Shown: positions 1 to 64,000 of the stretch, piece after piece | Layout of the letters: each line of letters starts with the position of its first letter | How positions within the stretch are numbered: the stretch's first letter is position 1 | Origin: Verrucomicrobia bacterium UBA6015 | Lineage (GTDB): Bacteria > Verrucomicrobiota > Kiritimatiellia > UBA8416 | Length of the DNA: 64,000 nt | Assembly (NCBI GenBank): GCA_002428045.1 | Contig: DIZZ01000281.1 | Span: forward strand, 1,634 to 65,633 | Reading direction: 5' to 3' | The notes under the pieces: model-generated | Seen by the model: only the letters and a program-made list of their open reading frames with translations | Told to the model about the DNA's origin: nothing | Database searches by the model: none | Position numbers and translations under genes: made by a program

Positions 1-672
1 CGGCTCCAGCTCAAGGGAGAGGGTGGATGCCCTTCATTGAACCGGGCTGCATCCCGTCCCCGCCCGTATCGCACGGTCGGGGCAAAGACGCGGTGTCCCG
101 CCGGGGCTGGTAGCGGCGCGTGGAAACGCGAGGCGAACGTCCCGGCGGGGCTTTTTGCGCCATACTGCCGGGCCAAACAACCTTTCGTTTGCAACGCGGA
201 AGCCGCGCTCGTGGCCCAGCCTTCGCCACAGCTTCGGCGGGCAAGCTGCGAGCGGGCTACAGGCTGGGAACAGGTTTCGTGTGCGAGGGTCATGCAGGTG
301 GGGCGTGATGCATCTCGGAGATATGCACCTACTGGGGATACCGTAGGCACGGATCTCCGAGACGTGTCGTTTTATTTGTGTGAATGGTGTGCTTGCGGAT
401 GTGATTTGCCGTATGTTGCCTGATCTTCCGCGACGCACTGATGCGAGTGCTGGTAGCGGGCGATTTGCGGGGCATACTTGCCTTCGTGCTTGCGCAGTTC
501 CGCAACCAGACGGTGTGTGTCGTTACCGACAGCGTGCGACATGCGGATGCGGCTTTCGCGGATCAGCTCCATGGGGTCGGTTTCCCGGGTCATGGCTCCA
601 TCCCTCCCATCAATTCGAGCGGGGTTGTCAATACAGGCGAGAATAGTCCGAGAATCGCATGGCAACGGTTGA

Positions 673-951
673 TTAGGGACAGGCTTCTGATTCTTCGGTG
701 CCGACGTCAAGGAGCGTGATTCTCCCCTGGTCGAGCGCGAGCAGCAGGATGATGCGGTGGCTGTAGGTCAGCGAGACGGCATGTTTGCCCTGAAGACGTC
801 CCTTGAGAGGGTGAAGGCGTAGGCGCGGGTGCGCGGGATCGGTCTCAAGCTGTTCGAGAACAGTTTGAAATTCGCTCTGGAGCGTTGGGTTCTTACGCAG
901 GAGGCGTCGAGCAGTGCGGGTGAAGGTTTGTGTCCATGTGAGCTGAACCAT
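673..951 (-). CDS. RelE/ParE-family type II toxin (92 aa)
   Basis: The C-terminal pattern HPLKGRLQGKHAVSLTYSHRIILL...RITLLDVGTEESEA is typical of RelE/ParE. It lies 6 nt downstream of a Phd-like ORF on the same strand, in a locally low-GC patch. Confidence 0.55.
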   Translation of the reverse strand: MVQLTWTQTFTRTARRLLRKNPTLQSEFQTVLEQLETDPAHPRLRLHPLKGRLQGKHAVSLTYSHRIILLLALDQGRITLLDVGTEESEACP

Positions 952-957
952 TACGAC

Positions 958-1212
958 CTACTCCGGTTCCAGGATATCGCGCATGAGATCGGCGGAACTG
1001 CCTGTTGTGAAGCGTCCGGCCTTGAGGTCAGCCTCGGAGGCTGCAACCCTGGCAAGGCTAAGGTCTTCAAGCATGTTTTGATAATCCTCCTCGCGCAAGA
1101 TCACAAATTCCGGACGATTGTTCCTGATGACATGGACGGGCGCATCCCTTGTCGGCAAATCGACAACTCCGATTCCGCAACGTTTGATTTCTTGTGCTGC
1201 AATGGTCAGCAT
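958..1212 (-). CDS. Phd/YefM-family antitoxin (84 aa)
   Basis: Typical Phd/YefM layout: an N-terminal ...PVHVIRNNRPEFVILREEDYQNMLEDLSL motif followed by a short acidic tail. It sits directly upstream of the RelE-like ORF, and an imperfect palindrome AGTACTAGATCAGGTACT lies in its upstream region (~1255-1272). Confidence 0.55.
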   Translation of the reverse strand: MLTIAAQEIKRCGIGVVDLPTRDAPVHVIRNNRPEFVILREEDYQNMLEDLSLARVAASEADLKAGRFTTGSSADLMRDILEPE

Positions 1213-1430
1213 GTTGCATCTCCCAAGTATTAATCAATGGCCTAAATATAGTACTAGATCAGGTACTTGTAAAGGTTTGATTTTTTCCGATCCAGACACG
1301 TTGCTATCCCCGTGAGCTTCTTTGAGGGGATGGTATGTGGTCAAGATCAGGGCACAAGCATAGGGCGCAAGATTAAGGTTGGTTAGCCATACGCGGCTCG
1401 GCGCAGCCTCACCCACTCGTTCCGGGGATC

Positions 1431-3140
1431 TTAGCGTGCGGTCACTTCGGCGATAATATCGGCGGGAATGCCCTTGGCCTGCAGACGGTGGGCGATGCGC
1501 TCGCGTTCATGAGTGGCGCAGCGGGCTTCGGCCTCCGTGGCATAGGGCTCGCCTGCGGTTTCGCGTATCACCGTTCGTTCCGGTTCACTGCCGTCGTCCA
1601 GGGATTCGATTCGATGCGCACCCAGGTTCCGCGTGATTGCCGAGAATTCGACGCCCACTAGGGTGATGGGGCGTCCGTCGTGGAGATATGGCTCGGCATA
1701 GCGCTTTTCGCGGATTTGCGCCATGGCCTCATCGACGGTGCCGTTGAGCTTGAACTCGAAGAGGATGATGCGGGATGCGGTCTTGACCACGGCATCTATG
1801 CGGCCGATGTTCGTGCTCACTTCCGTCTCGATGCTGACGCCGATGAGTTTGAAAACCGTGAAGAAGATCGTCTGGTAGTACTTTTCGTTATTGATTGAGA
1901 TCGTGTTAGGGATATTCGCAAAGAAACCTTTGAGCGTATCCAGCATGTCTGCCTGGCGATTTTCCCGAAGTGCAGCGATCATTCGTTGGAGGGAGCTGGT
2001 CACATCCTCCGGAGCCAGGTGGGTGAATCCCTGTGCCAGGCTGCGGCTGAAAGACAGTTCAATTTCACGGTTGGGGTAGCCCAGTGAATAGGTCAGTGCT
2101 CCCAGCGGACCCTCGGCATGTTTGATCGTCAGATAGCCGGTCTGAACCAGTAGCGGCAAGACCGAAAGATGTTCCGGATCGTAGGTGCCGAAGTCGGCCT
2201 CGTCGGCGGTCATCCCTGTTGGATCAATCGGCTTTTGCCGCAGCAGATCCACCAGGAACGTCGGTGTGCCGGTCTCGAACCAGTAGTTCTTGAATTTCTG
2301 CGTGTCAAAACACTTCATGACCGACACCGGGTTATAGACCGTCTGGGCGTTCTCTTCGAACCGGTAGCCGTTGTACCAGATGCGCAGTTCCTCGAGGGTT
2401 TCGGGGGTGGTCCGGCCGATGGCTCCGGCCAGTCGCGCGATGTAGTCGGGAAAGTTGGCCTCCAGTTCGTCCTGTGTGTAGCCCAGCAGGGTGGCGGTGC
2501 GCGGATCCATCGTCAGGTCGGTCAGGTTATTGAGATCGGAGAAGATCGAGACCTTGGTGAACTTGCTCACCCCGGTGAGAAAGGCGAAGCGCTGATTGGC
2601 TTCAGTGGTCTTGATCACGCTGTAGAATTGCTTGAGCACCGTCTGGATGGGTTTGGCCGATGGCTGACCTAGGTGGCCGAGCAGGGGTTTGTCGTACTCA
2701 TCAACCAGGATCACGACCTGCCCGTCGCGTTCGGCAAGCTGGCGGATCAAGGCCAGGAATCCAGCGGCTGCCGTCGTGGTTTCGATGTCCATCCGGTTCT
2801 GCTGAGCGTTGTAGCGGATTTCCTGCAGCAGTTTAGCCTCCAGCTCCTCGGGGGTCTGTGCCGCCGCGCTGCCCATATCCAGGTGAATCACGGGATAGGG
2901 TTTCCACACGTAATCGGTGGAGGCGATATGCAGCCCCTCGAAAAGCTCGCGCCGTCCCTGGAAGATCGCCTTAAGGGTGCTGATCAGCAGCGATTTGCCG
3001 AAGCGGCGCGGGCGGGCAAGGAAGTACTGGCCTCTGGGGGCACTGATCAGATCGGCAATGGCTGCTGTCTTATCGACGTATAGGAAGCACCCCTCGATCA
3101 GGTTGCTGAAGGTATAGACACTGGTGGTGATAGGTTTCAT
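1431..3140 (-). CDS. AAA-ATPase-like / PD-(D/E)XK nuclease family protein (DUF1703-type), copy 1
   Basis: The N-terminus YVDKT...RPRRFGKSLLIST (Walker-A-like RFGKS) and the ~570-aa length match predicted AAA-ATPase + PDDEXK_9 proteins. It is a paralogue of ORF 8471..10186, sharing YFVDKT/RPRRFGKSL. Start set at MKPITT (TATATA just upstream); the track ORF begins at a TTG further upstream. Confidence 0.7.
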   Translation of the reverse strand: MKPITTSVYTFSNLIEGCFLYVDKTAAIADLISAPRGQYFLARPRRFGKSLLISTLKAIFQGRRELFEGLHIASTDYVWKPYPVIHLDMGSAAAQTPEELEAKLLQEIRYNAQQNRMDIETTTAAAGFLALIRQLAERDGQVVILVDEYDKPLLGHLGQPSAKPIQTVLKQFYSVIKTTEANQRFAFLTGVSKFTKVSIFSDLNNLTDLTMDPRTATLLGYTQDELEANFPDYIARLAGAIGRTTPETLEELRIWYNGYRFEENAQTVYNPVSVMKCFDTQKFKNYWFETGTPTFLVDLLRQKPIDPTGMTADEADFGTYDPEHLSVLPLLVQTGYLTIKHAEGPLGALTYSLGYPNREIELSFSRSLAQGFTHLAPEDVTSSLQRMIAALRENRQADMLDTLKGFFANIPNTISINNEKYYQTIFFTVFKLIGVSIETEVSTNIGRIDAVVKTASRIILFEFKLNGTVDEAMAQIREKRYAEPYLHDGRPITLVGVEFSAITRNLGAHRIESLDDGSEPERTVIRETAGEPYATEAEARCATHERERIAHRLQAKGIPADIIAEVTAR

Positions 3141-3200
3141 GCATCGCAATATATAATGATCGCCACCCCTAGGCAAGGTGATTTCCCGAGAAGATGGCGT

Positions 3201-4430
3201 TCAGGCCGAGTTTGCGCGGGTTCGCGGGGTGCGTTGCCAAGTGCCTGCGAGGTTGCCGCGGCAGGCTTGGATGAAGCCCGTCATCAGGGCGGCTTGCATG
3301 GTGACGAAATGATCGGCGTGGCGGCAATACCGCACCAGGCTGGTGCGACTGGCGGCGGGAATCTCGCGCCAGAGGCGTCCGGCCATGGCGGCGGTCATGA
3401 GCAGAGTATGACCCAGGCAGATGACGGCTGCAAGACGCACCGTCCCGCCCCCCCCCAGCCCGGTCAGGCAGATGATGGCGGCCAGCGCGAGCAGGAGCAG
3501 CAGTATATGCGGGGTGAACCAGCGCAGGATCTTGTGCGACCAGAAGCTCCAGGCAAAATACCTGTACCGGGGATGCAGGCAGGCCTTGCATAGCAGGGCG
3601 GCCTGGTAATCGCCACGCCCGATGCGGACCCGGCGGGCCCATTCGTCGCGCAGTGCCGGTGCCTCCTCCTCGGCCACCGCCCCGGGTTCGTAATGCATGC
3701 GCCGTCCGGCTTCGCGCACTTTCATGCCGATGACGAAATCGTCCACGATGGTATTTTCCGGGATGTCCTGCCAGAAGCAGTCGGGCCGGATGGCGTAGAT
3801 CGCCCCGTTGGCACCGAGGCAGGAGTCGAGCGCGGATTCATGCCGCTTCAAGCGCGTCTCCAGATCCCAGTAAGCGGTCTCCTCATTGCCGGTAGCCCCC
3901 TTGAAAACCAGCCGGCCGCAGACGCCGCCGATCGCCGGGTCATGGAACGGGGCGATCAGGTGATGCAGCGTATCGCGCCGGAACCGGGTGTTGGCATCGG
4001 TAAAGACCAGCAGGCAGCGATCCTGGAACGGTGTTGGCATCTGTCCCACCTCCCGCACCAGATCGCGCAGCACGGCGGTCTTTCCCCGGTTGGTGTCGAA
4101 GGCATGGATCATGACCCGGGAATGCTCCCCGGCAGCGCGGCGGGCCTCGGCGACGGTGTTGTCGGTACAGCCATCCGTGCCCACAAGAACGGTCAGTCGA
4201 TCGGCGGGATAGTCGGTGTCGAAAAGATTGTGAATGCGTGCGGCAATCCCCTCGCCCTCGTTGAAGGCGGCGATCAGGATCACCAGATGGGGCTGGGGAA
4301 CCGCAGCCGCTTCACCGACCGGCGGCACTGGCATGGGGGGCCGCCGAGGGGGGCGCCAAAGCAGCAGGGGATAGATGCCCCAGGTGTAGGCGAGCACCCC
4401 CAGCAAGAGATAGATCAGGATGGCGATCAT
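3201..4430 (-). CDS. Family 2 glycosyltransferase (membrane, GT2)
   Basis: A hydrophobic N-terminus is followed by VILIAAFNEGEGI...LVGTDGCTDNT...FTDANTRF (GT-A DxD region) and C-terminal TM helices. Its ATG overlaps the stop of the upstream ORF (ATGA). Confidence 0.75.
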   Translation of the reverse strand: MIAILIYLLLGVLAYTWGIYPLLLWRPPRRPPMPVPPVGEAAAVPQPHLVILIAAFNEGEGIAARIHNLFDTDYPADRLTVLVGTDGCTDNTVAEARRAAGEHSRVMIHAFDTNRGKTAVLRDLVREVGQMPTPFQDRCLLVFTDANTRFRRDTLHHLIAPFHDPAIGGVCGRLVFKGATGNEETAYWDLETRLKRHESALDSCLGANGAIYAIRPDCFWQDIPENTIVDDFVIGMKVREAGRRMHYEPGAVAEEEAPALRDEWARRVRIGRGDYQAALLCKACLHPRYRYFAWSFWSHKILRWFTPHILLLLLALAAIICLTGLGGGGTVRLAAVICLGHTLLMTAAMAGRLWREIPAASRTSLVRYCRHADHFVTMQAALMTGFIQACRGNLAGTWQRTPRTRANSA

Positions 4431-6394
4431 GGCGTCTGGTAGATCCGGCCTTGGCGGTAATCGGCCCAGGCGGTTTCAAACCACAGGTTGCTATCGGGAA
4501 TCGGACGGCGCCTGACCCATCGGTGGCGGATCTTTCCGTTGTCCACGACCGTCTCCAGCACCTTGTCGCGGAAGTCCGGATTCTCGGCCTGGACACTCCA
4601 TTGCGCCTTGTCCAGTTGTGGGTGGACCGCCGTTCCTGCGGGATCGAGCACCATGGCCGATCCGCGACTGCCCACGCCGCTCTTGACCTGGTAGCGCAGG
4701 GCCGAAAGATAGATGTGATGGGCAAAACAGAGCTGACGGTTGCGCAGGGCCTGGATCTGCTGCGTCAGCGTGGTGGCCTGGCAGCCTTCCCGTTCGAGCC
4801 GATCAAGCTGCCGGCGAGCGTCGGACTCCGCCTTTTTGAGGCCGTCCAGCGAGCGGATATATGCCCCATAGGCGCTCATGCGCTGCTGGAGCTCGGCCCG
4901 GCATTTGCGCCAGTCCGTCGGCGCGGTGGTGCAGCGCTGGAGGAAGGCCGAAACGTCCTCGGCCGCGCGGCAGGCCACCGCACGGAAGGCCTCGGGATCG
5001 AGGTCGCTGCCCGCATAGCGGTTGGCGATGCATTCCGCCGCGCGGAAGCCGCCGACCTGGCCGCTGTTCAAGGCACTGCCGCCGGGGCGGGCCACGCCGT
5101 GCGAGCCGTTGACTTCGCCCACGGGGAAGAGATGCCGGATGTTCAGGGATTCCCACCAGGGGCTGGCGGCCAACCCGCCATTATTGTGCTGGGCGCAGAC
5201 CGCCACTTCCAGCATCTCCCGCGTGATGTCGATCCCGTGGTCGGCGTAGAGTGCGATGGCTCCCGGATTCATGTGGCGCAGCCGCTCGATGGGCGTGGCC
5301 TGGAAGGCTCCCGACTTCTCCAGGTATTCGTACGCCTCGCGCTGCAGCGCCGGGATGTCGAAATGCTGCGGGTTGGTGCGGAAATCCAGGAAGACCCTCC
5401 GCCCCTTCAAGGCCGTCTCGATATAGACCAGGATGTCGATGATCGAGGATCCCTCGATCTTCTTTGAATCGAACGGCCATTGGTAGCCCTTGAGAAAGAT
5501 CCTGCTGAAGAGCGCGGACGGATCCTCGAAATAGTCGTTCAGGAACTCGCGCGGGTCGCCGGTGCCGTTGGCATCGGTGGACACAAAACGCGGGATGACC
5601 TGCATATAGGTGCCCGAGACATTCCAGCGGAACTTGATCGAGGCCAGCCCGTACTGCGATTCGGGCAGGCTCTGGGCCCGGGCCCCGGCCTGCAGCGCCA
5701 GGCCGATCGCCCCGGTATGCACGACCGGATAAACGCTGGTCTGGTAAAGTCCGCCCGGCCCGCCAACGGCAAAGACGACATTCTCCGCCGCATACGCCAC
5801 TAACTTGCCTTCGGCATTGAGCGCCAGCGCCCCCGCCGCGCGCTTGCCGCCCTTTTCCATGACGGTGAGCAGGCTCACGGCATGGGTCTGCTCGTGGACC
5901 GGAATGCCGAGCCGTTTAACGTCGGCAATCAGCGCCCGGCACATATCGCGCGAGGTGTAGGGGCCGACCGAGGTTCCCCGGCGCGCCGGATCATGGTCCG
6001 TCTTGTAGCCGATGAACTGGCCATACGGATCCTGCGGGAACTTGACGCCGAGCTGGACGAGATGCAGGAAGGCGCGTCCGGAAACGGCCGCCTCGACCAG
6101 GGCCAGATCGCCATGCATGCTGCCCGGACTGAAGAAATTCCCCGCCATGGTCACCGGCGCATCCGCATCGGCCCCGCACATGTTGGTCTTGTAATAGGTC
6201 TGCTTGTCGCTGCCGGTGTTGATGGACGTTCCCATCCTGAGGCCTTCGGTGATGATCAGGACATCGCTGATGCCCTGATTCCGAAGTTGAACCGCCGCAT
6301 TCAGCCCGGCCGCCCCCGATCCGATGACCAGGGTATGTACGGGGATAATGTTGATCGACAGGTTGCGGTTGATTCGCAGCATGCGCGGTTTCAT
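4427..6394 (-). CDS. FAD-dependent oxidoreductase, fumarate reductase/succinate dehydrogenase flavoprotein-like (655 aa)
   Basis: N-terminal dinucleotide-binding motif VIGSGAAGLNAAVQL plus a flavoprotein-like central region (GxGG, AEGGA). Its stop overlaps the start of the GT2 gene. Confidence 0.6.
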   Translation of the reverse strand: MKPRMLRINRNLSINIIPVHTLVIGSGAAGLNAAVQLRNQGISDVLIITEGLRMGTSINTGSDKQTYYKTNMCGADADAPVTMAGNFFSPGSMHGDLALVEAAVSGRAFLHLVQLGVKFPQDPYGQFIGYKTDHDPARRGTSVGPYTSRDMCRALIADVKRLGIPVHEQTHAVSLLTVMEKGGKRAAGALALNAEGKLVAYAAENVVFAVGGPGGLYQTSVYPVVHTGAIGLALQAGARAQSLPESQYGLASIKFRWNVSGTYMQVIPRFVSTDANGTGDPREFLNDYFEDPSALFSRIFLKGYQWPFDSKKIEGSSIIDILVYIETALKGRRVFLDFRTNPQHFDIPALQREAYEYLEKSGAFQATPIERLRHMNPGAIALYADHGIDITREMLEVAVCAQHNNGGLAASPWWESLNIRHLFPVGEVNGSHGVARPGGSALNSGQVGGFRAAECIANRYAGSDLDPEAFRAVACRAAEDVSAFLQRCTTAPTDWRKCRAELQQRMSAYGAYIRSLDGLKKAESDARRQLDRLEREGCQATTLTQQIQALRNRQLCFAHHIYLSALRYQVKSGVGSRGSAMVLDPAGTAVHPQLDKAQWSVQAENPDFRDKVLETVVDNGKIRHRWVRRRPIPDSNLWFETAWADYRQGRIYQTP

Positions 6395-6404
6395 GGCATC
6401 CTCG

Positions 6405-7175
6405 CTAGAGCCGTGGCAGGGTCAGGCCCCCGTCCACCATGATCACCTGTCCCGTCGAGTAGAGGAATCCGCCAGCCGCCAGCGCGGCAACGGCACGACC
6501 GACATCGGCGGGGGTGCCCCAGCGCTTCTGCACGCAGAGCCCTTCGCTGATCAGCTTGTCGTACTTCTCCTTCACCCCGGCGGTCATGTCGGTGGCGATA
6601 ACGCCCGGCCGCACTTCATAAACCGGGATATCGAACTCGCCCAGGCGCACGGCCCAGAGCTGCGTCGCCATGCTCACGCCCGCCTTGGATAGGCAGTACT
6701 CCCCGCGGCTGGGCGAGGCGACCGTGGCGGAGATCGACGACACATTGATGATGCTGCCGCGCCAGGCCGGATTTGCCGCCTCCTGTTCAACCATCCAGCG
6801 GGCCACCGCCTGGGTCAGGAAATAGGGACCTTGCAGATTGGTGCGCATGACCTCCTCGAAGCTCGCCTCCGTCGCCTCCAGGATGTCCAGCCGCTGCCGC
6901 GGGGCAATGCCGGCGTTGTTCACCAGCACGTTAAGCCGTCCGTAATGCGACCGGATGGTGGTCAGCATCGCGGCGCGATCCCCCGGTTCAGCCACATTGC
7001 AGCGCACATACAGGACCTCGGCACCGAGCTTGCGCAGGCCCTGCAGCGTGTCGTCGACCGCTGCCGCCTCACGCATGCCGCAGAGAACCAGATCAAACCC
7101 ACCCTCGGCGAGGGACTGGGCGACGCCCAGTCCGATCCCGCGGGTGCCGCCCGTCACCAGTGCTACGTTTCTCAT
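6405..7175 (-). CDS. Short-chain dehydrogenase/reductase (SDR)
   Basis: ALVTGGTRGIGLGVA (TGxxxGxG), NNAG, and a catalytic S...YxxxK (YCLSKAG). Start set at MRNV, which overlaps the upstream stop (ATGA). Confidence 0.8.
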   Translation of the reverse strand: MRNVALVTGGTRGIGLGVAQSLAEGGFDLVLCGMREAAAVDDTLQGLRKLGAEVLYVRCNVAEPGDRAAMLTTIRSHYGRLNVLVNNAGIAPRQRLDILEATEASFEEVMRTNLQGPYFLTQAVARWMVEQEAANPAWRGSIINVSSISATVASPSRGEYCLSKAGVSMATQLWAVRLGEFDIPVYEVRPGVIATDMTAGVKEKYDKLISEGLCVQKRWGTPADVGRAVAALAAGGFLYSTGQVIMVDGGLTLPRL

Positions 7176-8353
7176 GCCTTCAGCTCCGGTACGTCCATCC
7201 ACTTGCCTTGCTTCCACGACTGCATGCCCAGCTCGGCGAGCTGCACACCCTTGGCCCCCTCAAGCAGCGAATAGGACCAGGGTTCGTCCAGGGCCACATG
7301 GCGGATGAACTGCTCCCACTGGATCTTGAATGCGTTATCGTAGGCGATGTTGTTCGGCACCGGCTGCCAGCCCTTGTAGAAATCGATCGGCTGGGCAATG
7401 TCCGGATTCCAGACCGGCTTGGGCGTTTCCGCCGCGCCCTGCACCCAGACTTCGCGCAGGCCGGCGACGGCCGATCCCTTTTCGCCATCGACCTGCACGG
7501 TCAGCAGGTCGTCGCGCCGTACCCGCGTGCACCAGGAGCTGTTGAACTGGGCCACTAGGCCCCCCTCCAGGATGAAGATGGCGTAGGCCGAATCATCGGC
7601 GGTACAGGCAAACGGGGTTCCGTCCTCGTGCCGCCGCTGGGCGATGTCGGTATTGCCATAGGCGACCACGCGCTTGACGGGAGCGAAGACATGATCCAGC
7701 ACATAGCGCCAGTGGCAGAACATATCGATCATCATACCGCCGCCATCCTCGGCGCGGTAGTTCCAGCTCGGCCGCTGGGCGGGTTGGTCCAGATCCATGC
7801 CGGTGAAGACCCAGTAGCCGAATTCACCGCGGATCGAGAGGATGCGTCCGAAGAAGCCGATCTCCTGCAGCATCTTGAGCTTGCGGAAGCCCGGCAGCCA
7901 GAGCTTGTCCTGCACGACGCCGTTCTTCAGGCCGGCCTTCTCGACCAGCCGTGACAGGCGCAGGGCCTCGCTGGATTCGACGGCGGTGGGCTTCTCACAG
8001 TAAATAGCCTTGCCCGCCTTGACGGCCCGCTCGACAAAACCGGCCCGCTGCAGCGTGCCCGAGGCATCGAAGAAAATATCGTATTGCCCGTACTTGCCAT
8101 CCAGTGCCCCTTGCAGGTCGGTGGTGTAGGCGAAAGGCTTGCCACAGGCGGGCATGCCGTAGGTCTCGGCCAGCGCCTTAAGCTTGTTCTCATTGCGTCC
8201 GGTCAGGATGGGGTCGGGCATCAGCGTCAAATCGCTGCCGATGCGGATGCCGCCCTGCTTGATGATCGCGGCGATGGAGCGGTCGAGGTGCTGGTTGGTG
8301 CCCATGCGCCCGGTGACGCCGTTCATAATGATGCCGATTCTGCGTGTTTCCAT
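7172..8353 (-). CDS. Gfo/Idh/MocA-family NAD(P)-dependent oxidoreductase
   Basis: N-terminal Rossmann RIGIIMNGVTGRMG, an EKP motif (CEKPTA) and a C-terminal alpha/beta domain. It is the first gene of a 4-gene co-directional, overlapping operon. Confidence 0.8.
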   Translation of the reverse strand: METRRIGIIMNGVTGRMGTNQHLDRSIAAIIKQGGIRIGSDLTLMPDPILTGRNENKLKALAETYGMPACGKPFAYTTDLQGALDGKYGQYDIFFDASGTLQRAGFVERAVKAGKAIYCEKPTAVESSEALRLSRLVEKAGLKNGVVQDKLWLPGFRKLKMLQEIGFFGRILSIRGEFGYWVFTGMDLDQPAQRPSWNYRAEDGGGMMIDMFCHWRYVLDHVFAPVKRVVAYGNTDIAQRRHEDGTPFACTADDSAYAIFILEGGLVAQFNSSWCTRVRRDDLLTVQVDGEKGSAVAGLREVWVQGAAETPKPVWNPDIAQPIDFYKGWQPVPNNIAYDNAFKIQWEQFIRHVALDEPWSYSLLEGAKGVQLAELGMQSWKQGKWMDVPELKA

Positions 8354-8470
8354 TGTGTGACTCCTTGGTAATGTAAATTTCAGAGATACATGCCTAACAA
8401 ATTTCCGTTCCTATTACACGCATAAAAAACGGGATCTTGTTGAAACCCGAATCCTTCGATTTGTGACCAA

Positions 8471-10186
8471 TCACAGCCTGAAAAACCGGAAGTCGGCGGG
8501 GCTGACTGTGCAGGCGACGTGGCGGGTGATGGTCAGCTCGGGGTAGCGCCGCAGAAGGTCGGCAGCATAGGCGTTGACCTGTTCGACCCCGTCGGTCGGC
8601 GGCTCGGTCCAGCCCATGACCCCCAGCCTGGCCGCTTTTTCCTTCGGGTAATGCTTGAACTCGATCAGGTCCGCCTTGTTCTCGAACACGGTTCCTGCAC
8701 GCCCGATCGCCTCCCAGTCGCTGCGGCCCGTGGCATGGTTGACCTCGATCGCGAACATGAAGTAGTGTGAGAGGTACCGTGTACAAAGCTCATAGAAGGT
8801 CGTCCGGAACAGGTTCTCGTTGGCCTTGTCAAAGGCCTGCGCTGGAATCTGCCCGACATACTGTTTCCAATAGCCGGCAAACAGGGCCGCCCAGTCGTGA
8901 TCCTTGAGGAACTGCCGGAACATGTCCGTGTAGCCCATCGACACCTCGATATGCTCAAGCTCGTTGAAATACTCCGTGAAGATCTTTTTCACCGTCAGAT
9001 TCGGGAACTCCAGGCTGAATCGATCCCGGAATGTCACCATTCCCAGATAATACAGGCTCAACGGGAAAAAGGCCTTCTCGATAAACCGCTCGCGGTTGAA
9101 GTTGCTCTTGAGCATTGCCGGGTCCACTGGCAGCTCCCCGTCAAGCATCAGCGTCTCGACCAGCTCGCGCGTCTCCTTGTCGGTCCCGCACAGCCGCCGC
9201 AGCCAGTTGATGTCAGTGCGCAGGTTGTCGTCAATCGTCTCGGTCGGGATTCCCCCTTCGTTGATCAAAAGGGCGTGCAGATAAAAATTGCAGATCGTCG
9301 AATTATAAAGCGTCTCGCGTGCCTCCGGCAGAAGACGGTAGCCGTTGTAATGGATCCGCAGATCATCCCGCACACGCAGCTTGAGTGAATCAGGAAATCC
9401 ATGATCATTGAAAATCTCATCTACATAGCCATCCACTTCCGCCTGCGTGAAGCCCATCATGTCCAGCGTGTGTTCCTTGAGCGTGATGATCTGCCCGATA
9501 TTGAAACCGCTTGTCAGGTCGTCCATCGTCACCGGCAGCACACCCGTAATGAACACGCGGGCGACCACGCCATCCCCCACCCCGGCCTTGATCACCTTGA
9601 AGAAGGTGCGCAGGAACGAATCCCCGGTCGTCAGTTCCTTGTAGAGTGCGTCCTGATGTGTCGTCAGGAGTTGGTTGGTGAAGTTGTCGTACTCGTCGAT
9701 AATGATATTGACGGGGGGACGCTTGCCATTCTTGACCTCTGTCAGAAGGGTGGATAGCGCACTCGACGCTTCATGCGCAACATCTTTCAGATCGACATCC
9801 AGCAAGTCGGCATAGTCTGAAAGGAATCGTGAAAAGGAATTACGGCATTCACGAAAGAAGAACTCCCGTATGGCCCCGTAATCCGCACCCACTTCAACCT
9901 TTGAGAAATCAAACCGCATGACCAGATGACTATTATGCGCAGTTGTCGGATTCCGCCCGATATCGGTATTGCCGAAGAGTTCGCCGAACCGATCCTTGCG
10001 GTTGACGTCGTAGTAGCACTCCATGATCGAGCACCACAGGCTCTTGCCGAAGCGGCGCGGGCGCAGGAACACCGGGATCTCGTATTTCTCCAGTTCATGA
10101 ATGAACCGGGTCTTGTCCACGAAATAGAAATGCTCCCGGATCAGTTTCTCGTAATTCGCTACCGCGTATGGAATACGTCGTTTCAT
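8471..10186 (-). CDS. AAA-ATPase-like / PD-(D/E)XK nuclease family protein (DUF1703-type), copy 2
   Basis: YFVDKTRFIHELE...RPRRFGKSLWCS, paralogous to 1431..3140. Start set at MKRRIPYAV; the track ORF begins at an upstream GTG. Confidence 0.7.
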   Translation of the reverse strand: MKRRIPYAVANYEKLIREHFYFVDKTRFIHELEKYEIPVFLRPRRFGKSLWCSIMECYYDVNRKDRFGELFGNTDIGRNPTTAHNSHLVMRFDFSKVEVGADYGAIREFFFRECRNSFSRFLSDYADLLDVDLKDVAHEASSALSTLLTEVKNGKRPPVNIIIDEYDNFTNQLLTTHQDALYKELTTGDSFLRTFFKVIKAGVGDGVVARVFITGVLPVTMDDLTSGFNIGQIITLKEHTLDMMGFTQAEVDGYVDEIFNDHGFPDSLKLRVRDDLRIHYNGYRLLPEARETLYNSTICNFYLHALLINEGGIPTETIDDNLRTDINWLRRLCGTDKETRELVETLMLDGELPVDPAMLKSNFNRERFIEKAFFPLSLYYLGMVTFRDRFSLEFPNLTVKKIFTEYFNELEHIEVSMGYTDMFRQFLKDHDWAALFAGYWKQYVGQIPAQAFDKANENLFRTTFYELCTRYLSHYFMFAIEVNHATGRSDWEAIGRAGTVFENKADLIEFKHYPKEKAARLGVMGWTEPPTDGVEQVNAYAADLLRRYPELTITRHVACTVSPADFRFFRL

Positions 10187-10298
10187 GGAAGACAGTATGC
10201 AACCGCAAAAACAAAAGGCAACCAGATTTTTCACCTGATTTCTTCACGGCATATTGAACGTGCGCAGGCAGACCGATTAAGCGCACAGGACACAAAAC

Positions 10299-11342
10299 CT
10301 ATGGTGGTGCCGATGGCGAAAGATTTGACTTCCCCCCTGTTGAAAGCAATCCACAGGCGGCGAGGATATCCTCCCCGCGTGATGCGCGCACCGTGGTTCG
10401 GATGCCTTTGCCGACCAGGGCCTCGCGGAATTCCTGGATGGTACCTTCCGGTGAACTTTCCAGCGGGGTGTCCGGGATGGGATGGAATCGGATCAGGTTC
10501 ATGCGGCAGCTCAGGCCGCCCAGCAGTCGCACGATTTCGCGAACATGCCGGGGGCTGTCGTTGATGCCCTTGAACATGATGTACTCAAAGGAAATCCGCC
10601 GCTGCGGGTCGGTGTTGCCGGCCTTCAGCAGGTCGACGACATCGGCGATGGGATAGACCTTCTCGACCGGCATGAACTGCTGGCGCTCGTCATGGAACGG
10701 GTTGTGCATACTGACGGCCAGATGGCAGGCGGAATGCGCAAGGAAATGCCGGATGCCCGGGATCAGGCCGATGGTCGACACGGTGATGCGGCGCGGACTC
10801 AAGGCGAGCCCCCAGTCGGCCGTCAGGATCTCGAGACTGCGCATCACGTTGTCCAGATTATCAAAGGGTTCGCCCATGCCCATATACACGATGTTGGTCA
10901 GGCGCTCCCGTTCCGGCAGGCTCAGGATCTGGTTCAGGATCTCGCCCGCCGACAATTGGGCCTGGAAGCCCTGCCTGCCGGTCATGCAGAACAGGCAGCC
11001 CATCTTGCAGCCCACCTGCGAGGAGACACACAGCGTGGCGCGGTCCCCGTCCGGAATATAGGCCGCTTCGACAAACCGGTTCTGCCGGGTCGGGTAAAGG
11101 TATTTCCGGGTGCCATCGGCCGACGTCTGGACCTTCGTGGCCTCGTTCAGGCCAAGGGTGAACCCGTCGCTGAGCCGTTGGCGGGCTTGTCGCGAGAGAT
11201 TGGTCATCGCATCAAACGAACGCGCAGGCTTCTTGTAGAGCCATTCACAGAGCTGCCGTCCCGAAAAGGAGGGAAGTCCCAGACGGGTGACGATCGCCTC
11301 CAGTTCCTCCGGTGTTTTGCCGATCAGGGGTTCTTCACTCAT
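10299..11342 (-). CDS. rlmN: 23S rRNA/tRNA m2A methyltransferase RlmN (radical SAM)
   Basis: CKMGCLFCMTG (Cx3Cx2C) and an RlmN-like N-terminus (SFSGRQLCEWLYKK). Length 347 aa. Confidence 0.85.
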   Translation of the reverse strand: MSEEPLIGKTPEELEAIVTRLGLPSFSGRQLCEWLYKKPARSFDAMTNLSRQARQRLSDGFTLGLNEATKVQTSADGTRKYLYPTRQNRFVEAAYIPDGDRATLCVSSQVGCKMGCLFCMTGRQGFQAQLSAGEILNQILSLPERERLTNIVYMGMGEPFDNLDNVMRSLEILTADWGLALSPRRITVSTIGLIPGIRHFLAHSACHLAVSMHNPFHDERQQFMPVEKVYPIADVVDLLKAGNTDPQRRISFEYIMFKGINDSPRHVREIVRLLGGLSCRMNLIRFHPIPDTPLESSPEGTIQEFREALVGKGIRTTVRASRGEDILAACGLLSTGGKSNLSPSAPP

Positions 11343-11485
11343 GACCAGAACGTATATCTCCGCCAGCAGATTATCAATCTATATGTTTGCAAATCGAACG
11401 TTTTTGGCGTATACGGTGTCGGCATAGAGTTTAGAAGTCTGTAGAGATATTACCAGTCTTCTGTAATAGAACCAAAGGAGTCACG

Positions 11486-14400
11486 ATGAAAAGGATACCC
11501 GCGTGTTTTCTAACCGTTGCATTGATCGCCTCCGGGACACAGGCTCTAGAAGCGCCGGTTACCCTCGGTGTATTCACGGGGGAGGAGGGTGTCTTCGGTC
11601 AGGGCGATCTGGTGCTGCCGATCCATCGCTATGACCAAGGGCTGCTTTTCTTCAATCCGCGGGTATCGGCCAGCGACAGCGATCAGCAGGAAACCAATAT
11701 CGGACTCGGCCTGCGGCAGCAGTTGGATTGGCCCGGTTCGTATATCCTCGGTGCCAACGTGTTCTATGACGGACGCTGGTCGGCCAACAACAACCGTTTC
11801 GACCAGATCGGTCTTGGGCTGGAACTGTTGAGCGACCGGATTGATGCGCGGGCCAACTACTATCTGCCCAACAAGGATATGTACCTGATCGATACCGTCC
11901 GGATGGAATCCGTCGAGCAGTCTGAATTTGTCAGGCGGCACGTCGACAACTGGTTTGAACCCTATGCCACCGGCAACCAGGTGAATCAGGATTACGGATG
12001 GCGCCTGACCACCCAGCGTACGGTGTTCACGGAAACAAGCTGGCAGATTTATGATCGCTACGAATCCGCCCTGGAAGGTTTCGACACCGAGATCGGCTGG
12101 CGGTTGCCGATGCTTGAGGACTGGGGTGAAACCCGCATTTTCGCTGGCTATCAATATTTTGACAATCCTTTCGGTCCTGAATTCAAGGGTGGCAAGGCGC
12201 GCATGGAAGTACGCATGTTCGATGGCTTGCTAACCCTCGACGCCCACGTTTACGAGGATGATGACCTGAACATGACCGACTACCTGGTTGGCATGCGGGT
12301 GCGCCTCCCGCTTGAACCCTCCGGTCTGGCCCTGTGGCGGAACCTGCGTCACCACCGCGTCCGGCAGGGCGGTCTGGCCGAGCGCTTGACGGAGATGGTG
12401 ATGCGCGACCCAAAGGTGCAGTCCCGCGAATCCGGCTACATCGCCGATCCCGATCTGCGTGGAATTGTGGTTGAGACGAAAACGAAGGTCACCCGCAACA
12501 CCCGCACCGATGGAACTGTTGTGGTGATGGAGGATGTTGTGTTTGTCAGCCCCGACGGGAACGATGGGGCTACCGGCACCGCCGAGGATCCGAAGCGGTC
12601 GATCCAGAACGGCGTGAATGCAGCGTACGGTCAGCAGCATGTCTATGTCTTCGGCGGCAACTACAACGAGTCCGTCGTGGTTAATCCGGGTGTGCTGTTG
12701 ATGGGCAGTGGGTGCATGATCCCGGCCAATGGTGGGCATTTCTTCGGGGGCGGTGTGCCGTCGGTGATCGTTGCTCCCGGCTCGGCGCCGGCTGCCGTCA
12801 CCATGCAGGATAATTCATTCGTGGGTGGGTTCGATATCAGCAATCCCGGCGGGCGCGGCATCTATTCCTCCGCCGGGGCACTGGTGATCCGCTGCAATTA
12901 CATCCACAATACGCTGGTCGGCGTGGAGGTCGAGCGGAGCGGCGATGTGGATCTGCTGCTCGCCAACAATACCCTCGCCAATAACACGCAGGACGGTGCG
13001 CGGATCAGTGGTACCGGTGCCAGCGGCACGTACCTAGTCAACGCCAGCGGCAACACGTTTGCAAACAATGGAGAAAACGGGATTTCCCTTTCCGCAGGAA
13101 ATTACGACACGGCCGTCGCCACGCTCGATGACAATACCGCCACCGGGAATGAGACGGGCTTGCGCGTCAGTCTGGATGCCGACGAATTGGCTATGCTGAG
13201 CATTGGCAATACCCGCGCCAACAACAACCGCGGGACGGGAATCCAGGCCAGTGTCTCCGCAGATCAAATGGCGGCTGCGCTGGTGGGGACGCCGCTGATC
13301 GGGGTGGATTCTCTCGGGTTTGAAGAGGCTAAAGTAGAGGGGTCTGACCATCCGTCTCTGGTGATCAGCAGCGCACCGGTTCAGGCCAGCGGCAACGGTG
13401 GCAACGGGATCGATCTTGATGTGCAGAGTGACCTGGTTGGCGCGGCACTACTCTTGGATGTCGAGGCCAGCAACAATGGCGGCCATGGTGCCCATGTCGC
13501 GGTGGATGGCAGCCTGGCAATCGGTTTGGCTGGGGCTTCCGGGAATGTCATGGAGGTCGCGCAGCTCGCGGTCGATCTGATCGAACTCCTTGACACGGAC
13601 ATGGCACTGCCGGAGCTTCCCACCCTGTCCGCCGGACCTTCGGTATTCAGTGGCAACGTCGGCGATGGACTGCTGCTGGATGTGAATTCCGACGTGCTTT
13701 CAATCGGCGTCGTGCTCGGTGCAGAGGCGGACAACAACGGTAACAACGGGCTTGCGATGAATGTCGCCACGGAGGATGGTATGGCCGCCATCGGCCTGAT
13801 GGCCCGATTCGATGCCGCTGGCAATGCGGGGCATGGTGCCGCCATGCAGGTTGACGGCGATTTCCTTGCCGCTGGGGTGCTGCTGGATGGCCGTGTCAGT
13901 GGCAACGGCGATGACGGTGTCGATCTGGACGTATGTAGCAGCGGCATTTCGCTGGGTCTGATCGCCTCGACGGATCCGTTGCGTGCGGTGGCCGATATGG
14001 TCAACACCGAGTTTGATCTCGATCCTCCCGTTGAAATCCAGGGAGAACCCTGGGGGGCCTTTGAAGCAACCGGCAATGCAGGGGACGGCATCCATGCCGA
14101 TATCGTAGGTGACATTGCCGCCATCGGCATCTTCCTGGACATCCAAGCCAACAACAATGGCGGGGATGGTGCTGACCTAACTTTGGATGGCGGCTTGGCA
14201 TCCATCGGGCTGGTGGCCTCAACCGAGAATATCATGGAGGTCGCCCAACTCGGCCTCAATGCAATCGGTCTGTTGGATGAGGATTTGAACCTGCCCGCCC
14301 TGCCCGCGCTGACCTCAGGGCCGGTCGAATTCAACAGCAACGGGGGCGAGGGGCTTGTCCTTGAGGTGGATTCAGGCCTGTTGGCGGTCGGTGCCGTGCT

Positions 14401-16753
14401 GGGTGCCGAGGCGAACAACAACGGCAACAACGGGCTTGAGATGACGGTTGATGCTGCGGAAGGGCTGGCTGCCATCGGCCTGATGGCTCGCTTCAGCGCC
14501 ACGAATAATGCCGATGACGGAGTCGATATGCTTGTCGAGGGTGGCAGTATCGCGGCGGGCGTGCTGCTCGATGGCCAGGCCAATAACAATGGCGACGACG
14601 GTGTCGATATGGGCGTTTACAGCGACGGTATCGCCCTGGGGCTGATCGCCTCGACGGATCCGTTGCGCTCGGTGGCTGGCTTGCTAAGTGATGCGCTTGA
14701 CCTCGATCGTTCCTTTGAAATCCCGGGTGAGCCATGGGGTGCCTTCGAGGCCTCGGGCAATGCGGGGGATGGTATCTATGCCGATATCCATGGAGACGAG
14801 ACCGCCATAGGGATATATCTCGATATCCACGCCAACAATAATGGGCTCTCCGGACTCTTCTCACATATCTATAGCGAAAATGGCAGCGCAATCGGGGTGG
14901 CTGGATCCAGTGATACCCTTTTCGATGTCCTGCCCGTCTTGCTGAGCGGCGACCCGGATGCAGCGCCATTGGATTATACCCCGATGGGGCCGATGATTGC
15001 GTCTGGCAATGGCAGTGGTGGCATCGCTCTTTTCGTTGAGGGACAGAATGCCATCGGCCTGATCGGTGGTACGGTTACCGATGACAACCAGGTGGGAGAA
15101 TTCTCCGGCGCTGGAACCCTGTTATCGGTTTCCGCCGAGTATGACGTGGCCGTCGGCATCGTCTACGATGCAGTTGCCCGCAATAATGCGGAAGATGGGG
15201 TTTCTGTTATTGTCGAGCAGCATGGAGAAGGAGATGCCGTCGCCGCGTTGGTCAATGTTCAGGCGAATGAAAATGGTCAAGATGGCATCCTTGCCCAAGT
15301 GCAATCGGAAGACGCCGCCTTTGTTCTCATGGCTGGGATTGATGCGCACGACAACGAGGGTCATGGTATCGGTGCCGAAGCGATTGCCGCTGGCGATGTC
15401 GGCATGGCATTCACCGCCGTTGACAGCAGTGGAAACGGAATGGCTGGCTTGATGGCGCTTGCCGTGTCCGGGGTCGACAGCAATATGGTCGTCGGCGTAG
15501 GGGCGCGGGCGGGTGGGTTGCTTGCTGAAGTGAATACGAATCAAGCCAATATATATGTCGGGGAAACAGCACTCGACGATCTGCGTGATGAGTTTGGTAA
15601 TAGCCTTCCTTTCGGCGACAGCCTGTACGCCCTGATGCCGACAGGAACCTGCACCTTTAGCGAGAACGAAGTTGGGGCCATGCTCGGTGCTGTTGCGATG
15701 GGGCACGGCGATGCTACCGTGGTGGTGTCGGGTAGCGAGTTTTCGGCTAACGAGATGCTTGGGTTGTACACCATGGCGATGGCGGAGGAAGGCGATGCCG
15801 CGATTGTCGCGATGGATAACGAGTTCGTGGATAACGGCGGGGATGGAATGAGTGCCAGGGCACGGACGCAGATTGGCGATGCTGCGGTTATTGCGGTTGA
15901 GAACGAATTCGCCAATAACCAGGATGCCGGACTGAATGCATACGCTAGAGTTTCGCTCGGTGAATCCATCGTGTTGGCTGATGGGAATAGCGCAACGGGG
16001 AACGAGGTTGGCATAACGGCATTAGCGGGGAATCAGTTCGGTGTTGCGGCTGTGGTTCTGGAGGAGAATCAGGTCACCGGCAACAACAGTGACGGTGTGC
16101 GCGTCCGTGCCGAGAGCGATGACGGCGATGCGGTGGTGGTGGCTGGCGAGAATGAGTTCTCGGATAACGGTGCGAATGGCATGATGGCCTTGGCCCGTAC
16201 GAGGCGGGGCGATGCTGCCGTCATCGCGGTTGATAACAGCATGTCCAATAACGGCGAGAATGGTATGATGGTCCTGGCGCGGACGCGGCGGGGCGATGCC
16301 ACTGTGCAGGCGGAAGTGAACGATTTTTCGGGTAACGGGAACGATGGGATGGTGGCCATGGCCAGGGCACGGCGCGGGGACGCTGTAGTGCGGGTTTTTG
16401 AGAACACGGCCAGCAACAACGGTGACGATGGGCTGATGGTGCATGCGCAGGCCGTCACCGGGGATGCCACGGCGCGAGTGCGGGGTAATACAACCAACGA
16501 TAACGGGGACGACGGGGTGTTTGCCAGTGCACTGACTGAAACCGGCGATGCCACGACACGGGTGCGGTTGAACACGGCCAACAACAATGGCGGTGACGGT
16601 TTGGTCAGCGAGACGCAGACCGATGTGGGCGATGTCACGGCGATCATGAACAACAACACGGCGACCAACAACGCGGGCAACGCGCTGTCATTGACGGCGA
16701 CCGTGATTACCTCCGGAACGATCACGTACGAGATGAACAACAATACCTTCTAA
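11486..16753 (+). CDS. Giant surface protein (1755 aa): inverse-autotransporter-like N-terminal beta-barrel plus right-handed beta-helix repeat passenger
   Basis: RBS AAAGGAG and a signal peptide MKRIPACFLTVALIASGTQA. Paired glycine motifs NIGLGLRQQLDW...GANVFYDGRW...IGLGLELLSDRIDARANYYLP resemble the intimin/invasin (IAT) barrel. Two ~240-aa near-identical tandem units follow, then many ~22-aa GDAxVxxxxNxxSNNGxDG repeats. Confidence 0.6.
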   Translation: MKRIPACFLTVALIASGTQALEAPVTLGVFTGEEGVFGQGDLVLPIHRYDQGLLFFNPRVSASDSDQQETNIGLGLRQQLDWPGSYILGANVFYDGRWSANNNRFDQIGLGLELLSDRIDARANYYLPNKDMYLIDTVRMESVEQSEFVRRHVDNWFEPYATGNQVNQDYGWRLTTQRTVFTETSWQIYDRYESALEGFDTEIGWRLPMLEDWGETRIFAGYQYFDNPFGPEFKGGKARMEVRMFDGLLTLDAHVYEDDDLNMTDYLVGMRVRLPLEPSGLALWRNLRHHRVRQGGLAERLTEMVMRDPKVQSRESGYIADPDLRGIVVETKTKVTRNTRTDGTVVVMEDVVFVSPDGNDGATGTAEDPKRSIQNGVNAAYGQQHVYVFGGNYNESVVVNPGVLLMGSGCMIPANGGHFFGGGVPSVIVAPGSAPAAVTMQDNSFVGGFDISNPGGRGIYSSAGALVIRCNYIHNTLVGVEVERSGDVDLLLANNTLANNTQDGARISGTGASGTYLVNASGNTFANNGENGISLSAGNYDTAVATLDDNTATGNETGLRVSLDADELAMLSIGNTRANNNRGTGIQASVSADQMAAALVGTPLIGVDSLGFEEAKVEGSDHPSLVISSAPVQASGNGGNGIDLDVQSDLVGAALLLDVEASNNGGHGAHVAVDGSLAIGLAGASGNVMEVAQLAVDLIELLDTDMALPELPTLSAGPSVFSGNVGDGLLLDVNSDVLSIGVVLGAEADNNGNNGLAMNVATEDGMAAIGLMARFDAAGNAGHGAAMQVDGDFLAAGVLLDGRVSGNGDDGVDLDVCSSGISLGLIASTDPLRAVADMVNTEFDLDPPVEIQGEPWGAFEATGNAGDGIHADIVGDIAAIGIFLDIQANNNGGDGADLTLDGGLASIGLVASTENIMEVAQLGLNAIGLLDEDLNLPALPALTSGPVEFNSNGGEGLVLEVDSGLLAVGAVLGAEANNNGNNGLEMTVDAAEGLAAIGLMARFSATNNADDGVDMLVEGGSIAAGVLLDGQANNNGDDGVDMGVYSDGIALGLIASTDPLRSVAGLLSDALDLDRSFEIPGEPWGAFEASGNAGDGIYADIHGDETAIGIYLDIHANNNGLSGLFSHIYSENGSAIGVAGSSDTLFDVLPVLLSGDPDAAPLDYTPMGPMIASGNGSGGIALFVEGQNAIGLIGGTVTDDNQVGEFSGAGTLLSVSAEYDVAVGIVYDAVARNNAEDGVSVIVEQHGEGDAVAALVNVQANENGQDGILAQVQSEDAAFVLMAGIDAHDNEGHGIGAEAIAAGDVGMAFTAVDSSGNGMAGLMALAVSGVDSNMVVGVGARAGGLLAEVNTNQANIYVGETALDDLRDEFGNSLPFGDSLYALMPTGTCTFSENEVGAMLGAVAMGHGDATVVVSGSEFSANEMLGLYTMAMAEEGDAAIVAMDNEFVDNGGDGMSARARTQIGDAAVIAVENEFANNQDAGLNAYARVSLGESIVLADGNSATGNEVGITALAGNQFGVAAVVLEENQVTGNNSDGVRVRAESDDGDAVVVAGENEFSDNGANGMMALARTRRGDAAVIAVDNSMSNNGENGMMVLARTRRGDATVQAEVNDFSGNGNDGMVAMARARRGDAVVRVFENTASNNGDDGLMVHAQAVTGDATARVRGNTTNDNGDDGVFASALTETGDATTRVRLNTANNNGGDGLVSETQTDVGDVTAIMNNNTATNNAGNALSLTATVITSGTITYEMNNNTF
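13460..14850 (+). repeat. Intragenic tandem duplication (2 x ~690 nt) inside the giant adhesin gene
   Basis: Protein unit A (ASNNGGHGAHVAVDGSLAIGL...GIFLDIQ) aligns along its full length with unit B (ANNNGGDGADLTLDGGLASIGL...GIYLDIH). The DNA units start at ~13462 and ~14150. Confidence 0.6.
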
Positions 16754-16841
16754 GCCTGACGGGTGACCGCCGAAGTGAAATTCCCCCGTTCCCCGAAACT
16801 AGATCTTGTTTTGAGATCAAGGGTTGGGTATATATGCGCGC

Positions 16842-19304
16842 ATGAGAAATAGCAAATGTATTGATTTTGGCTGGCGCTTTGCGTTGGGGGATTTTCCATC
16901 GGCCATCGCGGCGACGTTTGATGACTCGGCGTGGCGTGTATTGGATCTGCCGCACGATTGGTCGATTGAGGCGACTCCCCATCCGGATCATCCGTCCGGT
17001 GCCACGTGTGGTTTTTTCCCCGGTGGCTTGGGCTGGTATCGTAAGCGGATCGATATCCCCGCCGACCTAGGGAGCCGTCATGTGTTGATCGAATTCGACG
17101 GCGTTTACATGAACAGCGAGGTCTGGTGCAACGGGCAGTTCTGTGGCGTGCGCCCCTACGGCTACAGCAGCTTTTGCTATGACCTGACACCGTTCGTCAA
17201 GGCGGGTGAACCGGCCTCGATTGCTGTGCGGGTCGATAATTCGCGTCAGAAGAATTCGCGATGGTACAGTGGGTCCGGCATCTATCGGCATGTCTGGTTG
17301 ACCGTGGCCGAGGCGTTGCGGGTCGACCACTGGGGCACGTTCGTCACCACCCCCGAGGTCAACGAGGACAAGGCCACGGTGGATTGTGCCGTGACGCTTT
17401 TGAACCAAGGGACAGACGCGGATGATGTACAGGTGCTTGCGTCCATTCAGGACGAGACAGGGACGCTGGTGGGCGAATCGGCGCAGATGGGACTGTGCTG
17501 CCCGAAGGGGCGGCATGAACTCCGCATCAGGTTGGGGGTTCCAGCCCCACGCTGCTGGTCACCGGATTCGCCGGTGCTCTATACCTTGCGGGTGGACGTC
17601 CGCAAGCAGGGTGTGCCCGTGGATGCCTATGATACCCGATTTGGCATCCGCACGATCCGTTTTGATGCCGATCAGGGGTTTTTCCTTAATGGTCAGGTGC
17701 TGAAATTGCGGGGGGTCAATGAGCACCACGACGCGGGTTGCCTGGGGGCTGCGATTCCTGATGACGCCCTGCGCCGCCGGTTGCGCATTCTCAAGGAGAT
17801 GGGCTGTAACGCCATCCGGATCGCTCACAATCCGGCATCTCCCACGTTGCTTGACCTGTGCGACTCGTACGGGTTCATGGTGGTCGAGGATGCGTTTGAT
17901 GAATGGCGTGACGGCAAGACGCCGTTCGGCTACCAGCTTTACTGGGACCAGTGGTGGGAGCGGGATCTGGCAGACATGATCCGCCGCGACCGTAATCACC
18001 CCTGCATTGTAATGTGGTCAGTCGGTAATGAAATCAAGGAAGTGCGCCAAGGCAGGGCCGAGGGGCTTCCGATCATGAAGGCTTTGCGCGAGGTCTGCCA
18101 TCGCGAGGATCCGACCCGCCCCATGACCTGTGGCTGCTGCAACTCGCGCGAGACGCTGGAGGCAGGCTATGGCGAGCTGATGGATGTGTTTGGCTATAAC
18201 GGGGGAGGGGGTGGCTGCTTCGACTATGAGAAGGATCATGCCGCGTTTCCCGGCATGCCGATGTTTGCGTCGGAGCATCCCCACACGCTCCAGACCCGAG
18301 GTGTGTATCGGACGAAGACCTGGTACCGCGATCTTCACCGCAACCAGGGTAATGTTCGCTGGTATCCATCGCCTCGCGGAGAGGCTCCCTCGCACGATCT
18401 TACGCCGGATGCGCAGAAGGATCGTCCGCTGCTCGATCTCATGCATATTCCCGATCTTACGACGGATGAGGTTTTCGACGGTATCGATCCGCATTACCAG
18501 TCCTCTTATGGCAATGCCATTGTGCGCATGTCGATATTTGATTCCTGGTACCGCACGCGTACCCTGCCGTATTTCTGCGGGGAGTTCCGGTGGACAGGTT
18601 TTGATTACCTTGGCGAATGCTATGCGTGGCCCGCGAAAAGCTGGAATTTCGGGATCATCGATCTCTGCGGTTTCCCGAAGGATGCCTACTATTTCTGCAA
18701 GAGCCAGTGGACAACGGTGCCCATGGTGCATATCCTGCCGCACTGGACCTGGCCGGGGCTCGATGGCGTGACGATTCCTGTGCTTTGCTACAGCAACTGT
18801 GAGCGGGTGGAACTGTTTCTTGACGGGGTGTCGCTGGGGGTGCAGGTGCGGGATGACCGGTTGATGCAGAGTCGCTGGCATGTCGCCTACCGTCCCGGTG
18901 TGCTTCGTGCCGTAGGCTACGTTGGGGATGCCGCCGTGGCGGTTGATGAGCATCAAACGGCAGGGAGCCCGGCCGCCATCCGTGCCGTTAGCGACGAGAC
19001 GGTGATCCGAGCCGACTGCACCGGCATTGCCCATGTAGCAATCACGGTCGTGGATGCGCAGGGGCGTTTCGTGCCCTTTGCCAGTCACGACATTACCGTG
19101 ACGGTCGAGGGGCCTGCCCGCCTGGTCGGTGTTGAAAATGGCGATCCGCTTGACAGTACCAACTACCGGTTGGCCCATCGCAAGGCCTTCAACGGGATGC
19201 TGTTGGCGATACTCCAGTCCACCGATACCGCCGGGGCGATAACGGTCTCGGCAACGTCCGACGGACTGACCACCGGCGTTTGCCGAACGATCCAGAGTCG
19301 CTAA
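16842..19304 (+). CDS. Glycoside hydrolase family 2 (beta-galactosidase/beta-glucuronidase-like)
   Basis: N-terminal sugar-binding domain (FGWRF...DDSAWRVLDLPHDWSIE), a NEHHD TIM-barrel region and WSVGNE (catalytic acid/base motif). First ATG used; no obvious SD. Confidence 0.8.
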   Translation: MRNSKCIDFGWRFALGDFPSAIAATFDDSAWRVLDLPHDWSIEATPHPDHPSGATCGFFPGGLGWYRKRIDIPADLGSRHVLIEFDGVYMNSEVWCNGQFCGVRPYGYSSFCYDLTPFVKAGEPASIAVRVDNSRQKNSRWYSGSGIYRHVWLTVAEALRVDHWGTFVTTPEVNEDKATVDCAVTLLNQGTDADDVQVLASIQDETGTLVGESAQMGLCCPKGRHELRIRLGVPAPRCWSPDSPVLYTLRVDVRKQGVPVDAYDTRFGIRTIRFDADQGFFLNGQVLKLRGVNEHHDAGCLGAAIPDDALRRRLRILKEMGCNAIRIAHNPASPTLLDLCDSYGFMVVEDAFDEWRDGKTPFGYQLYWDQWWERDLADMIRRDRNHPCIVMWSVGNEIKEVRQGRAEGLPIMKALREVCHREDPTRPMTCGCCNSRETLEAGYGELMDVFGYNGGGGGCFDYEKDHAAFPGMPMFASEHPHTLQTRGVYRTKTWYRDLHRNQGNVRWYPSPRGEAPSHDLTPDAQKDRPLLDLMHIPDLTTDEVFDGIDPHYQSSYGNAIVRMSIFDSWYRTRTLPYFCGEFRWTGFDYLGECYAWPAKSWNFGIIDLCGFPKDAYYFCKSQWTTVPMVHILPHWTWPGLDGVTIPVLCYSNCERVELFLDGVSLGVQVRDDRLMQSRWHVAYRPGVLRAVGYVGDAAVAVDEHQTAGSPAAIRAVSDETVIRADCTGIAHVAITVVDAQGRFVPFASHDITVTVEGPARLVGVENGDPLDSTNYRLAHRKAFNGMLLAILQSTDTAGAITVSATSDGLTTGVCRTIQSR

Positions 19305-19332
19305 GATAAACATTATAGGCAAGGAGCGCGAA

Positions 19333-20895
19333 ATGCCGGATTCCAGACCCAACATCCTGTTCATCATGTCGGACGATCATGCCGCCCAGGCGATCTCCGC
19401 CTATGGTTGCGGGATTAACCAGACGCCCAACATTGACCGGATTGCAGCCAAGGGTGCGATCTTGAACCATTGCTATGTGAACAACAGCATCTGTACCCCC
19501 AGCCGGGCGGCGATCTTGACGGGCACGCATAGTCATGTGAACGGCGTCATTACCTTGGATACCCCCTTCAACAACCACCTCTCGCATGTTGCAAAGCACT
19601 TGCAGGCGGCGGGATACCAGACCTCAATGATCGGCAAATGGCATCTGGGCGAAGGGCCGGAGCACTCCCCGACGGGCTTCGATCACTGGTCGGTCCTGCC
19701 GGATCAGGGGGACTATTTCGATCCGTATATGATTGAGAACGGACGGCACATCCAGGAGATGGGCTATGCCACAGAAATCATCACGGAGAAATGCGTCGAT
19801 CAGATCCGCCAGCGCGACAAGGACCGTCCGTTCTTCATGATGTGCCACCACAAGGCCCCGCACCGCCCCTGGCTGTATCACCCGAAATACGAGCACCTCT
19901 ACAACGAGGAAATCCCGTATCCACCCTCCTTCAAGGACGATTATGCCAACCGGGCCAAGGCGGCCGTCCATGCCCGCATGCGGGTTGAATCGGACATGAC
20001 CTATCTGGATCTTGACCTGGTGCAGCCCTATATTCCGGCCGAGGGGCAGGAGTATTCCGACATTGGCTGCAAGACGGGCCTGATGATGGTTCCGTTTCCG
20101 AAAACACCGGAAGCCTACCGCGACTTCAAGCTGATCTGCCGCCGCACGGGGCAGGTGTTCACCTTTGCCAACAGCGAGGAATTGAAGCGTTTCAAGTACC
20201 AGCGCTACATGCAGAAATACTTGCGCACCGTGGCCTCGATCGACGAGAGTGTGGGTCATCTGCTGGACCTGCTGGAGACCGAGGGGATTGCCGATAACAC
20301 GATCGTGATCTATACCTCAGACCAGGGCTTCTTCCTGGGTGAGCATGGGTGGTACGACAAGCGCTTCATCTACGAGGAGTCTTTTCGCATGCCGTTCCTA
20401 GTCCAGTATCCGCAACGCATCAGGAAAGGCATCACGGTCAATGCCATGGCCAGCAATGTTGACTTCGCCCCCACCTGGCTTGACTATGCCGGGGTGCCGG
20501 TGCCGTCTTACATGCAGGGCTATAGCTTGCGGTGCGTTCTGGAGGGAGACGAGCCCGCAAGCTGGCAGAAGACAGCCTACCACCGCTACTGGATGAACCA
20601 GGACTGCAACCACAATGCCTACGCGCATTACGGGATCAGGGATCATCGCTACAAGCTGATCTACTGGTACAATGAGCCGATGAACCTGCCGGGGGCAACG
20701 GCAGCTACGTTTGCCGAGAAGGACTGGGAGCTATTCGACCTGCAGGAGGATCCGCTTGAGCTGAACAACTGCTTCCATGATCAGGACAAGAAGGATGTGG
20801 TCATCCACATGCTCCGGCTGCTCGATGAAAAGCAGACGCAGATCGGCGATGTTCCGGCGCATGACTCCAGGACGGTGCTGGCCATGCTTGGCTGA
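19333..20895 (+). CDS. Cys-type sulfatase (arylsulfatase family)
   Basis: ILFIMSDDHA and the formylglycine signature CTPSRAAILTG. RBS AAGGAG. Confidence 0.85.
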   Translation: MPDSRPNILFIMSDDHAAQAISAYGCGINQTPNIDRIAAKGAILNHCYVNNSICTPSRAAILTGTHSHVNGVITLDTPFNNHLSHVAKHLQAAGYQTSMIGKWHLGEGPEHSPTGFDHWSVLPDQGDYFDPYMIENGRHIQEMGYATEIITEKCVDQIRQRDKDRPFFMMCHHKAPHRPWLYHPKYEHLYNEEIPYPPSFKDDYANRAKAAVHARMRVESDMTYLDLDLVQPYIPAEGQEYSDIGCKTGLMMVPFPKTPEAYRDFKLICRRTGQVFTFANSEELKRFKYQRYMQKYLRTVASIDESVGHLLDLLETEGIADNTIVIYTSDQGFFLGEHGWYDKRFIYEESFRMPFLVQYPQRIRKGITVNAMASNVDFAPTWLDYAGVPVPSYMQGYSLRCVLEGDEPASWQKTAYHRYWMNQDCNHNAYAHYGIRDHRYKLIYWYNEPMNLPGATAATFAEKDWELFDLQEDPLELNNCFHDQDKKDVVIHMLRLLDEKQTQIGDVPAHDSRTVLAMLG

Positions 20896-21044
20896 CGTCG
20901 CCTTTGTCTTTTGCTAGAGCCCTAGTCTGCAAGGTGATAAAAAATTCAAAGAATTGTTGAAGACATCGCCAACGAGAAGCGTATATAGGGTAAGCGTGCC
21001 GATTTTGGCCGTGTTTGTTTCGTTCGCATGAAGGGGAGATCACC

Positions 21045-24000
21045 ATGAAAAAGTCGATTGTGTGTGCGTTGATGCTGCCGTTGTTGTCGTTGCAGGCGGC
21101 CGATGGGAATGACCTGGAGTTCATGGAGGCGTTTGCCTGGGGGGATCGCGCCGCCGCCCTCGCCCAGCTGGTGCCCGATACCGAGGACTATTTTTTCTAC
21201 CATTGCCTGAGCTATCAGCTTGCCGGCAATCGCGACGCCTTCCAGAAGACGTTGGATAAGTGGGTCTCGCGCAACCGCAATCAATGGAACGAGCGGATGA
21301 GCGAGATGCGGCGGCGCCAGATGCTACTTGATATGGATCGCTCGCCCGAGGCGGTCTGGGCGTTTCTCAAGCAGGATGCCGGGCTGTCCTTTTCGCACCG
21401 CGCCCGCCATGAGCAGACCAGCCAGCGCCAGCCTTCGGTCATCAAGCCGGAGCAATACAGCCTGGCCGCCTTCTGGCGGCAGCACGCGAATTCCGAACTC
21501 GATAAACTCACCGATCGCGGGCTTGAACTACTGCCCGATCCGAATGGCAATCCGGATGTTCGCCGGGCTTTCCTGCGCCGTTTGCAGCGTCCGGATTATC
21601 CCGGACTGGTCACGCTGATCCTGGCGGATCTGGACTATAAGGAACAAAACGGCAATATCACGATCTTTGGGCAGATTCCGATCCACAACCAGCTTACGAC
21701 GGATCAGTTGGTAGACCTCGCAACGCAGCGCCCGGCCCTGCTGCGTGAGGCCGACTATGTGAATGCACGGCTGGCGAGGATGCCGCTGCCGGATGCCGAC
21801 CTAGCGAATGATTCCGCCGCTGCCGTGACGTATCTGGAGGGGCTGTGGCGTTTCGTCGGCCCGCTTGAGCCGATGCATAATTCGCTGAAGGCGAATGTGT
21901 TGTATAACATGCTCGCGCATCAGCGTAAACTGGGTGTCTACGATTCCAGCCGATTCCTTGCCTATCTGGAGTTGCCGCGCCATTCCGGTTATATGCAGCG
22001 CGACCGGATGTCGCGCCTGCAACGGGAGCGGGCGATCTGGGTGGATGTGAATTACACCCCCTTCGTGCAAATCAGCCTGCCGCCGATCGGGGACGACGAA
22101 CCACTGGTGCGCGAGTTCCTGATTGAACTGTTGAAGGATGCCGAGGATGCGTCGCGCTTCCAGGACCTCTTCGAGGCCCGCTGGCTGGATGCGGTGTTTG
22201 CCGAGAGCAAGATCCTGCATGGTGTCGGTACCCCGGCGCAATGGTCCTCGCGGCTGGGGCCGGATGCCTACCGATCCCTGTTGGAGCGCATCGAACTGGA
22301 TTTCGCCCCGCAGAATCCCGCCTATTTCAAGCCGGGACAGCCCGTGGAGCTGGCCGTGGACGTGAAGCGGGTGGACAAGCTGCTGGTCAAGGTCTTCGAG
22401 ATCCAGACCTTCAACTACTACACCACCCGGCAGACGGCGATCGACCAGGCCGTGGAGCTGGATGGCATGATCGCCTCGTCTGAGCGCACGGTCGATACGG
22501 TGGCCGAGCCGTCGCGCCGCATGCGGCACCGGATCGCGCTACCGGAAATCAAGACTCGCGGTGTCTATGTCGTCGAGCTGATCGGCAATGGCGTCAGTTC
22601 GCGCGCCCTGCTGTATGTCGGTCACCTTGAGGCCATCAGCCAGGAGACCCCGGCGGGTCTGGCTGTCATGGTCTTGAACGAGGCGGGAGAAACGGTCAAG
22701 GATGCCGCCGTCTGGGTCGATGGGCGCGAGTACAACGCCGGTGACAAGGGCTTGGTGCTGCTGCCGTTCACGGATACCCCGGGTAGCCGCTTCGCCGTGC
22801 TGCGCAGCGGCGATTTCTGCAGTGCGCAGCAGCTCTATTTGCCGGAAGAGGTGTATGCTTTTTCCGCCGGTATCCATCTGGATCCCCAGAACCTGCCGCG
22901 CCAGCATCGGGGTCTGCTGATCCTGCGTCCCGATTTCCGCATCCATGGCATACCGCTTGACCCCGCGCTGCTGGGGGAGGTCAAGGTGACGCTGACCGCT
23001 GTCGATGCCAAGGGCGTCAGCACGGCCCGCGAGTTCAAGGCCACCTTCGCCCGCAACACTGAATGGACGGAATCCTTTTATGTGCCCGATGCCCTGCGCA
23101 GTCTTTCGGTCGCTGTCGAGGCAAAGCTGAAACGCAAGCGGGATCTTGAGGAAATCACCCTGAACGATCAACGGCGCGTGGACCTGAATCCGGCGCGTGG
23201 CGGGGATACACTCAGCCAGGTGTTCCTGGTGCCAGCCGCCGATGGCTGGCGTCTTGAGGTGCGCGGACTGAGCGGCGAGCCGATGGAGGCGGTTCCGTTG
23301 TCCTTGGAGTTGAATCATCCCGGATTCAATCGTTCCGTATCGATCCAGGCCAGCACCGACGCCGACGGCGTGGTTGTCCTGGGGCCGCTGACGGCACTGT
23401 CGCGGATTACCGTCGCAGGGCCGGGGAACTTGCGGCTGGATCGCGTTCTAACAGGGGCGGAAGTGGTATGGCCTGAGTTGCTGCACCTCAAGGCAGGCGA
23501 GATCGTTTCGCTGCCGTACCCGCAAGACCGTCATGTGGATCTTCGTCAGGTTTCGCTATTCAGACAGCGTGGCGAAACGATTTTAGCCGATTGCTCGGCG
23601 TTGGTCACGCTCAAGGATGGGGAGCTGCGGATCGAGGGCATGGAGCCGGGGCAATACCAGCTCGTGTCACATGAGAACGACCGTCGCATCCGGCTGGATG
23701 TTGCCGAGGCCGAGGCAGGCTCCGGGTATCTGCTCGGGAAAACCTCGCGCTGGCAGCAGACGGGTAATCGCCTGCCGTCGGTGGCGGAGGTATCAGAAAA
23801 GGAAGGCACCTTGCGCCTGCGCCTGCGCAACGTGACAACGGGCACCCGTGTCGCGGTACGGGTGGCGCGCTATGTCGATCCGGAATCGGCATTTCCAGAG
23901 GGCTATGGCTTCACCTCGCCGGTCAAGCGCGGCATGCTGCCTCCCTATGCCCAGTATGCCAATGGACGTCGTATCGGCGATGAATACCGCTATGTGCTGG

Positions 24001-27000
24001 AGCGGCGTTCGCTCGAGAAATTCGCAGGCACCCTGCTGGAGCGTCCCGGCCTGATCCTCAATCCATGGGAACTGCGCGAGACCACCACCGAGCAGGAACG
24101 GCTGAAGGGCGATCAGGACTATGCATCCGCACGGCAGGCCATGGCGGATGCCTCCGTCGAAACGGGACTGTCCGTGTATGGGGGGGCGGGTAGCGGAGTC
24201 GGGGGGCGGGGCCAGTCCGTTGACATCGGTTACGACTTCCTGCCGCAGGGCAGTCAATGGGTTCTGAACGCCGTCCCGGACAAGGATGGCGTGGTGACAA
24301 TCCCGCTCGGCGGCGCGCCGGAACATACGATGCTGGATATCGTGGTGCTCGACCGGTTCGGGCTTAGTCAGTTCCGGCATCTGCGTCCTTACCAGACGTT
24401 CACGCCCGTCGATCAACGCCTGCTTAGCGGACTGAAGCCGGATGCGGCCTTCAGTCGTCAAAAGCGCATCCGGTCACTGGCTGCCGGGGAGCAGGTGACT
24501 TTTTCCGATTCTGCGACGACCCGCTACCGAGCCATCACGACGCTGGGCCAGGCCTTCGATCTGCTGCAGGTGCTTAGCGGTAACGCCACCGTGCTGGAGT
24601 TCGCCTTCCTCAAGAACTGGCCCGGTCTGGATGAGGCCGCCAAACGCGAGAAGTACGGCAAGTATGCCTGCCACGAGGTCAACATTTTCCTGTCCCAACA
24701 CGATCCGGACTTCTTCAAACGGGTGATCAAACCCGCCCTGGCCTGCAAGAAGGATAAGACCTTTGTAGACCGCTGGCTGCTGGAGACCCTGACCACCGAG
24801 GATCTTCGGCTGGACCGTTTGCAGCAGCGCAATGCGCTGGAGCTGGCCCTGCTGGCGAAGCGTGGCGGCGATGCCCGCCAGATGCAGGCGGCCCTGCGCG
24901 AGGCGTGGGAGCTGCTGCCCCCCAATCCCGATGCATTTGCCCGGCTTGTACGTACCGCCTTGCAATCGGGCGATCTGGACAAGCCGGTTGACGGTTTTGG
25001 ATCTGCGGAAGACGAAATGATCGTTGAGGAAGCCAAGGACAAGTCGCTGGAGATGAAGAAGTTGGCACTGAGACCGAGTTCGCGTAGGCTGAATGGAGCG
25101 GGTGGATTGACTGAAGCGAGCAAATCAGACGCTGTGCCCATGGAGGAGAGGGACGCGATGATGGCCCCGTCCGCTGCGCCCGCCTCCGAGGCGGCCCTCA
25201 GTTTCGCAATGGCCGAGGCGACAATGGACGTCTCAGAGTCTGAGGGCGCGGATGGCGTGGTCCTGTTTGAAATGACTGCGGATACGTTTGCTGGTGAGGC
25301 GGTCCGCCTGTACCGGGCGTTGCCGCCGACCAAGGAATGGGCCGAGCAGAACTACTACCGTGTGCGGGCCGCAGAGGATCTGCCCGCGCGGCTTTCCGCG
25401 AATGCGTTCTGGCTGGATGTAGCCAGCGGCAAGGCACTGTCCGCGAACCTGCTGGAGGCGCATCGCCATCTGACCGATGTCATCACGGCGCTGGCGTTCT
25501 GTGGCCTGCCGTTCGAGGCGCAGCCCGTGGCCGAGACGACCGGCACGAACGGCCTGACCCTCGCGGCTGCCTCTCCCGTGCTGCTGGTGACGGAGCAGGT
25601 CCTGCCCGCGCCGGTGGCGGCGGATGACCGTCCGCTGCTGATCGCGCAGCAGTTCTTCCGGCCCGATGACCGCTATCGTTTTGAGGGCAACGAGCAGATC
25701 GAGAAATTCATCAGCGGCGAATTCGTGCGGCGCGTGGTGTATGGCGGACGCGTCACACTGACCAATCCCACGGCCTCGCGCCGCGTGCTCAACGTCCTGC
25801 GGCAACTGCCGCTGGGGGCGATCCCGCTACGCAACGGCGTGATGACCGATGATGGCGTGGTGCGGCTGGAACCCTACACCACCGAGAAGATCGAGTATTT
25901 CTTCGTCTTCCCGTTCGCGGGTCAATTCAGCCAGTTCCCGGCCCAGGCGGCCGCTGGCGAAAGTGTGGTCGGCCGGGCCGAGGCACAGGTGTTCAACGTG
26001 GTGAACGAGCCGACCGAGGTGGACAAGACTTCCTGGGCCTGGATCTCTCAATATGCACCGGCCGACGATGTGCTGGCGTTCCTCGGCAAGGAAAACCTGC
26101 GGCGGCTCGATCTCGGTGAGATCGCCTGGCGGCTCAAGGACCGCGGTTTCTTCACAAAGGCCTGCGATCTGCTCGCGTCGCGTGGGCTGTTCCATGACAC
26201 GACCTTCTCGTACAGCGTCCACCACAAGGATGCAGACCGCGCCCGCCTCTGGCTGGCCCGCAGCAGCCTGGCTGGCAGGGTAGGCCTGGTGCTGGAGTCG
26301 CCGTTGCTGAAGGTCGATCCGGTCGAGGCGAAGGTTTATGAGCATCTGGAGTACGATCCGCTGGTCAATCCGCGGGTACACCCCGTCGGCGAAAAGCTCA
26401 AGATCCTCAACACGGCGCTGGATGCCCAGTACCGAGCCTTCCTGAGGACGGCGGCCTACCGGGCGGAATTGCCAGCCAGCCAACGGCTGGCACTGGTGTA
26501 TTACCTGCTGTTGCAGGACCGGCTGGCCGATGGGTTTGCGGAACTGGCGAAGATCAACGACAAGGATCTGCACGAGACGGTGCAGGTGGATTACCTTCGC
26601 GCCTGGGTGGCGCTGCGCCAGCTTGATGTCAAGCGCGCCGCAAAGCTGGCTGAAGCGTACAAGGATTATCCGCTGCCTCGCTGGCAGTCGCGTTTCCGCG
26701 CCCTGACCCAGGCGATTGCCGAAGCGCAGGGGGCGGAGGTCGCCGGGCTGGATGAACCCAACCGCCAGCAGGATCTCGACCAGCAGGCGGAGCAATCGCC
26801 CTCGCTGGACCTTGCGGTGGAAACCGGCAAGCTCTGGCTGACCGCTTATGCGGTGGGCGAGGTGACGCTGAATCTCTACCCGATGGACATCGAGCTCATG
26901 TTCAGCCGCAAACCGTTCCTTTCGGAAGGGGCGACCGATTTCGCGGTGATCCGTCCGGCCTTGTCACAGACGCTCAAGATCAAGGCCAACGGCGAGCCCG

Positions 27001-27371
27001 AGGAGCTGACGCTGCCGGCGGATTACGCCAAACGCAACCTGATGGTGGAAGTCGTGGGCAAGGGACGGCGTGCGGCGACGGCCTGGTACGCCAACCAGTT
27101 GCGGGTGCGCCTGATCCAGGATTACGGGCAGATCGAGGTCCGCTCCGCGGCGGATGGAAAGCCGCTGCCGACGACGTATATCAAGGTCTTTGCACGGGGA
27201 ACGAATGGACGCGAGCAGTTCTGGAAGGATGGCTACACCGATTTGCGCGGACGCTTCGACTACCTGTCCCGCAATGATCGCAAGCCCGAGGAGGCGGTGG
27301 AATTCTCCATCCTCGTCCTGCATCCGGAGCTAGGCGCCGAAATCCAAAACGCCACCCCGCCCGCCCGGTGA
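21045..27371 (+). CDS. Giant secreted protein (2108 aa), function unknown; possibly alpha-2-macroglobulin-like architecture
   Basis: RBS AAGGGGAG and a signal peptide MKKSIVCALMLPLLSLQA. A long beta-rich region with MG-like segments is followed by an alpha-helical module (~res 1650-1900) and a C-terminal beta domain. No CxEQ thioester motif found. Confidence 0.65.
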   Translation: MKKSIVCALMLPLLSLQAADGNDLEFMEAFAWGDRAAALAQLVPDTEDYFFYHCLSYQLAGNRDAFQKTLDKWVSRNRNQWNERMSEMRRRQMLLDMDRSPEAVWAFLKQDAGLSFSHRARHEQTSQRQPSVIKPEQYSLAAFWRQHANSELDKLTDRGLELLPDPNGNPDVRRAFLRRLQRPDYPGLVTLILADLDYKEQNGNITIFGQIPIHNQLTTDQLVDLATQRPALLREADYVNARLARMPLPDADLANDSAAAVTYLEGLWRFVGPLEPMHNSLKANVLYNMLAHQRKLGVYDSSRFLAYLELPRHSGYMQRDRMSRLQRERAIWVDVNYTPFVQISLPPIGDDEPLVREFLIELLKDAEDASRFQDLFEARWLDAVFAESKILHGVGTPAQWSSRLGPDAYRSLLERIELDFAPQNPAYFKPGQPVELAVDVKRVDKLLVKVFEIQTFNYYTTRQTAIDQAVELDGMIASSERTVDTVAEPSRRMRHRIALPEIKTRGVYVVELIGNGVSSRALLYVGHLEAISQETPAGLAVMVLNEAGETVKDAAVWVDGREYNAGDKGLVLLPFTDTPGSRFAVLRSGDFCSAQQLYLPEEVYAFSAGIHLDPQNLPRQHRGLLILRPDFRIHGIPLDPALLGEVKVTLTAVDAKGVSTAREFKATFARNTEWTESFYVPDALRSLSVAVEAKLKRKRDLEEITLNDQRRVDLNPARGGDTLSQVFLVPAADGWRLEVRGLSGEPMEAVPLSLELNHPGFNRSVSIQASTDADGVVVLGPLTALSRITVAGPGNLRLDRVLTGAEVVWPELLHLKAGEIVSLPYPQDRHVDLRQVSLFRQRGETILADCSALVTLKDGELRIEGMEPGQYQLVSHENDRRIRLDVAEAEAGSGYLLGKTSRWQQTGNRLPSVAEVSEKEGTLRLRLRNVTTGTRVAVRVARYVDPESAFPEGYGFTSPVKRGMLPPYAQYANGRRIGDEYRYVLERRSLEKFAGTLLERPGLILNPWELRETTTEQERLKGDQDYASARQAMADASVETGLSVYGGAGSGVGGRGQSVDIGYDFLPQGSQWVLNAVPDKDGVVTIPLGGAPEHTMLDIVVLDRFGLSQFRHLRPYQTFTPVDQRLLSGLKPDAAFSRQKRIRSLAAGEQVTFSDSATTRYRAITTLGQAFDLLQVLSGNATVLEFAFLKNWPGLDEAAKREKYGKYACHEVNIFLSQHDPDFFKRVIKPALACKKDKTFVDRWLLETLTTEDLRLDRLQQRNALELALLAKRGGDARQMQAALREAWELLPPNPDAFARLVRTALQSGDLDKPVDGFGSAEDEMIVEEAKDKSLEMKKLALRPSSRRLNGAGGLTEASKSDAVPMEERDAMMAPSAAPASEAALSFAMAEATMDVSESEGADGVVLFEMTADTFAGEAVRLYRALPPTKEWAEQNYYRVRAAEDLPARLSANAFWLDVASGKALSANLLEAHRHLTDVITALAFCGLPFEAQPVAETTGTNGLTLAAASPVLLVTEQVLPAPVAADDRPLLIAQQFFRPDDRYRFEGNEQIEKFISGEFVRRVVYGGRVTLTNPTASRRVLNVLRQLPLGAIPLRNGVMTDDGVVRLEPYTTEKIEYFFVFPFAGQFSQFPAQAAAGESVVGRAEAQVFNVVNEPTEVDKTSWAWISQYAPADDVLAFLGKENLRRLDLGEIAWRLKDRGFFTKACDLLASRGLFHDTTFSYSVHHKDADRARLWLARSSLAGRVGLVLESPLLKVDPVEAKVYEHLEYDPLVNPRVHPVGEKLKILNTALDAQYRAFLRTAAYRAELPASQRLALVYYLLLQDRLADGFAELAKINDKDLHETVQVDYLRAWVALRQLDVKRAAKLAEAYKDYPLPRWQSRFRALTQAIAEAQGAEVAGLDEPNRQQDLDQQAEQSPSLDLAVETGKLWLTAYAVGEVTLNLYPMDIELMFSRKPFLSEGATDFAVIRPALSQTLKIKANGEPEELTLPADYAKRNLMVEVVGKGRRAATAWYANQLRVRLIQDYGQIEVRSAADGKPLPTTYIKVFARGTNGREQFWKDGYTDLRGRFDYLSRNDRKPEEAVEFSILVLHPELGAEIQNATPPAR

Positions 27372-27396
27372 CCGGTGTTTGGAATCGTGATCCGTA

Positions 27397-27432
27397 ATCG
27401 TCAACCGGAACCTATGCCTGTCGGTTGACGAT
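27397..27432 (+). terminator. Perfect 11-bp inverted repeat hairpin (ATCGTCAACCG...CGGTTGACGAT) just after the giant gene stop
   Basis: Seen directly. There is no U-tract, so this is a possible Rho-dependent or stabilising 3' hairpin rather than a classical terminator. A second hairpin GGCCGGG-ttccac-CCCGGCC lies ~30 nt downstream. Confidence 0.3.
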
Positions 27433-27514
27433 AACTGTGGACGATTAAATCTTGAGGGCCGGGTTCCACCCCGGCCGCGGCGTTGTCAATCTTGATGTCA
27501 ATCTTTTAAATAGA

Positions 27515-27565
27515 CCTTTATAGGAATATTATGTACTATAAATACGTTAATCAGATCTATAAAGG
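27515..27565 (+). promoter_or_regulatory. Palindromic operator candidate (CCTTTATAG-N33-CTATAAAGG) upstream of hipB
   Basis: Perfect 9-bp inverted repeat in an AT-rich intergenic region. The right arm lies 7 nt before the hipB ATG. Direct repeat TGTCAATCT x2 at 27484-27504. Confidence 0.45.
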
Positions 27566-27571
27566 ATTGTT

Positions 27572-27880
27572 ATGAGTGCCAACATTGAGGATCTTATGGC
27601 CTTGTTGGGCGAGCGGATACGCGAGTTGAGGCTGCGAGAAAATATTGCCCAGACTGTGCTGGCGATGCGGAGTGGTGTTTCACTGAAGGCCGTGAAGAAT
27701 CTGGAAAATGGCACCGGAGCGACCGTTTCTTCATTGCTGCGGGTGTTGCGTACCTTGGGTCGGAACGAGTGGATTGAGACGCTTGGTCCCAAGGTCGGCA
27801 TCAGTCCTATGCAGATGGTGAACCGCAGAAAAACGCGCCTGCGGGCGACACGAAAAAAGACCGGGGTGGCTGATGTATAA
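27572..27880 (+). CDS. hipB: HipB-like XRE-family HTH antitoxin
   Basis: Helix-turn-helix region (IAQTVLAMRSGVSLKAVKNLENG). It overlaps the downstream HipA-like gene by 8 nt. Confidence 0.7.
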   Translation: MSANIEDLMALLGERIRELRLRENIAQTVLAMRSGVSLKAVKNLENGTGATVSSLLRVLRTLGRNEWIETLGPKVGISPMQMVNRRKTRLRATRKKTGVADV

Positions 27881-29144
27881 GCCGGTCAATCTCGTTGAAG
27901 TCTGGATCTGGGGAGCGCGTGTCGGGGCTGTCGCCAAGGATCCGCGAACTGGATTCTATGCGTTTGAATATGATCCCCGATTTGTTCGCACAGGCATTGA
28001 ATTGGCGCCGCTTTTCATGCCGATCCGGAGGGCAAATCAACCGTTTGTTTTTCCGGACTTGCCCGAAGAAAGCTATCATCGCCTCCCGGCGCTCCTTGCC
28101 GATGCGCTGCCGGATTCCTTCGGTAATATCCTGATTGATGCATGGATGGCAGAGCAGGGCATCGAACGGAGTCGGATCAGCGTTCTGGATCGCCTGGCGT
28201 ACATGGGAAAGCGAAGCATGGGCGCACTGGAATTCAAGCCCGTGATCGGACCGAAGGAGAAGACCCCCACCGCGATTGAGCTCTCCTCGCTTGTGGAAAG
28301 CGCACGGAGGGCTGTTTATGGCGACTTAGGAATAGATGCTCGCACGGATGCGGCGTTGCACCAGTTGATGCAGGTGGGCACGTCCGCTGGCGGAGCACGG
28401 GCCAAGGCTGTGATCGGATGGGATCGCAAGAATCGAAAACTCTGCTCCGGGCAGTTCGATGTTCCTGATGGCTTTGAGCACTGGATCATCAAATTCGACG
28501 GTGTCGGGGATACGCCCAATGCGACGCAGGATTCAGGACGGGTGGAACTGGCTTATCACAACATGGCTCGGGCAGCAGGCATTACAATGATGGAGTGCGA
28601 TCTGTTTTGCCATGATGGACGCGCACACTTCATGACCCGGCGGTTCGACCGTGACGGCAACACCAGGCATCATCTGCAGACCCTCTGCGCGATGGCACAT
28701 CTATCTTTTCATCAGCGGGCTGCCTATAGCTATCACCAGCTCTTCGAGACCGTCAATGAGCTCGGGATGGACTACGCCACCCGCGAAGAGGTTTTCCGTC
28801 GCATGGCCTTCAACGTCTTGGCTAGAAATACCGATGACCACAGTAAAAATGTCTCGTTTCTCTTGAAACAGGGTGGGGGGTGGGAGCTTGCGCCCGCATA
28901 TGATCTCACCTACTCCTATACGCAGGTTGGCGAATGGAATGAGTGGGCGAACCCCCGGGTGATGGCAGTCAGCGGGAAATTCTCGAACATCACCGCCAAG
29001 GATCTGCTGGAGGTGGCTGAGCAATTCGGCATCGGAACCGCACGGCGGGAACTGGATCGTGTCATGGATGCTGTCCGTCGCTGGCCGACATTTGCCGACG
29101 CTGCCAGCGTGACAGACGAGAACGTGATACAAGCCCTAATCTAA
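27873..29144 (+). CDS. hipA: HipA-family Ser/Thr kinase toxin
   Basis: HipA N-terminal (VWIWGARVG) and C-terminal kinase regions (HWIIKF...ARNTDDHSKNVSF...YDLTYSY). Confidence 0.8.
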   Translation: MYKPVNLVEVWIWGARVGAVAKDPRTGFYAFEYDPRFVRTGIELAPLFMPIRRANQPFVFPDLPEESYHRLPALLADALPDSFGNILIDAWMAEQGIERSRISVLDRLAYMGKRSMGALEFKPVIGPKEKTPTAIELSSLVESARRAVYGDLGIDARTDAALHQLMQVGTSAGGARAKAVIGWDRKNRKLCSGQFDVPDGFEHWIIKFDGVGDTPNATQDSGRVELAYHNMARAAGITMMECDLFCHDGRAHFMTRRFDRDGNTRHHLQTLCAMAHLSFHQRAAYSYHQLFETVNELGMDYATREEVFRRMAFNVLARNTDDHSKNVSFLLKQGGGWELAPAYDLTYSYTQVGEWNEWANPRVMAVSGKFSNITAKDLLEVAEQFGIGTARRELDRVMDAVRRWPTFADAASVTDENVIQALI

Positions 29145-29361
29145 GTTCACATGCTGTCAAGAGTGTTAAATTAGTATCGATACACCGAGCATTTGTCCGG
29201 TGGAGGCGATGCTTTGCCTGCAACAGATCACAGGCCTCCGAGCTAATATCCCGCGCATCGTGGTTGGCGGCGGCATTGTACGGCCTTAGGAAACAAGGGC
29301 GGGGAGGATATGCCAGACGTCCCGTTGGTTCGTAACTGAAGCATTATATCGGAACTTCAGC

Positions 29362-30603
29362 CTAGATGGCATTCCAGGGGATGGCGGCGGCGTGCGGAGA
29401 GATGGACCAGGCCTCATGTCCGGCGAAAAGGATAACGCCGGGTTGTGCCTGCGGATACGTGGTGCGAAAGGCCTGGATGCCGCGTGTGTCGTGACCGCTG
29501 ACCTGCGTCGATGCCTTAAATTCAATCGGGTACAGTTTGCCGTCCTGCTCCAGCACGGCATCGACCTCCGCCCCGTTCTCCGTGCGCCAGTGCCATAACC
29601 CCGGTGATATCGGAAGACGTGCCAGTTGGCTGCGCAGCCAGCCCACACACCAGGATTCGTAGATTTGTCCGAGCAGGGGACTTGCCAGCAGGCTCTCCGG
29701 CGACGACAGCGTCTGAAGATAGCAGGCGAGTCCCGAGTCCTGGATGTGCCCCTTAGGTTTCATGCTCAGGCGTTTGATGGTATTCCCGCTGTACGCGGGT
29801 AACTCCGTCCACTGGTACGAATGCACCAATAGATCCAGCCAATGGCGTGCCGTTTTGGGGCTGACTCCAATATCCCTGCCGAATTGCGATTGATTAATCT
29901 CGCGTGCCGTCATGGCACCGCATAGGCGGAGGAACCGACCGAACAGTGCCAGATCCGACACATTCCCCATAACGCGCACATCCCGTTCGATATAGGTCTG
30001 GACATACGAGCTGAAGTAGGCGGGAACATCGGCATTATTCTCGAACTCCAGAAGTCCCGGAAGTTGCCCGCGCCAGAGCATTGTGGTGAGCGGAACGGAA
30101 GACGATATCAAGGACCGGTCCTGGCGGGGTTGATTGACGAATTGCGCAGGGTCATGCAAATATTGTCCTAGCCAGCTTTTGACTTGGGCCTGCCCGTGTT
30201 GCTCGGCTAGCGTCATGCCGTCCAGACGCAAAATGCCGACCCGCCCGGCAAGGCTTTCCGATACCGTTCGCAGCACGGCCAGATTTTGCGAACCGCAAAG
30301 ATAATACTGCCCTTTGCGGTCGCTGCCATCGACGCGACGCTTGATCGCCGGCAGCAATTCCGGCGCATATTGGACTTCATCCAGTAGGAGCGGACTGCCA
30401 AATGTATCGAGAAAACGATCGGGATCAGTCCGGGCACCGTAGGGATCCTGTATCGGATCAAAGGTAACACATGTCACCCCTGGCAGAAAATGCTGTAGCA
30501 GCGTGCTTTTGCCAACTTGTCGCGCACCGGCAATCATAATGACTTTAAACAATCGTGCATAACGCGTTAGCAAGACCTCGACATGCCGTTCTAGATATTT
30601 CAT
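29362..30603 (-). CDS. AAA+ ATPase (AAA_14 + DUF4143-type)
   Basis: Walker A IAGARQVGKSTLL and Walker B LLLDEVQ. ~410 aa, typical of DUF4143 ATP-binding proteins. Confidence 0.75.
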   Translation of the reverse strand: MKYLERHVEVLLTRYARLFKVIMIAGARQVGKSTLLQHFLPGVTCVTFDPIQDPYGARTDPDRFLDTFGSPLLLDEVQYAPELLPAIKRRVDGSDRKGQYYLCGSQNLAVLRTVSESLAGRVGILRLDGMTLAEQHGQAQVKSWLGQYLHDPAQFVNQPRQDRSLISSSVPLTTMLWRGQLPGLLEFENNADVPAYFSSYVQTYIERDVRVMGNVSDLALFGRFLRLCGAMTAREINQSQFGRDIGVSPKTARHWLDLLVHSYQWTELPAYSGNTIKRLSMKPKGHIQDSGLACYLQTLSSPESLLASPLLGQIYESWCVGWLRSQLARLPISPGLWHWRTENGAEVDAVLEQDGKLYPIEFKASTQVSGHDTRGIQAFRTTYPQAQPGVILFAGHEAWSISPHAAAIPWNAI

Positions 30604-30666
30604 GTCGACAAATTACCACGATAATTGGGATTATCAAGAATAATATACGTTATTATGCTCAAACAC

Positions 30667-30699
30667 CACTTGCACGCCGACTGACACCTGTGGCAAGGT
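30667..30699 (+). promoter_or_regulatory. Conserved 33-nt element, copy A (CACTTGCACGCCGACTGACACCTGTGGCAAGGT)
   Basis: ~31/35 identical to copy B at 35523..35555. Contains the inverted repeat CTTGC-N19-GCAAG. It lies at the 5' edge of a GC-rich orphan block. Confidence 0.4.
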
Positions 30700-30944
30700 G
30701 AGCGTCAGGATAGGTACGGGGATTATCCAAGTGGGTCGGTGACGGATCCGACGGGGCCACCGAATGGCTCGGGCCGTGTGCTTCGCGGCGGTGGTTGGGG
30801 CGGCGTCGCCGCGAGCTGCCGTGCGGCCTATCGCCTACAACTGCGGCCCGTCGCTCGGGAACTGCGGCCTGGGGTTTCGCGTGGTTCTCGCGGCCCCGGT
30901 TCCATGAGTGTCCATTGAGCTACAGCGCACCGGCGGGCTCGGGG

Positions 30945-30978
30945 TGGGCCAGGCGGTGCAGTAGCCCCATGTTTTTTT
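30945..30978 (+). terminator. Intrinsic-terminator-like hairpin + T7 tract ending the GC-rich orphan block
   Basis: GGGCT...AGCCCC followed by ATGTTTTTTTG. The stem is short and imperfect. Confidence 0.35.
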
Positions 30979-31276
30979 GCGATAATCAGCCGGATCGTAG
31001 AAGTTACCAAGCTGCGCAGCTCATAACACGATCAGGAATCGTGATTCTGCGATGATGACGTTTCGGAGGACGAAAAGGCTTCCACAGCATACAGGGGAAG
31101 CGACAGCAGTTCAAAGGTCACATCGGCGACATCCTGCCCCACCCGTGCGCGGTAAGTCGTCGTCACTTTCGAGGCAGGATTGAGATCGAAACGCACGGCC
31201 TGCAACACTTTCTTTTCCATCCGGTCCGCGCAATAGCCGGTGCATGAGTAGAACTCTATTCACCCTGGTTTTATGG

Positions 31277-34200
31277 CTACCGATTGAGGGCTGCCATTAG
31301 TTCGTGGACTTTCATCGGCTTGCTCAGATACCCGTCCATGCCCGCCGCCAGGAACCGCTCCCGGTCTCCGCGCAAGGCAAACGCTGTCAACGCAATCACC
31401 TGGGTGTGCCGACCGCTCTGTCTTTCCATCGTTCGAATGGCCTGCGTTGCCTCCAACCCATCCATAATGGGCATCTGCACATCCATCAATACAACGTCAA
31501 ACGCTTCCGCTACCATGAGCGCCAGGGCTTGCTGGCCGTTTCCTGCCGTCAGCGTTTTATGTCCTGCCATATTCAAGAGCGTTTCCGCGAACAGCACGCT
31601 GGTCGGGTCGTCGTCCACAATCAGTATTGTCAAGGGTTTGAGCTGACCCACAATCACGCTTTCATCTAGGGTTATCAATCCCGGGGTAGCCTCCCTGACG
31701 CCGACAATGACCGTGAAGAAGAAGGTGCTGCCTTTGCCGGGCTGGCTCTCCAACCACATCGTGCCCCCCATCAACCCCACCAGACGGCTCGCAATGGGTA
31801 ATCCCAGCCCAGCCCCTCCGCCATGATTGACGGAATTGGGCGTATCAACCTGCCCAAACGCCTCGAAAACATCCGCCTGCCGGTCTAAGGGAATGCCGAT
31901 CCCGGTGTCCTGAATGCTGAATAACAGTGCCGCTTCGTCCGTTTCCGGGGAACGACCCAATCGCGAAGCTCGTCCGTCCTGCACGGTCATCGTGATGCTG
32001 CCAGCAGGAGTGAACTTAATCGCATTATTCAGGAGATTCAAGATGATCTGCCGGAGCCTGAGGCCGTCCGCCAGACACTCTTCCGGCAGCTCCGGCGCGA
32101 TATCCTGCTCCACTCGTAATCCCTTCTTGGCTGCCAATGGGATCACCGACGCAATCAGATCCCGGATCGTTGAGCGCAGGGCAAGAGGCCGCCGTTCGAT
32201 GACCACCTTCTCTGCCTCAATCCTGGATAGGTCCAATATGGCGTCAATGAGTTGCAGGAGGTCAGATCCTCGCTGGTTGACCAGTTTCAGCCACGTCCGC
32301 TGCTCGGCTGTCAGATTGTGCGCCAAGACCATCAACTCAGTGAACCCCAGAATTGGATTCAACGGCGTGCGCAGTTCATGGCTCATGTTGGCGAGGAACT
32401 CGCTCTTGGCCCGGTTCGCCTTCACGGCGGCTTCCTTTGCCAGAATCAACTCCTGCTCCGCACGAAGACGCTCGATTTCTCCCGCCGTCCGTACGGCAAC
32501 CAACTGCAATATTTCTTCGACCTGCGAACGATTCGTCAGTGGTCTGCGGCTGATCAGCGCAATCAGTCCGATCGGTTTGCCGGTATGCCCCCAGAGGGTC
32601 ACGCCAACATAACTCTCAGCCCTCAGATCCTGAAGCACTTGATCCCTGGGGAAGAACTGGCAGACACTGGCAGGAAAGCAACAGACCGTCTTGCCCACCA
32701 CATCGCCACACGGGGTGTCTTTCAGTGCATACGTCACATTATCTTCAAATTTGCCGTCGCACCATACCGCGACAGTCCTGGCGGTCAGGCCATCCCCTTC
32801 GAGACGATCAATACAAACGAAATCCATGCCAAGGCTTTCAGCCAGGTATTGCGCCAGCATATTGAAGAATAACTGACCCTCTGCCATGCGACTGCTGGTT
32901 TGCGCAAGAAAGGCCTGAACATTCTGCGCCAGCTTGCGCTCGGTGATGTCCTGGAAAGACCCTGAAACGCTGACCGTCCTTCCCTGCTCTTGATGCGGTT
33001 GCCCCACCGCCCGGACCCGGCGTTTGTTCCCTTTGAAAGTCGTTATTTCCCACTCCTGATCGTATGGCTCGCCGTTTTCGATGGCTCTCCGTATGGCTTC
33101 CAAAGCCATGGGTCGGAATTCTGGACGGATGAACTCCACGCCCACAGGAACTTCTGGAGCGCCATGGGTCAGGTCAATTTCGAGGATGCGGAAGGTCTCG
33201 TCCGTCCAGGTCTGGGTCATGGTATTGACGTCGAATTCCCAGCCGCCGATTTTGCCCGCTCTTTCGGCTTTGTCCAGCAACGTCTGGTATTTTAATAAAC
33301 GCTCCTCCGCCTGCTTGCGCAACAAAGCCTCGCCAATATACTCCCCGACGATCTCCATCTGTTCCACCATTTCAAGTGTCAAGCGCCCCGGTCGGCGGTC
33401 ATTGATCTGGATCAGTCCGATATTTTCCCCTTTGCCCCGAATGGGAATCAGGGCAATCGACGCGTAACCTTGATGGGTACACGTATTGCGCGGATGTATC
33501 CTGGGATCCTGATCTGCCGGAAGGTCGAGTAACGGTAACGAATTATTTGTCCAGATGCTGCCGCCTGGCGTGAAGAGGGGATTGGATGGGTCGGTTTTGC
33601 CTGCGATGATCAGTCCGCAGGTGCAGGTTAGGAGAACCTTACCGTTGACGTCCCTGCATAAGCCTCCATCCATGCTCCGGTGTACCAGCGAATTCTCTTT
33701 CTCTATAAACGCGCAAGAAAAACCATCCTGGACGTAATAGGGGTAGTCATCTCCTTTTTGTAGGCGAATTCCGGCAGCATCAAACCCGAGGGAAACTTTT
33801 ATGGTGGTGAGAATCTCATGGATCGAGGCTTGAATGCCTGCCGACCGGCTGAGAATATCCAGGATTCTCCTGCTCATCTCTTGGAAAAGCTCCGCACGCT
33901 TGCGCTCGGTGATGTCGGTCATCACCATGTAGCAGGTTGGCGCGCCATCTTCCGCCTGGGTGGCGCGTCCTGTCAGATGCGCCCAAAAGAACGCCCCGCC
34001 CGGCTTGGTCAGCCGTAGTTCGCATACCTGCGGTTCGCCCGCCTGAAAGAGCTTTTGGAGCTGCCGGTCGTAGAGATCCTGATCATCTTTCAGGATGAGG
34101 TAGGCGAGCGGCTGGTTGACCAGTGCGCTGCGGGTTGTGCCAAACAGAGTGGCAGTCGTAAGGTTGGCCTCCAGTATCAGCCCCTCTTTGGACAGTGTGA

Positions 34201-34312
34201 AATAGCCCACGGGAGCCTGGTCATAGAGGTCGATATAGCGTGTGCGCAGTGCTTCGATCTCTGTAGGCTGTGAGATTGTCCGTTTGCTCAGGTCATTCTT
34301 TTTGTTTGTCAC
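31277..34312 (-). CDS. Hybrid sensor histidine kinase/response regulator with PAS and GAF domains
   Basis: Multiple PAS/GAF segments, the HisKA H-box ANMSHELRTPLNPILGF, HATPase N/G boxes, and a C-terminal receiver (ILIVDDDP...VLMDVQMPIMDG...K). Confidence 0.85.
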   Translation of the reverse strand: MTNKKNDLSKRTISQPTEIEALRTRYIDLYDQAPVGYFTLSKEGLILEANLTTATLFGTTRSALVNQPLAYLILKDDQDLYDRQLQKLFQAGEPQVCELRLTKPGGAFFWAHLTGRATQAEDGAPTCYMVMTDITERKRAELFQEMSRRILDILSRSAGIQASIHEILTTIKVSLGFDAAGIRLQKGDDYPYYVQDGFSCAFIEKENSLVHRSMDGGLCRDVNGKVLLTCTCGLIIAGKTDPSNPLFTPGGSIWTNNSLPLLDLPADQDPRIHPRNTCTHQGYASIALIPIRGKGENIGLIQINDRRPGRLTLEMVEQMEIVGEYIGEALLRKQAEERLLKYQTLLDKAERAGKIGGWEFDVNTMTQTWTDETFRILEIDLTHGAPEVPVGVEFIRPEFRPMALEAIRRAIENGEPYDQEWEITTFKGNKRRVRAVGQPHQEQGRTVSVSGSFQDITERKLAQNVQAFLAQTSSRMAEGQLFFNMLAQYLAESLGMDFVCIDRLEGDGLTARTVAVWCDGKFEDNVTYALKDTPCGDVVGKTVCCFPASVCQFFPRDQVLQDLRAESYVGVTLWGHTGKPIGLIALISRRPLTNRSQVEEILQLVAVRTAGEIERLRAEQELILAKEAAVKANRAKSEFLANMSHELRTPLNPILGFTELMVLAHNLTAEQRTWLKLVNQRGSDLLQLIDAILDLSRIEAEKVVIERRPLALRSTIRDLIASVIPLAAKKGLRVEQDIAPELPEECLADGLRLRQIILNLLNNAIKFTPAGSITMTVQDGRASRLGRSPETDEAALLFSIQDTGIGIPLDRQADVFEAFGQVDTPNSVNHGGGAGLGLPIASRLVGLMGGTMWLESQPGKGSTFFFTVIVGVREATPGLITLDESVIVGQLKPLTILIVDDDPTSVLFAETLLNMAGHKTLTAGNGQQALALMVAEAFDVVLMDVQMPIMDGLEATQAIRTMERQSGRHTQVIALTAFALRGDRERFLAAGMDGYLSKPMKVHELMAALNR

Positions 34313-34621
34313 GCCAATCTTCCTGTCTGAACTTGGTTATCCAGTATTCCCGAACCGATGGCTCACGAAAGGTACAACGCCATGCGTCAGATTGTAAAGT
34401 GAATTCCGATGCCCTTTGACTGTGTGAGTATTCGTCTCACGGGAGTGGCCCGTTCCACCCGCTCCGCAGAGTAATAGCTCGTACCCAAGCGGAATACCAA
34501 GGCCTACACCATGGTTATATTTCACGCAAAGACGCAAAGACGCGAAGGCGCAAAGCTTGCCACCCGCTGCCCAATATGGCATTGTTTGCGTGCGTCTTTA
34601 ATGATACCGGGAAGGGCGGAT

Positions 34622-35494
34622 ATGAATAATCCTATGTTCAGGCCACCTGCAGAGGCAGACAGCGTGATCCTGCAGATCGACGAAGGCTGTCCGTGGAACC
34701 GTTGTACGTTCTGCGGGATGTACAAGGCCATTCCTTTCATGAAACGGTCTCTCGACCAGATCGTATCCATGATTCGCCAGGAGGCAGCGCTTAACGTGGA
34801 CGCTCGGCGGATCTTCCTGGCGGATGGAGACGTGATGCGACGGCCGTTCGATGAGCTTGCCTGCATCCTGCAGTTGCTGGCCGAATCGTTTCCACGCTTG
34901 GCACGGGTCAGTCTTTATGCCAACGGGTCCTCGATCCTGGCGAAATCCGATGTGCAGCTTGCCATGCTTCGCACGCTCAGGCTTCACACGCTTTACATGG
35001 GGCTGGAAAGCGGAGACGACACCATACTCCAGGGCTGCTGCAAGGGCGAAACGGCATCCGCCATGGTCGAGGCTGGAGGGAAAGCCCAGGCCGCAGGGCT
35101 GCGGATGTCCGTCATGATCCTGCTTGGCCTTGGCGGCAGGGCGCGCAGCCGTCAGCATGTCGCCCATACCGCCGACGCCATCAACCAGATGCAACCCCGC
35201 CTTCTCTCGGTATTGCGCGTCATTCCCGTGCCCGGAACCCGACTCTATACAGACACCGCCAATGGCCATTTCGCCATGCCCACGGAATACGAGACGGTGC
35301 AGGAACTACGGGCGCTGGTCGAACAGCTCCAGGTGCATGGAACCGTCTTCAGGGCGAATCACAGCTCCAACATCATCCCGATCGAGGCGCGTTTGCCGCA
35401 AGACAAGCAGACGCTGCTCGCCTCGTTGGACTCCCTCATTGCCTCCGGCATCCTCGACCGGAACAGCCCCGGCCACCTTTCCGCATGGCTCTAA
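34622..35494 (+). CDS. Minimal radical-SAM-like protein with atypical Cx4Cx2C cluster motif (290 aa)
   Basis: DEGCPWNRCTFCGMYK, a GLESGDDTIL 'G-ESG' motif, and ILLGLGG. Start set at MNNPMF (GAAGGG upstream); the ORF continues upstream to 34511. Confidence 0.6.
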   Translation: MNNPMFRPPAEADSVILQIDEGCPWNRCTFCGMYKAIPFMKRSLDQIVSMIRQEAALNVDARRIFLADGDVMRRPFDELACILQLLAESFPRLARVSLYANGSSILAKSDVQLAMLRTLRLHTLYMGLESGDDTILQGCCKGETASAMVEAGGKAQAAGLRMSVMILLGLGGRARSRQHVAHTADAINQMQPRLLSVLRVIPVPGTRLYTDTANGHFAMPTEYETVQELRALVEQLQVHGTVFRANHSSNIIPIEARLPQDKQTLLASLDSLIASGILDRNSPGHLSAWL

Positions 35495-35522
35495 CCCCAT
35501 ATCCGTTATCCGATGCATAAAC

Positions 35523-35555
35523 CGCTTGCGCGCCGCCTGCCACCTGTGGCAAGGT
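35523..35555 (+). promoter_or_regulatory. Conserved 33-nt element, copy B (CGCTTGCGCGCCGCCTGCCACCTGTGGCAAGGT)
   Basis: It ends 7 nt before the ATG of the LPP20/DUF4384 gene. Same CTTGC-N19-GCAAG inverted repeat as copy A. Confidence 0.4.
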
Positions 35556-35562
35556 AGCTGGC

Positions 35563-37104
35563 ATGACAACACGCTCTATAAGCCCCTTTGTAGGCACTTG
35601 TGCAATGTGCCTGTCGACCCTGTTTTGTCTGAACCTGGCCGACTCTGCGTCCGCTCAATCCCTTCCGTCTTGGTATATTGCGCCGCCGGAGGATCCCGCC
35701 CTGGTTACCGGTCGCGGCATGGCTGAGCTCGGGCGGGGGGGTGAAGCGGCCGCCCTGGAGCAGGCCAAGCGCGAAGCCATGCGGGATATGGCGCAGTCGC
35801 TTCTGAGCCGGGTCACCTCCGAGATCATCGACCACCAGGAAGAGCAAGACACTGGCGGCGTGGCGAGTCAGTATGCCAGCCGCACGGTTGTGGAATCCGC
35901 CCTGGAGCTTGTGAATGTACGTACGTTGCATGAGGCCGTTACCAAGGATATGGCGTTTGTGGCGGTGGCGGCGGAACGCGACGGCATGGCCCGCGCCTAC
36001 CGTGAGCGCACCACCCGGCAATTCGACACGGCGGCAGCGGCGTTTGTCCGAGCCGGTGCGTTGGAGGCCGAGAAGAACGCCCGTGACGCCCTGTCCGCCT
36101 ATGAATCCTCCCTGGCGGCCTTGCGCGATGCCCATAGCAGTCTGCAGGTCTATCTGGCGCTTAGCCGCTGGGCCGACCAGCCCCCCGTGCCCTCCACGCT
36201 GCCGGATCCTGCCGATATCCACGTGCGCCTGAAACGCCTGTCGGCATCCACTCCGCGCACGCTCCAGGAGGTCGCCGCCGCCTTGACGACTTCATTGACC
36301 GCCTCCCTGCCGCCCGACGCCCGTCCACAGTCCTGGACCGTCCTGCCGATCGAGTTTGAGCATACGGGGTTTGTGTCCGACTTCGGACATCAGCTTGCCA
36401 GTGTGCTTTCCGCAACCCTGACGTCACATCCAGCCATACGCATGACGGATAATCCGGCCAGTGCCGCCGTTATCGTACGCGGGCGGATGCTGCGGGAGGG
36501 AGAGAGCGTGCTCCTGATCCTGAGCGCCGGCAGCCGGACCATCCAGCATTACATTGAGCCCGTCACCTGCGCCGCGATCGGCAAGGCCAGGATCGAGCCG
36601 CCCGATTTGGATCGACTACTGGCGGACAAGCTCGCATTACACAAGGCCATGCAGGCTCCGTCAGGACTCCGGGTTGAGCTGCGTGCCGACCGTGACGAGC
36701 CTGTCACCTATCGTTTCGGCGACAAACCGAAGCTGGCGGTACGGGCGGACCGGGCCTGTTTCATCCGGCTGGTCTACGTTACGGCTGACGGCCAACGGTT
36801 ACTCCTGAAGGATCGTTACGCCATCGGCGAACACCAGGCCAACCAGTGGGTAACGCTGCCGCTGGACATGGAGGTCTGCGAACCGTCCGGTGTTGAGCAG
36901 ATGCTACTACAGGCTGTTACGCAGGAGGACGATGCCCGCCTTCCGCCGCTGAAGGTCAGGAACGAGCAGGTTGGCGACAGCTACGTCATCCCCGTGATTG
37001 AGGAAACGCTCGACGAAGCCATGACACGAACCCGTGGCATGATGATCAAAAAACAGTCCCACTTCGCCGAAATCGCCAGCCAGTGGACCATCTTCGCGAA
37101 ATAG
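35563..37104 (+). CDS. Secreted protein with LPP20-like N-terminal domain and C-terminal DUF4384-like domain
   Basis: Signal-like N-terminus. The Ala-rich LPP20-like region reads GRGMAELGRGGEAAALEQAKREAMRDMAQSLL. The C-terminal segment VTYRFGDKPKLAVRADRACFIRLVYVTADGQRLLL...WVTLPLDMEVCEPSGVEQMLLQAVT is DUF4384-like. Confidence 0.55.
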   Translation: MTTRSISPFVGTCAMCLSTLFCLNLADSASAQSLPSWYIAPPEDPALVTGRGMAELGRGGEAAALEQAKREAMRDMAQSLLSRVTSEIIDHQEEQDTGGVASQYASRTVVESALELVNVRTLHEAVTKDMAFVAVAAERDGMARAYRERTTRQFDTAAAAFVRAGALEAEKNARDALSAYESSLAALRDAHSSLQVYLALSRWADQPPVPSTLPDPADIHVRLKRLSASTPRTLQEVAAALTTSLTASLPPDARPQSWTVLPIEFEHTGFVSDFGHQLASVLSATLTSHPAIRMTDNPASAAVIVRGRMLREGESVLLILSAGSRTIQHYIEPVTCAAIGKARIEPPDLDRLLADKLALHKAMQAPSGLRVELRADRDEPVTYRFGDKPKLAVRADRACFIRLVYVTADGQRLLLKDRYAIGEHQANQWVTLPLDMEVCEPSGVEQMLLQAVTQEDDARLPPLKVRNEQVGDSYVIPVIEETLDEAMTRTRGMMIKKQSHFAEIASQWTIFAK

Positions 37105-37255
37105 TGAGGTGCCCGCCGAGCTCATTTACTGCCACCGGACCGGAATGCTCCGGTTACGTCATCTCGTGTACGAAGCGCCCAGTTTCGATATCGTCTGCAA
37201 GTGCCGTTCAAAACAATTGCAGAACACCGCCGGTCTGTGGCAATATCCACCCACT

Positions 37256-38932
37256 ATGAAAATATTTAAACCAGTTCTGTTTGTCGTGCCTGCCCTCACC
37301 CTGTGGGCAGCCAGTTTATTCGCCCAGGCCAGCGATACGCGAGGCATGAAGGTGCTGTCTGCAGAACAGAGTGGCGTTGTCGGATATGACCCTGCGCGTT
37401 TTCATGCACTGATTATCGGCATCAATAATTACTCTCGGTGGGCCAAGCTCAGGACAGCCGTCAATGACGCCACGTCCGTGGCAGACGCCTTGGTAGACAA
37501 CTATGGATTCCCCGCAGGTCAGGTGCGGCGCTTATTGGATGAGAATGCCACGCGCCGCAATATCCTGCAGGAACTCGATCGGATTTCCGAGCTCGGGCCT
37601 GAGGATAGCGTGCTGATCTACTATGCGGGGCATGGCTGGATGGATGAACATAGGAACGGGTTCTGGATTCCTGTGGATGCCCCCGAGGACGATAAATTCG
37701 CCTATGTATCCAATGCCCAGGTTGTGCAGGAATACTTCAAGAAATACGCGGTAAGGCACCTGTTGGTGGTATCGGACTCCTGTTTCAGTGGCGCATTGCT
37801 GCGCGGCACGGGGGCTAAGCGGGAAGCCGACTGGAAAATACCGGCTGGTTTTAGGAAACCTTCCCGTTGGGTGATTACCAGTGGCGATCTGGCTCCGGTT
37901 CCAGATGATGCAGGCACGGGGCATAGTCCCTTTGCAACGCGCCTGCTGCAATATCTGCGCTATGGTGATGAGCCCGCGTTCGGTATCTATGACCTATTCA
38001 GTTTTGTCAAACACAACCTGGCGAGCGGTGCCATCTGCGAGCCCTTGGATACGCCGTCACACATGCCGGGGGGTGAATTTGTGCTGGCTCGGCTGGATAC
38101 GTCCATTCCCAAGCCACCACCCGACAAGGTCTTGCCGCCTAATATCGTCCTCGAACCAAAGGTATCCCCCTCCCCAAAGGAGAATACGTCTGCTTCCAGC
38201 AATACGCGAACCATCGATCTTGGGGATGGCATTGAGTTGGCGATGGTCCTTGTGAATGCGGGCCGTTTTGAAATGGGTACGGAGAGCGGGGGCTCTGGTA
38301 ATGAACGCCCGGTGCGAACGGTGCATATCACGCGAGATTTCTGGATGGGGAAGACCGAGGTCACGCAGCGGCAGTGGAAACAGCTTATGGGCAAGAATCC
38401 AAGCCATTTCAAGGGGGATGATTTACCGGTGGAAAAGGTGTCTTGGAATGATTCGGTAAAGTTCTGCGAGGCACTCACCAGGCGAGAGCGGGAGGCGAAC
38501 CGATTGCCACAAGGGGCTGTGTACCGCCTCCCGACAGAGGCGGAGTGGGAATACGCGGCGCGTGGTGGAGGCAAGGGAATGAACACGCTGTATGCAGGCA
38601 GCGATAATCTGGACACCGTGGCATGGCATCGCGGAAACAGCGGACGCAAAACACAGAACGTGGGTACAAAAGCGGCCAACGAGCTGGGCCTTCACGATAT
38701 GAGTGGGAATGTTTTGGAGTGGGTTCATGACAAGTATCAGGACAGCTACAAGGGGCTTGAAACGACAGATCCCAGCGGGCTTCAGAAGTCAGGTTTGGAT
38801 CGTGTGGATCGGGGCGGAAGCTGGGATTCATCGGCGTCGTACTGTCGTGTTGCCTATCGCTGTGGCTGGTTCCCTTCCCGCATGGTCAATACCTTGGGAC
38901 TCCGGGTGGTGCTCGCTGCACCCGTTCAATAA
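37256..38932 (+). CDS. Secreted caspase-like (peptidase C14) domain fused to FGE-sulfatase (SUMF1/formylglycine-generating-enzyme-like) domain
   Basis: Signal peptide MKIFKPVLFVVPALTLWAASLFAQA. Caspase His/Cys dyad context: HALIIGINNY...YYAGHGW...LLVVSDSCFSG. C-terminal FGE domain: WMGKTEVTQRQW...YRLPTEAEWEYAARGG...RGGSWDSSASYCRVAYRC...GLRVV. Confidence 0.75.
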   Translation: MKIFKPVLFVVPALTLWAASLFAQASDTRGMKVLSAEQSGVVGYDPARFHALIIGINNYSRWAKLRTAVNDATSVADALVDNYGFPAGQVRRLLDENATRRNILQELDRISELGPEDSVLIYYAGHGWMDEHRNGFWIPVDAPEDDKFAYVSNAQVVQEYFKKYAVRHLLVVSDSCFSGALLRGTGAKREADWKIPAGFRKPSRWVITSGDLAPVPDDAGTGHSPFATRLLQYLRYGDEPAFGIYDLFSFVKHNLASGAICEPLDTPSHMPGGEFVLARLDTSIPKPPPDKVLPPNIVLEPKVSPSPKENTSASSNTRTIDLGDGIELAMVLVNAGRFEMGTESGGSGNERPVRTVHITRDFWMGKTEVTQRQWKQLMGKNPSHFKGDDLPVEKVSWNDSVKFCEALTRREREANRLPQGAVYRLPTEAEWEYAARGGGKGMNTLYAGSDNLDTVAWHRGNSGRKTQNVGTKAANELGLHDMSGNVLEWVHDKYQDSYKGLETTDPSGLQKSGLDRVDRGGSWDSSASYCRVAYRCGWFPSRMVNTLGLRVVLAAPVQ

Positions 38933-39044
38933 GGGCACGTATTTTCTCGTTGTTTTCCGAGCGCCGTTTCCCTAATATCCATTCCGATTTGAAACCGTTA
39001 TTTTATATGTGCTGATCATTGTCCTTGTTATTGCGACCACGATT

Positions 39045-40238
39045 ATGGGAAAACTACAGGTATTTGTATTTGCTGTCGGCACCTTTATTCACTGCTCTGT
39101 CGCAAATGCCTTGCCACCATCGGCTTCCCCTTCAACGCCAGCAACGTGGTTGATCGAACGGTATCAAAAATTCTTAACCCATTCAAAGGCAAGTACATGT
39201 GGAATGCATCCGTCGTGCTCTGAATACGCTCGAGAGGCGTATTCTGAAGTGCCTCTCTGGAATGCTTCACTGGCGACAGCGGATCGGCTGAATCGCTGTG
39301 GGCACGATAACTTGCAGTACGACTATGCGGATGTATCAGGCGTTTTGAAGAAACTCGATCCGCCACCTGGTTCAACCAACGTGAGCATTCCCCGGATATC
39401 ATCCAACACGGCACCGATTCATCCCGTAGATGTTCATCTTGCCAGCATGAAGAAGGGGTTATCTGAGGATGCGATGGCTCTGGATTTCGCGCGGTACTTG
39501 CACGGTTCGGGAATGCATGAGGAAGCGCTGGTCGAGTACTTGCGTTTTCTCAGGCAATATCCAGACTCAAAGCTGGTGTCATCCGCGCATATCAGCGTGA
39601 TGCATCTTCATTATGAAGTAGGAGACTACCTGATGGCGGTCCGAGGGGCTGAGCAGGCGATGCAAGCCGAACAGATATCGGTTGAAGACATTCCCGAATT
39701 GAAGTTTTGGGTCAGTGCCGCATACGCCCGCCTCGATAACCCCGAAATGGCTCGCCAATCACTGCCCCGTAATGAAGCAGGCCCTGAACTTGCGGCCCGG
39801 GCCAAGCTCCTTGAAGGGTATACCTATGCGCAGCAAGAGGATTGGACGCGAGCCGCTGTGGCGTTTCAAGAATATGGCCTTGTGACGCATGATGAGGCGA
39901 GGGTGAATGACCTGACGGACGTGAGTCGTCAAGCCCTTGCTCGACGAAGGAAAAGCCCAGGCGTTGCCGGGGTATTGGGCATTGTTCCGGGGCTTGGATA
40001 TCTCTATTCAGGCTATCCCGAGTCTGCGGTCAGTGCGCTTATTATTAATTCGCTCCTGGTGTCGGCAAGCTATCAGGCATTCAAGGATGGTAATGAACCG
40101 CTAGGCGCGTTGCTTGGCGTTATCGGGATTGGGTGGTATGCAGGCAGCATTTATGGCTCAGTATCCGCTGCTGAACGTCGGAACGAAAAGGATTTGCGAG
40201 ATACGCTTTTAGAGTTAAAAGTAGGATTTCGCTTTTAA
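39045..40238 (+). CDS. YidD-like (haemolytic domain) N-terminal domain fused to TPR-like region and two C-terminal TM helices
   Basis: IERYQKFLTHSKASTCGMHPSCSEYAREA...RLNRCGHD matches the YidD Cys motif. The helical repeat region is TPR-like, and the hydrophobic C-terminus reads GVLGIVPGLGYLY...LIINSLLVSA. The start could instead be the upstream GTG at 39009. Confidence 0.55.
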   Translation: MGKLQVFVFAVGTFIHCSVANALPPSASPSTPATWLIERYQKFLTHSKASTCGMHPSCSEYAREAYSEVPLWNASLATADRLNRCGHDNLQYDYADVSGVLKKLDPPPGSTNVSIPRISSNTAPIHPVDVHLASMKKGLSEDAMALDFARYLHGSGMHEEALVEYLRFLRQYPDSKLVSSAHISVMHLHYEVGDYLMAVRGAEQAMQAEQISVEDIPELKFWVSAAYARLDNPEMARQSLPRNEAGPELAARAKLLEGYTYAQQEDWTRAAVAFQEYGLVTHDEARVNDLTDVSRQALARRRKSPGVAGVLGIVPGLGYLYSGYPESAVSALIINSLLVSASYQAFKDGNEPLGALLGVIGIGWYAGSIYGSVSAAERRNEKDLRDTLLELKVGFRF

Positions 40239-40282
40239 AAACAGCGTCCTATAGTTGGACGCAAAAGGAAAGGAACAAGACG

Positions 40283-40807
40283 ATGAGAAGAACAAGTCGG
40301 GCAATGAGAATGACGAGCGCGATTACACTGGTTGCATATTTGTGTGCGTTCGGGCCTATACCCGTAGCGCAAGCCGAAGAAAGGATTCCAGTATCGGCGG
40401 GAACATTGGTCATGGTGAGGCCGACTGGCGTCGTTTCGGCGAGCACGAACAAAACCGGGGATACGGTTGAGTTTGTTGTTGTGCAAGACGTGAAAGTGAG
40501 TGATATGGTCGTGATCAAAGCCGGTGCACGTGCCCGCGGTCAAATCGCGTCCGCCCAAAAGGCAGGGTTTCTTGGTATACCTGGCCGGATTTCGGTTGAA
40601 CTCCAGTCTGTCGAAACGGTTGATGGCTCAATGATTCCTGTTCGTGCATCAAAGTCGATGGATGGTGAAGACAAGATTATTATGGCGGTTGTACTGACGT
40701 TGATCTGTCTTCCATTCATCCTGATCAAGGGTGGCAATGCAGAGATGTCTTCGTCCACTACGTTTGATGCGTTCACCCTGGGCACTGCTGACGTAACCAT
40801 CAAGTAA
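40283..40807 (+). CDS. Small secreted/anchored hypothetical protein (174 aa)
   Basis: RBS AAAGGAAAGGAA, a signal peptide ...AFGPIPVAQA, and a C-terminal hydrophobic helix IIMAVVLTLICLPFILI. No recognised family. Confidence 0.5.
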   Translation: MRRTSRAMRMTSAITLVAYLCAFGPIPVAQAEERIPVSAGTLVMVRPTGVVSASTNKTGDTVEFVVVQDVKVSDMVVIKAGARARGQIASAQKAGFLGIPGRISVELQSVETVDGSMIPVRASKSMDGEDKIIMAVVLTLICLPFILIKGGNAEMSSSTTFDAFTLGTADVTIK

Positions 40808-40844
40808 GTGACATCCCTCCGTTTGGGTTCACATTCAATGGTTG

Positions 40845-40879
40845 GGGTTACCCAGTGTAAGCTGGGTAACCCTTTTTTT
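40845..40879 (+). terminator. Rho-independent terminator
   Basis: GGGTTACCCAG-tgtaa-CTGGGTAACCC (perfect 11-bp stem) followed by TTTTTTT, 38 nt after the stop at 40807. Confidence 0.65.
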
Positions 40880-41413
40880 GAAAGACGACGAACGTTGGTC
40901 AATCGGGCATTGACCACTGGTCAAGCCGGGGGGATCGCGGTAGCGGTCGTGGTAGCCATACACGGCTTGGCACAGCTTCAACCCCAAAAAAAGTATCGCG
41001 CTCGCGCCGCTCTGCTCGTATCCGCTTGCGTTCACAGTGAACCGCTAAAGATCTTACCCTCCTTTTTTCGCACGGGACCCAGGGTGGTCGGCTTGCCCGG
41101 AGGTCTTCGCCCTACCTGCCTTTGCATGGCCTCGTTGCTGCATTTTGGATGCTTGAAATGTAGGGTCGGTTGCGTTAGCGTATGACGTCATGAATTTTAT
41201 ACATGACGACTCCGTGCTGGATGGGGAGCAGGCTCGGCAGCAACGCATCGAACAGCAGAAGTCCATTGGGCGGGACTGATTCAGCGAGGGTTGCCAGAGC
41301 CGCATTCGCGCATTACCTGGCACAGGTTGATGTGCTAGGGGATCGTGGATGCCGGTCCGGCTTCCAGAAGCATATCATTCGTTGTGGCTCCTCTAGGTCT
41401 CAAGCGGAAAGGA

Positions 41414-42331
41414 ATGGCGATGCGTAAAGTGCGAGTACTGATAAATCCGAAGTCCGGGTTGCCGCGGGGCTTTTCGTCGCTCCGCCAGGCGCTGGATATG
41501 CATTGGGATGTGGCTGGCACCGAGCTGACCTATCAATTTACGCAAAGCAAGGAGGACGGGGTCGCCAAGGCTCAACGGGCGGTTACCGACGGTGTCAATA
41601 TTATACTCGTTTCCGGAGGCGATGGGACCGTGAGTACGATCAGCCGCGTGCTGGTCGACACCGACGTGGCCCTCGGCGTGATTCCCACCGGCAGCGGAAA
41701 CGGGTTTGCCCGGCATTTCGGAATCCCGCTGGCTCCGTCCAGAGCGGCCGAGGCATTGGTTCATGCCGAGGAGCGGCGAATTGATGTCGGTCTGGTCAAC
41801 GGATTGCCGTTCTTTGTGACCTGCAGCATGGCCTGGGATGCCGCCTTCGTCCGGACCTTCGAGAAATTCCCGATGCGCGGCATCCTGCCTTACGTTTTTG
41901 CAGGGGTGCAGGAGTTTTTTGATTACGAGCGCCAGGATATGGACGTAACCTTCGACGACGGGGAAACGCTTCACCTGAAGAGCCCCATGATCATGACCGT
42001 GGCGAATCTGACGCAGTTTGGCGGCGGGGCCTTGATTGCGCCCCATGCAGAGGATGATGACGGAAAACTGGAGTTTATCGGGGCCTTGCAGAAGGATTTC
42101 GCATTGCTGCTGGCCAATCTGGGTCGCCTTTTCAATGGGTCGGTAAGCCAGATCCCGCGGTTGGTCACGCGCAGTTCCTCACGCATGACCATTGAGCGTC
42201 CGAAGGCGGCCGCGATCCAGGTCGATGGAGAAATGGTTGAAGCGCCACAACGGCTGGATATCGTGGTTAAGCCGTTTGCGCTGCGGGTCCTAGTGCCGCG
42301 GAAATACGGAAAAAACGACGACAGGGGGTAA
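41414..42331 (+). CDS. Lipid kinase, diacylglycerol-kinase catalytic domain (YegS/BmrU-like)
   Basis: VLINPKSG...ILVSGGDGTV...IPTGSGNGFA. RBS GGAAAGGA. Confidence 0.75.
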   Translation: MAMRKVRVLINPKSGLPRGFSSLRQALDMHWDVAGTELTYQFTQSKEDGVAKAQRAVTDGVNIILVSGGDGTVSTISRVLVDTDVALGVIPTGSGNGFARHFGIPLAPSRAAEALVHAEERRIDVGLVNGLPFFVTCSMAWDAAFVRTFEKFPMRGILPYVFAGVQEFFDYERQDMDVTFDDGETLHLKSPMIMTVANLTQFGGGALIAPHAEDDDGKLEFIGALQKDFALLLANLGRLFNGSVSQIPRLVTRSSSRMTIERPKAAAIQVDGEMVEAPQRLDIVVKPFALRVLVPRKYGKNDDRG

Positions 42332-42335
42332 TGGC

Positions 42336-43061
42336 ATGCGGATGGTGCTTTACAATATGCGGTATGGAACCGGCGGCGGCTTTCGTCTGCCCTGGCAGGG
42401 ATATCTGCGGCAAACGGGATCGAATGTGGATGTGATCGCCAGCTTCCTGCAGGGGCTGAATCCGGATATCGTGGGGTTGGTCGAGGTGGATGCCGGCTCC
42501 TTCCGCCATCGCAGCAGCCAGGCGGCGCGAATTGCCGAGCGGCTCGGTCATTACCATGCCTACATGTCAAAATATCATGCCGATTCGCTGATCAACCGGA
42601 TTCCGGTATTGAACCGGCAGGGGAATGCATTCCTGACGCGGGACACGATCAAGCAACAGCAATTCCACTACTTCGACAAAGGGGTCAAACGCCTCGTGAT
42701 CGAACTGGAACTGGAATCGCTGACCGTCTTTCTTGTGCATCTTTCGCTCAAATTCCGGATCCGGCATCATCAATTGCAGCAGCTTTATGCCATGGTCAAG
42801 ACCACGCGCAAACCGCACATCGTAGCCGGCGATTTCAACCCCTTGTGGGGGGATCACGAAACGGCGCTCTTCCTCGGGGCGACGGGGCTGGTAAGTGCCA
42901 ACAGGTCGGGGCAGGCGACGTTTCCAAGCTGGAAGCCCAAACGGCAGCTTGACTTCCTTTTTCACAGCCCGGAGGTCAAGGTCCAGCATTTCGAGATTCC
43001 GGCGGTGCCCTATTCGGACCACCTGCCCCTCGTCTGCGACTTCACCGTCAGTGCATCCTAG
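42336..43061 (+). CDS. Endonuclease/exonuclease/phosphatase (EEP) family protein
   Basis: VGLVEVD...VAGDFN...SDHLPL, typical EEP catalytic motifs. Confidence 0.7.
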   Translation: MRMVLYNMRYGTGGGFRLPWQGYLRQTGSNVDVIASFLQGLNPDIVGLVEVDAGSFRHRSSQAARIAERLGHYHAYMSKYHADSLINRIPVLNRQGNAFLTRDTIKQQQFHYFDKGVKRLVIELELESLTVFLVHLSLKFRIRHHQLQQLYAMVKTTRKPHIVAGDFNPLWGDHETALFLGATGLVSANRSGQATFPSWKPKRQLDFLFHSPEVKVQHFEIPAVPYSDHLPLVCDFTVSAS

Positions 43062-43885
43062 GATTTATAGGTCTTGTGGCAGGGGTAGGACCCGCAAATG
43101 CGCATGCTGACGCAATCCTTGGCGGCGCTTTCGAGGGCGCGCCGGACTCCGTCGGATGCAGCCGCCCCATCCAGGTCGACCAGGAATGCGTATTCCTGAC
43201 GCACCCCACGGATCGGGCGTGACACCAGACGGGAAAGGTTGATCCCTTCGGTATGCAGAAGTCCAAGGAATTGGTAAAGGCTGCCGGGTCGATTCTGCAG
43301 GCGTATGGCCAAGGTCGTCTTGACGCTGTCCGCAGGGATGTCCCTTTTGCCCGTCACCACGATGAACGTGGTGATGTTGGGAATATCCGAGGCGACGGGG
43401 AAATGCAGGATATCGAGGCCGAACTGCGTTGCCAGATTGCGGGAGGCGAGGGCGGCGGCATGCAGGTCGGCGGCCGCCATGGCGGCGGCCGCCGCCGTGC
43501 TGGCCGCCTCGCGTTTCTCGACCCCCTTGAGGTTCTTGGCGATCCATGGTGAACAGTGGATAAGCGGTACAAAATGCGAGTATAAGCGTTTGACAGGGAA
43601 TCCTTTGTGTCCGAGATGAGCCAGTTTTACGTCAAGCGAGAGTTCTCCGACGATGTGAATGACCGGTTTATTATCCAGAAGAATATCGATCGTCTCATTG
43701 ATCGCTCCGCCGGAAGAGTTCTCGATCGGGATAACGCCGAGCGTCCCCTTGTTCTTGGCGACGAAGGTGCAGACATCCAGAATGCTGGACAGCGGAATCA
43801 TGTGGGCCTTGCCGAAACGTTTTCGGGCAACCAAATGAGAATAGGTTCCGAGCGGGCCTAGGAACGCGACGGTTTGCTGGGTCAT
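43058..43885 (-). CDS. pheA: Prephenate dehydratase (PDT + ACT domains)
   Basis: VAFLGPLGTYSH...IPIENSSGG...TRF, plus a C-terminal ACT domain (NRPGSLYQFLGLL). Confidence 0.8.
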   Translation of the reverse strand: MTQQTVAFLGPLGTYSHLVARKRFGKAHMIPLSSILDVCTFVAKNKGTLGVIPIENSSGGAINETIDILLDNKPVIHIVGELSLDVKLAHLGHKGFPVKRLYSHFVPLIHCSPWIAKNLKGVEKREAASTAAAAAMAAADLHAAALASRNLATQFGLDILHFPVASDIPNITTFIVVTGKRDIPADSVKTTLAIRLQNRPGSLYQFLGLLHTEGINLSRLVSRPIRGVRQEYAFLVDLDGAAASDGVRRALESAAKDCVSMRICGSYPCHKTYKS

Positions 43886-43982
43886 AGATCTCCATCTTTT
43901 TATTTGCCTGAAACAACCATGGGTAATCTACACAACGCCGTGGGCTTTGGCAAAAATAATCCGAATCTTATTAAAGGCTTGA

Positions 43983-45080
<1,098 letters not shown>

Positions 45081-45180
45081 CGCGTGCTCGCTTTCATAAA
45101 CTCAAACTCCTTTTGCTTCCCTATCAAGGGGCTTACAGAGGCTGGGCGTTATCTCCACGCGAGTGGAGGGCGCATCGGTT

Positions 45181-46038
45181 ATGTCAGGGATTTGGGGTTT
45201 GAGAGAGAAGCGCTTAATAATCTGGGGACTGGTGCTGGCGGTTGTGGTTCTGCTCAATCTTCCGGCGCCTGCGGCTTGGCGTGTGTCGGCGGAATGTCGC
45301 GATTCCATCGGCCCCTTCCAGAATGTCTTTTCCCTTCTGGTGGTTCGAACCGGGCAATGGGTATCGCGGATCGGGCGTACCCAGCGTATCCTGGAGGAAA
45401 AACAACAACTGGAAGTTCGCATCGCCACGCTGGAGCATCGGCTGCGACGACTTGAACGCTTCGAAATCGAAAATGAAACCCTGCGCCGCCAACTCGGTTT
45501 TTCCATTCTCTCTCCGCATAAGCTACTGCTTTGCGAAGTCATTTCCCGCGGGGATCTGAGTGGCTGGTGGGAGACCGTCCGGCTGAATAAGGGGCTGGCT
45601 GATGGGGTCGCCTCGGGAATGGCGGTGATCAATGACGAAGGCTTGGTCGGACGGACCATCGGCGTCACGGCCCGCACCTGTGATGTCCTGTTGATCACCG
45701 ACCCGAATTGCAAGGTGGCCTGCGAAACCGCCAATAGCGGGGCCTTCGGGATTATGCGAGGGATGGGTGCCCGGCTCATTGGACGTGCGGCGATGGAGTT
45801 GCTTTCACCAGCCAATCCGGTGGAACTTAACTATATTTCGACCACGCATGCGATCCAGGAGGGGGATGTCGTGCTCACGTCGGGTTTGGGGAGCGTCTTC
45901 CCTGCAGGGCTTCCCGTGGGACGGGTCGGGGGCGTTCGTATGCATTCCTCCGGCCTGTACCGTCAAGCGGATGTGGTGCCCTCGGCTAGTCTGGTCTCTT
46001 TTCGGTATGCCTTTGTGGTGATGGAGCAAAAACAATGA
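45181..46038 (+). CDS. mreC: Rod-shape-determining protein MreC
   Basis: An N-terminal TM helix is followed by the coiled coil (LEVRIATLEHRLRRLERFEIENETLRRQL) and the MreC beta domain. Its stop overlaps the mreD start (ATGA). Confidence 0.75.
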   Translation: MSGIWGLREKRLIIWGLVLAVVVLLNLPAPAAWRVSAECRDSIGPFQNVFSLLVVRTGQWVSRIGRTQRILEEKQQLEVRIATLEHRLRRLERFEIENETLRRQLGFSILSPHKLLLCEVISRGDLSGWWETVRLNKGLADGVASGMAVINDEGLVGRTIGVTARTCDVLLITDPNCKVACETANSGAFGIMRGMGARLIGRAAMELLSPANPVELNYISTTHAIQEGDVVLTSGLGSVFPAGLPVGRVGGVRMHSSGLYRQADVVPSASLVSFRYAFVVMEQKQ

Positions 46039-46556
46039 TGTTTGGCATGTTAATGGGGATTTCGATGCTGGTTGCCCTGCTGCTGCAGGCGCACTTGCCA
46101 GGAATCACGCTGTTGGGGGGGGCACGCTGGCCGGTATTGTGCAGCCTCGTGCTGTATTACGCCCTCAATCATCATGGGGTTGCCGGTGCGGTCTGTGCGT
46201 TTGCCTGCGGCCTGCTGATCGATTCATTGAGTCTGGTGCCGCTGGGGTATTCCGGTTTGCTCTTGTGTCTGATGGCCCTGTCCGCCGGTGCCTGTCGCAA
46301 GCATGTGCTCCCCGAAGCGATGGTGACGGCGTCTGTTTTCGGCGGATTAGGTGCCGGGCTCTATGCCTTGTTGCTTTATGCGATGCTTGCCAACCAAGGC
46401 GTGCAGGGGGTATCCCTGGGTGTCGTGGTCGCGCGGATTGCTGGCAGTGGGGTGCTCGGTGCCATCACGGCGCCACCGGTCTTTTTTGTGCTTGCGCGGT
46501 TGCATCGGGCGCTGGAGCTGGGAGATAAGGAGGCTCAACACCGTGTCAACGCGTGA
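46035..46556 (+). CDS. mreD: Rod-shape-determining protein MreD
   Basis: Polytopic hydrophobic 173-aa protein in the canonical position after mreC. Confidence 0.7.
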   Translation: MMFGMLMGISMLVALLLQAHLPGITLLGGARWPVLCSLVLYYALNHHGVAGAVCAFACGLLIDSLSLVPLGYSGLLLCLMALSAGACRKHVLPEAMVTASVFGGLGAGLYALLLYAMLANQGVQGVSLGVVVARIAGSGVLGAITAPPVFFVLARLHRALELGDKEAQHRVNA

Positions 46557-48378
46557 ACGAACCGACGTTATCCACCTGCGTATCCGCCTGTTGTTGACCG
46601 GGATGCTTCTCGCGTTTGGCTTGCTTTGCATCCATCTCTGGCGGATTCAAGTGCTGCGCAGCTCGGAGTTCAGTAGCAGTCTGGATCGCCAGAGCATCCG
46701 GCGGGTGCGGTTACCCGGAATCCGCGGCCGTATCTTCGATCGGGCCGGGCGTTGCCTGGCCGACAACCAGCCGCAGTATTGTCTGGCGATCTATACCGAG
46801 GAATTGCGTCAGCGGGGGCGCTGGTCGCGGACGATTGACAAGGTTGATGAAGTGGTGAACGAGATGTCGCAGATTCTGGGCATTCCGCGGCAGGTTACCA
46901 AGGATGATATTGCCCAGCACGTCCAGCGGCGTCTGCCTTTGCCGTTTCTGGCCTGGCGCGGTCTGGATGAGCGGGCGCTTGCCCGTTGGGCAGAGAATGA
47001 TCGAAGGGTGCCCGGCGTAGATGTCTATGTTGAACCGGTCCGGGTCTATCCCTTTGGTGCCAGCGCCGCTCATGTGATCGGGTATGTCGGACGTTCCAAT
47101 CCGTCCGCCAGCACGGAGGATAACCCATATCATTATTATTTGCCGGAGATGGAGGGGAAGGGGGGGGTTGAGAAAACGGCGGATGGGCGATTACGGGGAC
47201 GTGCCGGAGGGCGTCTGATCCGCGTTGATGCCTCCGGGTTCAAGCATGACGAGACCGGGGATCTTCAACCGAACTCGGGGCAGGATGTCAGGCTGACGCT
47301 GGATATCGAGGTTCAAGGCATGGCCGAGGAGATCCTGGGCGAGAGACTGGGGGCTGTCGTCGTGCTGGATCCTCGGAATGGCGATGTCCTCGCCCTAGCC
47401 AGTACGCCGCGTTTTGATGTCACCGCCCTGCAATCGCAGAAGGCGTGGCAGGCACTGCTCGCGGACACTCGACGTCCCCTGATGAACCGGGCGATTGCGG
47501 GGCAGTATCCCCCCGGCAGTATATTCAAGCCCCTCGTGGCGCTGACGGCGCTGATCAGCGGTCGCGTGAATTCCTCGACCGTGATCTCTTGTACCGGGGT
47601 ACATACCATCGGGCGGCATGAGATCAACTGCTGGTCCAAGCGCGGGCATGGGGATCTTTCAATGCGCAAGGCGCTAGAGCAATCCTGCAACCCATTTTTT
47701 ATCGAATGCGGGTTACGTTCCGAATACCGGCGGCTTTATCACATGGCCGACTCCGTGGGTTTTGGCCGTCGCACCGGTATTGAACTGGAGGGCGAGGCGA
47801 CGGGGCTGTTGCCGGATGACGAGTGGAAGCGTCGGGAGCGTCGGGATGCCTGGCGTCCTGGCGATACGGCCAATGTATCGATCGGGCAAGGGGCGCTACT
47901 GGTGACCCCCCTGCAAATGGCCATGTTCACAGGAGCACTGGCCAATGGTGGGGGTGTCTATCGCCCGCGCCTGTGGCATGGCGAGGTGCAACGCGGCGAG
48001 CTTTTGCAGCAGATGGCGTGGGGCGCGGAGGATCTCGATCTGGTTCGCGGCGGAATGCATGATGTCATCCACGCCGAGACAGGGACGGGGAAGCGGGCGC
48101 TCGTTGACGGGGTCGTCATGGCGGGAAAAACGGGTACGGCGCAGTATGGCAACGGGTTGAAACATGCGTGGATGATTCTTTTCGCGCCGTTTGAATCCCC
48201 TCGCTATGCCGTGGCGATGGTGGTTGAGAATGCGGTTTCGGGAGGCATTACGGTGGCCCCGCTCATGCGGGAACTGATGCAGCGGATCCTGATTCGTGAC
48301 GGGGTGCTTTTGCCGGTGCCTGGAGAGCCGGGTGGAATGGATCTTGAATTGATCGAGGGCGAGGCCGATGCGGGATAA
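46543..48378 (+). CDS. mrdA: Penicillin-binding protein 2 (elongasome transpeptidase)
   Basis: GTG start preceded by AAGGAGG, overlapping the mreD stop. Dimerisation domain and transpeptidase motifs (SIFK, SCN, KTGT). Confidence 0.85.
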   Translation: MSTRERTDVIHLRIRLLLTGMLLAFGLLCIHLWRIQVLRSSEFSSSLDRQSIRRVRLPGIRGRIFDRAGRCLADNQPQYCLAIYTEELRQRGRWSRTIDKVDEVVNEMSQILGIPRQVTKDDIAQHVQRRLPLPFLAWRGLDERALARWAENDRRVPGVDVYVEPVRVYPFGASAAHVIGYVGRSNPSASTEDNPYHYYLPEMEGKGGVEKTADGRLRGRAGGRLIRVDASGFKHDETGDLQPNSGQDVRLTLDIEVQGMAEEILGERLGAVVVLDPRNGDVLALASTPRFDVTALQSQKAWQALLADTRRPLMNRAIAGQYPPGSIFKPLVALTALISGRVNSSTVISCTGVHTIGRHEINCWSKRGHGDLSMRKALEQSCNPFFIECGLRSEYRRLYHMADSVGFGRRTGIELEGEATGLLPDDEWKRRERRDAWRPGDTANVSIGQGALLVTPLQMAMFTGALANGGGVYRPRLWHGEVQRGELLQQMAWGAEDLDLVRGGMHDVIHAETGTGKRALVDGVVMAGKTGTAQYGNGLKHAWMILFAPFESPRYAVAMVVENAVSGGITVAPLMRELMQRILIRDGVLLPVPGEPGGMDLELIEGEADAG

Positions 48379-49570
48379 ACTCATAGCAGGATGGGCGTTG
48401 TTTCGTAAATCCAACTGGCTGCTGACTGCGGTGGTTGCGGCCTTGCTGCTGCTTGGTGTCCTGTTCGTCTACAGCGCCTGCTACATCAGCGAGGAGCATG
48501 AGGTCAAGCCGTTGTATCTGAAGCAGTTGCTGTGGGTCGCGATGGGGGCGTTTTGTTATGTTTCCTTTGCCATCATGGATTTTCACCAACTCAAGAAATA
48601 CATGTGGGGCATCTATGTTGGCTCCCTCGCCTTGTTGGTAATGGTTCTCTTGTTTGGCCAGACGATTTACGGAGCCAGGCGTTGGTTGCTGTTTTTCGGT
48701 AATCTTATCAGTATCCAGCCGTCGGAGTTTGCCAAGTTATCCACGATTGTACTACTGGCTGGGCGGCTTGGCGATCCGGGGGTGCAGGTGCATCGACCGG
48801 CGGAAATCGTGAGAACGCTGCTTTTGATGGCACTGCCGGCGGGGTTGATCATGATGCAGCCGGACCTGGGCACGGCCATGGTGTTTGTGCCTGCGTCGTT
48901 GGTGCTGATGTTTGTGGCCGGAGTGCCATTTCGGTATGTCGGGGGGTTGGTCGGTGCGGGGGTTTGCATGGTGGCGTTCGTGCTGACCACCATGTACCTG
49001 CCTGCCAAGCTGGGGGCTGGTGAACCACTGCAGGAGCGGATCGCCTCGATGTCGGGGCTGACGGATTACCAGCGAGGCCGGATCGAAGTCTTCTTTAATC
49101 CGGCCAAGGATCCGCTCGGTGCCGGGTGGAACAAGCGGCAATCGGAAATTGCCGTAGGTTCCGGGGGATTGCGAGGGAAGGGGTATTTGCGGGGAATTCA
49201 GAATATCCTGGGCTTCCTGCCACGTTCCGTGGCACCGACGGACTTCATCTATTCGGTGATTGCCGAGGAAACGGGGTTCATGGGGTCGGTGGTCGTGCTG
49301 CTGCTTTTCTCCTCCGTGATTACGTTGGGGATGCTGATTGCACTGCGCACGCTGGATCCGTTCGGTCGGCTGCTGTGCGCAGGGGTGACGGTGATGTTTT
49401 TCTTTCATGTGTTCATCAATGTGGCAATGACGGTCGGGCTCATGCCCATCACGGGAATACCATTGCCGCTGCTGAGCTATGGGGGGTCGTTTATGATCGT
49501 TATGATGTCGTCGCTCGGCATCATGCAAAGTGTGTATATCCGGTGTGATCGGCGGGCGTCCTATCAGTAG
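48368..49570 (+). CDS. rodA: Peptidoglycan glycosyltransferase RodA (SEDS family)
   Basis: Ten TM segments with the SEDS conserved region (GDPGVQVHRPAE...QPDLGTA), overlapping the mrdA stop. Confidence 0.85.
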   Translation: MRDKLIAGWALFRKSNWLLTAVVAALLLLGVLFVYSACYISEEHEVKPLYLKQLLWVAMGAFCYVSFAIMDFHQLKKYMWGIYVGSLALLVMVLLFGQTIYGARRWLLFFGNLISIQPSEFAKLSTIVLLAGRLGDPGVQVHRPAEIVRTLLLMALPAGLIMMQPDLGTAMVFVPASLVLMFVAGVPFRYVGGLVGAGVCMVAFVLTTMYLPAKLGAGEPLQERIASMSGLTDYQRGRIEVFFNPAKDPLGAGWNKRQSEIAVGSGGLRGKGYLRGIQNILGFLPRSVAPTDFIYSVIAEETGFMGSVVVLLLFSSVITLGMLIALRTLDPFGRLLCAGVTVMFFFHVFINVAMTVGLMPITGIPLPLLSYGGSFMIVMMSSLGIMQSVYIRCDRRASYQ

Positions 49571-49600
49571 CCGGATATTTTTGAAGGGAAGGGGAACGTT

Positions 49601-51214
49601 ATGTTTGGTTTTTTGTTTGGAAATAAAGCGAAACGCGAGAAGCGTGAAATTGTCATTAATGCAGAGTACCTCGAAACGCGGGTAGCGGTGCTGGAGAATG
49701 GGGTGCTCGATGAGTTCCATGTCGAGCATCCGACGGAACAGCGCATCGTTGGCAGCATATTCAAGGGCAAGATCCAGAATCTTGAGAATGAACTGCAAGC
49801 CGCCTTTGTCGATATCGGCATGCAGAAGAATGCCTTCCTGCATTACTGGGACATGATCCCGGATGATGCGGCCCGTCTCGCGGCCGAGGAGGGAGGGAGC
49901 GGGGATGCCGTTGCCGCCGCCAAGCCCGGACGGAACCAGCCCCGGCGCAAGCGGTTTTCGAATGAGGAGATCGCCAAGCGTTTTCCTCCAGGATCGGAGA
50001 TCGTGGTGCAGGTGACCAAGGCGGCGATCGGCACCAAGGGCCCGCGGGTGACGGCCAGCCTCAGCATTCCCGGGCGTTATCTGGTGCTGATGCCGGGATC
50101 GACAATGACCGGGGTGTCCCGCAAGATCGCGGATGCCAGTGAGCGGCAGCGCCTGAAGAAGATTCTCGAACGCCTGCCATTGCCTGCCGATTGCGGGCTG
50201 ATTGTGCGCACGGTTGCCGCCGATGCGAGCAAGCGCAGCTTTGTGCGCGATTTGCGCGGTTTAGCCGTATCATGGCATGAATTGCAACGTGTCATGGCCG
50301 AGACCCCGGCCCCGTGCTGCCTGTATCAGGAACCCGATCTGGTCGAACGGGTGGTACGCGACAGTCTGACCGATGATATTGACCGCATCATCGTGGATGA
50401 CCGCGAGAAGTTTGAACGGTTGCGCGTGGTCGCCTCCGAAATCTCGCGACGGGCGAAGGCGAAGATCCAGTTGTATGAAGGCGATATGCCGCTTTTGGAG
50501 CATTATGATGTCGAGCGGCAGGTCGAGCAGGCGTTTCGGCGTCAGGTTCCTCTCAAATCCGGCGGATGTCTTGTGATTGACGAGACCGAGGCGATGATCG
50601 CGATCGATGTCAACACCGGGCGCCACAAGGGCAAGGGAAGCCAGGAGGAGGTCATCCTCGAGGTGAACCTGGAGGCCGTTGATGAAGTGGCCCGGCAGAT
50701 GCGCTTGAGGAATATCGGCGGGCTGGTCGTGATCGACCTGATCGATATGAAGTCGCGCAAGCATCAGGCGACGGTTTTCCGGGCGATGAAAACCGCCTTG
50801 AAGAAGGATCGGGCGCGGACCAATGTGCTTCCGATTTCGGAACTCGGGCTCATGGAGATGACCCGGCAGCGCGTCGAGGAAAGCCTGCTGTCATCCACGG
50901 TGGTCGATTGCCCGTATTGTCATGGACGCGGAAACGTCCGCTCGGCCTTGGGTATCAGCGTGGAAATTCAACGGCAGCTCGCTGCCGTGCTGCGTCGGTT
51001 CCGGGGTAAGAATGTGATCCCGAACCTGCAGGTGGTTGTTCATCCGACCGTGCTTGACCGGTTGCGCCGTGAGGACGAGGCATTCCTGGTTGAACTGGAG
51101 AAGCGCTGCAACGGGCGGTTGGTCTTCCGTTCCGATCCGTCCAGGCATGTTGAGTTCTTTGCCATCCTCAATGCCGATGGCGGCGAAATCCTGTACTCAC
51201 GCAAAGAGTCGTAG
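49601..51214 (+). CDS. rng: Ribonuclease G/E-family endoribonuclease
   Basis: S1 domain (GSIFKGKIQNLENELQAAFVDIG), the DNase-I-like region (IDVNTGRH), and the Zn-link CPYCHGRG. Confidence 0.8.
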   Translation: MFGFLFGNKAKREKREIVINAEYLETRVAVLENGVLDEFHVEHPTEQRIVGSIFKGKIQNLENELQAAFVDIGMQKNAFLHYWDMIPDDAARLAAEEGGSGDAVAAAKPGRNQPRRKRFSNEEIAKRFPPGSEIVVQVTKAAIGTKGPRVTASLSIPGRYLVLMPGSTMTGVSRKIADASERQRLKKILERLPLPADCGLIVRTVAADASKRSFVRDLRGLAVSWHELQRVMAETPAPCCLYQEPDLVERVVRDSLTDDIDRIIVDDREKFERLRVVASEISRRAKAKIQLYEGDMPLLEHYDVERQVEQAFRRQVPLKSGGCLVIDETEAMIAIDVNTGRHKGKGSQEEVILEVNLEAVDEVARQMRLRNIGGLVVIDLIDMKSRKHQATVFRAMKTALKKDRARTNVLPISELGLMEMTRQRVEESLLSSTVVDCPYCHGRGNVRSALGISVEIQRQLAAVLRRFRGKNVIPNLQVVVHPTVLDRLRREDEAFLVELEKRCNGRLVFRSDPSRHVEFFAILNADGGEILYSRKES

Positions 51215-51269
51215 GCGAAGATGCCGTGCTATATGTCCGTAAGTGACCATGAATGATGGGGGTTAGAAT

Positions 51270-53429
51270 ATGCAGTTCAATCGTCTTTGCCAAACCGTTT
51301 GCTGCCTGCTGCTTGTGGTGACAGGTGTTGTTGATGCACAGGGGCAAGTGGCTCCCGCCCGGGATACATCCTTTGCGTTGTCGAATGAGAATTCACCGAT
51401 CGAGGCCAATGCCGATGGGGCCTTGGAGTATGACAAGATCAATGGGCGCATCACGGCCACAAGTAATGTCGTCATTACCTGCGGACGTGACATCCTCTAT
51501 GCCGACCGGGTACTGGTGGAAACGCACAGTGGTGATGCATATGCCCTGGGCAATGTGGTTCTGAAGCGGGGGGGCGAGGAAATCCGTGCAGCCAAGCTGC
51601 ATTATAATTTCCGGACCCGGGTGTCGAATCTAGATAACCCTTCCGTGGATTCGGATCCGTTTCATGTGCAAGCCGATACCATTACCCGTACGGATGACAA
51701 CCAGTATGAGATCCATAACGCAAAGGTGACGACCTGTGTTTATCCTCACCCGCATAGCCACTACCATGTCAGGGCCCATAATATCACACTGGTTCCGAAT
51801 CAGTATATGAAATCCTGGCATGCGGTCTGGTATCTTGGGTCGGTCCCCTGCTTTTATCTGCCCTACTGGAAAGTGCGCCTGGATGAACCCTCCGCCTGGC
51901 GATTCTATCCTGGGTATCGCAGCCGTTGGGGGGCCTATCTGCTGACCTCCTACCGCCAGCGGCTTTCGCCCCAGTTACGTTCCGAACATCATGTCGATTA
52001 CCGCACGGAGCGGGGATTTGCAATCGGTGAGGATCTGCGCTGGAATGTGGAGCAAGGCAACGGCGACCTGAGTCTCTACTTCCTAGATGATCAGGAGCCC
52101 TATGCCGATGATCGTGCGATGGATGCCGAGGATGTTGAGTCGCAGCGGTATCGCCTGCGGCTGCGGCACGCACATGGGCTTGATGAGCGGACGCGATTGC
52201 TGACGCAAGCCAACTATCTGAGCGATGCCACCGTGTTGAGCGACTTCTATGAGCGCGAATACCGCCAGTCGCGGCAACCTGAGAACTACGTGTCGGTTTC
52301 CCATCGGCGCGATGCCTTCACGTTGACGGTGCTGGCAAATGCACGGCTGAATGATTTCTATTCCAATGTGAATCGCCTGCCTGAAGTATCGCTCAATGTA
52401 TTCCGTCTCCAGTTGGGCGACAGCTCCGTCTATTATGAAAGCCAAACCGCTGCGGCAAACCTGGAGCGGGTGTGGCCGGAAGACGGAACCAACACGGAGT
52501 ACTCGGCATTCCGCGTGGATACCTCGCACATGGTCTACCAGCCGCGCCGGTTGGATGGCTGGCTGAATGTGATTCCGCGGGCAGGCTACCGGGGGACTTA
52601 TTATTCCGAATCGATAGACCTGATGTTGATTAACACACAGATTGTGCAGCAGGCTAGCGGGGCATTGCTGCGTAATGCGTTTGAGGTCGGTTCAGAAGTC
52701 TCCTACAAGGCACTCAAGCTGCTGGTGGCAGGGGATGACGGGTTGGCCCCCTGGCGACATGTCGTGGAGCCGTACGCTGACTATTCCCTTCGGTTTGAAC
52801 CGAATGCGTTGCCCGAGGATCTATACCAGTTTGATTCGGTGGATACGCTGGATGAGCTGCACCAGCTCCGGGTTGGGGTACGCAATAAATTCCAGACCAA
52901 GCGTGACGGCTCCACGGTGGATGCGGCGGATGTCGACCTGTATACGAAGCTCCGGCTCAATCCTGAGGGTGAGAAGGAGTTCTTCGATCTGGTCTCGCTA
53001 GATTCCGAATTTCATCCGGCAACGTGGATCCAGCTTGATGTGGACGGCGACTACAGCACTCAGGATTCGGTGCTGCAGCGGCTCAATACGCGGTTCACGA
53101 TTGAACAGGAAAAATTCTGGGAGGTCGGGGTTGAGCATCGCTATCGTGACAAGGAGAGCAATCTGCTGGCGGCGGATGTGACGATATATCCGAACCTCGA
53201 GTGGGCATTCAACTTGTTTGGCCGGTACGAGTTTGAGGGGAGTCGCGTGGAAGAGCAGGGGGGCTATGTTCAGCGTAACCTCGATTGTCTCTCGATTCGC
53301 ATGGGTGGGAGCGTCCTGCCCGGATATACCCGCACGGATGGCTCCGAGCGGGATGATGACTACCGGGTTCTGCTGGAAATATGGTTGACCGCGTTTCCTG
53401 AGATGGGTATCGGGTCCAATCAACGTTAA
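51270..53429 (+). CDS. lptD: LPS-assembly outer-membrane protein LptD-like
   Basis: Signal peptide, an N-terminal OstA-like beta-jellyroll (ADGALEYDKINGRITATSNVVITCGRDILYADRVL), and a large C-terminal beta-barrel. Confidence 0.7.
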   Translation: MQFNRLCQTVCCLLLVVTGVVDAQGQVAPARDTSFALSNENSPIEANADGALEYDKINGRITATSNVVITCGRDILYADRVLVETHSGDAYALGNVVLKRGGEEIRAAKLHYNFRTRVSNLDNPSVDSDPFHVQADTITRTDDNQYEIHNAKVTTCVYPHPHSHYHVRAHNITLVPNQYMKSWHAVWYLGSVPCFYLPYWKVRLDEPSAWRFYPGYRSRWGAYLLTSYRQRLSPQLRSEHHVDYRTERGFAIGEDLRWNVEQGNGDLSLYFLDDQEPYADDRAMDAEDVESQRYRLRLRHAHGLDERTRLLTQANYLSDATVLSDFYEREYRQSRQPENYVSVSHRRDAFTLTVLANARLNDFYSNVNRLPEVSLNVFRLQLGDSSVYYESQTAAANLERVWPEDGTNTEYSAFRVDTSHMVYQPRRLDGWLNVIPRAGYRGTYYSESIDLMLINTQIVQQASGALLRNAFEVGSEVSYKALKLLVAGDDGLAPWRHVVEPYADYSLRFEPNALPEDLYQFDSVDTLDELHQLRVGVRNKFQTKRDGSTVDAADVDLYTKLRLNPEGEKEFFDLVSLDSEFHPATWIQLDVDGDYSTQDSVLQRLNTRFTIEQEKFWEVGVEHRYRDKESNLLAADVTIYPNLEWAFNLFGRYEFEGSRVEEQGGYVQRNLDCLSIRMGGSVLPGYTRTDGSERDDDYRVLLEIWLTAFPEMGIGSNQR

Positions 53430-53441
53430 CCGAGGTGTCTC

Positions 53442-55679
53442 GTGAAATCGTTCCCGCTTCCAGATGATCCCTTGCTTTTCGGTGCATCCTCGCTCGCTGG
53501 CGTGACGGCCATCGAGCCGTGTGGCGATCGTCAGGTGGTCATGTTCTGCGGCGAGGGGGATACCCGTCGAGAGGTCATGACGGATTTCAATCCGTTTATC
53601 CTGATGACCTCTGCGCTGGCGGCGGAATGTCCGGTCGAGACGACCGATGTCAACGTGATGCAGGGCAGCTTCCCGCTGGATCGACTGTTGTTTTTCAGCG
53701 GGATGGCGAAATTCCAGGAAGCGCGCCGCTGGCTGGATTCCAAGTGTCCGCAGAAACAGGGGGATCCCATGGCACCGTACGTGGTGATCAAGGATCCCGT
53801 CCAGCAGTTTTTGCTGCAGCGCGGCGTGACCCTGTTCAAGGGGATGGCCTTTGGGGATGTGCGCCGGATGCAGGTGGATATCGAGTGCATCACCACGCCG
53901 GGATACGACTTTTGCAATGCCGAGCGTGAAGGGGATCGGATCGTGGCGATCGCCATGGCAGATCAGACCGGATGGGTCGAGGTGCTCAACGGCGCGACGC
54001 TGGATGAGCGCGGGCTGCTGGAACGGTTTGTGTCGATCGTTCGGGAGCGTGACCCGGATGTGATCGAAGGCCACAATCTTTATAATTTTGATCTGCCCTA
54101 TATCGCCACGCGGGCACAGCGGTATCGCGTGGCCTTGGCAATCGGGCGCGACGGCAGCGAGCCGGTGCAACGTCCCAGCCGATTCAGCGCGGGTGAGCGG
54201 ACGGTTAACTACACGCGGTTTGATATTTATGGTCGGCATGTGATCGATACGATGTTTCTCGCTCAATCCTACGATGTCTCGCACCGCTCGCTGGATAGCT
54301 ATGGCCTCAAATCGGTAGCCGTCCATTTCGGGGTGGCTGCACCGGATCGTACCTATCTGGCGGGAGGGGATATCAGCCATGTATTTGCCAGTGATCCGGA
54401 TCGCCTGGTGGACTATGTGCGGGATGATGTAACCGAGACGCGCAGCGTGAGTGACCTACTCTCGCGTAGCAGCTTTGCGCAGGCGCAGATGCTGCCGTTC
54501 TCGTATCAGGATATCGCCTTGCGCGGCAACGCTGTCAAGATCGATGCGCTGCTGCTGCGTGAGTATCTGCGCCTGGGGCGTTCGCTTCCGCAGCCCTCGG
54601 TTGGGCGCCCGTTCGGCGGTGGATATACCGATCTGTTCATGGAAGGGCTTATCCGTAATGTGCATCATTGCGATGTACGTTCGCTCTATCCCTCGCTGAT
54701 GCTGGCGCATCAACTGGCCCCTTCAACCGATGCCGCTGGCGTGTTCCTGTGCTTGCTGGATACGTTGCGGCGGTTCCGGTTGGAGGCGAAGGCGGCGATG
54801 CGGGAGGCGGCAACGGGAACTGAAAAAATGGAACTGGATGCGTTGCAGTCGACGTTTAAGATCCTGATCAATTCCTTTTACGGCTACCTCGGCTTTTCGC
54901 AGGCTCGCTTTAATGACTTTGATGCCGCTGATCGCATCACGCGCGAAGGTCGGGAGCTGCTGACGTCGATGGTCATGTGGCTTGAGGAGCACGGCGCAAA
55001 GCCGGTGGAGATCGATACCGACGGGATCTACTATGTGCCGCCGCCGGAAACGGCGGATCCGGTGCGCCAAGATGCATTCCGCAAGGCGTTTGCTATGTAC
55101 CTGCCGACAGGGATCGAGATCGAATTCGATGGTGAGTATGCCGCCATGTTCAGCTACAAGATGAAGAATTATGCCTTGCTGCAGCATGACGGGGAAATGA
55201 TTGTCAAGGGGGCTGCGCTCAAGTCGCGCGGGCTTGAGCCGTTCCAGCGCGATTTCATGCGGCGTTTTCTCCGTCTGCGGCTGGAGGGGCGCGAAAAGGA
55301 ACTGCCACGCCTCAAGGAGGAGTTCAGCAGCGCCTTGACCGGGCGGACCTTGCCGATCAGTGCCCTGGCAAAGTCCGAGACGCTCTCGGATTCGCTGACC
55401 GTCTATGTGCGCAAGCGCGATAAGGAGGGGGCTGCCAAGCGGGCGGCCTACGAGTTGGCGCTCACGGCGAAGCGGGAGTACCGTACCGGGGATCAGGTGG
55501 CCTTTTATGTGACGGGGACACGCAAGAATGTGGCGATCCATGAGAGCTGCAAACTGGCGGCGGACTGGGATCCGCAACATCGCGACGAGAATGTGGCCTA
55601 CTATCTGGCGAAGCTGGATGGACTATACGAGAAACTGGGCGGGCCAGCGGAAACGTCACGGCAGGGCGAGTTGTTTTGA
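53442..55679 (+). CDS. polB: Family B DNA polymerase (Pol II-like) with 3'-5' exonuclease domain
   Basis: Exo I VDIE, Exo II YNFDLPY. Pol motif A DVRSLYPSL, motif B KILINSFYGYLG, motif C EIDTDGIYY. Confidence 0.8.
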   Translation: MKSFPLPDDPLLFGASSLAGVTAIEPCGDRQVVMFCGEGDTRREVMTDFNPFILMTSALAAECPVETTDVNVMQGSFPLDRLLFFSGMAKFQEARRWLDSKCPQKQGDPMAPYVVIKDPVQQFLLQRGVTLFKGMAFGDVRRMQVDIECITTPGYDFCNAEREGDRIVAIAMADQTGWVEVLNGATLDERGLLERFVSIVRERDPDVIEGHNLYNFDLPYIATRAQRYRVALAIGRDGSEPVQRPSRFSAGERTVNYTRFDIYGRHVIDTMFLAQSYDVSHRSLDSYGLKSVAVHFGVAAPDRTYLAGGDISHVFASDPDRLVDYVRDDVTETRSVSDLLSRSSFAQAQMLPFSYQDIALRGNAVKIDALLLREYLRLGRSLPQPSVGRPFGGGYTDLFMEGLIRNVHHCDVRSLYPSLMLAHQLAPSTDAAGVFLCLLDTLRRFRLEAKAAMREAATGTEKMELDALQSTFKILINSFYGYLGFSQARFNDFDAADRITREGRELLTSMVMWLEEHGAKPVEIDTDGIYYVPPPETADPVRQDAFRKAFAMYLPTGIEIEFDGEYAAMFSYKMKNYALLQHDGEMIVKGAALKSRGLEPFQRDFMRRFLRLRLEGREKELPRLKEEFSSALTGRTLPISALAKSETLSDSLTVYVRKRDKEGAAKRAAYELALTAKREYRTGDQVAFYVTGTRKNVAIHESCKLAADWDPQHRDENVAYYLAKLDGLYEKLGGPAETSRQGELF

Positions 55680-55693
55680 GAGGAGTGTGCAGG

Positions 55694-56131
55694 ATGCGAA
55701 CGCATGGACAGGACGGGTTCACGTTGATGGAGCTTCTGGTGGTCATCCTGATCATCACGATCCTCGGGTCGGTGGTCGGCGTCAAGCTGGTGGGCAAACC
55801 GCACGAAGCCAGATATGCCGCCGCCGTGGCGCAGTTGAAGAATTTCGAGACGGCGCTGAAGCTGTACCAGATGGATAACGGGGGGTACCCGACGCAGCGG
55901 CAAGGCTTGCAGGCCTTGGTGCGTCCGGCAACACTCGATCCGAAACCGCGCAAATTCCCGCCGGATGGCTATCTTGAAAAATCTGAATTACCGATTGATC
56001 CATGGAAAAACCCCTATGTGTACCTCATTCCGGGGTCCAATGGGGAACCGTACGAGATTCTTTCCTACGGGCGTGACGGCAATCCCGGGGGCGAGGGTGA
56101 GGATGCCGACGTGTCCACATCATCGCACTGA
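55694..56131 (+). CDS. gspG: Type II secretion pseudopilin GspG-like (prepilin-type N-terminal methylation domain)
   Basis: QDG|FTLMELLVVILII prepilin cleavage/methylation motif, and the GspG-like C-terminus DPWKNPYVY...YGRDGNPGGEGEDADV. RBS GAGAGGAG. It starts 15 nt after the polB stop. Confidence 0.7.
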   Translation: MRTHGQDGFTLMELLVVILIITILGSVVGVKLVGKPHEARYAAAVAQLKNFETALKLYQMDNGGYPTQRQGLQALVRPATLDPKPRKFPPDGYLEKSELPIDPWKNPYVYLIPGSNGEPYEILSYGRDGNPGGEGEDADVSTSSH

Positions 56132-57331
56132 CGGGACTCTCTGGTGCGCTTGGTTCAGCGCGGTTTCCAGATAATGCAGGGTTATTCCGTATTGTGCTTT
56201 CGCCTGCCCAAGCGTGTGGCGTATTCGGTCTGGATCGGGGGTAAAGTGAGGATCTTTGGTTCCGGCAATCATCAGGTTTTTGGGCGTGTGGGTGCCGGCG
56301 ATGAACTCGAACACACGCGTCCGGTATCCGTGTAGCTCCATGATCAATGCACGCATGGCGTCCGTTATCAGTTCCGCCTGCCGCTCCATTAGGATGCCGT
56401 GCTTGATGATCAGGTCGTTGGTCTTGCCTGGATGATGGGTCTCGATCTCGCGCCGTATCTGCTGGTGGCAGCAGGGGGCCACAACAATTAACTGGGCACC
56501 TGCCACGATGCCCTTGGCGATGGCGTCATCGGTGGCCGTGTCGCAGGCATGCAGTGCAATCAGGGCGTCGATACCGTGGGGATCGACATCCTCAATGCAT
56601 CCTTCCACAAACCGCAGATCCAGGAATCCGGACGCGGTGGCGGTCCGATTGGCCGCCGTCACGAGTTCGTGACGCCGTTCCACGCCGGTGACATCGGCTT
56701 TCAAGTGGCGGACATTCGTCAGGTAGTCATACAGTGCAAAGGTCAGATACCCCTTGCCGCAGCCCATATCGACAAACGTGCGCATGTCGTCAGGGATCAT
56801 CGGCGCGAGCAGTTCGACATAGCGGTTGATCTGACGATACTTGTCTTCTGCCGATTTGAGTACGATGCCGTCCGTCGTGGTGATTCCAAGATCGTGCAAG
56901 TAGTTTTTCCCGTCGGTCGTCAGTAACCGCGGTTTCGCCTTGTCGTGGGTGGTCGGCATGGGCGGATGCGCCTGGGCGATACGCCGGATGGTTTCTCGCC
57001 CGTTTTGGTGTCGTTCGAACGTGATCTCCTGTGACGTGGTCGTCAGCGTGGCCGTCTGGAAATCCTTGGAAAGGAACTGCAGGATCTGCTCGATCGCGGT
57101 CTCGACATCGGCATTCTTAACCACATCTCGGGTCTGGTAGCGATACGTGAAGCCCAGCATTTGGCTGCCTCTGATAATCACGCGGCGGATCCTGATCTTT
57201 CGGAGCGCTGGCTCGCTACCGGTATAATGTCCGAGCACCACGCCGACAAAGGTTTCGTCCCGGAGGCTGTCGATTAGGTCCCGGTGCCAGTTACGTAGCG
57301 GCACAGATGGCGTTTTTTCAGGTTCGTTCAT
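56120..57331 (-). CDS. Class I SAM-dependent methyltransferase
   Basis: SAM-binding VDMGCGKGYLTFAL. Start set at MNEPEKT; the track ORF extends to 57544. Confidence 0.6.
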   Translation of the reverse strand: MNEPEKTPSVPLRNWHRDLIDSLRDETFVGVVLGHYTGSEPALRKIRIRRVIIRGSQMLGFTYRYQTRDVVKNADVETAIEQILQFLSKDFQTATLTTTSQEITFERHQNGRETIRRIAQAHPPMPTTHDKAKPRLLTTDGKNYLHDLGITTTDGIVLKSAEDKYRQINRYVELLAPMIPDDMRTFVDMGCGKGYLTFALYDYLTNVRHLKADVTGVERRHELVTAANRTATASGFLDLRFVEGCIEDVDPHGIDALIALHACDTATDDAIAKGIVAGAQLIVVAPCCHQQIRREIETHHPGKTNDLIIKHGILMERQAELITDAMRALIMELHGYRTRVFEFIAGTHTPKNLMIAGTKDPHFTPDPDRIRHTLGQAKAQYGITLHYLETALNQAHQRVPSVR

Positions 57332-57560
57332 TTGTGAGACCGTAGTACCCGATACGGCGCGACATGTCAACACCGGGGAAGCGTGGATGTTGCGTTTCGA
57401 GCACCATCGCAGACCGGTGGATTGCCCCTCCTTTTGAATGGTTGATCGTACCGTTGCGAAAAGACGTGCTGATTGCCTTGTATGGACGCTATGATTCTTG
57501 CCATTCGGTTTTGTTGTGCGTAGATTAAAACTGTTTGAACCCACATTCGGATTAGGAGTT

Positions 57561-58376
57561 ATGGAATTATTTGATACACATGTTCATTTCCTCGCGCAGG
57601 AAGGGGCGTTCGCCATGGAGCCGGTGATGTCCCGTGCGGTCCAGGCCGGGGTTGTCGGGTTGGTGGCGGTCGGTGGCTCCTGTGATCTGAACAAGACGGC
57701 GGTAGAGGCTACCCAGCGTTATCCGGGACTTGTGTCGGCGGCGATCGGGTTCGACCGGAGTCAGACGGATGAGTTGATGAGCATGCCGCTGATTGATGAT
57801 GCCGTTGGCCGCTTGCGCCGATCGGTCGATGGCTTGCGCGCCTTGGGCACCAGGATCTGTGCGATCGGTGAAATCGGGCTCGACTATCACTATGCGGAGG
57901 GGACCAGCGTCTTGCAGCAGTCGCTGTTCTCCGACCAGTGTTCGTTGGCGGCGTCGCTGCATTTGCCGGTGGTGGTCCATTGCCGCGATGCCGAGGAGGA
58001 TGTCCTGCGGATCCTGGGTGCGTATCGCCAGCAATGCCGGGGACGCGAGCTGATCGGGGTCCTGCATTGCTTCACGGGCACCCTCGGTTTTGCTGAACGT
58101 CTGCTTGAACTCGGGTTCATGATCAGTTTCAGCGGCATCGTGACCTTCCGGAATGCGGATGCCTTGCGCGATGTGGCGAGGACGATTCCCTTGGATCGCC
58201 TGCTGGTCGAGACGGATTCGCCATTCCTGGCACCTATCCCGCACCGTGGCAAAAAGAACGAACCCGCGTTTGTCCGTGACGTCGTCAACGCGCTTGCAAC
58301 CCTTCGTGGCATCGCCCCCGACGCGCTCGCCCGGCAAACCACCGCTAATGCACGAGCCCTTTTTGCATTCAATTGA
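57561..58376 (+). CDS. tatD: TatD-family metal-dependent hydrolase
   Basis: MELFDTHVHF...GEIGLDYHY...VVVHCRDA. RBS AGGAG. Confidence 0.8.
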   Translation: MELFDTHVHFLAQEGAFAMEPVMSRAVQAGVVGLVAVGGSCDLNKTAVEATQRYPGLVSAAIGFDRSQTDELMSMPLIDDAVGRLRRSVDGLRALGTRICAIGEIGLDYHYAEGTSVLQQSLFSDQCSLAASLHLPVVVHCRDAEEDVLRILGAYRQQCRGRELIGVLHCFTGTLGFAERLLELGFMISFSGIVTFRNADALRDVARTIPLDRLLVETDSPFLAPIPHRGKKNEPAFVRDVVNALATLRGIAPDALARQTTANARALFAFN

Positions 58377-58413
58377 CGTAACGGAACCAATACCGATAAA
58401 AACAGAGTAATGA

Positions 58414-59421
58414 ATGATGAATCAAGAAAACGCGGTGATCTTTTGCGATCGGGAAGCGACGTTCGGTAACGTCTTCGGGCAGGGGCGCTTGGAGCAACTG
58501 GCGTCGGTGACATCGCTTTATCCCGAGGTGGTGGGGGATGCGAATTTCGAAGCGCATGTCGACAAATTGGCTGATGTCGAGGTGGCTTTCTCGACCTGGG
58601 GCATGCCGTCGCTGTCGGCGTCCCAGGTGGCGCGTTTGCCCTCGCTGAAAGCGGTATTCTATGCGGCGGGCACGGTGAAGGCCTTTGCTCCGCCGTTTTT
58701 GTCGCGTGGGATCGTCGTGTGCAGCGCCTGGGGTGCAAATGCCGTTTCCGTTGCCGAGTTCTGTCTGGGGCAGGTGCTGCTGGCCTGCAAGGGGTATTTC
58801 CGCAATACGAGGGACTGCCGAGATGTGGACGCCGTTTATTCCAAAACCCCGTTTCGTGGCAAAGGGGCTTATGGCGAGACGATCGCCCTGATTGGGGCGG
58901 GGCAGATCGGGCGCAAGCTGATTGAGCTGCTGCGCCCCTTCCGGCTGCGGATCCTTGTGGTTGATCCTTATCTGGCGGATGCCGATGCCGCAGCCCTGGG
59001 GGTGGAAACGGTCAGTCTGGAAACGGCCTTCCGCGATGCCTGTGTGGTCAGTAACCATCTACCTAATCTCCCGTCGCTACAAAAGGTATTGGGCCGGACA
59101 TTGTTTGCATCCATGCGACAGGGGGCGACGTTCATCAATACCGGGCGCGGAGCTCAGGTCAATGAGGCGGACCTGGTTGCGGTCTGGCGGGAGCGTCCGG
59201 ATCTGCTCGCGCTGCTGGATGTCACCTATCCGGAACCCCCAGCCCGTGACAGTGGCTTGTTTCTGTTGCCGAATATCCAGCTTTCCAATCACATGGCCGG
59301 CGCCCATGATGACGAGGTCGTGCGGATGGCGGATTATATGCTGGAAGAGTTCCGTCGGTACCAGGCGGGCGAACCGCTGCGCTATTCCGTCAGCCTTGAC
59401 ATGCTTGACCGCATGGCATGA
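58414..59421 (+). CDS. D-isomer-specific 2-hydroxyacid dehydrogenase family protein
   Basis: NAD-binding ALIGAGQIGRKL, and the catalytic R...E...H region (NTGRGAQV...SNHMAG). Confidence 0.7.
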   Translation: MMNQENAVIFCDREATFGNVFGQGRLEQLASVTSLYPEVVGDANFEAHVDKLADVEVAFSTWGMPSLSASQVARLPSLKAVFYAAGTVKAFAPPFLSRGIVVCSAWGANAVSVAEFCLGQVLLACKGYFRNTRDCRDVDAVYSKTPFRGKGAYGETIALIGAGQIGRKLIELLRPFRLRILVVDPYLADADAAALGVETVSLETAFRDACVVSNHLPNLPSLQKVLGRTLFASMRQGATFINTGRGAQVNEADLVAVWRERPDLLALLDVTYPEPPARDSGLFLLPNIQLSNHMAGAHDDEVVRMADYMLEEFRRYQAGEPLRYSVSLDMLDRMA

Positions 59422-59483
59422 TTGGCGCTTGCTTTTCAAGTATATGTGACATGTTGGCGGCAATCAAATAAGGAGCCTTTTGC

Positions 59484-60290
59484 ATGAAATGGACATTGCC
59501 AATTGCCTCCTATCTCGGATTGCTTGTCACCGCAACCGTTGCCACCGCCCAGGTCGATGACCCACGCGGGGAGACGGCGCGTTCACGATCAATTACTCTC
59601 GGTAATGGCGTCGCCCTGGAGATGGTCTGGATCCCGCCGGGCACCTTCACCATGGGCAGTCCGGAGAGCGAGCAGGGGCGCGATAATGACGAGAAGGAGC
59701 ACCGCGTGACGCTGACCAAAGGCTTCTGGATGGGCAAATTCGAGGTTACACAGGAACAGTGGCAAGCGGTGATGGGTAATAACCCGAGTGAGTTCAAGGG
59801 GGCGAAGCTCCCCGTGGAGCAGGTCTCATGGGACGACTGCCAGTCGTTTCTCCAGAATCTGAACAGGGTGTCGGGCATCGGGCGTCGGGTGTCCTTGGGT
59901 CAGTTCCGGCTACCGACGGAGGCGGAGTGGGAATATGCGTGCCGTGCGGGGAGGACGGTGCCGTATGCAGGTGATCTGGCCGTGATGGGCTGGTATGACA
60001 AGATCAGCGAGAGCAAAACGCATCCGGTGGGTCAGAAGCAGCCGAACGCCTGGGGACTCTACGATATGCACGGGAATGTATGGGAGTGGTGCCAGGACAG
60101 AGGCGGTGATTATCCGGGGTGCGCGGTGACGGATCCCGAGGGGGCACTCTCGGGATCGTTTCGCGTGTTCCGGGGCGGGAGTTGGGACTTCACCGCCGTG
60201 GGCTGCCGATCGGCGAACCGCCTCAGGTATGTGCCGATCTACCGGTACGACGACCTAGGCGTGCGCGTGGTTCTTGCACCGGCTCCATAA
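59484..60290 (+). CDS. Secreted formylglycine-generating-enzyme-family (SUMF1/FGE-sulfatase domain) protein
   Basis: Signal peptide and RBS AAGGAG. WMGKFEVTQEQW...RLPTEAEWEYACRAG...FRGGSWDF...GVRVVLA. Confidence 0.7.
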   Translation: MKWTLPIASYLGLLVTATVATAQVDDPRGETARSRSITLGNGVALEMVWIPPGTFTMGSPESEQGRDNDEKEHRVTLTKGFWMGKFEVTQEQWQAVMGNNPSEFKGAKLPVEQVSWDDCQSFLQNLNRVSGIGRRVSLGQFRLPTEAEWEYACRAGRTVPYAGDLAVMGWYDKISESKTHPVGQKQPNAWGLYDMHGNVWEWCQDRGGDYPGCAVTDPEGALSGSFRVFRGGSWDFTAVGCRSANRLRYVPIYRYDDLGVRVVLAPAP

Positions 60291-61575
60291 CGCGTGAGGG
60301 AGATGCGATCAGGACGTCGCCTTCGGTGCGGGCAGGAACGCAGGTGACTAGCGTGTTGCGGGGCAAGTGTATGCCGTGGATGCATACCGGCAGGTAGTGA
60401 TCCGTCCAGCCGATCGACTGGTCTGGGTTGTCGGTATGTTCGGTCAACAGGGTGACCGGCTGGCCGATGAAACGACAGGCAAATGCCAAACGCTTGGCAT
60501 GCCCGAGGGCGATCAATTCGGCTGCTCGTGCTTTTCTGACGCTTGCAGGTATCTGGTCTCTCATCCCGGCGGCGGGAGTGCCCCGGCGGAGACTGTAGGT
60601 AAAGACGTGCAGGTTACTAAAGGGCAGCGACTCAATCAGTGTCGCCGTATGGCGGAATGCCTGCTCGCTTTCTCCGGGAAACCCGACAATGACGTCGGTG
60701 CCGAGTCCGATATCCGGCACCTTTTCCCTCGCGTATTCGACCGTGGCCCGGTATTGATCCGGCGTGTAGCGGCGCTGCATCCGGCGCAGCACCTCCGCGT
60801 CACCGCTCTGGAGTGGCAGGTGCAGGAACCGACACAGCTTTTTTGACTGCGCCATGAAGTCGATGATCTCTCGCTCAACGGTGGTGCTTTCGATCGACCC
60901 GATGCGCAGCCGTTCCAGACCGATGATGGATTCGGCCGCCGCGAGCAGATCGATCAGCCCGTAGGGCGGATCACGGTAGCAGCCCAGATTGGCGGCCGCC
61001 AGCGTGATCTCGCGGTGCCCGGCATCGACCAGTCGCTGGATCTCGTCGATGATCTGCAGGAACGGTCTGCTGCGGGGGGCTCCGCGTGTCTCGGGGACGA
61101 TGCAGTAGCTGCACCGGAAATCGCATCCATCCTGTACTTTGACCAGGGCGCGCGTGGTCGAGAAGACGGGAGCCCCTATACGTTGAGGATTGGTTTGCTT
61201 GGCTGATGGCGCTGTCGGGGGCGTCGGCATGGACGCCACCCGTGCCGCGAGCTGCACAGGCAGGTTGAACTTCTGAGCCTGATCGGCGATGAGATCGGCA
61301 CCGGTGGCGGCCTTCAGTGCGTCGCCGTTGTGCTCAACGGCACAGCCCGCCAGCACGACCAGTCGGGCGCCCTGGCGGCGGGCACGGCGGGCCCACTGGG
61401 CACAATCGCTTTCGGCGCGCTGGGTAATCGTGCAGGTGTTGATCACGGCCACGTCGCATGCGCTGCCAAAATCTACCACCTGCCATCCCGCCATATCAAA
61501 TTGCTCGTTGATCTGGGCCGTTTCCGCCTGGTTCAGGCGGCAGCCGATCGTCTTGAAGGATACCGAGTAGGGCAT
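60223..61575 (-). CDS. mtaB: tRNA methylthiotransferase, MtaB-like (MTTase-N + radical SAM + TRAM)
   Basis: KTIGCRLNQAETAQ (MTTase N-terminus), CDFRCSYC (Cx3Cx2C), and a TRAM-like C-terminus. An unusual Ala/Pro-rich linker separates the N-terminal domain from the radical-SAM core. Confidence 0.7.
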   Translation of the reverse strand: MPYSVSFKTIGCRLNQAETAQINEQFDMAGWQVVDFGSACDVAVINTCTITQRAESDCAQWARRARRQGARLVVLAGCAVEHNGDALKAATGADLIADQAQKFNLPVQLAARVASMPTPPTAPSAKQTNPQRIGAPVFSTTRALVKVQDGCDFRCSYCIVPETRGAPRSRPFLQIIDEIQRLVDAGHREITLAAANLGCYRDPPYGLIDLLAAAESIIGLERLRIGSIESTTVEREIIDFMAQSKKLCRFLHLPLQSGDAEVLRRMQRRYTPDQYRATVEYAREKVPDIGLGTDVIVGFPGESEQAFRHTATLIESLPFSNLHVFTYSLRRGTPAAGMRDQIPASVRKARAAELIALGHAKRLAFACRFIGQPVTLLTEHTDNPDQSIGWTDHYLPVCIHGIHLPRNTLVTCVPARTEGDVLIASPSRVMEPVQEPRARLGRRTGRSAHT

Positions 61576-61583
61576 GGTATAAC

Positions 61584-62729
61584 TCAGCGTTGGTGCGAGA
61601 AGACCGCCTGCGTGTCCAGGGTCTGCAGTCGCAGGTCGATTTCAGGTTTTTGTACATGGGTGGTCAGCAGGGCGCTGGCGATGTCATCGGCGTTGCGGGT
61701 GGGCACGATCAGGGTTCCGATTTCCCTGGCGCCGTCGATCTCCGTGCGTGCGTCGGCCCGCAGTCGGCGTACGGTGGACACGGTGGCGGCACCCGCACCG
61801 GCCTGCATCGCGCGTTGAACCAGTAGATCGGCACCTCCTTCCGCGCAGATAAATGTGATTTCGCGGTAGTGGTGCTGGAGCCGCATGCCCTCATGGCGTG
61901 CAATCTGGCGGTCGGCGGCACGGAATCGCTGGCGCCATGCGGTTCCGTCTTTAAGGTCATCGACGGCGGCGATGATCTGTTCAATACTGGCGGCATGCTG
62001 CGGCTTGCCGATGCGCAACATCGGGTCGATCCGTCCGAAGCAGACGGGCGTACGGTACAGGAACCCACCCCCGGGGCGATCCATGTGGGTCGTCTCGACC
62101 AGTAGTCGCAAGATGCCGTCGGCATCATGCGCAGGGACCACGAGGTGTACAATCTCCTTTTCGGGAGGAATCGTAATCCGCAAAAGCCCAAGCCGGTCAC
62201 GGATTCCGGTGCCGATGCCGAGACTGACGATTGGAGCTCCAGCCCGCAGCTCGAGCGTCTCTCTGACAAAGGCGTTTTCGTTGCCGGCACCGGAGAGGAT
62301 CGCCGTGATGAGGGCGAAGTCGGTCAATAGTCCGCTTTTCCCTTTCGATCCCAAGCTGCCAAGCGCGGTGCTGGACAGGCCGGTCAGAGACGTCCCATAG
62401 TCGTCGATATTCTGGGCATAAATGGACCCCCGTCCGGATGCCGAGAGTTCGATGGCGTCGATCAAGCCGTTCATTACCGTGATGGCAACGTCACGGTGAC
62501 AGGTGATTCGGAAGATATCGGTGGGGGAATCATTCAGGCTGGTAGCCATGCCGGGAAGCGGCCATGGGCGGGGAACCGCCTGCTGGCGTACGCAGCGCGC
62601 ACTCTGCACGAGGACGTCGGGAATCCCGAACGCCTCCAGCGCCTCGGCCGCCCTGGACGCCAGCCGTTGGTGTACACAGCAGGTGATACGGGTGGCGGGC
62701 CTGGCTTGAGGAAGCGGGGAGTCACTCAC
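61584..62729 (-). CDS. Multi-repeat P-II-like (GlnB-like ferredoxin-fold) protein
   Basis: Repeated segments aligning to P-II beta-alpha-beta units, e.g. REITFICAEGGADLLVQRAMQAGAGAATVSTV...EIGTLIVPTRNADDIASALLTT and IVHLVVPAHDADGILRLLVETTHMDRPGGGFLY. Start proposed at GTG preceded by AGGAGG, overlapping the upstream stop (GTGAGTGA). The track's upstream ATG extension looks non-proteinaceous. Confidence 0.5.
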   Translation of the reverse strand: MSDSPLPQARPATRITCCVHQRLASRAAEALEAFGIPDVLVQSARCVRQQAVPRPWPLPGMATSLNDSPTDIFRITCHRDVAITVMNGLIDAIELSASGRGSIYAQNIDDYGTSLTGLSSTALGSLGSKGKSGLLTDFALITAILSGAGNENAFVRETLELRAGAPIVSLGIGTGIRDRLGLLRITIPPEKEIVHLVVPAHDADGILRLLVETTHMDRPGGGFLYRTPVCFGRIDPMLRIGKPQHAASIEQIIAAVDDLKDGTAWRQRFRAADRQIARHEGMRLQHHYREITFICAEGGADLLVQRAMQAGAGAATVSTVRRLRADARTEIDGAREIGTLIVPTRNADDIASALLTTHVQKPEIDLRLQTLDTQAVFSHQR

Positions 62730-63942
62730 CGGCGGCCTCCTGACTGATGGCCCGGAAAACCCGACGTTGTCGCGATCGAATGACCATTCCGTAAAGCAGG
62801 ACGCTGAGTACTGGATAGGCTGACGCCATGGCCAGCAATCCGAACCCATCGGATACATCCACGGCACTCCCTATCCCGAAGCCCATGGCCAGCACGAGGG
62901 GAACGGTCACCGGTCCGGTGGTGACGCCCCCGGAATCCCAGGCGATGGCCGCGAAATCCTCTTCGCTGATCCAGGTCAGGGGCAGCAGCAGCAGGTAAGG
63001 TGGCACGAGCAGCCAGAGGATCGGGATATCATACAGGATCCTGATCACCCCGACCACAACGCCGGTGCCCACGCCCGCCGCCACCGCATGGATGACTCCT
63101 CTGCTACGGATGGTTCCCGCCGAGATAGTTTCCACGGAACGTCCCAGTGCGGCCAGTGCCGGTTCCGCCAAGGTGGCGCCGTAACCCAGACCGAAGGCAA
63201 AAAGGAAAACCAGGCCGATCCCGGCCAGGGTCAAGCGCGGGCCGAATAGCGGTGGACGCTTGACGACATGCTCATAGCGGTGGTTGACCGCGTCATACTG
63301 GGCGGGGTCAAAGGCAACCGCCTCGGTGCCGCCACGTGGCGTATCGAGGAAAAAGAATTGTTCGCACCTGCCCTCGGCGGTATGGCGGGTATACACTGAT
63401 TCGGGATGGAACGGCTCGATCAGGATTTGCCCCTCCACCTTGTCGATACTACGGAACAAGCGGGGCAGGGGACGCCCTACCTGGTTCCCGAGCGTCACTA
63501 GGCCGATCTGGATTCCGCTGGTCAACACGGCCATGCCGATCAGTGACATGCCGATACCAAGGATCACCTCGTCATGATGGCGCGGGCGATCCCGCAGCAG
63601 CACCAGTACCCCCAGCAGGAGCAGGGTCAGGGGGACGATCGTCCGCAACGCCCCGATGCATTGGCTCCTGAAAATCGTGGAGATGGGATCGCCGGCATCG
63701 TTTTCCAGAGCGACTGGAGCGTTGTTCAATGGGCTGTGCAGAAGCTCCCGCTCCTCCCTGGATGCGTATTGGTTGATCCACTCAGGAAGCGGCATGCTGG
63801 CAAGCAAGTGGCGCCGGTTCGTGGAGGTTGCCAGACTCGTGACCGCCTTGAGGTATGCGCCCTCGTCTGGATAGCAGGACCGACGAGAGGGGGCACCAGC
63901 ATGGCGGAAGGCATGCTGCCGCAGTGCGGCTTCCGACCCCAT
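62722..63942 (-). CDS. Polytopic membrane protein, DUF1538-like (start uncertain; frame stays open to the window edge)
   Basis: Multiple TM helices (LLLLGVLVLL, LAGIGLVFLFAFGLGYG, GVGTGVVVGVIRILY, VTVPLVLAMGFGIG). No in-frame stop between 63942 and 64000 on this strand. Confidence 0.45.
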   Translation of the reverse strand: MGSEAALRQHAFRHAGAPSRRSCYPDEGAYLKAVTSLATSTNRRHLLASMPLPEWINQYASREERELLHSPLNNAPVALENDAGDPISTIFRSQCIGALRTIVPLTLLLLGVLVLLRDRPRHHDEVILGIGMSLIGMAVLTSGIQIGLVTLGNQVGRPLPRLFRSIDKVEGQILIEPFHPESVYTRHTAEGRCEQFFFLDTPRGGTEAVAFDPAQYDAVNHRYEHVVKRPPLFGPRLTLAGIGLVFLFAFGLGYGATLAEPALAALGRSVETISAGTIRSRGVIHAVAAGVGTGVVVGVIRILYDIPILWLLVPPYLLLLPLTWISEEDFAAIAWDSGGVTTGPVTVPLVLAMGFGIGSAVDVSDGFGLLAMASAYPVLSVLLYGMVIRSRQRRVFRAISQEAAGE

Positions 63943-64000
63943 CAGCGCCAGGGCGGCCGGGCGATTTCCTGGCGAGAAAAATGAGGCTTCATCGACCGGT

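Follow-up and report, generated by a model that had tools for sequence, protein, structure and literature searches.

A large family of exported macroglobulin-fold proteins whose genes adjoin protease inhibitor genes in some bacterial lineages

Results

The gene and its product

In the window (the whole 64,000-nucleotide stretch of DNA analyzed here), three genes lie upstream of the target gene and on the same strand, encoding an inverse-autotransporter adhesin (11486-16753), a GH2 protein (16824-19304), and a sulfatase (19333-20895). The target gene (21045..27371, + strand) follows the GH2 and sulfatase genes at short intergenic gaps and has HipBA downstream. An earlier sequence-only reading had placed it in an adhesin/GH2/sulfatase locus, which our analysis confirmed. 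In the ORF list, the frame comprises 2,108 codons plus a stop, giving a protein of 2,108 amino acids (aa) from an ATG start; an alternative TTG start of the same frame is found at 21015. Direct reading of the sequence revealed a strong ribosome-binding site, the Shine-Dalgarno sequence AAGGGGAG (21031..21038, + strand), 6 nt 5' of the ATG at 21045. A scan for promoters and terminators around the gene returned nothing exceeding the shuffled expectation. The ORF did not arise by chance, as indicated by 147 full-length homologs (identity down to 32%), which also support the extent of the gene, and by 3,013 representatives at 50% clustering.

Residues 1 to 18 (MKKSIVCALMLPLLSLQA; 21045..21098, + strand) form a typical Sec signal peptide, in line with the clean signal peptide claimed earlier, and the predicted cleavage, of the SPase-I type, falls between MKKSIVCALMLPLLSLQA and ADG. 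N-termini are of the Sec type across the family, and a lipobox-like motif was present in only 12 of 227. The mature protein has a calculated mass of 233.7 kDa and a pI of 5.7. Over the whole protein, no second transmembrane segment was detected (maximum KD-19 score of 1.39 outside the signal peptide), and we found no membrane anchor, lipobox, peptidoglycan-binding domain, or sorting or secretion-system signal in it. Judged by its sequence, the target is soluble, has a mass of about 234 kDa, and is exported by the Sec route.

A large family without annotation

The target belongs to a family of 3,013 clusters at 50% identity from at least 588 species, most of them in the PVC phyla and others in Riflebacteria and Desulfobacterota. 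A typical member has about 2,100 aa, and length is near-constant (about 2,070 to 2,160 aa) across phyla. Scans of the target against Pfam, NCBIfam, and PADLOC gave no significant match, neither the single sequence nor the family profile retrieved more than noise from the PDB sequences (best E value of 0.25, to Rad4), and literature searches found no description of such a family or of its serpin/ecotin genomic context. The family is a large, unannotated, and unnamed bacterial group; it is a well-defined annotation target without Pfam or NCBIfam labels, even should the mechanism proposed below fail. The alignment has columns in which Ser, His, Asp, or Glu is invariant, including S519, H1210, E1211, and D1242.

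Predicted architecture

Two AlphaFold models (pLDDT of 85 and 78), of the N-terminal and C-terminal halves, predict some 11 beta-sandwich domains in addition to a TPR-like solenoid of 390 aa. They also show two more helical modules and two disordered segments, which are hypervariable. Packing of the domains is compact (pTM of 0.77). All features below are encoded on the + strand. The N-terminal alpha-solenoid (aa 24-414; 21114..22286) is followed by an array of six MG-like beta-sandwich domains, D1 to D6 (aa 417-976; 22293..23972), and by a highly conserved hinge motif of invariant or near-invariant columns, GDEYRYxLERR...RPGLxLNPWxLRxT (aa 978-1013; 23976..24083), whose pLDDT is low in the N-half model but which the C-half model folds as a strand. 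Next comes the first disordered segment (aa 1014-1063; 24084..24233; pLDDT of 30 to 45), a bait-like candidate whose sequence is unconserved across the family and whose length ranges from 43 to 86 aa (median of 45), with A, G, R, and E abundant. Beta-sandwich domain D7 (aa 1064-1164; 24234..24536) precedes the helical bundle H1 (aa 1167-1312; 24543..24980; pLDDT above 90), which carries an invariant YACHE motif (H1210 and E1211) and is among the most conserved blocks of the family (entropy of 1.19). The second disordered segment (aa 1313-1428; 24981..25328; pLDDT of about 30) spans 82 to 130 aa across the family, has gaps of up to 47%, and is rich in A, R, E, G, and P. It is followed by a small alpha/beta unit and domains D8 and D9 (aa 1429-1653; 25329..26003), within which the motifs TxEWAENNYY, FWRD, and TNPTS are conserved, and by a second helical module, H2 (aa 1664-1917; 26034..26795), which has an inserted beta-hairpin and many invariant aromatic and acidic residues. 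Two C-terminal beta-sandwich domains, D10 and D11 (aa 1920-2103; 26802..27353), include KDGYTDLRGRFDY, the best-conserved block of the whole protein.

The domain order proposed by the sequence-only reading was MG-like beta parts, a helical module of about 250 aa, and a final beta domain. All three appear in the models, the helical module being that at aa 1664-1917, but the 390-aa N-terminal helical domain had been overlooked. H2 is the module that was then taken as "TED-like"; the helical bundle at aa 1167-1312 and the disordered segments at aa ~1014-1063 and ~1313-1428 had also been missed.

The protein could be imagined as an extended surface adhesin with a role akin to that of the neighboring inverse-autotransporter protein, but the high pTM describes a compact molecule and not beads on a string. 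Moreover, the domains are non-repetitive, with no significant pair among the beta domains (best internal hhalign probability of 35%), sequence and length are strongly conserved, contrary to adhesins, no anchor or secretion-system signal is present in the target, and the inverse-autotransporter neighbor is not conserved across loci. An adhesin role is thus hardly credible, and we rejected S-layer or adhesin identity on the grounds of compactness and conservation.

Macroglobulin-like fold without alpha-2-macroglobulin sequence signal

In the predicted model, three consecutive beta domains of the N-terminal half superpose on A2M, A2Moo, TEP1r, and CD109 over 275 to 281 aa at 5.0 to 6.1 Å, and C4 and C3 are among the top structural matches of the C-half model. 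The closest folds to the models are A2M, as the top match, and complement proteins. The target has the MG beta-sandwich array of the alpha-macroglobulin superfamily, as predicted by the model, and lacks the TED, an alpha/alpha barrel of about 300 aa. For the helical modules, PDB Foldseek was uninformative, as C3b and GH2 enzymes both gave long co-linear alignments with similar scores.

At the sequence level, we considered the Pfam models MG2, MG3, MG4, A2M, A2M_BRD, bMG1-10, and A2M_recep. The only Pfam match of the target was to MG4, below the cutoff (E value of 0.079), and 23 diverse members gave only sporadic, single subthreshold matches (MG2 with an E value of 0.0072; MG4 and bMG3 in single members). 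As controls, ECAM matched 11 A2M families and a planctomycete A2M matched 6 A2M-specific families. The A2M_BRD, A2M, and bMG models found no match in the target, whereas canonical A2Ms from the same phyla match them easily; CUB_A2MG matched neither the target nor the 23 members. Alignment of the family to the A2M profile with hhalign reached a probability of 34% over 35 columns, the best single-domain value (59%, for D4) was not significant, and hmmsearch of the family HMM against 35 A2Ms gave a best E value of 0.25.

CxEQ is absent from the target and occurs in only 2 of 120 homologs, at nonhomologous positions. The closest sequence is AAGEQ (aa 1146-1150), as had been stated, and we rejected it as a thioester remnant because it lies within a beta domain (D7) and its column is not conserved in homologs. 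The co-encoded PBP1c-like partner that had been suggested as a check was not found: the window contains only a class-B PBP2, within an mreBCD-rodA cluster about 19 kb away, and a phmmer search with E. coli PbpC had no match among the ORFs of the window and of 85 family loci. Likewise, no conserved neighbor family was seen over 85, and then 166, loci, which speaks indirectly against a mag-type operon.

The A2M-like interpretation of the sequence-only reading therefore held for the MG-like folding of the beta-rich parts and for the missing thioester, but not for family membership, as there is no A2M Pfam domain and the profile-profile homology is nonsignificant (34 to 59%, one MG motif). A true but extremely divergent A2M, thioester-less and Type II-like, as that reading had in mind, would account for the MG-like folds with A2M as the top match, for a variable segment placed after six beta domains like the bait region after MG6 in A2M, and for the weak MG2, MG4, bMG3, and D4 matches. 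We nevertheless give it little credence: the TED is absent, the A2M, BRD, CUB, and bMG models fail, neither a mag operon nor PBP1c was found, three helical modules are extra, and one genome may hold both proteins (L045 and L015, below). The target is not an A2M family member, and its family is a separate macroglobulin-fold family.

Gene linkage to protease inhibitors

We surveyed 166 family loci with 1,299 flanking ORF slots. A serpin or ecotin gene was present in 8 of the 166 loci, and in all 8 the two genes abut directly and share a strand. Ecotin (PF03974) adjoins the family gene in L004 and L009, and serpin in L013/L104, L015, L017, L102, and L161 (Pfam E values of 1e-113 to 1e-120). These loci represent about five lineages at ≤52% identity and at least three distinct arrangements; the positional P value for inhibitor adjacency is ~1e-3, with the rarity of inhibitor genes not yet counted in. 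The linked serpins and ecotins bear signal peptides, and full-length identity between the target and the ecotin-linked lineage is 54%. Ecotin belongs to the operon of the homolog MDF3129324.1 from Kiritimatiellaeota B1221. The serpin cluster was small in the 85-locus neighbor clustering, and L015 was reached through an A2M HMM search. Its gene order (A2M, family gene, serpin, ECF sigma, A2M) makes it an anti-protease island. A canonical A2M adjoins the family gene in L045 as well, so that A2M is adjacent in two loci overall. We judged ECF sigma adjacency (6 of 85 loci) to be no more than chance predicts in PVC genomes. Inhibitor-adjacent loci amount to only ~5%; most family genes stand alone with unrelated neighbors, and in the window the target adjoins no serpin or ecotin gene, its neighbors being GH2, sulfatase, and HipBA. 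The adjacency of serpin, ecotin, and A2M genes lends independent backing to a protease-related role of the family. The MG-like fold and the inhibitor gene context, together with the lack of A2M sequence signal, mean that neither alternative of the sequence-only reading fits, whether a thioester-less A2M in the family sense or an entirely different giant surface protein.

The same survey bears on a role in polysaccharide utilization, with the target as a carbohydrate-binding or novel enzymatic accessory tied to the upstream GH2 and sulfatase. Here the short gaps on one strand, the invariant aromatic and acidic residues of H2, and the GH2 beta-sandwich enzymes among the structural matches would be accommodated, as would the sulfatase found within two genes in 13 of the 166 loci. 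However, these sulfatases are mixed in orientation and position and occur at chance level for sulfatase-rich PVC genomes, the synteny is not kept even in close relatives, and the searches brought up no CAZyme, CBM, or alpha/alpha-barrel fold. Where family genes sit in housekeeping contexts (Fpg/ThrRS), the partner is a serpin instead. We regard this role as improbable.

A co-directional inhibitor gene directly downstream is also the classic layout of a protease-inhibitor operon, of which staphopain and staphostatin are an example. By this analogy, the family might consist of novel giant proteases restrained by cognate inhibitors, and invariant S519, H1210, E1211, and D1242, among others, could be catalytic candidates. 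Ecotin, however, acts on chymotrypsin-fold proteases, and no protease fold, whether S1, S8, or another, appears in either model; a protease motif or Pfam match was likewise not found, and an adjacent inhibitor gene is missing in about 95% of members. A giant protease is therefore very unlikely.

A further explanation is a protease-sensitive envelope scaffold, whose TPR solenoid and Ig-like array would act as a ruler or as a platform for interactions, while the serpin or ecotin would just shield the disordered loops. Near-constant length across phyla, compact packing, a TPR-like domain typical of protein-protein interaction, the solitary position of most family genes, and the export and co-direction of the linked inhibitors are all consistent with it. 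On the other hand, the target has none of the anchoring, peptidoglycan-binding, or sorting features listed above, the conserved partners usual for structural envelope proteins are not seen for the family, and the closeness to A2M and complement folds and the clustering with A2M genes would be left unexplained. We consider a scaffold unlikely.

Discussion

Our results point to the target as, most likely, a macroglobulin-fold, non-covalent anti-protease protein of the cell envelope, a reading to which we assign a probability of roughly 40%. The pairing with serpin and ecotin genes in several lineages suggests an envelope anti-protease protein of a new type. The analysis shows the export signal, the fold, the family size, the lack of a TED and of a thioester, and the linkage to inhibitor genes; from these we infer the loops as bait, the trapping, and the periplasmic site. 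According to our model, the target would be a macroglobulin-style component of the periplasm or cell envelope. Once a serine protease has intruded and has engaged or cleaved an exposed variable loop, the MG-domain cage would bind the protease or trap it sterically. In lineages co-transcribing serpin, ecotin, or A2M, the target may act beside these inhibitors. The segments at aa 1014-1063 and 1313-1428 are bait candidates because they are disordered and hypervariable at a fixed position and with constrained length in a conserved chain. Trapping without a thioester is plausible since the thioester-less A2M MagD traps protease non-covalently following bait cleavage (PMC5764988). Against this proposal stand the lack of sequence-level A2M homology, of TED and thioester, and of a recognizable CUB or BRD, the small share of loci with an adjacent inhibitor gene (the target's own neighbors include none), as well as the three helical modules, which have no A2M counterpart and whose role the proposal leaves unexplained.

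More tentatively, the family may represent a third, hitherto unrecognized bacterial class of macroglobulin-like protease traps: TED-less, thioester-less, about 230 kDa, fused to alpha-solenoid modules, and widespread in Planctomycetota, Verrucomicrobiota, Lentisphaerota, and Kiritimatiellia. Such proteins would work non-covalently in the periplasm with serpin, ecotin, and A2M, use their loops as bait, and maybe feed ECF-sigma signaling. If so, a testable function would be gained for a protein that ranks among the largest conserved "hypothetical" proteins of PVC bacteria, with at least 3,000 sequence clusters in hundreds of species and abundant marine and soil polysaccharide degraders among its carriers. 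Bacterial macroglobulin-type defenses would exceed the two known classes, an MG-domain cage would be functional without a thioester domain, and periplasmic anti-protease islands (A2M, serpin or ecotin, a target-family protein, and ECF sigma) would exist in free-living bacteria, beyond host-associated ones.

The known systems differ from the target in distinct ways. Serpin and ecotin are exported and encoded adjacent to and co-directionally with family members in about five lineages, suggesting a shared anti-protease theme, but their folds and sizes are unrelated to the target, which has no serpin or ecotin domain. Type I A2Ms (E. coli ECAM/YfhM and Salmonella SaA2M; PDB 4u48, 4ziu, and 4zjh) possess a TED and CxEQ, both lacking in the target. 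ECAM has CLEQ at 1187, the lipobox LALAGC in place of the SPase-I-type site of the target, and 11 A2M Pfam domains, of which none was detected in the target; pbpC is adjacent to Type I A2M genes and does not neighbor the target gene. The target exceeds Type I A2Ms in length by about 450 aa, and its TPR-like domain of 390 aa and its two other helical modules are additions relative to them. Type II A2Ms (P. aeruginosa MagD and E. coli YfaS) share with the target the absence of a thioester, yet they are recognizable as A2Ms by sequence and belong to a six-gene mag operon, whereas the target family has neither sequence-level A2M signal nor conserved neighbors. The non-covalent trapping of MagD is the mechanism that we propose for the target. 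Eukaryotic A2M, C3/C4/C5, TEP1, and CD109 share the MG-like fold with the target in the predicted model, through the superposition of the N-terminal half and the C4 and C3 matches of the C-terminal half.

The gene and its surroundings

The target is a genuine ORF (21045-27371, + strand) with a product of 2,108 aa, and a ribosome-binding site, AAGGGGAG, can be read in the sequence 6 nt 5' of its ATG. The clean signal peptide noted in the sequence-only reading corresponds to a Sec-type N-terminus, MKKSIVCALMLPLLSLQA|ADG. No further stretch has the hydrophobicity needed for a transmembrane segment, and the mature protein has a pI of 5.7 and a mass of 233.7 kDa. The same reading had placed the gene in an adhesin/GH2/sulfatase locus; an inverse-autotransporter adhesin, a GH2 and a sulfatase gene all precede it on the same strand. 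The first gene of this run (11486-16753, + strand) encodes a 1,755-aa adhesin-type protein with an N-terminal IAT_beta (inverse-autotransporter beta-domain; E = 3e-15), beyond which no Pfam match was found. A polysaccharide-related role for the family would fit the adjoining GH2 and sulfatase genes, but GH2/sulfatase linkage is at chance level, and we regard this role as improbable.

Directly 3' of the target lies a toxin-antitoxin module (HipBA; 27572-29144, + strand) formed by a HipB-like HTH gene and HipA, followed on the opposite strand by an AAA_14/DUF4143 ATPase. One possibility is that a mobile or defence-type element has inserted here and disrupts synteny with the ecotin-linked relatives described below.

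Elsewhere in the window, a 607-aa protein (37109-38932, + strand) is a fusion of Peptidase_C14 (caspase) and FGE-sulfatase (formylglycine-generating enzyme-like) domains, and a second, stand-alone FGE-like gene is found at 59484-60290. A paralogous pair (1431-3176 and 8471-10234, both - strand) carries AAA-ATPase_like and PD-(D/E)XK (PDDEXK_9) domains. A family-B DNA polymerase with DNA_pol_B and exonuclease domains (53442-55679, + strand) is encoded directly behind LptD and RNase E/G, 3' of an mreB-mreC-PBP2-rodA cluster.

A widespread family of macroglobulin-like fold

Searches of Pfam, NCBIfam, PADLOC and PDB sequences yielded no significant match to the target. Its 147 full-length homologs, with identities down to 32%, span 2,008 to 2,310 aa (mostly about 2,100), and all are labelled 'hypothetical'. 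With the C-terminal half as query, exhaustive phmmer searching retrieved 3,013 representatives (50% clustering), of which 1,112 had E ≤ 1e-30. Relatives are encoded in at least 588 GTDB species genomes, with hosts including Planctomycetota, Verrucomicrobiota, Lentisphaerota and Kiritimatiellia, as well as some Ozemobacteraceae/Riflebacteria and Desulfobacterota MAGs. Sec-type signal peptides are usual across the family, whereas a lipobox-like motif is rare (12 of 227 N-termini). We found no description of the family in the literature or in database entries.

Two AlphaFold2 models were obtained from a 56-sequence alignment, covering aa 1-1160 (pTM 0.77, pLDDT 85) and aa 1000-2108 (pTM 0.67, pLDDT 78). 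The predicted chain begins with a helical solenoid (aa 24-414) and six beta-sandwich domains (aa 417-976), followed by a very conserved hinge motif, GDEYRYxLERR...LNPWxLRxT (aa 978-1013). A hypervariable disordered segment (aa 1014-1063) leads to a single predicted beta domain (aa 1064-1164) and a helical bundle with an invariant YACHE motif (aa 1167-1312). After a second hypervariable disordered segment (aa 1313-1428), the models place an alpha/beta unit with two beta domains (aa 1429-1653), a 14-helix module with a hairpin insert (aa 1664-1917) and two C-terminal beta domains (aa 1920-2103), which contain the most conserved block of the family, KDGYTDLRGRFDY. Both variable segments are constrained in length (medians of 45 and 105 aa) and unconserved in sequence. 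The high pTM values favour a compact predicted assembly over a beads-on-a-string stalk. That the family acts as an adhesin, like the IAT_beta protein encoded upstream, is extremely unlikely in our estimation.

Comparison with the A2M family

As controls, the E. coli Type I A2M (ECAM) matched 11 A2M Pfam families and displayed CLEQ, a lipobox and an adjoining pbpC, and a planctomycete A2M encoded beside a family gene (locus L045) matched TED_complement (3.5e-42), MG2, MG3, A2M, BRD and A2M_recep; among the matches listed, 120/120 of its relatives had precomputed A2M domains. The same Pfam check on 23 diverse family members gave isolated sub-threshold matches only. With hhalign, the family profile scored a probability of 0.1% against ECAM and 34%, over 35 columns, against a 35-sequence A2M profile. 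Domain by domain, the highest value was 59% (beta-sandwich domain D4), and the large helical module scored 0.2% against the thioester domain (TED) region. Searching A2Ms with the family HMM (hmmsearch) gave a lowest E of 0.25. PBP1c, the usual partner, was absent from the window and from 85 family loci, no mag-like conserved neighbours were found, and recognisable A2Ms coexist with family members in the same genomes (e.g., L045 and L015). The controls behaved as expected, and the failures of the family place the target outside the A2M family as defined; a true but hyper-divergent A2M is very unlikely. The sequence-only proposal of a thioester-less A2M-like protein thus stands for the macroglobulin-like fold and for the missing CxEQ, and falls for family membership. 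AAGEQ, offered there as the closest approach to CxEQ, lies inside a beta domain (aa 1146-1150) and is unconserved. We regard the family as macroglobulin-fold proteins that lack the defining TED and thioester and have added, predicted alpha-solenoid modules.

A2M and ECF sigma genes also occur beside family genes. In a verrucomicrobial MAG labelled 'Akkermansia muciniphila' (CAMBQN010000023.1; L015:30-21849), genes on a single strand form what appears to be an anti-protease island, in the order A2M-like, family gene, serpin, ECF sigma, A2M-like. Its first A2M-like protein (1,781 aa) matched MG2, bMG3, BRD, A2M and bMG10, with no TED match, and an uncharacterised 300-aa ORF separates its gene from the family gene. 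In L045, an ECF-sigma/A2M operon is divergent from the family gene; canonical planctomycete A2Ms lie directly behind the ECF sigma gene (L045:1314-6689, - strand). In the consensus of their alignment (A4), the N-terminus contains HxxxCxxC, which resembles an anti-sigma motif, and JGI calls some of them 'anti-sigma factor RsiW'; the N-terminus of the L045 protein gave no significant match to Pfam zf-HC2. The sigma adjacency, motif and naming suggest that the planctomycete A2M may be fused to an anti-sigma factor, as a putative protease-sensing ECF switch. Another planctomycete locus (L006:5919-14246) shows a tight co-directional series of ECF sigma, a 470-aa zf-HC2 anti-sigma factor and the family gene, and in L001 an ECF sigma gene is divergent from the family gene. 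Overall, ECF adjacency (6/85 loci) is no more frequent than expected by chance. Divergently beside the family gene of the P0029 locus lies a gene for a DUF1570 protein (L169:4401-5816, - strand); DUF1570 may be a metallopeptidase-clan domain.

Serine-protease inhibitor genes beside family genes

Family genes are mostly stand-alone, with unrelated neighbours in both orientations. Across 166 family loci (1,299 flanking ORF slots), they nevertheless recur in operon-like pairs with genes for exported serine-protease inhibitors, which belong to two unrelated classes. Ecotin lies directly 3' of the family gene in L004 (Kiritimatiellaeota B1221) and L009, whose family proteins share 54% identity with the target. 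A serpin lies directly 3' in L013/L104, L015 and L102, after two tandem family paralogs in L017, and directly 5' in L161. All linked inhibitor genes are co-directional (gaps of -25 to +157 bp), and all encode signal peptides. The rest of the 1,299 slots contain no serpin or ecotin gene. Given presence in a locus, the probability that all would be adjacent is about 1e-3, a figure that leaves the rarity of inhibitor genes aside. Between lineages, the linked family proteins share at most 52% identity, which gives some five lineages with three or more independent arrangements. The serpin cluster has the most consistent position of all neighbour families. Inhibitor linkage concerns about 5% of loci, and the window is not among them. 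The L017 paralogs (L017:6932-20403) are 3 bp apart and share 52% identity across their C-terminal 900 aa; the truncated serpin ORF that follows (141 aa) may represent a pseudogene or result from a frameshift in the assembly.

The remaining neighbours in inhibitor-linked loci are housekeeping genes, with no protease gene present. Ecotin acts on chymotrypsin-fold enzymes. Because of this specificity, and because neither model shows a protease fold, a novel protease with its cognate inhibitor is a highly unlikely reading. The main rival, that the family forms a protease-sensitive scaffold guarded by the inhibitors, is itself rather unlikely.

Proposed function

Taken together, the export of the protein, its compact build and macroglobulin-like fold, its pair of bait-like variable loops and the recurrent inhibitor pairing point to protease handling in the envelope, a role that we infer from these features. 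We tentatively propose, with a probability of roughly 40%, that the family is a macroglobulin-style protease trap or shield, in which the two variable loops would serve as bait and the fold would trap or shield proteases non-covalently. Like the target, the Type II A2M MagD is without a thioester, and its known non-covalent trapping (PMC5764988) provides a precedent for this proposal.

Follow-up and report, generated by a model that had tools for sequence, protein, structure and literature searches.

A promoter-like element repeated before LPP20-like and caspase-FGE genes of a Verrucomicrobia bacterium, with a probably orphaned copy beside a gene remnant

Two closely similar 33-nt sequences lie on the plus strand of a 64,000-nucleotide stretch of DNA from an uncultured Verrucomicrobia bacterium (hereafter the window), one of them directly upstream of an LPP20-like gene and the other at the head of a GC-rich block without an evident gene. 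What kind of element is it, and why does it stand at both places? According to the original prediction, it is a shared transcription-factor operator or an alternative-sigma promoter that links the two loci into one regulon. Analysis of its anatomy and of orthologous loci leads us, with somewhat more confidence than doubt, to the view that the element is a sigma-70-family promoter of the extended −10 type, with two copies (B and C) live and one (A) orphaned before a deleted caspase-FGE-type paralogue.

Reading of the sequence at both sites found the two copies exactly where they had been placed:

30667-30699, plus strand: core of copy A, CACTTGCACGCCGACTGACACCTGTGGCAAGGT
35523-35555, plus strand: core of copy B, CGCTTGCGCGCCGCCTGCCACCTGTGGCAAGGT

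They are identical at 29 of 33 positions rather than at about 31 of 35, and their ungapped similarity is longer than previously given, covering 57 nt (30643-30699 against 35499-35555, 77%). The inverted repeat CTTGC-N19-GCAAG is indeed present in both, and neither it nor the exact 15-mer CACCTGTGGCAAGGT recurs elsewhere in the window when both strands are searched. In dinucleotide shuffles 0.12 matches were expected in these searches of the window, and two or more were found in none of the 100 shuffles. Other, independent contigs from this population, obtained from different samples, show the same arrangement (A with the remnant described below in six, B with C in eight); they are 99.5-99.99% identical to the window overall, and an assembly artefact is thereby excluded.

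A third, more diverged core copy, which had escaped the original prediction, was found as TTGCAG-N12-CTGTGGCAATAT at 37217-37246 of the plus strand. The three copies, a possible fourth site and the genes downstream of B and C are as follows:

30643-30699, plus strand: copy A, 57-nt promoter-like element with upstream ATAT(A)CGT and AAAC boxes, −35-like TTGCAC (30670-30675), 18-nt spacer, TGTGG (30689-30693) and hexamer CAAGGT (30694-30699)
35499-35555, plus strand: copy B, 57-nt element starting 5 nt past the stop codon of a radical-SAM gene, with −35-like TTGCGC (35526-35531), 18-nt spacer, TGTGG (35545-35549) and hexamer CAAGGT (35550-35555)
37188-37246, plus strand: copy C, diverged, with ATATCGT box (37188-37194), −35-like TTGCAG (37217-37222), 18-nt spacer, TGTGG (37236-37240) and hexamer CAATAT (37241-37246), ending 9 nt before ATG 37256
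34556-34585, plus strand: possible weaker fourth site, CTTGCCACCCGCTGCCCAATATGGCATTGT, 5' of the radical-SAM gene
35563-37104, plus strand: gene of an LPP20-like secreted protein (Pfam LPP20, E = 0.003; DUF4384, E = 0.019; both below threshold)
37256-38932, plus strand: gene combining caspase (Peptidase_C14) and FGE-sulfatase domains, assigned by Pfam

The pattern TTGCR-N13-15-CTGTGGCAA has three matches in the window against 0.00 expected. A position weight matrix trained only on orthologue sites, which were picked by eye (L003, L008, L010, L011, L013 and L015), ranked A and B at the top of the window (17.7 and 17.3) and gave C a score of 15.5, all three values falling within the range of shuffle maxima (12.9-19.7); the score of the site at 34556-34585 is also inside the range of shuffled sequence. 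The scan with a consensus sigma-70 model called none of sites A, B and C, and a scan of genome contigs for the motif returned a single match, in Ruminococcus, with chance expectation estimated at about one. Considered as a dispersed repeat of REP or MITE type, the element amounts to three copies per 64 kb, all on the plus strand, with B and C just 5' of genes of one system and conserved before their orthologues. Copy A, located between a DUF4143/HipBA block and a hybrid histidine kinase gene, stands back to back with a putative minus-strand promoter of the DUF4143 gene (TTGATA, 30637-30632).

Other metagenome contigs show this architecture ahead of orthologues of the LPP20-like and caspase-FGE genes, and to this extent the idea of a shared cis-regulatory element stands. 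When upstream regions were aligned with MAFFT (loci L003/L009, L010, L011, L013-L016 and L008, together with L011 and L018 at their caspase-FGE genes), the same blocks lined up: TTGC(R)N, a spacer of 17-18 nt with TGTGG as its last bases, and a hexamer whose second base is A and whose sixth is T. Identity of the LPP20-like proteins to that of the window is 73% for L003/L009 and 63% for L010. Since the upstream neighbours of these loci differ (radical SAM, DUF4349, a 402-aa protein), the motif is conserved with the gene and not with the neighbourhood. TTG stays unchanged throughout A, B, C and the sites used for the matrix, L006 being without a clear counterpart, and the −35-like hexamers of A, B and C each match TTGACA at three of six positions. 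The spacer varies in sequence and keeps its length, which is 18 nt at A, B, C and L010 as well as at both caspase sites (L011 and L018), and 17 nt in L003, the LPP20-like site of L011, L013, L015 and L008. TGTGG is kept in A, B, C, L010, L011, L013, L015 and the caspase site of L018, with TGTGA in L008 and TCTGG or TATGG (TGn only) in L003 and the caspase site of L011, respectively. The downstream hexamers (CAAGGT, CAATAT, CAGGGT, CAATCT, CATGGT) match TATAAT at just two or three positions of six and begin with C. Conservation extends to G-13, C-12 and A-10 (TGGCA at most sites) and, further upstream, to the AAAC(C)G and ATATnCGT boxes.

This layout fits that of extended −10 sigma-70 promoters, with their TTG-type −35 element, 17-18 nt spacer, TGTG abutting the −10 hexamer, A2 and T6. 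In promoters of E. coli and B. subtilis weak −35 and −10 hexamers are classically offset by an extended −10 element. By analogy, TTGC(R)N would serve as the −35 element, the TGTGG at the spacer end as the TRTGn or TGn extension, and CAAGGT or CAATAT as a weak −10 hexamer, with A/T-rich and AAAC boxes upstream of the core; copy B would then direct transcription of the LPP20-like gene and copy C that of the caspase-FGE gene. The likeness is not complete, since T, usually invariant at −12, is C in most copies, and the conserved TGGCA and the extra AAAC and ATAT boxes are peculiar to the set; moreover, the host is an uncultured Verrucomicrobia bacterium. Nothing demands the alternative sigma factor that was originally invoked, but conservation of G-13, C-12, A-10, AAAC and ATAT exceeds the needs of a generic promoter and leaves room for one; a sigma factor or regulator of its own might lie behind it.

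The distance to the start codon is a further property of the element. Five times a start codon follows the end of the hexamer at 7-9 nt. The interval is 7 nt for copy B (AGCTGGC), L008 and a PIN gene of L018, the start of which is fixed by the domain N-terminus (MKRLRIYLDTS), and 9 nt for copy C (CCACCCACT). L015 and L016 also have an ATG 7 nt past the hexamer, possibly a relic of that PIN start. For copy B the spacing relates to ATG 35563, found 7 nt 3' of the element as originally stated; this start agrees with N-termini of orthologues (a basic residue among the first five), though gene callers preferred ATG 35605. For copy C it relates to ATG 37256, probably the true start (signal peptide MKIFKPVLF...) instead of GTG 37109 or the callers' 37145, as alignments with orthologues begin at residue 49 of the long reading frame. 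No Shine-Dalgarno sequence is present between hexamer and start in B, C, L008 and the PIN gene of L018. Because the hexamers of B and C end 7 and 9 nt before their ATGs, transcription would start at the start codon or within about 3 nt of it, which is the only sense we can see in such spacing, and the mRNAs are predicted to be leaderless or nearly so. Promoters of leaderless mRNAs are described in Actinobacteria, Deinococcus and other bacteria, and they likewise have the −10 element ending 6-9 nt from the start, with no room for a Shine-Dalgarno sequence, at several genes; here such layout was counted at B, C, L008, the PIN gene of L018 and the DUF4143 gene. Unlike them, orthologues of the present set alternate between leaderless and leadered forms, and leaderless translation is a prediction. 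L003, L010 and L011 have the block 21-39 nt from the ATG and a separate GGAG-type Shine-Dalgarno sequence between, and in L013-L016 the block is about 100 nt away. AAGGT of copy B, proposed earlier to double as the ribosome-binding site, is for this reason unlikely to do so and occupies the −10 position. In the window −10-like hexamers are also seen 6 nt 5' of the starts of the DUF4143 and rlmN-like genes.

Copy A has no such gene behind it. The GC-rich block was taken for a plus-strand unit headed by this copy, but it proved to be a frameshifted 3' fragment of an FGE-sulfatase gene without a start codon:

30706-30907, plus strand: pseudogene remnant, an FGE-sulfatase domain reduced to its final 66 codons, with stop codon TGA (30905-30907)
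30913-30978, plus strand: long imperfect hairpin (30913-30971) with U7 (30972-30978) immediately after it

A 1-nt frameshift is located near 30835, after ...CRAAYR, and motifs RGGxW, CRxAYR and LGFRVVLA are kept. The remnant is similar to the neighbouring caspase-FGE gene (tblastn, E = 7e-9) and aligns with positions 207-254 of 255 in PF03781 (E = 1.7e-4), its 21.7 bits being just under the cut-off of 23.3, as expected for a fragment. Its database matches are at most 62% identical, and eight of nine carry PF03781. The nearest relative (65%) is the C-terminus of the caspase-FGE protein of L018, a second type of the gene, which has the motif directly in front. No gene was called at the remnant in L002, L017 and L022-L027. 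Thus, instead of two loci in one regulon there is one live gene pair, served by B and C, and a relic. The hybrid histidine kinase encoded nearby, suggested as the binding protein, cannot play this role because its PAS, GAF, HisKA, HATPase and receiver domains include no DNA-binding one.

Given that in relatives the motif stands before the caspase-FGE type nearest to the remnant, copy A was probably the promoter of a paralogue that has since been deleted, and is now orphaned. The most likely cause would be an internal deletion of about 2 kb in a second gene of caspase-FGE type, and the hairpin, with −30.7 kcal/mol, z = −0.53 against shuffles and no call in the terminator scan, is probably, though on a tentative assignment, the terminator of the vanished gene. 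Copy A may still fire, giving a non-coding transcript of about 270 nt, but heads no gene. Remnants of internal deletions similarly combine an intact promoter-like block and a terminator-like hairpin with loss of the start and most of the reading frame. Two features set this locus apart: the deletion must have its left end no more than about 7 nt from the end of the promoter, and the promoter is nearer to that of the neighbour than coding divergence predicts. Copies A and B are 88% identical in the core, while the remnant shares at most 65% of amino acids with any extant FGE protein, so that the assumption of a simple old paralogous operon leaves part of the pattern unexplained. No relative with an intact copy A locus was found among the sequences searched.

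The element might also be bound by a dedicated transcription factor, or be an alternative sigma site, and so co-regulate the LPP20-like and caspase-FGE genes through TTGC-N19-GCAA and/or the TGGCA, AAAC and ATAT boxes; this is compatible with the promoter reading, but we consider it unlikely. A, B, C and L010 have the inverted repeat without a mismatch and L003, L011 and L018 with a single one, the conservation of G-13/C-12 and the upstream boxes goes beyond generic need as noted, and across the window and the related loci the motif is limited to one gene system. Yet its half-sites are only 4-5 bp long, with centres 23 bp apart, and coincide with the −35 and −13/−10 elements, so that the palindrome may be a by-product of promoter geometry; this geometry is kept in the clade with TTGT...TTGAAT (L008, L013-L016, L018), where the palindrome is lost. 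Neither does the neighbourhood contain a regulator or sigma gene, two of its reading frames (174 and 125 aa) having no Pfam match.

Slightly less credible still is the idea that copy A is a rearrangement scar which never belonged to a paralogous gene and has no function of its own; for instance, a tandem duplication of 30700-35555 could have joined the LPP20-like promoter to the interior of an FGE gene, with the first copy mostly lost afterwards. Consistent with it, A and B are direct repeats spaced by exactly 4856 nt, their similarity stops abruptly at the same base (30699/35555) with FGE homology beginning 6-9 nt further on, they share spacer bases that are not conserved in orthologues, and the likeness of A to B far exceeds that of the remnant to any FGE gene. 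But this history needs at least two events, and on the left the similarity ends where a promoter should have its upstream limit (about −64). The 13 differences per 57 nt cluster outside the core (3 of 31 positions against 10 of 26 upstream, Fisher p = 0.013), each core difference falling at a position also variable among orthologues, which suggests promoter-type constraint on A after the split. The kinship of the remnant with the motif-bearing caspase-FGE type also speaks for the orphaned promoter.

A bolder version, in our estimate improbable, takes the extended motif, ATATnCGT - about 20 nt - AAAC - 2-5 nt - TTGC - N14 - CTGTGGCAA - N2 - T, for the site of a dedicated regulator or unusual sigma specificity governing, in uncultured Verrucomicrobia, a conserved module of LPP20-like, orthocaspase-FGE and possibly radical-SAM genes, with A kept for a pseudogene-derived non-coding RNA; if so, this RNA would run convergently towards a small reading frame and the hybrid kinase operon.

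A 5' leader RNA in which a CUUGC...GCAAG hairpin masks the AAGG Shine-Dalgarno sequence of the LPP20-like gene can hardly be entertained, even if AAGGT lies 7 nt 5' of ATG 35563 and a sigma-70-like TCGACA-18-GATTAT with TG is present at 30605-30634 just 5' of copy A, because the copies fold no better than shuffles (z from −0.8 to +1.2) with different minimum-energy folds for A and B, Rfam gives no match at E ≤ 1 in 29000-37500, the leadered orthologues L003, L010 and L011 have their own Shine-Dalgarno sequences, copy C lacks such bases, and the final part of the radical-SAM gene, upstream of copy B, showed no promoter-like site. For lack of any such Rfam match and of a shared stable fold, structured RNA in general (Rfam family, riboswitch or leader) was rejected.

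Two known promoter classes were also considered and rejected. The words TGGCA and TTGC are both present in sigma-54 promoters (−24 TGGCAC and −12 TTGC, as TGGCAC-N5-TTGC), but reading of the copies by hand on both strands gave the reverse order, TTGC upstream of TGGCA; no GG-N10-GC register is conserved across the copies, and there is no gene of an enhancer-binding protein nearby. MerR-type promoters, such as PmerT of Tn21 (TTGACT-N19-TAAGGT), resemble the element in their TAAGGT-like −10 hexamer, long spacer and dyad around the spacer. Here the spacer is 17-18 nt instead of 19-20, the dyad does not form a central operator but has the edges of the −35 and −10 elements, 23 bp apart, as its arms, and no MerR-family gene is found among the neighbours.

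Most likely, then, the element is ordinary regulatory DNA together with a deletion scar, and the system that carries it is a small gene set of an uncultured Verrucomicrobia lineage, encoding secreted LPP20-like and orthocaspase-FGE proteins.

Around the repeated element, the genes of the window, with domains assigned from Pfam, are arranged as follows.

Gene with 63% GC, first in order: 2118-aa protein
27572-27880, plus strand: HipB-like HTH protein
27873-29144, plus strand: HipA
29362-30603, minus strand: AAA_14/DUF4143 ATPase
30643-30699, plus strand: copy A of the element
30706-30907, plus strand: orphan GC-rich block
Between this block and the kinase, minus strand: 62-aa ORF
31277-34312, minus strand: hybrid histidine kinase with PAS, GAF, HisKA, HATPase and receiver domains and no DNA-binding domain
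34511-35494, plus strand: ORF of a radical-SAM protein
35499-35555, plus strand: copy B
35563-37104, plus strand: LPP20-like secreted protein (LPP20 and DUF4384 matches both below threshold)
37188-37246, plus strand: copy C
Ending at 38932, plus strand: caspase (Peptidase_C14) and FGE-sulfatase protein, hereafter caspase-FGE
After it: YidD-TPR protein

Both 33-mers of the original prediction were found in place, at 30667-30699 and 35523-35555, and their high similarity holds, though at 29 of 33 identical positions instead of approximately 31 of 35. The 15-mer CACCTGTGGCAAGGT has its sole occurrences in the 64 kb in copies A and B, as has the inverted-repeat frame CTTGC-N19-GCAAG common to them; in dinucleotide-preserving shuffles 0.12 matches were expected, and none of 100 reached two. 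The ungapped similarity exceeds the length originally reported and covers 57 nt (30643-30699 versus 35499-35555, 77%), breaking off abruptly on the right at the same base in both copies (...AAGGT). Only 3 differences fall into its 31-nt 3′ core, while 10 are located in the 26-nt upstream part (Fisher p = 0.013). Base for base the same arrangement is present in independent contigs of the same population (99.5-99.99% identical overall), copy A with the block behind it in six of them, B and C in eight.

The repeated element is thus real, and a regular expression for the shared architecture extended it to a third copy at 37217-37246, TTGCAGAACACCGCCGGTCTGTGGCAATAT, which ends 9 nt before ATG 37256 and also has the ATATCGT and AAAC boxes at distances similar to those in A and B. 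The stricter pattern TTGCR-N13-15-CTGTGGCAA matched exactly A, B and C, with 0.00 matches expected. Positional bias was assessed within the window and about 30 fetched loci: each stricter-motif copy there is either copy A or lies upstream of, and co-oriented with, the start of an LPP20-like or caspase-FGE gene. A diverged form (metagenome loci L008, L013-L016 and L018) is located before LPP20-like or PIN-domain gene starts, and a looser expression also matched L008 at 11028-11055. In a collection of genome contigs that does not include the source genome, CTTGC-N11-CACCTGTGGCAAGGT gave one match, in Ruminococcus, at a chance expectation of about 1 by our own estimate. A weight matrix built only from orthologue sites, which were picked by eye, ranked A and B top and C fourth in the window, with scores (15.5-17.7) inside the range of shuffle maxima (12.9-19.7). 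Beyond A, B and C themselves, matrix scans turned up no further site that exceeded shuffle maxima. A motif-like sequence at 34556-34585 (plus strand), CTTGCCACCCGCTGCCCAATATGGCATTGT (TTGCCA-17-CATTGT with TG), approximately 36 nt upstream of the radical-SAM ATG at 34622, may be a fourth related promoter, which is only suggestive with a matrix score inside the shuffle range.

For the few relatives of the LPP20-like gene (9 proteins and 8 metagenome loci) the contigs were compared, and a MAFFT alignment of their upstream regions with copies A and B matched the same blocks.

Aligned blocks of copy B and of orthologous loci
Window copy B: CTTGCGCGCCGCCTGCCACCTGTGGCAAGGT
L003: CTTGCGTACCG-CTACCGTTTCTGGCAGGGT
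L010: GTTGCAAAGCAATCCCGGCTTGTGGCAATCT
L011: TTTGCGCGCTG-GTTGGTATTGTGGCATGGT
L013/L015: TTTGTGCGAAT-GG(C/T)G(G/T)GCTTGTGGTTGAAT
L008: GTTGTAGGGGT-TGCGTGCATGTGATTGAAT

The motif also precedes caspase-FGE genes, as gattaaccgTTGCAATCCCCCCGCGTTTTATGGCAGTCT in L011 and gattaaccgTTGCCATGACCCCGCGTTTTGTGGCAGTCT in L018. Across the sites the spacer keeps a constant length of 17-18 nt with variable sequence. Since the upstream neighbours vary among loci, the block travels with the gene.

Other features of these loci were also registered. In L018 (5338-11503, ENA ERZ2286667 NODE_44) the caspase-FGE gene precedes the LPP20-like gene, with HRDC, reverse transcriptase (RVT_1) and PIN-domain genes inserted between them. 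In L013-L016 the promoter known from L018 stands approximately 100 nt ahead of the LPP20-like start. The roughly 100 nt behind it begin with ATG/GTG and AAGCGG/GAGAGG... and may be what remains of the PIN gene start of L018. Another repeat, about 50 nt long and with a short palindrome, gttcgtagtYcagccttcaggctg...gagaattgctgg, lies upstream of both LPP20-like and caspase-FGE promoters (L011 694-743 and 2718-2785; L018 5150-5340; L016 717-768 and 1901-1951) and is absent from the window. In the LPP20-like/caspase-FGE intergenic region of L011 (2470-2790), short repeats (CCAAACAC... and GGGTATTT/GGGTCCTT...) are arranged in two opposed arrays, which could together form a long hairpin.

The element is composed of TTGnnn, 17-18 nt and a hexamer with A at the second and T at the sixth position (CAAGGT in A and B, CAATAT in C), directly preceded by TGTG(G/A). 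Extended −10 promoters of the sigma-70 family carry TGn or TRTGn at this place, and the geometry is the same. Judged by its sequence, the element is best read as a putative promoter of a small gene system. Its hexamers share only 2-3 of 6 positions with TATAAT, have C at −12, and none of them is called by a consensus promoter scan. Conservation of TGGCA and of the upstream AAAC/ATAT boxes exceeds generic promoter needs, which leaves room for a dedicated factor, and recognition of the element by such a factor is possible. The adjacent hybrid kinase, originally put forward as a candidate binding protein, is not supported in this role, as it has no DNA-binding domain. A MerR-type promoter was rejected because the spacer is 17-18 rather than 19-20 nt and no such regulator gene is located nearby. 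The words TGGCA and TTGC are found in sigma-54 promoters too, but here they stand in the wrong order, and reading of the sequences revealed no conserved GG-N10-GC register; this promoter type was rejected as well. An RNA element was dismissed: there was no Rfam match at E <= 1, and the folds did not surpass those of shuffles and differed between the two copies A and B.

In copy B and in L008 the hexamer ends 7 nt before ATG. The same distance separates the hexamer of the LPP20-type motif in L018 from the PIN ATG, a start fixed by the N-terminus MKRLRIYLDTS, and likewise an ATG in L015/L016, possibly a relic of the L018-type PIN start. Spacing of 7-9 nt agrees with transcription from the A of ATG onwards, which would produce a leaderless mRNA. 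In L003, L010 and L011 the block is positioned 21-39 nt upstream, with a separate Shine-Dalgarno sequence of GGAG type between it and the start. It is therefore unlikely that AAGGT doubles as a Shine-Dalgarno sequence, as had been proposed: the short spacing fits leaderless translation, those three loci have a site of their own, and under the promoter model AAGGT would be the untranscribed 3′ part of the −10 hexamer. In two other genes of the window, both on the minus strand, a −10-like hexamer ends 6 nt ahead of the start: the DUF4143 ATPase gene (30604-30637, TTGATA-16-TAATTT with TG) and an rlmN-like gene (11343-11380, TTGATA-17-TACGTT). Leaderless starts may thus be common in this organism.

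Downstream of copy A the situation differs from that predicted. Translation of 30600-31060 gives the end of an FGE-sulfatase domain, its last 66 residues (QDRYGDYPSGSVTDPTGPPNGSGRVLRGGGWGGVAASCRAAYR / YNCGPSLGNCGLGFRVVLAAPVP*), with a 1-nt frameshift near 30835, no usable start codon and an in-frame stop within copy A. The homology begins at about 30706, just 6-9 nt past the end of the copy, and the stop codon occupies 30905-30907. The neighbouring caspase-FGE gene is matched by tblastn at E = 7e-9, and Pfam PF03781 at positions 207-254 of 255 (E = 1.7e-4). Gene callers placed no gene here. The orphan block is therefore no live plus-strand unit, as had been assumed, but a pseudogene remnant. 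The proposed link of two loci by a shared cis-regulatory element is thus partly right: the element recurs before LPP20-like and caspase-FGE genes, but one of the two loci is dead. A long imperfect hairpin at 30913-30971 abutting a U7 run (30972-30978) looks like a terminator; it was no more stable than shuffled sequence and was passed over by the terminator scan.

Of all fetched sequences, the one most similar to the remnant (65% over 65 aa) is the C-terminus of the L018-type caspase-FGE protein, whose gene has the motif in front in both L018 and L011. With the two FGE domains that the window still contains, the remnant shares only 49-53% identity. A database search for its ancestor with the 66 residues returned short fragments only, at most 62% identical. 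A third, stand-alone FGE-sulfatase-domain gene (59484-60290, plus strand, 268 aa), which has sulfatase and GH2 genes in its vicinity, shares 53% identity with the remnant and has TTGACA... and the word TGGCATGAT upstream, without the full motif.

The simplest account assumes a former second gene of the caspase-FGE type under this promoter. An internal deletion, about 2 kb in size, would have taken out the stretch between its start codon and approximately codon 640 (of some 710), so that only the promoter and the final 66 codons with the terminator were spared. Relative to B, the core of A is intact and the upstream part diverged, which fits a promoter under constraint until recently. Such a deletion needs a left end no more than about 7 nt away from the promoter, and A is far closer to B, non-conserved spacer bases included, than the remnant is to any FGE gene. 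Both points fit deletion poorly and make a rearrangement scar, for example a junction left by tandem duplication of 30700-35555 and subsequent loss of the first copy, a live alternative. An intact gene behind copy A was encountered in no relative, neither among remnant homologues nor in kinase synteny (beyond identical copies the next kinase homologue is 46% identical) nor in strain-level contigs, all of which have the same structure. Microhomology of the NVWEW-coding FGE sequence with the promoter core, weighed by hand as a cause of the junction, was unconvincing.

To the left of copy A, the HipB-like/HipA toxin-antitoxin pair and the DUF4143 ATPase gene form a lower-GC block (27383-30650, about 47-60%), flanked by the 63% GC gene on one side and the 66% GC remnant on the other. 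Its left edge is marked by an inverted repeat (27383-27446) whose arms measure 25 nt, and the block may be an inserted island. To the right, gene calling splits the hybrid kinase into two ORFs (650 + 340 aa) in one strain-level contig, L023 (5729-8708, JGI 3300002026 MIS_10000551), which differs from the window by one indel in each of two aligned blocks meeting inside the kinase gene (near 31311-31345); this may be decay in part of the population or an assembly error.

Two gene starts were reconsidered. For the LPP20-like gene the callers chose ATG 35605 (499 aa, signal peptide without a basic residue), and the true start is probably ATG 35563 (513 aa), a better fit to orthologue N-termini. 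The longest caspase-FGE ORF begins at GTG 37109 and the called one at 37145; orthologue alignments start at residue 49 of the long ORF, and ATG 37256, giving the typical signal peptide MKIFKPVLFVVPALTLWAASLFAQA, is the probable start.

The annotation is corrected accordingly, from orphan block to pseudogene remnant and to the probable starts 37256 (caspase-FGE) and 35563 (LPP20-like). Element and remnant together are probably ordinary regulatory DNA plus a deletion scar, and the element is of a known kind. Its sharing ties the LPP20-like gene to orthocaspase-FGE genes and hints at their joint working. To our knowledge, neither promoter rules nor leaderless translation have been studied to any real extent in this uncultured Verrucomicrobia lineage, for which the result, of modest value, offers a concrete and testable model of a promoter and a leaderless mRNA.

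Follow-up and report, generated by a model that had tools for sequence, protein, structure and literature searches.

Exported bacterial orthocaspases are common, but to our knowledge no substrate or partner has been identified for any of them. In its canonical form YidD stands alone, is about 85 amino acids long and is encoded beside yidC. BamD and CpoB are examples of TPR scaffolds that organise their partners, and in type IV secretion systems rings are built from VirB10 barrels. Fusions of DUF4384 to protease domains and to kinases are described as frequent. Caspases fused to an FGE-sulfatase domain have been on record since 2012 (PMC3501461; Klemencic et al. 2019, PMC6426788), and YidD is given as a membrane protein insertion efficiency factor (Yu et al. 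2011, as listed in PMC8082313). In human formylglycine-generating enzyme (FGE), the active-site cysteines Cys336 and Cys341 lie five residues apart and both matter for activity (PMC4505483).

In the 64,000-nt stretch of DNA that we analysed (the window), relatives of these proteins are encoded side by side by four genes, labelled g1 to g4 in + strand order. For none of the four proteins was a characterised function found in the libraries or literature searched.

Gene array and linkage of its parts

The four open reading frames, predicted from the outset to be co-directional, indeed all lie on the + strand: g1 at 35563-37104, g2 at 37109-38932, g3 at 39009-40238 and g4 at 40283-40807. Homologues of g2 align from residue 49 of its frame, so its likely true start is the ATG at 37256; g3, whose frame opens with GTG at 39009, probably starts at the ATG at 39045. 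With these starts the intergenic gaps measure 151 nt (g1-g2), 112 nt (g2-g3, AT-rich) and 44 nt (g3-g4), and no terminator-like site is found on the + strand between the genes. The array is closed at 40844-40880 (+ strand) by an intrinsic-terminator-like hairpin with the foreseen perfect 11-bp stem (GGGTTACCCAG/CTGGGTAACCC; 13 bp with G-T pairs allowed), followed by T7. Judging from the gaps and the single strong terminator, it is plausible that the four genes are read as one transcript in this genome. All four products look exported, as anticipated: g1, g2 and g4 have signal-peptide-like N-termini, seen for g1 and g4 in alignments with their homologues, and the same holds for g3 when it is read from Met13.

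Neighbourhood comparison divides the array into two halves. A g1-like gene adjoins a secreted caspase gene at six loci including the window, with g1 identity down to 29%. At five of them (the window, L011, L012, L013 and L020; g1 identity 34-73%) the caspase-FGE gene lies directly downstream of the g1-like gene; at L021 (29%) the secreted caspase has no FGE domain and lies upstream. This pairing is not obligatory, since the g1 orthologues of two Victivallales MAGs (L018, L019) have no caspase nearby. Genes like g3 and g4 are adjacent, in either order, at seven of eight distinct g3 loci from other phyla, and some source records of homologues name Nitrospirae and Zixibacteria. The g1-caspase and g3-g4 pairs each recur separately, in different lineages. 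Neither g1 nor g2 was found at any g3/g4 locus outside the window and L009, its own re-assembly, and neither g3 nor g4 at any other g1 locus. Both halves occur together only in these two records, the absence of the other half within 2-10 kb being firm only for L001-L008, L013, L018 and L019 because many contigs are short.

The original prediction took the four genes for one transcriptional unit and named a lack of co-conservation as the outcome that would tell against it; this is what we find, since no other locus carries both halves. The corresponding view, in which a single operon is dedicated to an envelope system for proteolysis or signalling and all four proteins cooperate in it, draws on the co-directional order, the size of the gaps, the strong terminator placed after g4 with none on the + strand before it, and the export of all four products. 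Related loci outside this genome, however, never hold both halves: at L007 and L008, where g3 and g4 have their closest relatives (51-68% identity), the neighbours are different, and at L013, the nearest g1/g2 relative whose downstream sequence is available, another caspase gene follows, not g3. Moreover, the AT-rich gap before g3 could hold a promoter of its own. We consider such a single system distinctly unlikely. It seems probable to us instead that the locus brings together two envelope modules of two genes each, independent of one another and inherited separately, which are arranged head to tail and probably share one transcript in this Verrucomicrobiota/Victivallales-like genome.

The exported caspase and its LPP20/DUF4384 neighbour

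Both parts of the predicted protease-FGE fusion are borne out in g2. Its caspase domain (nt 37403-38026) matches Peptidase_C14 (PF00656) at 67.6 bits (cut-off 21.4, E 1.7e-18) over profile positions 3-213 of 233, and its second domain (nt 38240-38911) matches FGE-sulfatase (PF03781), of C-type-lectin-like fold, at 166 bits (E 1.5e-48). The dyad motifs YYAGHGW and SDSCFSG are present, with His and Cys invariant in five homologues; the signal peptide, MKIFKPVLFVVPALTLWAASLFAQA in g2, is likewise kept in five homologues.

This signal peptide takes the protease out of the cytoplasm and so speaks against a role of the caspase in anti-phage or programmed-cell-death conflict. Hints of such a role come from weak matches to the NCBIfam model 'caspase, EACC1-associated type' (75.7 bits, cut-off 140) and to a generic PADLOC caspase model, as well as from HipBA and ATPase genes 5-8 kb upstream. 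The cluster, however, lacks an NTPase, EACC1 and any other defence component, PADLOC matches nothing for g1, g3 and g4, and we find a conflict role quite improbable.

The best relatives of the FGE-fold domain in the PDB are TvpA of T. denticola (2y3c, 5.8e-31) and PorK/GldK, with human and bacterial FGE structures following at 1e-10 to 1e-16. We aligned the domain to what we take to be the C-terminal sequence of human FGE, whose numbering is consistent with PMC4505483. Ser stands at the positions of both Cys336 and His337, and Cys at that of Cys341. The CxxxxxC pair of SYCRVAYRC, noted earlier as lying near the FGE active site, is not the catalytic pair: its second Cys is absent from g2 orthologues, even from one that is 70% identical. 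Among aerobic FGE/SUMF1 enzymes g2 would thus be placed by fold and profile but not by its active site, where Ser at 336 leaves the cysteine pair incomplete. Given this Ser, the unconserved second Cys and the binding or structural nature of the nearest solved relatives, we read the domain as a binding module and not an enzyme.

A working FGE, maturing sulfatases or another Cys-containing target and coupled to proteolysis, would agree with the strong Pfam match, with a sulfatase gene at 19333-20895 and with the retained Cys341 equivalent. It is made very improbable by the two Ser substitutions in a site where both cysteines matter (PMC4505483), by the unconserved extra Cys and by the lack of any NCBIfam enzyme model near its cut-off. 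Altogether, the protein sequence supports a protease of the caspase type whose dyad is intact and which is joined to a presumably non-enzymatic, ligand-binding fold.

A conserved 33-nt element had been placed 7 nt before the g1 ATG. The position is correct, but the conservation is not: the element is the core (35522-35555), with the palindrome TGCCAC-CT-GTGGCA, of one of two copies of a 57-nt intragenomic repeat (family D7, + strand), and it was not found upstream of g1 homologues at the other loci carrying them. This copy, at 35499-35555, has no Rfam match and as RNA folds no better than shuffled sequence. The other, outside the interval of the original prediction, lies at 30643-30699 (77% identity over 57 nt), and the window holds no further copies. 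Directly after it, at 30718-30907 on the + strand, comes the frameshifted remnant of an FGE-sulfatase-domain gene, covering the C-terminal ~60 residues. Translated in three frames it gives ...GDYPSGSVTDPTG..RVLRGGGW..CRAAYR before the frame changes to ..LGFRVVLAAPVP*, and its DNA shares 68% identity with the FGE gene at 59484-60290, at that gene's 3' end. The orphan fragment and the TvpA match might recall a diversity-generating-retroelement (DGR) target with a variable C-type-lectin-fold tip like that of TvpA, but such a reading of g2 is hardly credible, as none of the window's repeats has the g2 3' end as partner, the fragment shares no more than about 70% identity with g2 across 61 nt and no reverse transcriptase is present among the larger window ORFs scanned with Pfam.

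The first gene, g1, encodes a secreted 513-aa protein composed of a signal peptide, an LPP20/SHS2-like domain (nt 35665-35925), a helical region, an LpoB/Lpp20-like domain and a putative DUF4384 (nt 36706-36912). Taken alone, its scores against LPP20 (PF02169; 18.3 bits, cut-off 25.9) and DUF4384 (PF14326; 15.5 bits, cut-off 27, profile positions 1-76 of 81) are below threshold, and the predicted combination of the two domains is supported indirectly, by its family and fold. DUF4384 is matched in 41 of 50 family members (best 3.4e-12) and LPP20 in 32 of 50 (best 4.4e-10), while some members also match Pfam FlgT_N and FlgO; the family counts at least 394 clusters. The predicted g1 model, of low confidence overall (pLDDT 63) and in its DUF4384 region, matches HP1454 (4KZS, E 1.9e-5), Lpp20 (5OK8, probability 1.0) and LpoB in fold.

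In the first of the two modules, g2 is an orthocaspase exported by the Sec route, its His/Cys dyad intact. The FGE-fold domain of g2, a catalytic Cys lost, may bind ligands or proteins and so select or position periplasmic targets. g1 would be the dedicated partner of this protease, with a scaffolding or regulatory role the most likely and that of a substrate the alternative; as a recurrent caspase neighbour, its family is a concrete candidate for these roles.

The YidD-like protein and the VirB10-like barrel

A YidD Cys motif had been predicted at the N-terminus of a ~400-aa TPR/TM protein. The YidD part stands: g3 scores 45.8 bits against the Pfam model (PF01809; gathering score 27, E 5e-12) and 46.1 bits against TIGR00278 (cut-off 40). 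Its TPR matches are weak. The Cys/His domain (nt 39144-39305) carries the motif CGMHPSCSEY...RCGHD, in which C64, C70, C97 and H99 show little or no variation across 21 homologues, and most full-length homologues have SPase-I-type N-termini. The C-terminal region is highly conserved and contains three helices of moderate hydrophobicity (about nt 39960-40172). The topology of g3 is ambiguous: the RRRK ahead of the first of these helices would suit TPRs lying in the cytoplasm, should the signal at the N-terminus go unused. A ~400-aa fusion whose full-length homologues mostly have signal-peptide-like N-termini does not suit the role of a small, self-contained protein working with YidC at the cytoplasmic membrane face, and Pfam scans of the flanking genes found no YidC.

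The 174-aa product of g4 has the fold of the VirB10 C-terminal beta-barrel. Described earlier as a small anchored protein, it carries its hydrophobic stretch (20 residues, nt 40673-40732) as an internal insert in the barrel, not as a terminal anchor. It gives no Pfam match even at E 10, its family profile finds no sequence match in the PDB, and no type IV secretion genes occur among the Pfam-annotated neighbours in the window or at L001-L008. As a VirB10/TrbI core component of a type IV secretion system, g4 would have the fold, but neither the sequence family nor the gene context. In Vampirovibrio, a g4 homologue pairs with a DUF2085 membrane protein, not with g3.

In the second module, g3 joins an exported YidD-like Cys/His domain to a TPR region and would be held in the inner membrane by the conserved three-helix domain, while g4 is a small exported VirB10-like barrel with a hydrophobic insert. 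By analogy with BamD/CpoB scaffolds and with the VirB10 rings of type IV secretion, the TPR protein could organise g4 oligomers at a membrane surface. A bolder version, which we regard as unlikely, would make g3-g4 an unrecognised envelope module independent of type IV secretion: the miniature barrel would form a membrane-inserted ring through its insert, organised by a TPR protein with its YidD-like domain outside the cytoplasm, and in this genome might couple to the periplasmic caspase and its LPP20/DUF4384 partner. The YidD fold would then gain a periplasmic, membrane-active role. A VirB10-like barrel outside secretion systems, paired with an exported YidD-like/TPR protein, raises the questions of whether the YidD fold is only a cytoplasmic insertion helper and whether VirB10-type barrels can be reused as stand-alone envelope parts.

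Comparison with known systems

The surveyed caspase-FGE fusions resemble g2 in having Peptidase_C14 followed by FGE-sulfatase, an intact His/Cys dyad and an N-terminal hydrophobic segment interpreted as a signal peptide (PMC3501461, PMC6426788). These surveys do not report a conserved LPP20/DUF4384 partner gene, found here at the six loci. The closest solved relatives of the FGE domain, PorK/GldK of the T9SS and the DGR variable protein TvpA, are also non-enzymatic periplasmic or surface FGE folds; g2 differs from them by the lack of a T9SS or DGR context and by the fusion of the domain to a protease.

The g1 model shares its predicted fold with Lpp20 (HP1456) and HP1454 of the H. pylori lpp20 operon, and g1 can be likened to the SHS2-like periplasmic scaffold proteins FlgP/FlgT through its family matches; all are secreted or periplasmic. 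Unlike Lpp20 and HP1454, g1 has no lipobox, is far larger and has in addition the helical region and, towards the C-terminus, the putative DUF4384. Its genomic link is with a caspase gene and not with flagellar or Lpp20-operon genes.

Compared with the C-terminal domain of VirB10, TraF, ComB10 and CagY, g4 shows no sequence-level similarity, and it is without their N-terminal inner-membrane anchor and proline-rich region. Its insert is only about 20 residues long, and no VirB7, VirB9 or VirB4 genes lie nearby. Finally, g3 passes both YidD profile cut-offs and keeps the Cys...PxCSxY...RCxH motif, but differs from canonical YidD in its ~400-aa length, in the position of the domain after a signal peptide, in its fusion to TPRs and a conserved membrane domain, and in its pairing with a VirB10-like protein.

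Layout and conservation of the four genes

Four plus-strand open reading frames fill positions 35563–40807 in the ORF calling, just as the original prediction of four co-directional genes had it: g1 (35563–37104, 513 aa; the LPP20/DUF4384 protein), g2 (open from 37109; a caspase–FGE fusion), g3 (open from GTG 39009; a YidD-like/TPR membrane protein) and g4 (40283–40807, 174 aa; a VirB10-like barrel). The gaps between them measure about 151, 112 and 44 nt. Homologues of g2 align only from residue 49 of its ORF onward and a classical signal peptide (MKIFKPVLFVVPALTLWAASLFAQA) begins there, so its likely start is ATG 37256. Read from Met13 (ATG 39045), g3 opens with a signal-peptide-like sequence, MGKLQVFVFAVGTFIHCSVANA. 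The database gene call of g1 (P0034) starts 14 residues further in than the 513-aa ORF. Beyond the array, at 40844–40873, lies the only strong plus-strand terminator: a hairpin followed by a T7 tail, with exactly the 11 perfect stem pairs claimed for it.

The chromosomal surroundings are ordinary (hybrid histidine kinase, radical SAM, DAGK, mreB, PBP2, rodA, RNase G, LptD and sulfatase genes). Neither the radical-SAM gene upstream (34511–35494) nor the DAGK/EEP genes downstream belong to the feature, as they are not conserved beside homologues of g1–g4. Elsewhere in the window we noted paralogous AAA-ATPase_like + PDDEXK_9 genes (1431–3176 and 8471–10234) sharing an identical 20-mer (repeat D11), a giant ORF of 1755 aa (11486–16753) with internal degenerate repeats (families D1–D6), and another of 2118 aa (21015–27371) with no Pfam match on record.

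The g3/g4 neighbourhood was followed through 33 g3 homologues, few of which have a named source organism (Nitrospirae, Zixibacteria, Deltaproteobacteria). A g4 homologue lies directly adjacent to g3, in either order, in seven of eight distinct loci: the window, L001, L002, L005, L006, L007 and L008. The neighbours of the two nearest relatives differ from those in the window: ExbBD and toxin-antitoxin genes surround the pair in L007 (58% and 68% identity), and in L008 (51% and 59%) an aldolase gene adjoins it. The exception is L003/L004. No caspase, FGE domain or g1-like gene was found in the related g3/g4 loci (L001–L008).

The g1/g2 pair recurs independently of these. Besides the window, a caspase–FGE gene stands directly downstream of a g1-like gene in four loci: L011 (63% g1 identity), L013 (70%, where the gene after g2 is a second caspase), L012 (48%) and L020 (34%). 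The secreted caspase in L021 (29%) has no FGE domain and is placed two genes upstream of the g1-like gene. In the Victivallales metagenome-assembled genomes (MAGs) at L018 and L019, convergent ABC transporter genes come after g1 and there is no caspase. Neither g3 nor g4 was found in the other loci with g1 homologues.

Since related g1 loci are devoid of g3 and g4, and related g3/g4 loci of caspase, FGE and g1, the array is composed of two modules, g1–g2 (A) and g3–g4 (B), and is not one co-conserved system. This counts against the single system of the original prediction, for which a lack of co-conservation had been named as a refutation: no related locus holds both pairs. Their co-transcription in this genome is plausible.

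The caspase–FGE protein and its partner

The predicted fusion in g2 is borne out by Pfam, with matches to both Peptidase_C14 (1.7e-18) and FGE-sulfatase (1.5e-48). Such fusions have been catalogued since 2012 (33 sequences; PMC3501461).

A CxxxxxC pair (SYCRVAYRC) near the FGE active-site position had been proposed for the second domain; this does not hold. We aligned g2 with what we take to be the C-terminus of human FGE (RGGSWDSSASYC against KGGSYMCHRSYC). On this presumed human sequence, g2 has Ser at Cys336, Ser at His337, and Cys at Cys341 only. The second Cys of SYCRVAYRC is replaced by Asn, Phe or Ala in g2 orthologues. In the human enzyme, Cys336 and Cys341 form the active-site pair and mutating either strongly affects activity, while Cys346 and Cys365 participate in structural disulfides (PMC4505483). 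Among solved structures, the g2 FGE domain comes closest to TvpA and PorK/GldK, proteins with binding or structural roles. From the two serines, the non-conserved second Cys and these relatives, we conclude that the domain is probably a non-enzymatic binding module.

Directly past the signal-peptide cleavage site, an Arg-Gly pair is invariant within RG(M/I/L)K(V/M) in all five secreted caspases aligned (about 37337–37351 in the window) and may mark a site of processing or docking. The window also contains a stand-alone secreted protein of 268 aa with an FGE-sulfatase domain (59484–60290; E 3.8e-48), and a sulfatase gene (19333–20895); FGE-fold domains seem to form a family with several copies in this genome. 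We rejected g2 as a target of a diversity-generating retroelement (the window has no template/variable repeat pair, and Pfam showed no reverse transcriptase among the ORFs scanned), as well as a known defence system, for which PADLOC returned only a generic caspase match.

Taken alone, g1 stays below the Pfam thresholds for LPP20 (18.3 bits vs 25.9) and DUF4384 (15.5 bits vs 27). Its family is large: an exhaustive search (E<=1e-3) gave 394 representative clusters, mostly about 500 aa long, with alignments that span the greater part of the protein. Among 50 members, 41 match DUF4384 (best 3.4e-12), 32 match LPP20 (best 4.4e-10) and a few match FlgT_N or FlgO. The structure model of g1 (pLDDT 63, good for residues about 130–350 only) matches the folds of H. 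pylori HP1454 (E 1.9e-5), Lpp20 (probability 1.0) and the LpoB C-terminal domain (probability 0.99). The LPP20-like and DUF4384 assignment made earlier is therefore right, by transitive evidence.

In a scan of genome contigs, g1 as a single query gave no match, and its alignment found two Victivallales MAGs only; the closest g1 relatives among reference genomes are Victivallales MAGs. The orthologue is intact in L018. In the Victivallales MAG L019 and the metagenome contigs L015, L016 and L017, four separate assemblies, it is split into two frames at the same point (residue 415/417), which could reflect a true frameshift or pseudogene, or a common assembly artefact. In L021 (1588–4899), the caspase and the g1-like protein are separated by a 196-aa protein ending in Phe, which looks like a small outer-membrane beta-barrel.

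The upstream repeat

The 33-nt element described upstream of the first ATG is indeed placed 7 nt before it, as the core of a 57-nt repeat; its conservation does not stand. The sole other copy lies elsewhere in the window (30643–30699, 77% over 57 nt), and the repeat is absent from all other loci with g1 homologues. This orphan copy is flanked on one side by a divergent AAA_14/DUF4143 ATPase gene and on the other by a frameshifted remnant of an FGE-domain gene, its last ~60 codons recognizable in three-frame translation (30718–30907). The repeat is most simply read as a relic of a paralogous locus whose 5′ region was duplicated or rearranged; the orphan copy and the remnant together (30643–30907) look like what remains of the 5′ region and 3′ end of such a locus after decay. 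A HipB/HipA toxin-antitoxin pair and the AAA_14/DUF4143 ATPase gene lie directly upstream (27572–30603), a region that may be mobile or accessory DNA and mark a point of rearrangement.

It is also possible that the repeat is a genome-specific regulatory site. The 9-mer CTGTGGCAA occurs 10–12 nt upstream of the g1 and g2 start codons (35544–35552 and 37235–37243) and within the orphan copy (30688–30696), with four matches in the window vs 0.47 expected and at least four in 1 of 100 shuffles. The 9-mer is missing from orthologous loci. Its role could be regulatory, or in translation initiation, and specific to this genome. A conserved operator is rejected by the absence of the repeat from every other g1-homologue locus. 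A structured RNA or known riboswitch fares no better: Rfam has no match in the window, and fold z-scores of +0.58 and −0.05 do not surpass shuffled sequence. A sigma-54 promoter is dismissed by the wrong −24/−12 spacing relative to the consensus, judged by eye.

The g3–g4 pair and comparison with known systems

The YidD domain predicted in g3 scores above both Pfam and TIGR00278 cut-offs; TPR matches are weak. Because most full-length homologues start with SPase-I-type signal peptides, the YidD-like domain and TPRs are predicted to lie outside the cytoplasm, unlike canonical YidD. Residues C64, C70, C97 and H99 vary hardly or not at all. The same holds for the glycine-rich membrane region at the C-terminus, PGLGYLYxG...GWYxGxIYGS, whose conservation suggests that the membrane part is functional and more than an anchor.

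For g4 we found no family match at all in Pfam or NCBIfam, and its family profile matched no PDB sequence even at E 10. Its hydrophobic stretch IIMAVVLTLICLPFILIKGG is an insert inside the barrel, followed by two conserved strands; remote homologues lack the insert, yet keep the same strands.

Two loci depart from the usual pairing. In L022 (5549–6552), which comes from a Vampirovibrio sp. MAG, the g4 homologue is 34% identical and has no g3 partner; its gene instead overlaps the end of one for a DUF2085 membrane protein; likeness between the g3 membrane domain and this DUF2085 neighbour was rejected (hhalign probability 0.1). In L003 (1908–4089) and L004 (1785–3966), the full-length g3 homologue stands beside a split arrangement, a separate 140-aa YidD-domain protein and after it two TPR/membrane paralogues, with no g4-like gene.

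A literature search that included YidD found no description of YidD–TPR fusions, and the g3–g4 pair is the more unusual half of the locus. As no paper in the literature searched names LPP20 and DUF4384 together, we found no description of the g1 partner family either.

Module B joins a predicted exported YidD-like/TPR membrane protein to a recurrent VirB10-like partner, and g3 may organise g4 oligomers at a membrane. In VirB10 barrels a helical antenna projects at the outer membrane (PMC10706595), and the g4 insert may occupy the equivalent position. Module A combines a predicted exported protease with an intact dyad, a putative non-catalytic binding domain and the recurrent secreted partner g1, which would act as scaffold, regulator or substrate of a periplasmic caspase. 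Such a role fits what is described for LPP20 and DUF4384: LPP20/SHS2-fold proteins act as periplasmic scaffolds, and fusions of DUF4384 to proteases and kinases are described as frequent. DUF4384 is also found as a variable C-terminal domain in Csx30, on which the caspase-like Craspase acts as its substrate.

Follow-up and report, generated by a model that had tools for sequence, protein, structure and literature searches.

A probable two-gene envelope module

The gene at positions 39045-40238 of the window (the whole 64,000-nucleotide stretch of DNA that was analysed) is the first member of a widespread, uncharacterised two-gene envelope module. Its product, referred to below as the gene 1 protein, is a 397-aa fusion of a bona fide YidD-family domain, a TPR-like solenoid and a C-terminal membrane module, and the 174-aa product of the gene that follows is modelled with a VirB10 C-terminal-domain fold. 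The functional unit is the two-gene operon spanning 39045-40883, which extends beyond 39045-40238, the interval covered by the earlier note.

Architecture of the fusion protein

Gene 1 lies on the + strand and starts with ATG, and its limits are supported by the ORF list, by an identical metagenome protein (P0001) and by full-length homologues; the ORF list also contains an alternative GTG start at 39009, which would give a product of 409 aa. From the N-terminus, the protein possesses a signal peptide, the YidD-like domain, a linker, the TPR region and a C-terminal helical hairpin. Metagenomic entries identical to the gene 1 protein exist, and Verrucomicrobia MAGs contain near-identical fragments of it annotated as "hypothetical protein." A search for homologous fusions, as suggested in the earlier note, found them: the fusion is in frame at about 28 independent loci, in genomes and metagenomes of several phyla, which excludes an assembly or frameshift artefact.

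The YidD-like domain covers residues 34-108 (39144-39368, + strand) as judged from PF01809, TIGR00278, BLASTP, motif conservation and the AF2 model. Its Cys-containing core, recognized by the earlier note from the strings YQKF, STCGMHPSCSEYA and RLNRCGHD, all of which are present in the gene 1 translation, is a bona fide YidD-family domain. PF01809 (YidD) matches residues 34-87 with 45.8 bits (E=5e-12) against a Pfam gathering score of 27, and TIGR00278 scores 46.2 bits against an NCBIfam cut-off of 40. BLASTP against the E. coli YidD gave E=8e-8 and aligned the core YQ...C...P-x-C-S-x-Y...R-x-x-x-C. The domain is characterized by the motifs YQ, C-x-M-x-P-S-C-S-E-Y and D-R-L-x-R-C-G-H-D, a beta-hairpin, and D-P-x-P. 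The Cys-containing core motifs (C...P-x-C-S-x-Y and R-x-x-R-C) correspond to STCGMHPSCSEYA and DRLNRCGHD and are kept across the family and its phyla; in the closest relatives of the gene 1 protein (P0002-P0004 and L009), which form one subclade, the third YidD Cys is replaced by Ser. The AF2 model reveals helices at residues 32-43, 58-68 and 71-84 and strands at 93-104. The domain is presumably membrane-surface active. The label "haemolytic," which the earlier note attached to it, is an old family name only, and haemolysin activity is unsupported here. A motif scan of the window for a second, canonical yidD returned gene 1 alone.

YidD is nearly universal in bacteria and its mechanism is obscure. 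The canonical protein stands alone, is about 70-100 aa in length, resides on the cytoplasmic face by YidC/SecYEG, and is usually encoded in an rnpA-yidD-yidC cluster. Yu et al. reportedly described it in 2011 as a membrane protein insertion factor that works with YidC/SecYEG on the cytoplasmic face. It is described as taking part in insertion together with YidC/SecYEG (PMC8082313). The gene 1 protein resembles it in possessing a homologous domain that scores over the curated thresholds and in retaining YQ, C-x4-5-P-x-C-S-x-Y, R-x-x-R-C, and the terminal DPxP. It differs in being a 397-aa multidomain protein (even the split YidD forms described below are 130-150 aa in length and carry a signal peptide), in the variant DRLxRCGHD and the extra beta-hairpin, and in being paired with a VirB10-like gene, with no linkage to rnpA or yidC. 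It also bears an export signal, which, as read from the sequence, would place it away from the cytoplasmic face; the charge bias of its hairpin points the opposite way. Compared with the textbook YidD this is an unusual architecture, and "repurposed module," the expression used in the earlier note, describes it fairly.

The linker at residues 109-140 (39369-39464, + strand) is poorly conserved and predicted to be disordered, with pLDDT <50 at residues 116-131 (AF2), and alignments A1 and A2 show that its length varies among homologues. It leads into the TPR-like helical solenoid at residues 141-299 (39465-39941, + strand), in which E164 and R167 are invariant and the model displays the helix-turn-helix solenoid fold. 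Pfam TPR profile models matched gene 1 at scores that are all under their cut-offs (TPR_6, 18.5 bits; TPR_14, 16.2 bits; TPR_2, 14.1 bits), and several homologues have precomputed TPR matches. The top structural match of the region, YfgM (17.0), is scarcely ahead of generic TPR proteins (MamA, 16.7) and is not diagnostic, the similarity being generic. YfgM, a periplasmic TPR protein found with PpiD at the Sec translocon, is held in the inner membrane by an N-terminal anchor and lacks a YidD domain; the anchor of the gene 1 protein is the C-terminal hairpin, and a scan of the window genes returned no ppiD. The gene 1 sequence scores far under the family cut-offs for the TPR assembly factors of envelope machines (BamD, YbgF/CpoB, PilF/PilW, TadD, and PorW/SprE), which are lipoproteins or soluble proteins with neither a YidD domain nor a C-terminal hairpin anchor.

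The C-terminal membrane module comprises residues 303-397 (39951-40235, + strand), as delimited by the invariant columns of alignments A1 and A2 and by AF2. Two short helices around an invariant P-G-L-G-Y-x-Y are followed by two long helices, 325-347 and 351-392, both modelled with pLDDT >90, and the hairpin that these form is Gly-rich and contains the motif G-W-Y-x-G-x-I-x-G-S. The fusion of the YidD core to TPR-like repeats and two C-terminal hydrophobic helices, as read by the earlier note, is thereby borne out. The module is the best-conserved part of the gene 1 family, its hairpin motifs being invariant, and it matches no described family: a comparison with Pfam at E<=10 yielded nothing but a chance-level DUF4118. 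The C-terminal ...LKVGFRF was considered as an OMP-like beta-signal or a PDZ ligand and rejected as the leading idea, residues 351-392 being one continuous helix with pLDDT >90 in the AF2 model. Many homologues end in Phe or Tyr; the Bacteroidales members end differently, which argues against either role.

The partner protein

The partner gene (40283-40807, + strand) was recognized as a conserved ORF. Its 174-aa product consists of a signal peptide (residues 1-31, AQA|E), a beta domain made up of residues 33-127 and 161-173, and a hydrophobic insertion; a signal peptide is present at the start of every partner homologue. The protein has no match in Pfam (E<=10), NCBIfam, PADLOC, or PHROG, and a search of PDB sequences with profile A3 at E<=10 returned none, with no sequence link to VirB10/TrbI (PF03743). 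AF2 models it as a single beta domain with a pLDDT of 82.8, rising to >90 over most of residues 40-130, with the final two strands (161-173) returning to pack within it. Foldseek analysis reveals that the top 21 matches all belong to the VirB10 family, with probabilities of at least 0.99 and E values down to 4e-5. The modelled partner has the VirB10 C-terminal-domain fold, a beta-barrel.

This fold is seen as a hallmark of the core complexes of type IV secretion systems. In VirB10 C-terminal domains, an inserted two-helix "antenna" enters the outer membrane and forms a channel (PMC9371333). The partner shows no detectable sequence similarity to VirB10, TraF, TrwE, CagY, or ComB10. Unlike VirB10, it has neither an N-terminal inner-membrane anchor nor a Pro-rich spacer, being composed of a signal peptide and one domain alone, and its insertion, situated in the C-terminal third of the protein, is one hydrophobic stretch of 17-19 residues and not a two-helix amphipathic antenna. 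Because it shares the fold of VirB10 and departs from that family in sequence, domain architecture and genomic context, it is best called VirB10-CTD-like.

The hydrophobic insertion, IIMAVVLTLICLPFILI, corresponds to residues 132-148 (40676-40726, + strand) and is defined by its conservation, by its deletion in two relatives and by AF2. It separates the strand at 117-127 from the final strands, has G-E/D-D/S-K and K-G-G at its two sides, possesses a near-invariant central Cys or Cys-Cys across phyla, and is always followed by about 25 residues. In the distant relatives P0028 and P0029 the insertion is precisely missing and the flanking strands are kept, which indicates that the hydrophobic segment is an insertion into a soluble domain. 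AF2 renders it as a low-confidence loop, in a model built from only 14 sequences. Its mean Kyte-Doolittle hydropathy is 3.1 (2.4-3.2 in homologues), values that resemble those of an ordinary stop-transfer transmembrane helix, and a single-pass partner with a 25-residue cytoplasmic tail is a possible alternative.

Operon structure and gene neighbourhood

The gap between gene 1 and the partner gene is 44 bp and holds a Shine-Dalgarno-like sequence, AAGGAAAGGAA (40265-40275, + strand), which was identified by reading the sequence and ends 7 nt before the partner ATG. A terminator scan located an intrinsic-terminator-like hairpin (40844-40883, + strand) 37 nt past the partner stop codon, with a 13-bp stem containing seven G-C pairs followed by TTTTTTG.

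The pairing is conserved. Homologues of the partner were found by tblastn in 27 related loci, at 25 of which the gene follows on the same strand after 37-190 bp, and at the other two it precedes the module as a tandem pair. Among loci with enough flanking sequence, 24 of the 34 that bear the YidD domain have an adjacent partner, compared with one of six TPR-2TM loci that lack it (Fisher p=0.02). About 30% of these YidD-bearing loci are thus without a partner, and an HMM constructed from 30 partners revealed no hidden or divergent copy in the partner-less loci. Clustering of the ORFs in about 5 kb around the module at 49 loci gave the fusion and the partner as the only conserved families.

The other genes of the neighbourhood were rejected as parts of the system. 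Neither the radical SAM (34511), LPP20/DUF4384-like (35563), and caspase-FGE (37253) genes nor those for DAGK (41345) and EEP (42336) have a homologue in 50 related loci. Linkage to rnpA or yidC is absent, the neighbours in the window being the caspase-FGE fusion, LPP20-like, DAGK, and EEP genes. A scan of the window genes likewise revealed no linkage to sec, yidC, or ppiD. The pair is without accompanying type IV secretion genes: VirB7, VirB9, and VirB4/ATPase are not among the conserved neighbours at the 49 loci.

Distribution of the family

A HMMER profile search of 1.84 billion cluster representatives produced 2,267 matches at E<=1e-30; most of the best 150 of these 2,267 match over the full length and in a single stretch, in proteins 370-460 aa long. 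In reference genomes, with one genome per GTDB species, 44 loci were found in many diderm phyla, including Zixibacteria, TA06, Ignavibacteria, Chlorobi (Prosthecochloris), Brevinematales, Desulfobacterales, Nitrospirota, Verrucomicrobia, and others. Bacteroidales loci are many and include Dysgonomonas, Odoribacter, Alloprevotella, Muribaculaceae, and Bacteroidaceae. The architecture that the earlier note considered unusual is accordingly not a rare one. A word-indexed search of 5.8 billion proteins had given just 15 relatives, and the rarity that this suggested was rejected as a sensitivity artefact, the exhaustive profile search having given many.

Fusions of YidD and TPR are probably already visible in the domain-architecture listings of InterPro. 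Nothing was found in the literature on an exported or TPR-fused YidD or on the gene pair, a search of this kind not being proof of absence.

Export and membrane topology

Residues 1-22 of the gene 1 protein, MGKLQVFVFAVGTFIHCSVANA (39045-39110, + strand), are signal-peptide-like, as judged by sequence reading and comparison with homologues: there is a Lys in the n-region, a 13-residue h-region, and an A-N-A cleavage motif before the predicted cut. The earlier note had put this stretch forward as a candidate signal peptide, and it behaves as one throughout the family, since all of the full-length homologues have an equivalent with a short basic n-region, a hydrophobic core of 10-15 residues and an AxA-like motif. 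Between the hydrophobic N-terminus and the YQ motif, the homologues possess a polar linker that varies from 10 to 50 residues. In the Bacteroidales members, a Gln is found right after the predicted cleavage site in nine out of nine cases (NA|Q, RA|Q, KA|Q, AA|Q, NG|Q); this Q-rule is a known trait of Bacteroidota signal peptidase I substrates.

At about ten loci the YidD part (130-150 aa) and the TPR-2TM part (about 285-350 aa) are encoded by separate ORFs that overlap by a few bases, and each half has a signal-peptide-like N-terminus of its own. At one locus (L005) such a split operon lies 2 kb from a fused copy. The Gln of the Bacteroidales members and the separate signal peptides at the split loci are best read as signs of a cleaved Sec signal peptide, and the YidD-like and TPR domains are therefore predicted to be extracytoplasmic. 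From these sequence features we strongly infer that the gene 1 protein is exported, a prediction that we regard as quite probable.

The distribution of charge around the hairpin counts against export. Each hairpin flank on the TPR side has 2-7 Lys/Arg, compared with just 1-2 in the inter-helix loop, and by the positive-inside rule this bias would put the YidD and TPR domains in the cytoplasm. Both of the C-terminal helices are moderately hydrophobic (mean Kyte-Doolittle values of about 1.3-1.4, calculated by hand), so that insertion from the periplasmic side is conceivable. Lipoprotein anchoring of the gene 1 protein was also considered and rejected, a lipobox-like Cys occurring in few homologues alone.

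Proposed function

The topology, the interaction of the two proteins, the membrane involved and the handling role that we infer for the YidD-like domain would combine as follows. The gene 1 protein would be exported by its Sec-type signal peptide, with the YidD-like domain and the TPR solenoid facing the periplasm, and the Gly-rich C-terminal helical hairpin would hold it at a membrane. Positioned in this way, it would expose its TPR platform to the periplasm, together with the YidD-like domain on its flexible linker. The partner would likewise be exported, as a VirB10-like beta domain with a hydrophobic, Cys-containing insertion. The two proteins may then form a complex in which the TPR-hairpin scaffold docks the VirB10-like protein and the YidD-like domain, redeployed on the periplasmic side, shields the hydrophobic loop of the partner, orients it, or inserts it into a membrane. 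We advance this model of the envelope operon as a whole (export of both proteins, complex formation and YidD-like handling of the partner loop) tentatively, and would put its chances somewhat short of even. Canonical YidD is a membrane-surface factor in contact with hydrophobic segments during their insertion; what it does biochemically is poorly defined, which makes the analogy a weak one. It is doubtful that the periplasmic YidD-type domain is a dedicated post-translocational insertion or holding factor for an orphan VirB10-like hydrophobic loop, and the pair a new diderm envelope system.

An exported, scaffold-fused YidD associated with one specific hydrophobic-loop protein would offer a defined client and a defined compartment for studying the YidD fold. 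The partner, for its part, shows the VirB10 C-terminal-domain fold as a small stand-alone protein in many phyla, gut Bacteroidales among them, in the company of no secretion system. If the YidD-type domain did serve as a dedicated insertion or holding factor, domains of the YidD fold would handle hydrophobic segments in general, at the surface of a membrane and on either side of it. The VirB10 core fold would then also exist outside type IV secretion, possibly as an ancestral module for membrane penetration or tethering. Specialists would be surprised by an extracytoplasmic YidD and by a VirB10 fold free of a secretion system; the components are known folds, and it is their role that is proposed. 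The finding also corrects annotation, since both proteins are now "hypothetical" or carry the mis-transferred name of the cytoplasmic insertion factor YidD.

Alternative explanations

The gene 1 protein could instead be a general accessory or chaperone for translocation or insertion on the periplasmic side, similar to YfgM/PpiD but with a YidD-like membrane-surface domain, and serving many clients, with the partner as just one client or as an often co-inherited gene. This we consider unlikely. Across phyla, 27 loci keep the partner close by and on the same strand, and its presence follows that of the YidD domain (p=0.02); the similarity to YfgM is that of TPR sequences generally, the anchor is a C-terminal hairpin here and N-terminal in YfgM, and sec, yidC and ppiD are not linked in the window.

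A further possibility is a minimal outer-membrane channel or tether, in which the VirB10-like partner would assemble into a ring, as happens in type IV secretion core complexes, with its insertion in the outer membrane and the TPR protein would act as a scaffold or pilotin in the manner of PilF/PilW, TadD, or BamD. A single insertion of 17-19 residues can neither make a two-helix antenna nor cross a membrane and return, the N-termini indicate that the TPR protein is not consistently a lipoprotein, VirB7, VirB9, VirB4, and other secretion genes are not conserved nearby, and a sequence-level relation to VirB10/TrbI is absent. Such an assembly is distinctly unlikely.

The charge bias of the hairpin speaks in favour of an ordinary YidD that faces the cytoplasm and is fused to a TPR adaptor, in which case the N-terminus would be a membrane-associating helix and both ends of the hairpin would be cytoplasmic. 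The N-terminus of canonical YidD (that of E. coli) is also hydrophobic or amphipathic, and in one source a homologue carries the annotation of a YidD insertase component. Against these stand the variable polar linker of 10-50 residues before YQ, together with the AxA-type ends and, in Bacteroidales, A|Q. A signal peptide on the separate TPR-2TM half at the split loci would be senseless for a cytoplasmic TPR protein, the conserved partner is itself predicted to be exported, and rnpA and yidC are not linked. We judge a cytoplasmic orientation very unlikely and retain export of both proteins as the preferred reading.

That the YidD-like domain is a membrane-damaging effector in a toxin- or bacteriocin-like operon is scarcely credible, for it has in its favour just the historical name "haemolytic domain" and the predicted export, whereas the hairpin would tether the domain to the producer's own membrane, the operon is chromosomal with a wide and vertical spread, immunity, secretion, and mobility genes are not conserved nearby, and PADLOC and PHROG matches are absent. 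An origin of the region in a defence system or a phage was rejected on the same lack of PADLOC or PHROG matches. The window is part of the chromosome of a diderm bacterium, with genes for MreB, PBP2, RodA, RNase G, and LptD at 44-53 kb.

TPR-2TM proteins with and without YidD

The same invariant motifs that mark the C-terminal hairpin of the YidD fusion protein are also found in TPR-2TM proteins (a TPR solenoid followed by two hydrophobic helices) from the Chlamydiae (loci L043-L045), Victivallales (L048), and Spirochaetota (L051). At none of these five loci is the TPR-2TM protein accompanied by a YidD domain or by the VirB10-like partner. This pattern points to the hairpin-TPR core as the more ancient element, with YidD as an accessory to it.

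Other arrangements were found at two further loci. In L005, a single contig carries within 667-6128 both a split operon and, approximately 1 kb downstream of it, a fused YidD-TPR-2TM gene (product P0010). The operon consists of a 238-aa ORF, a predicted-exported YidD protein of 140 aa, and a pair of TPR-2TM paralogues (297 aa and 288 aa); no VirB10-like partner was detected in this stretch. In L001, a low-GC contig, the fusion gene is bracketed by paralogues of about 205 aa (9324-9941 and 11309-11932), followed by a TRL-family gene, and its flanks likewise lack the partner. The two paralogues are 34% identical, show faint matches to Borrelia_P13, and possess a hydrophobic Gly-rich region and C-termini ending in YRF or VKF.

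In the window protein (39951-40235) and its homologues, Lys and Arg residues are grouped at the TPR side of the hairpin, with the basic stretches RRRK ahead of helix 1 and RRN.K..R past helix 2. Should the protein be exported, as its signal peptide suggests, this distribution would conflict with the positive-inside rule.

Genomic neighborhood

The gene directly 5′ of the fusion gene (37109/37253-38932, + strand) encodes a protein with a signal peptide in which a caspase-like Peptidase_C14 domain (67.9 bits) is joined to an FGE-sulfatase/GldK-like domain (166.5 bits), an uncommon pairing; its adjacency to the module is not kept in related loci. Preceding it, 35563-37104 (+) specifies a predicted-exported protein of 513 aa with weak matches to LPP20 and DUF4384, none stronger, and zero homologues across the related loci. 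The G+C content dips mildly around the module and its neighbors (54.2% at 38001-42000, versus about 57-65% over much of the window).

Elsewhere, the window contains two giant ORFs of 1,755 and 2,118 aa (11486-16753 and 21015-27371, both +) and a HipA-type toxin kinase gene (27873-29144, +; matching HipA_C at 173 bits and also carrying the N-terminal coupling domain), which adjoins an AAA_14/DUF4143 ATPase gene (29362-30603, −). An AAA_14/DUF4143 gene also lies close to the module in L001.
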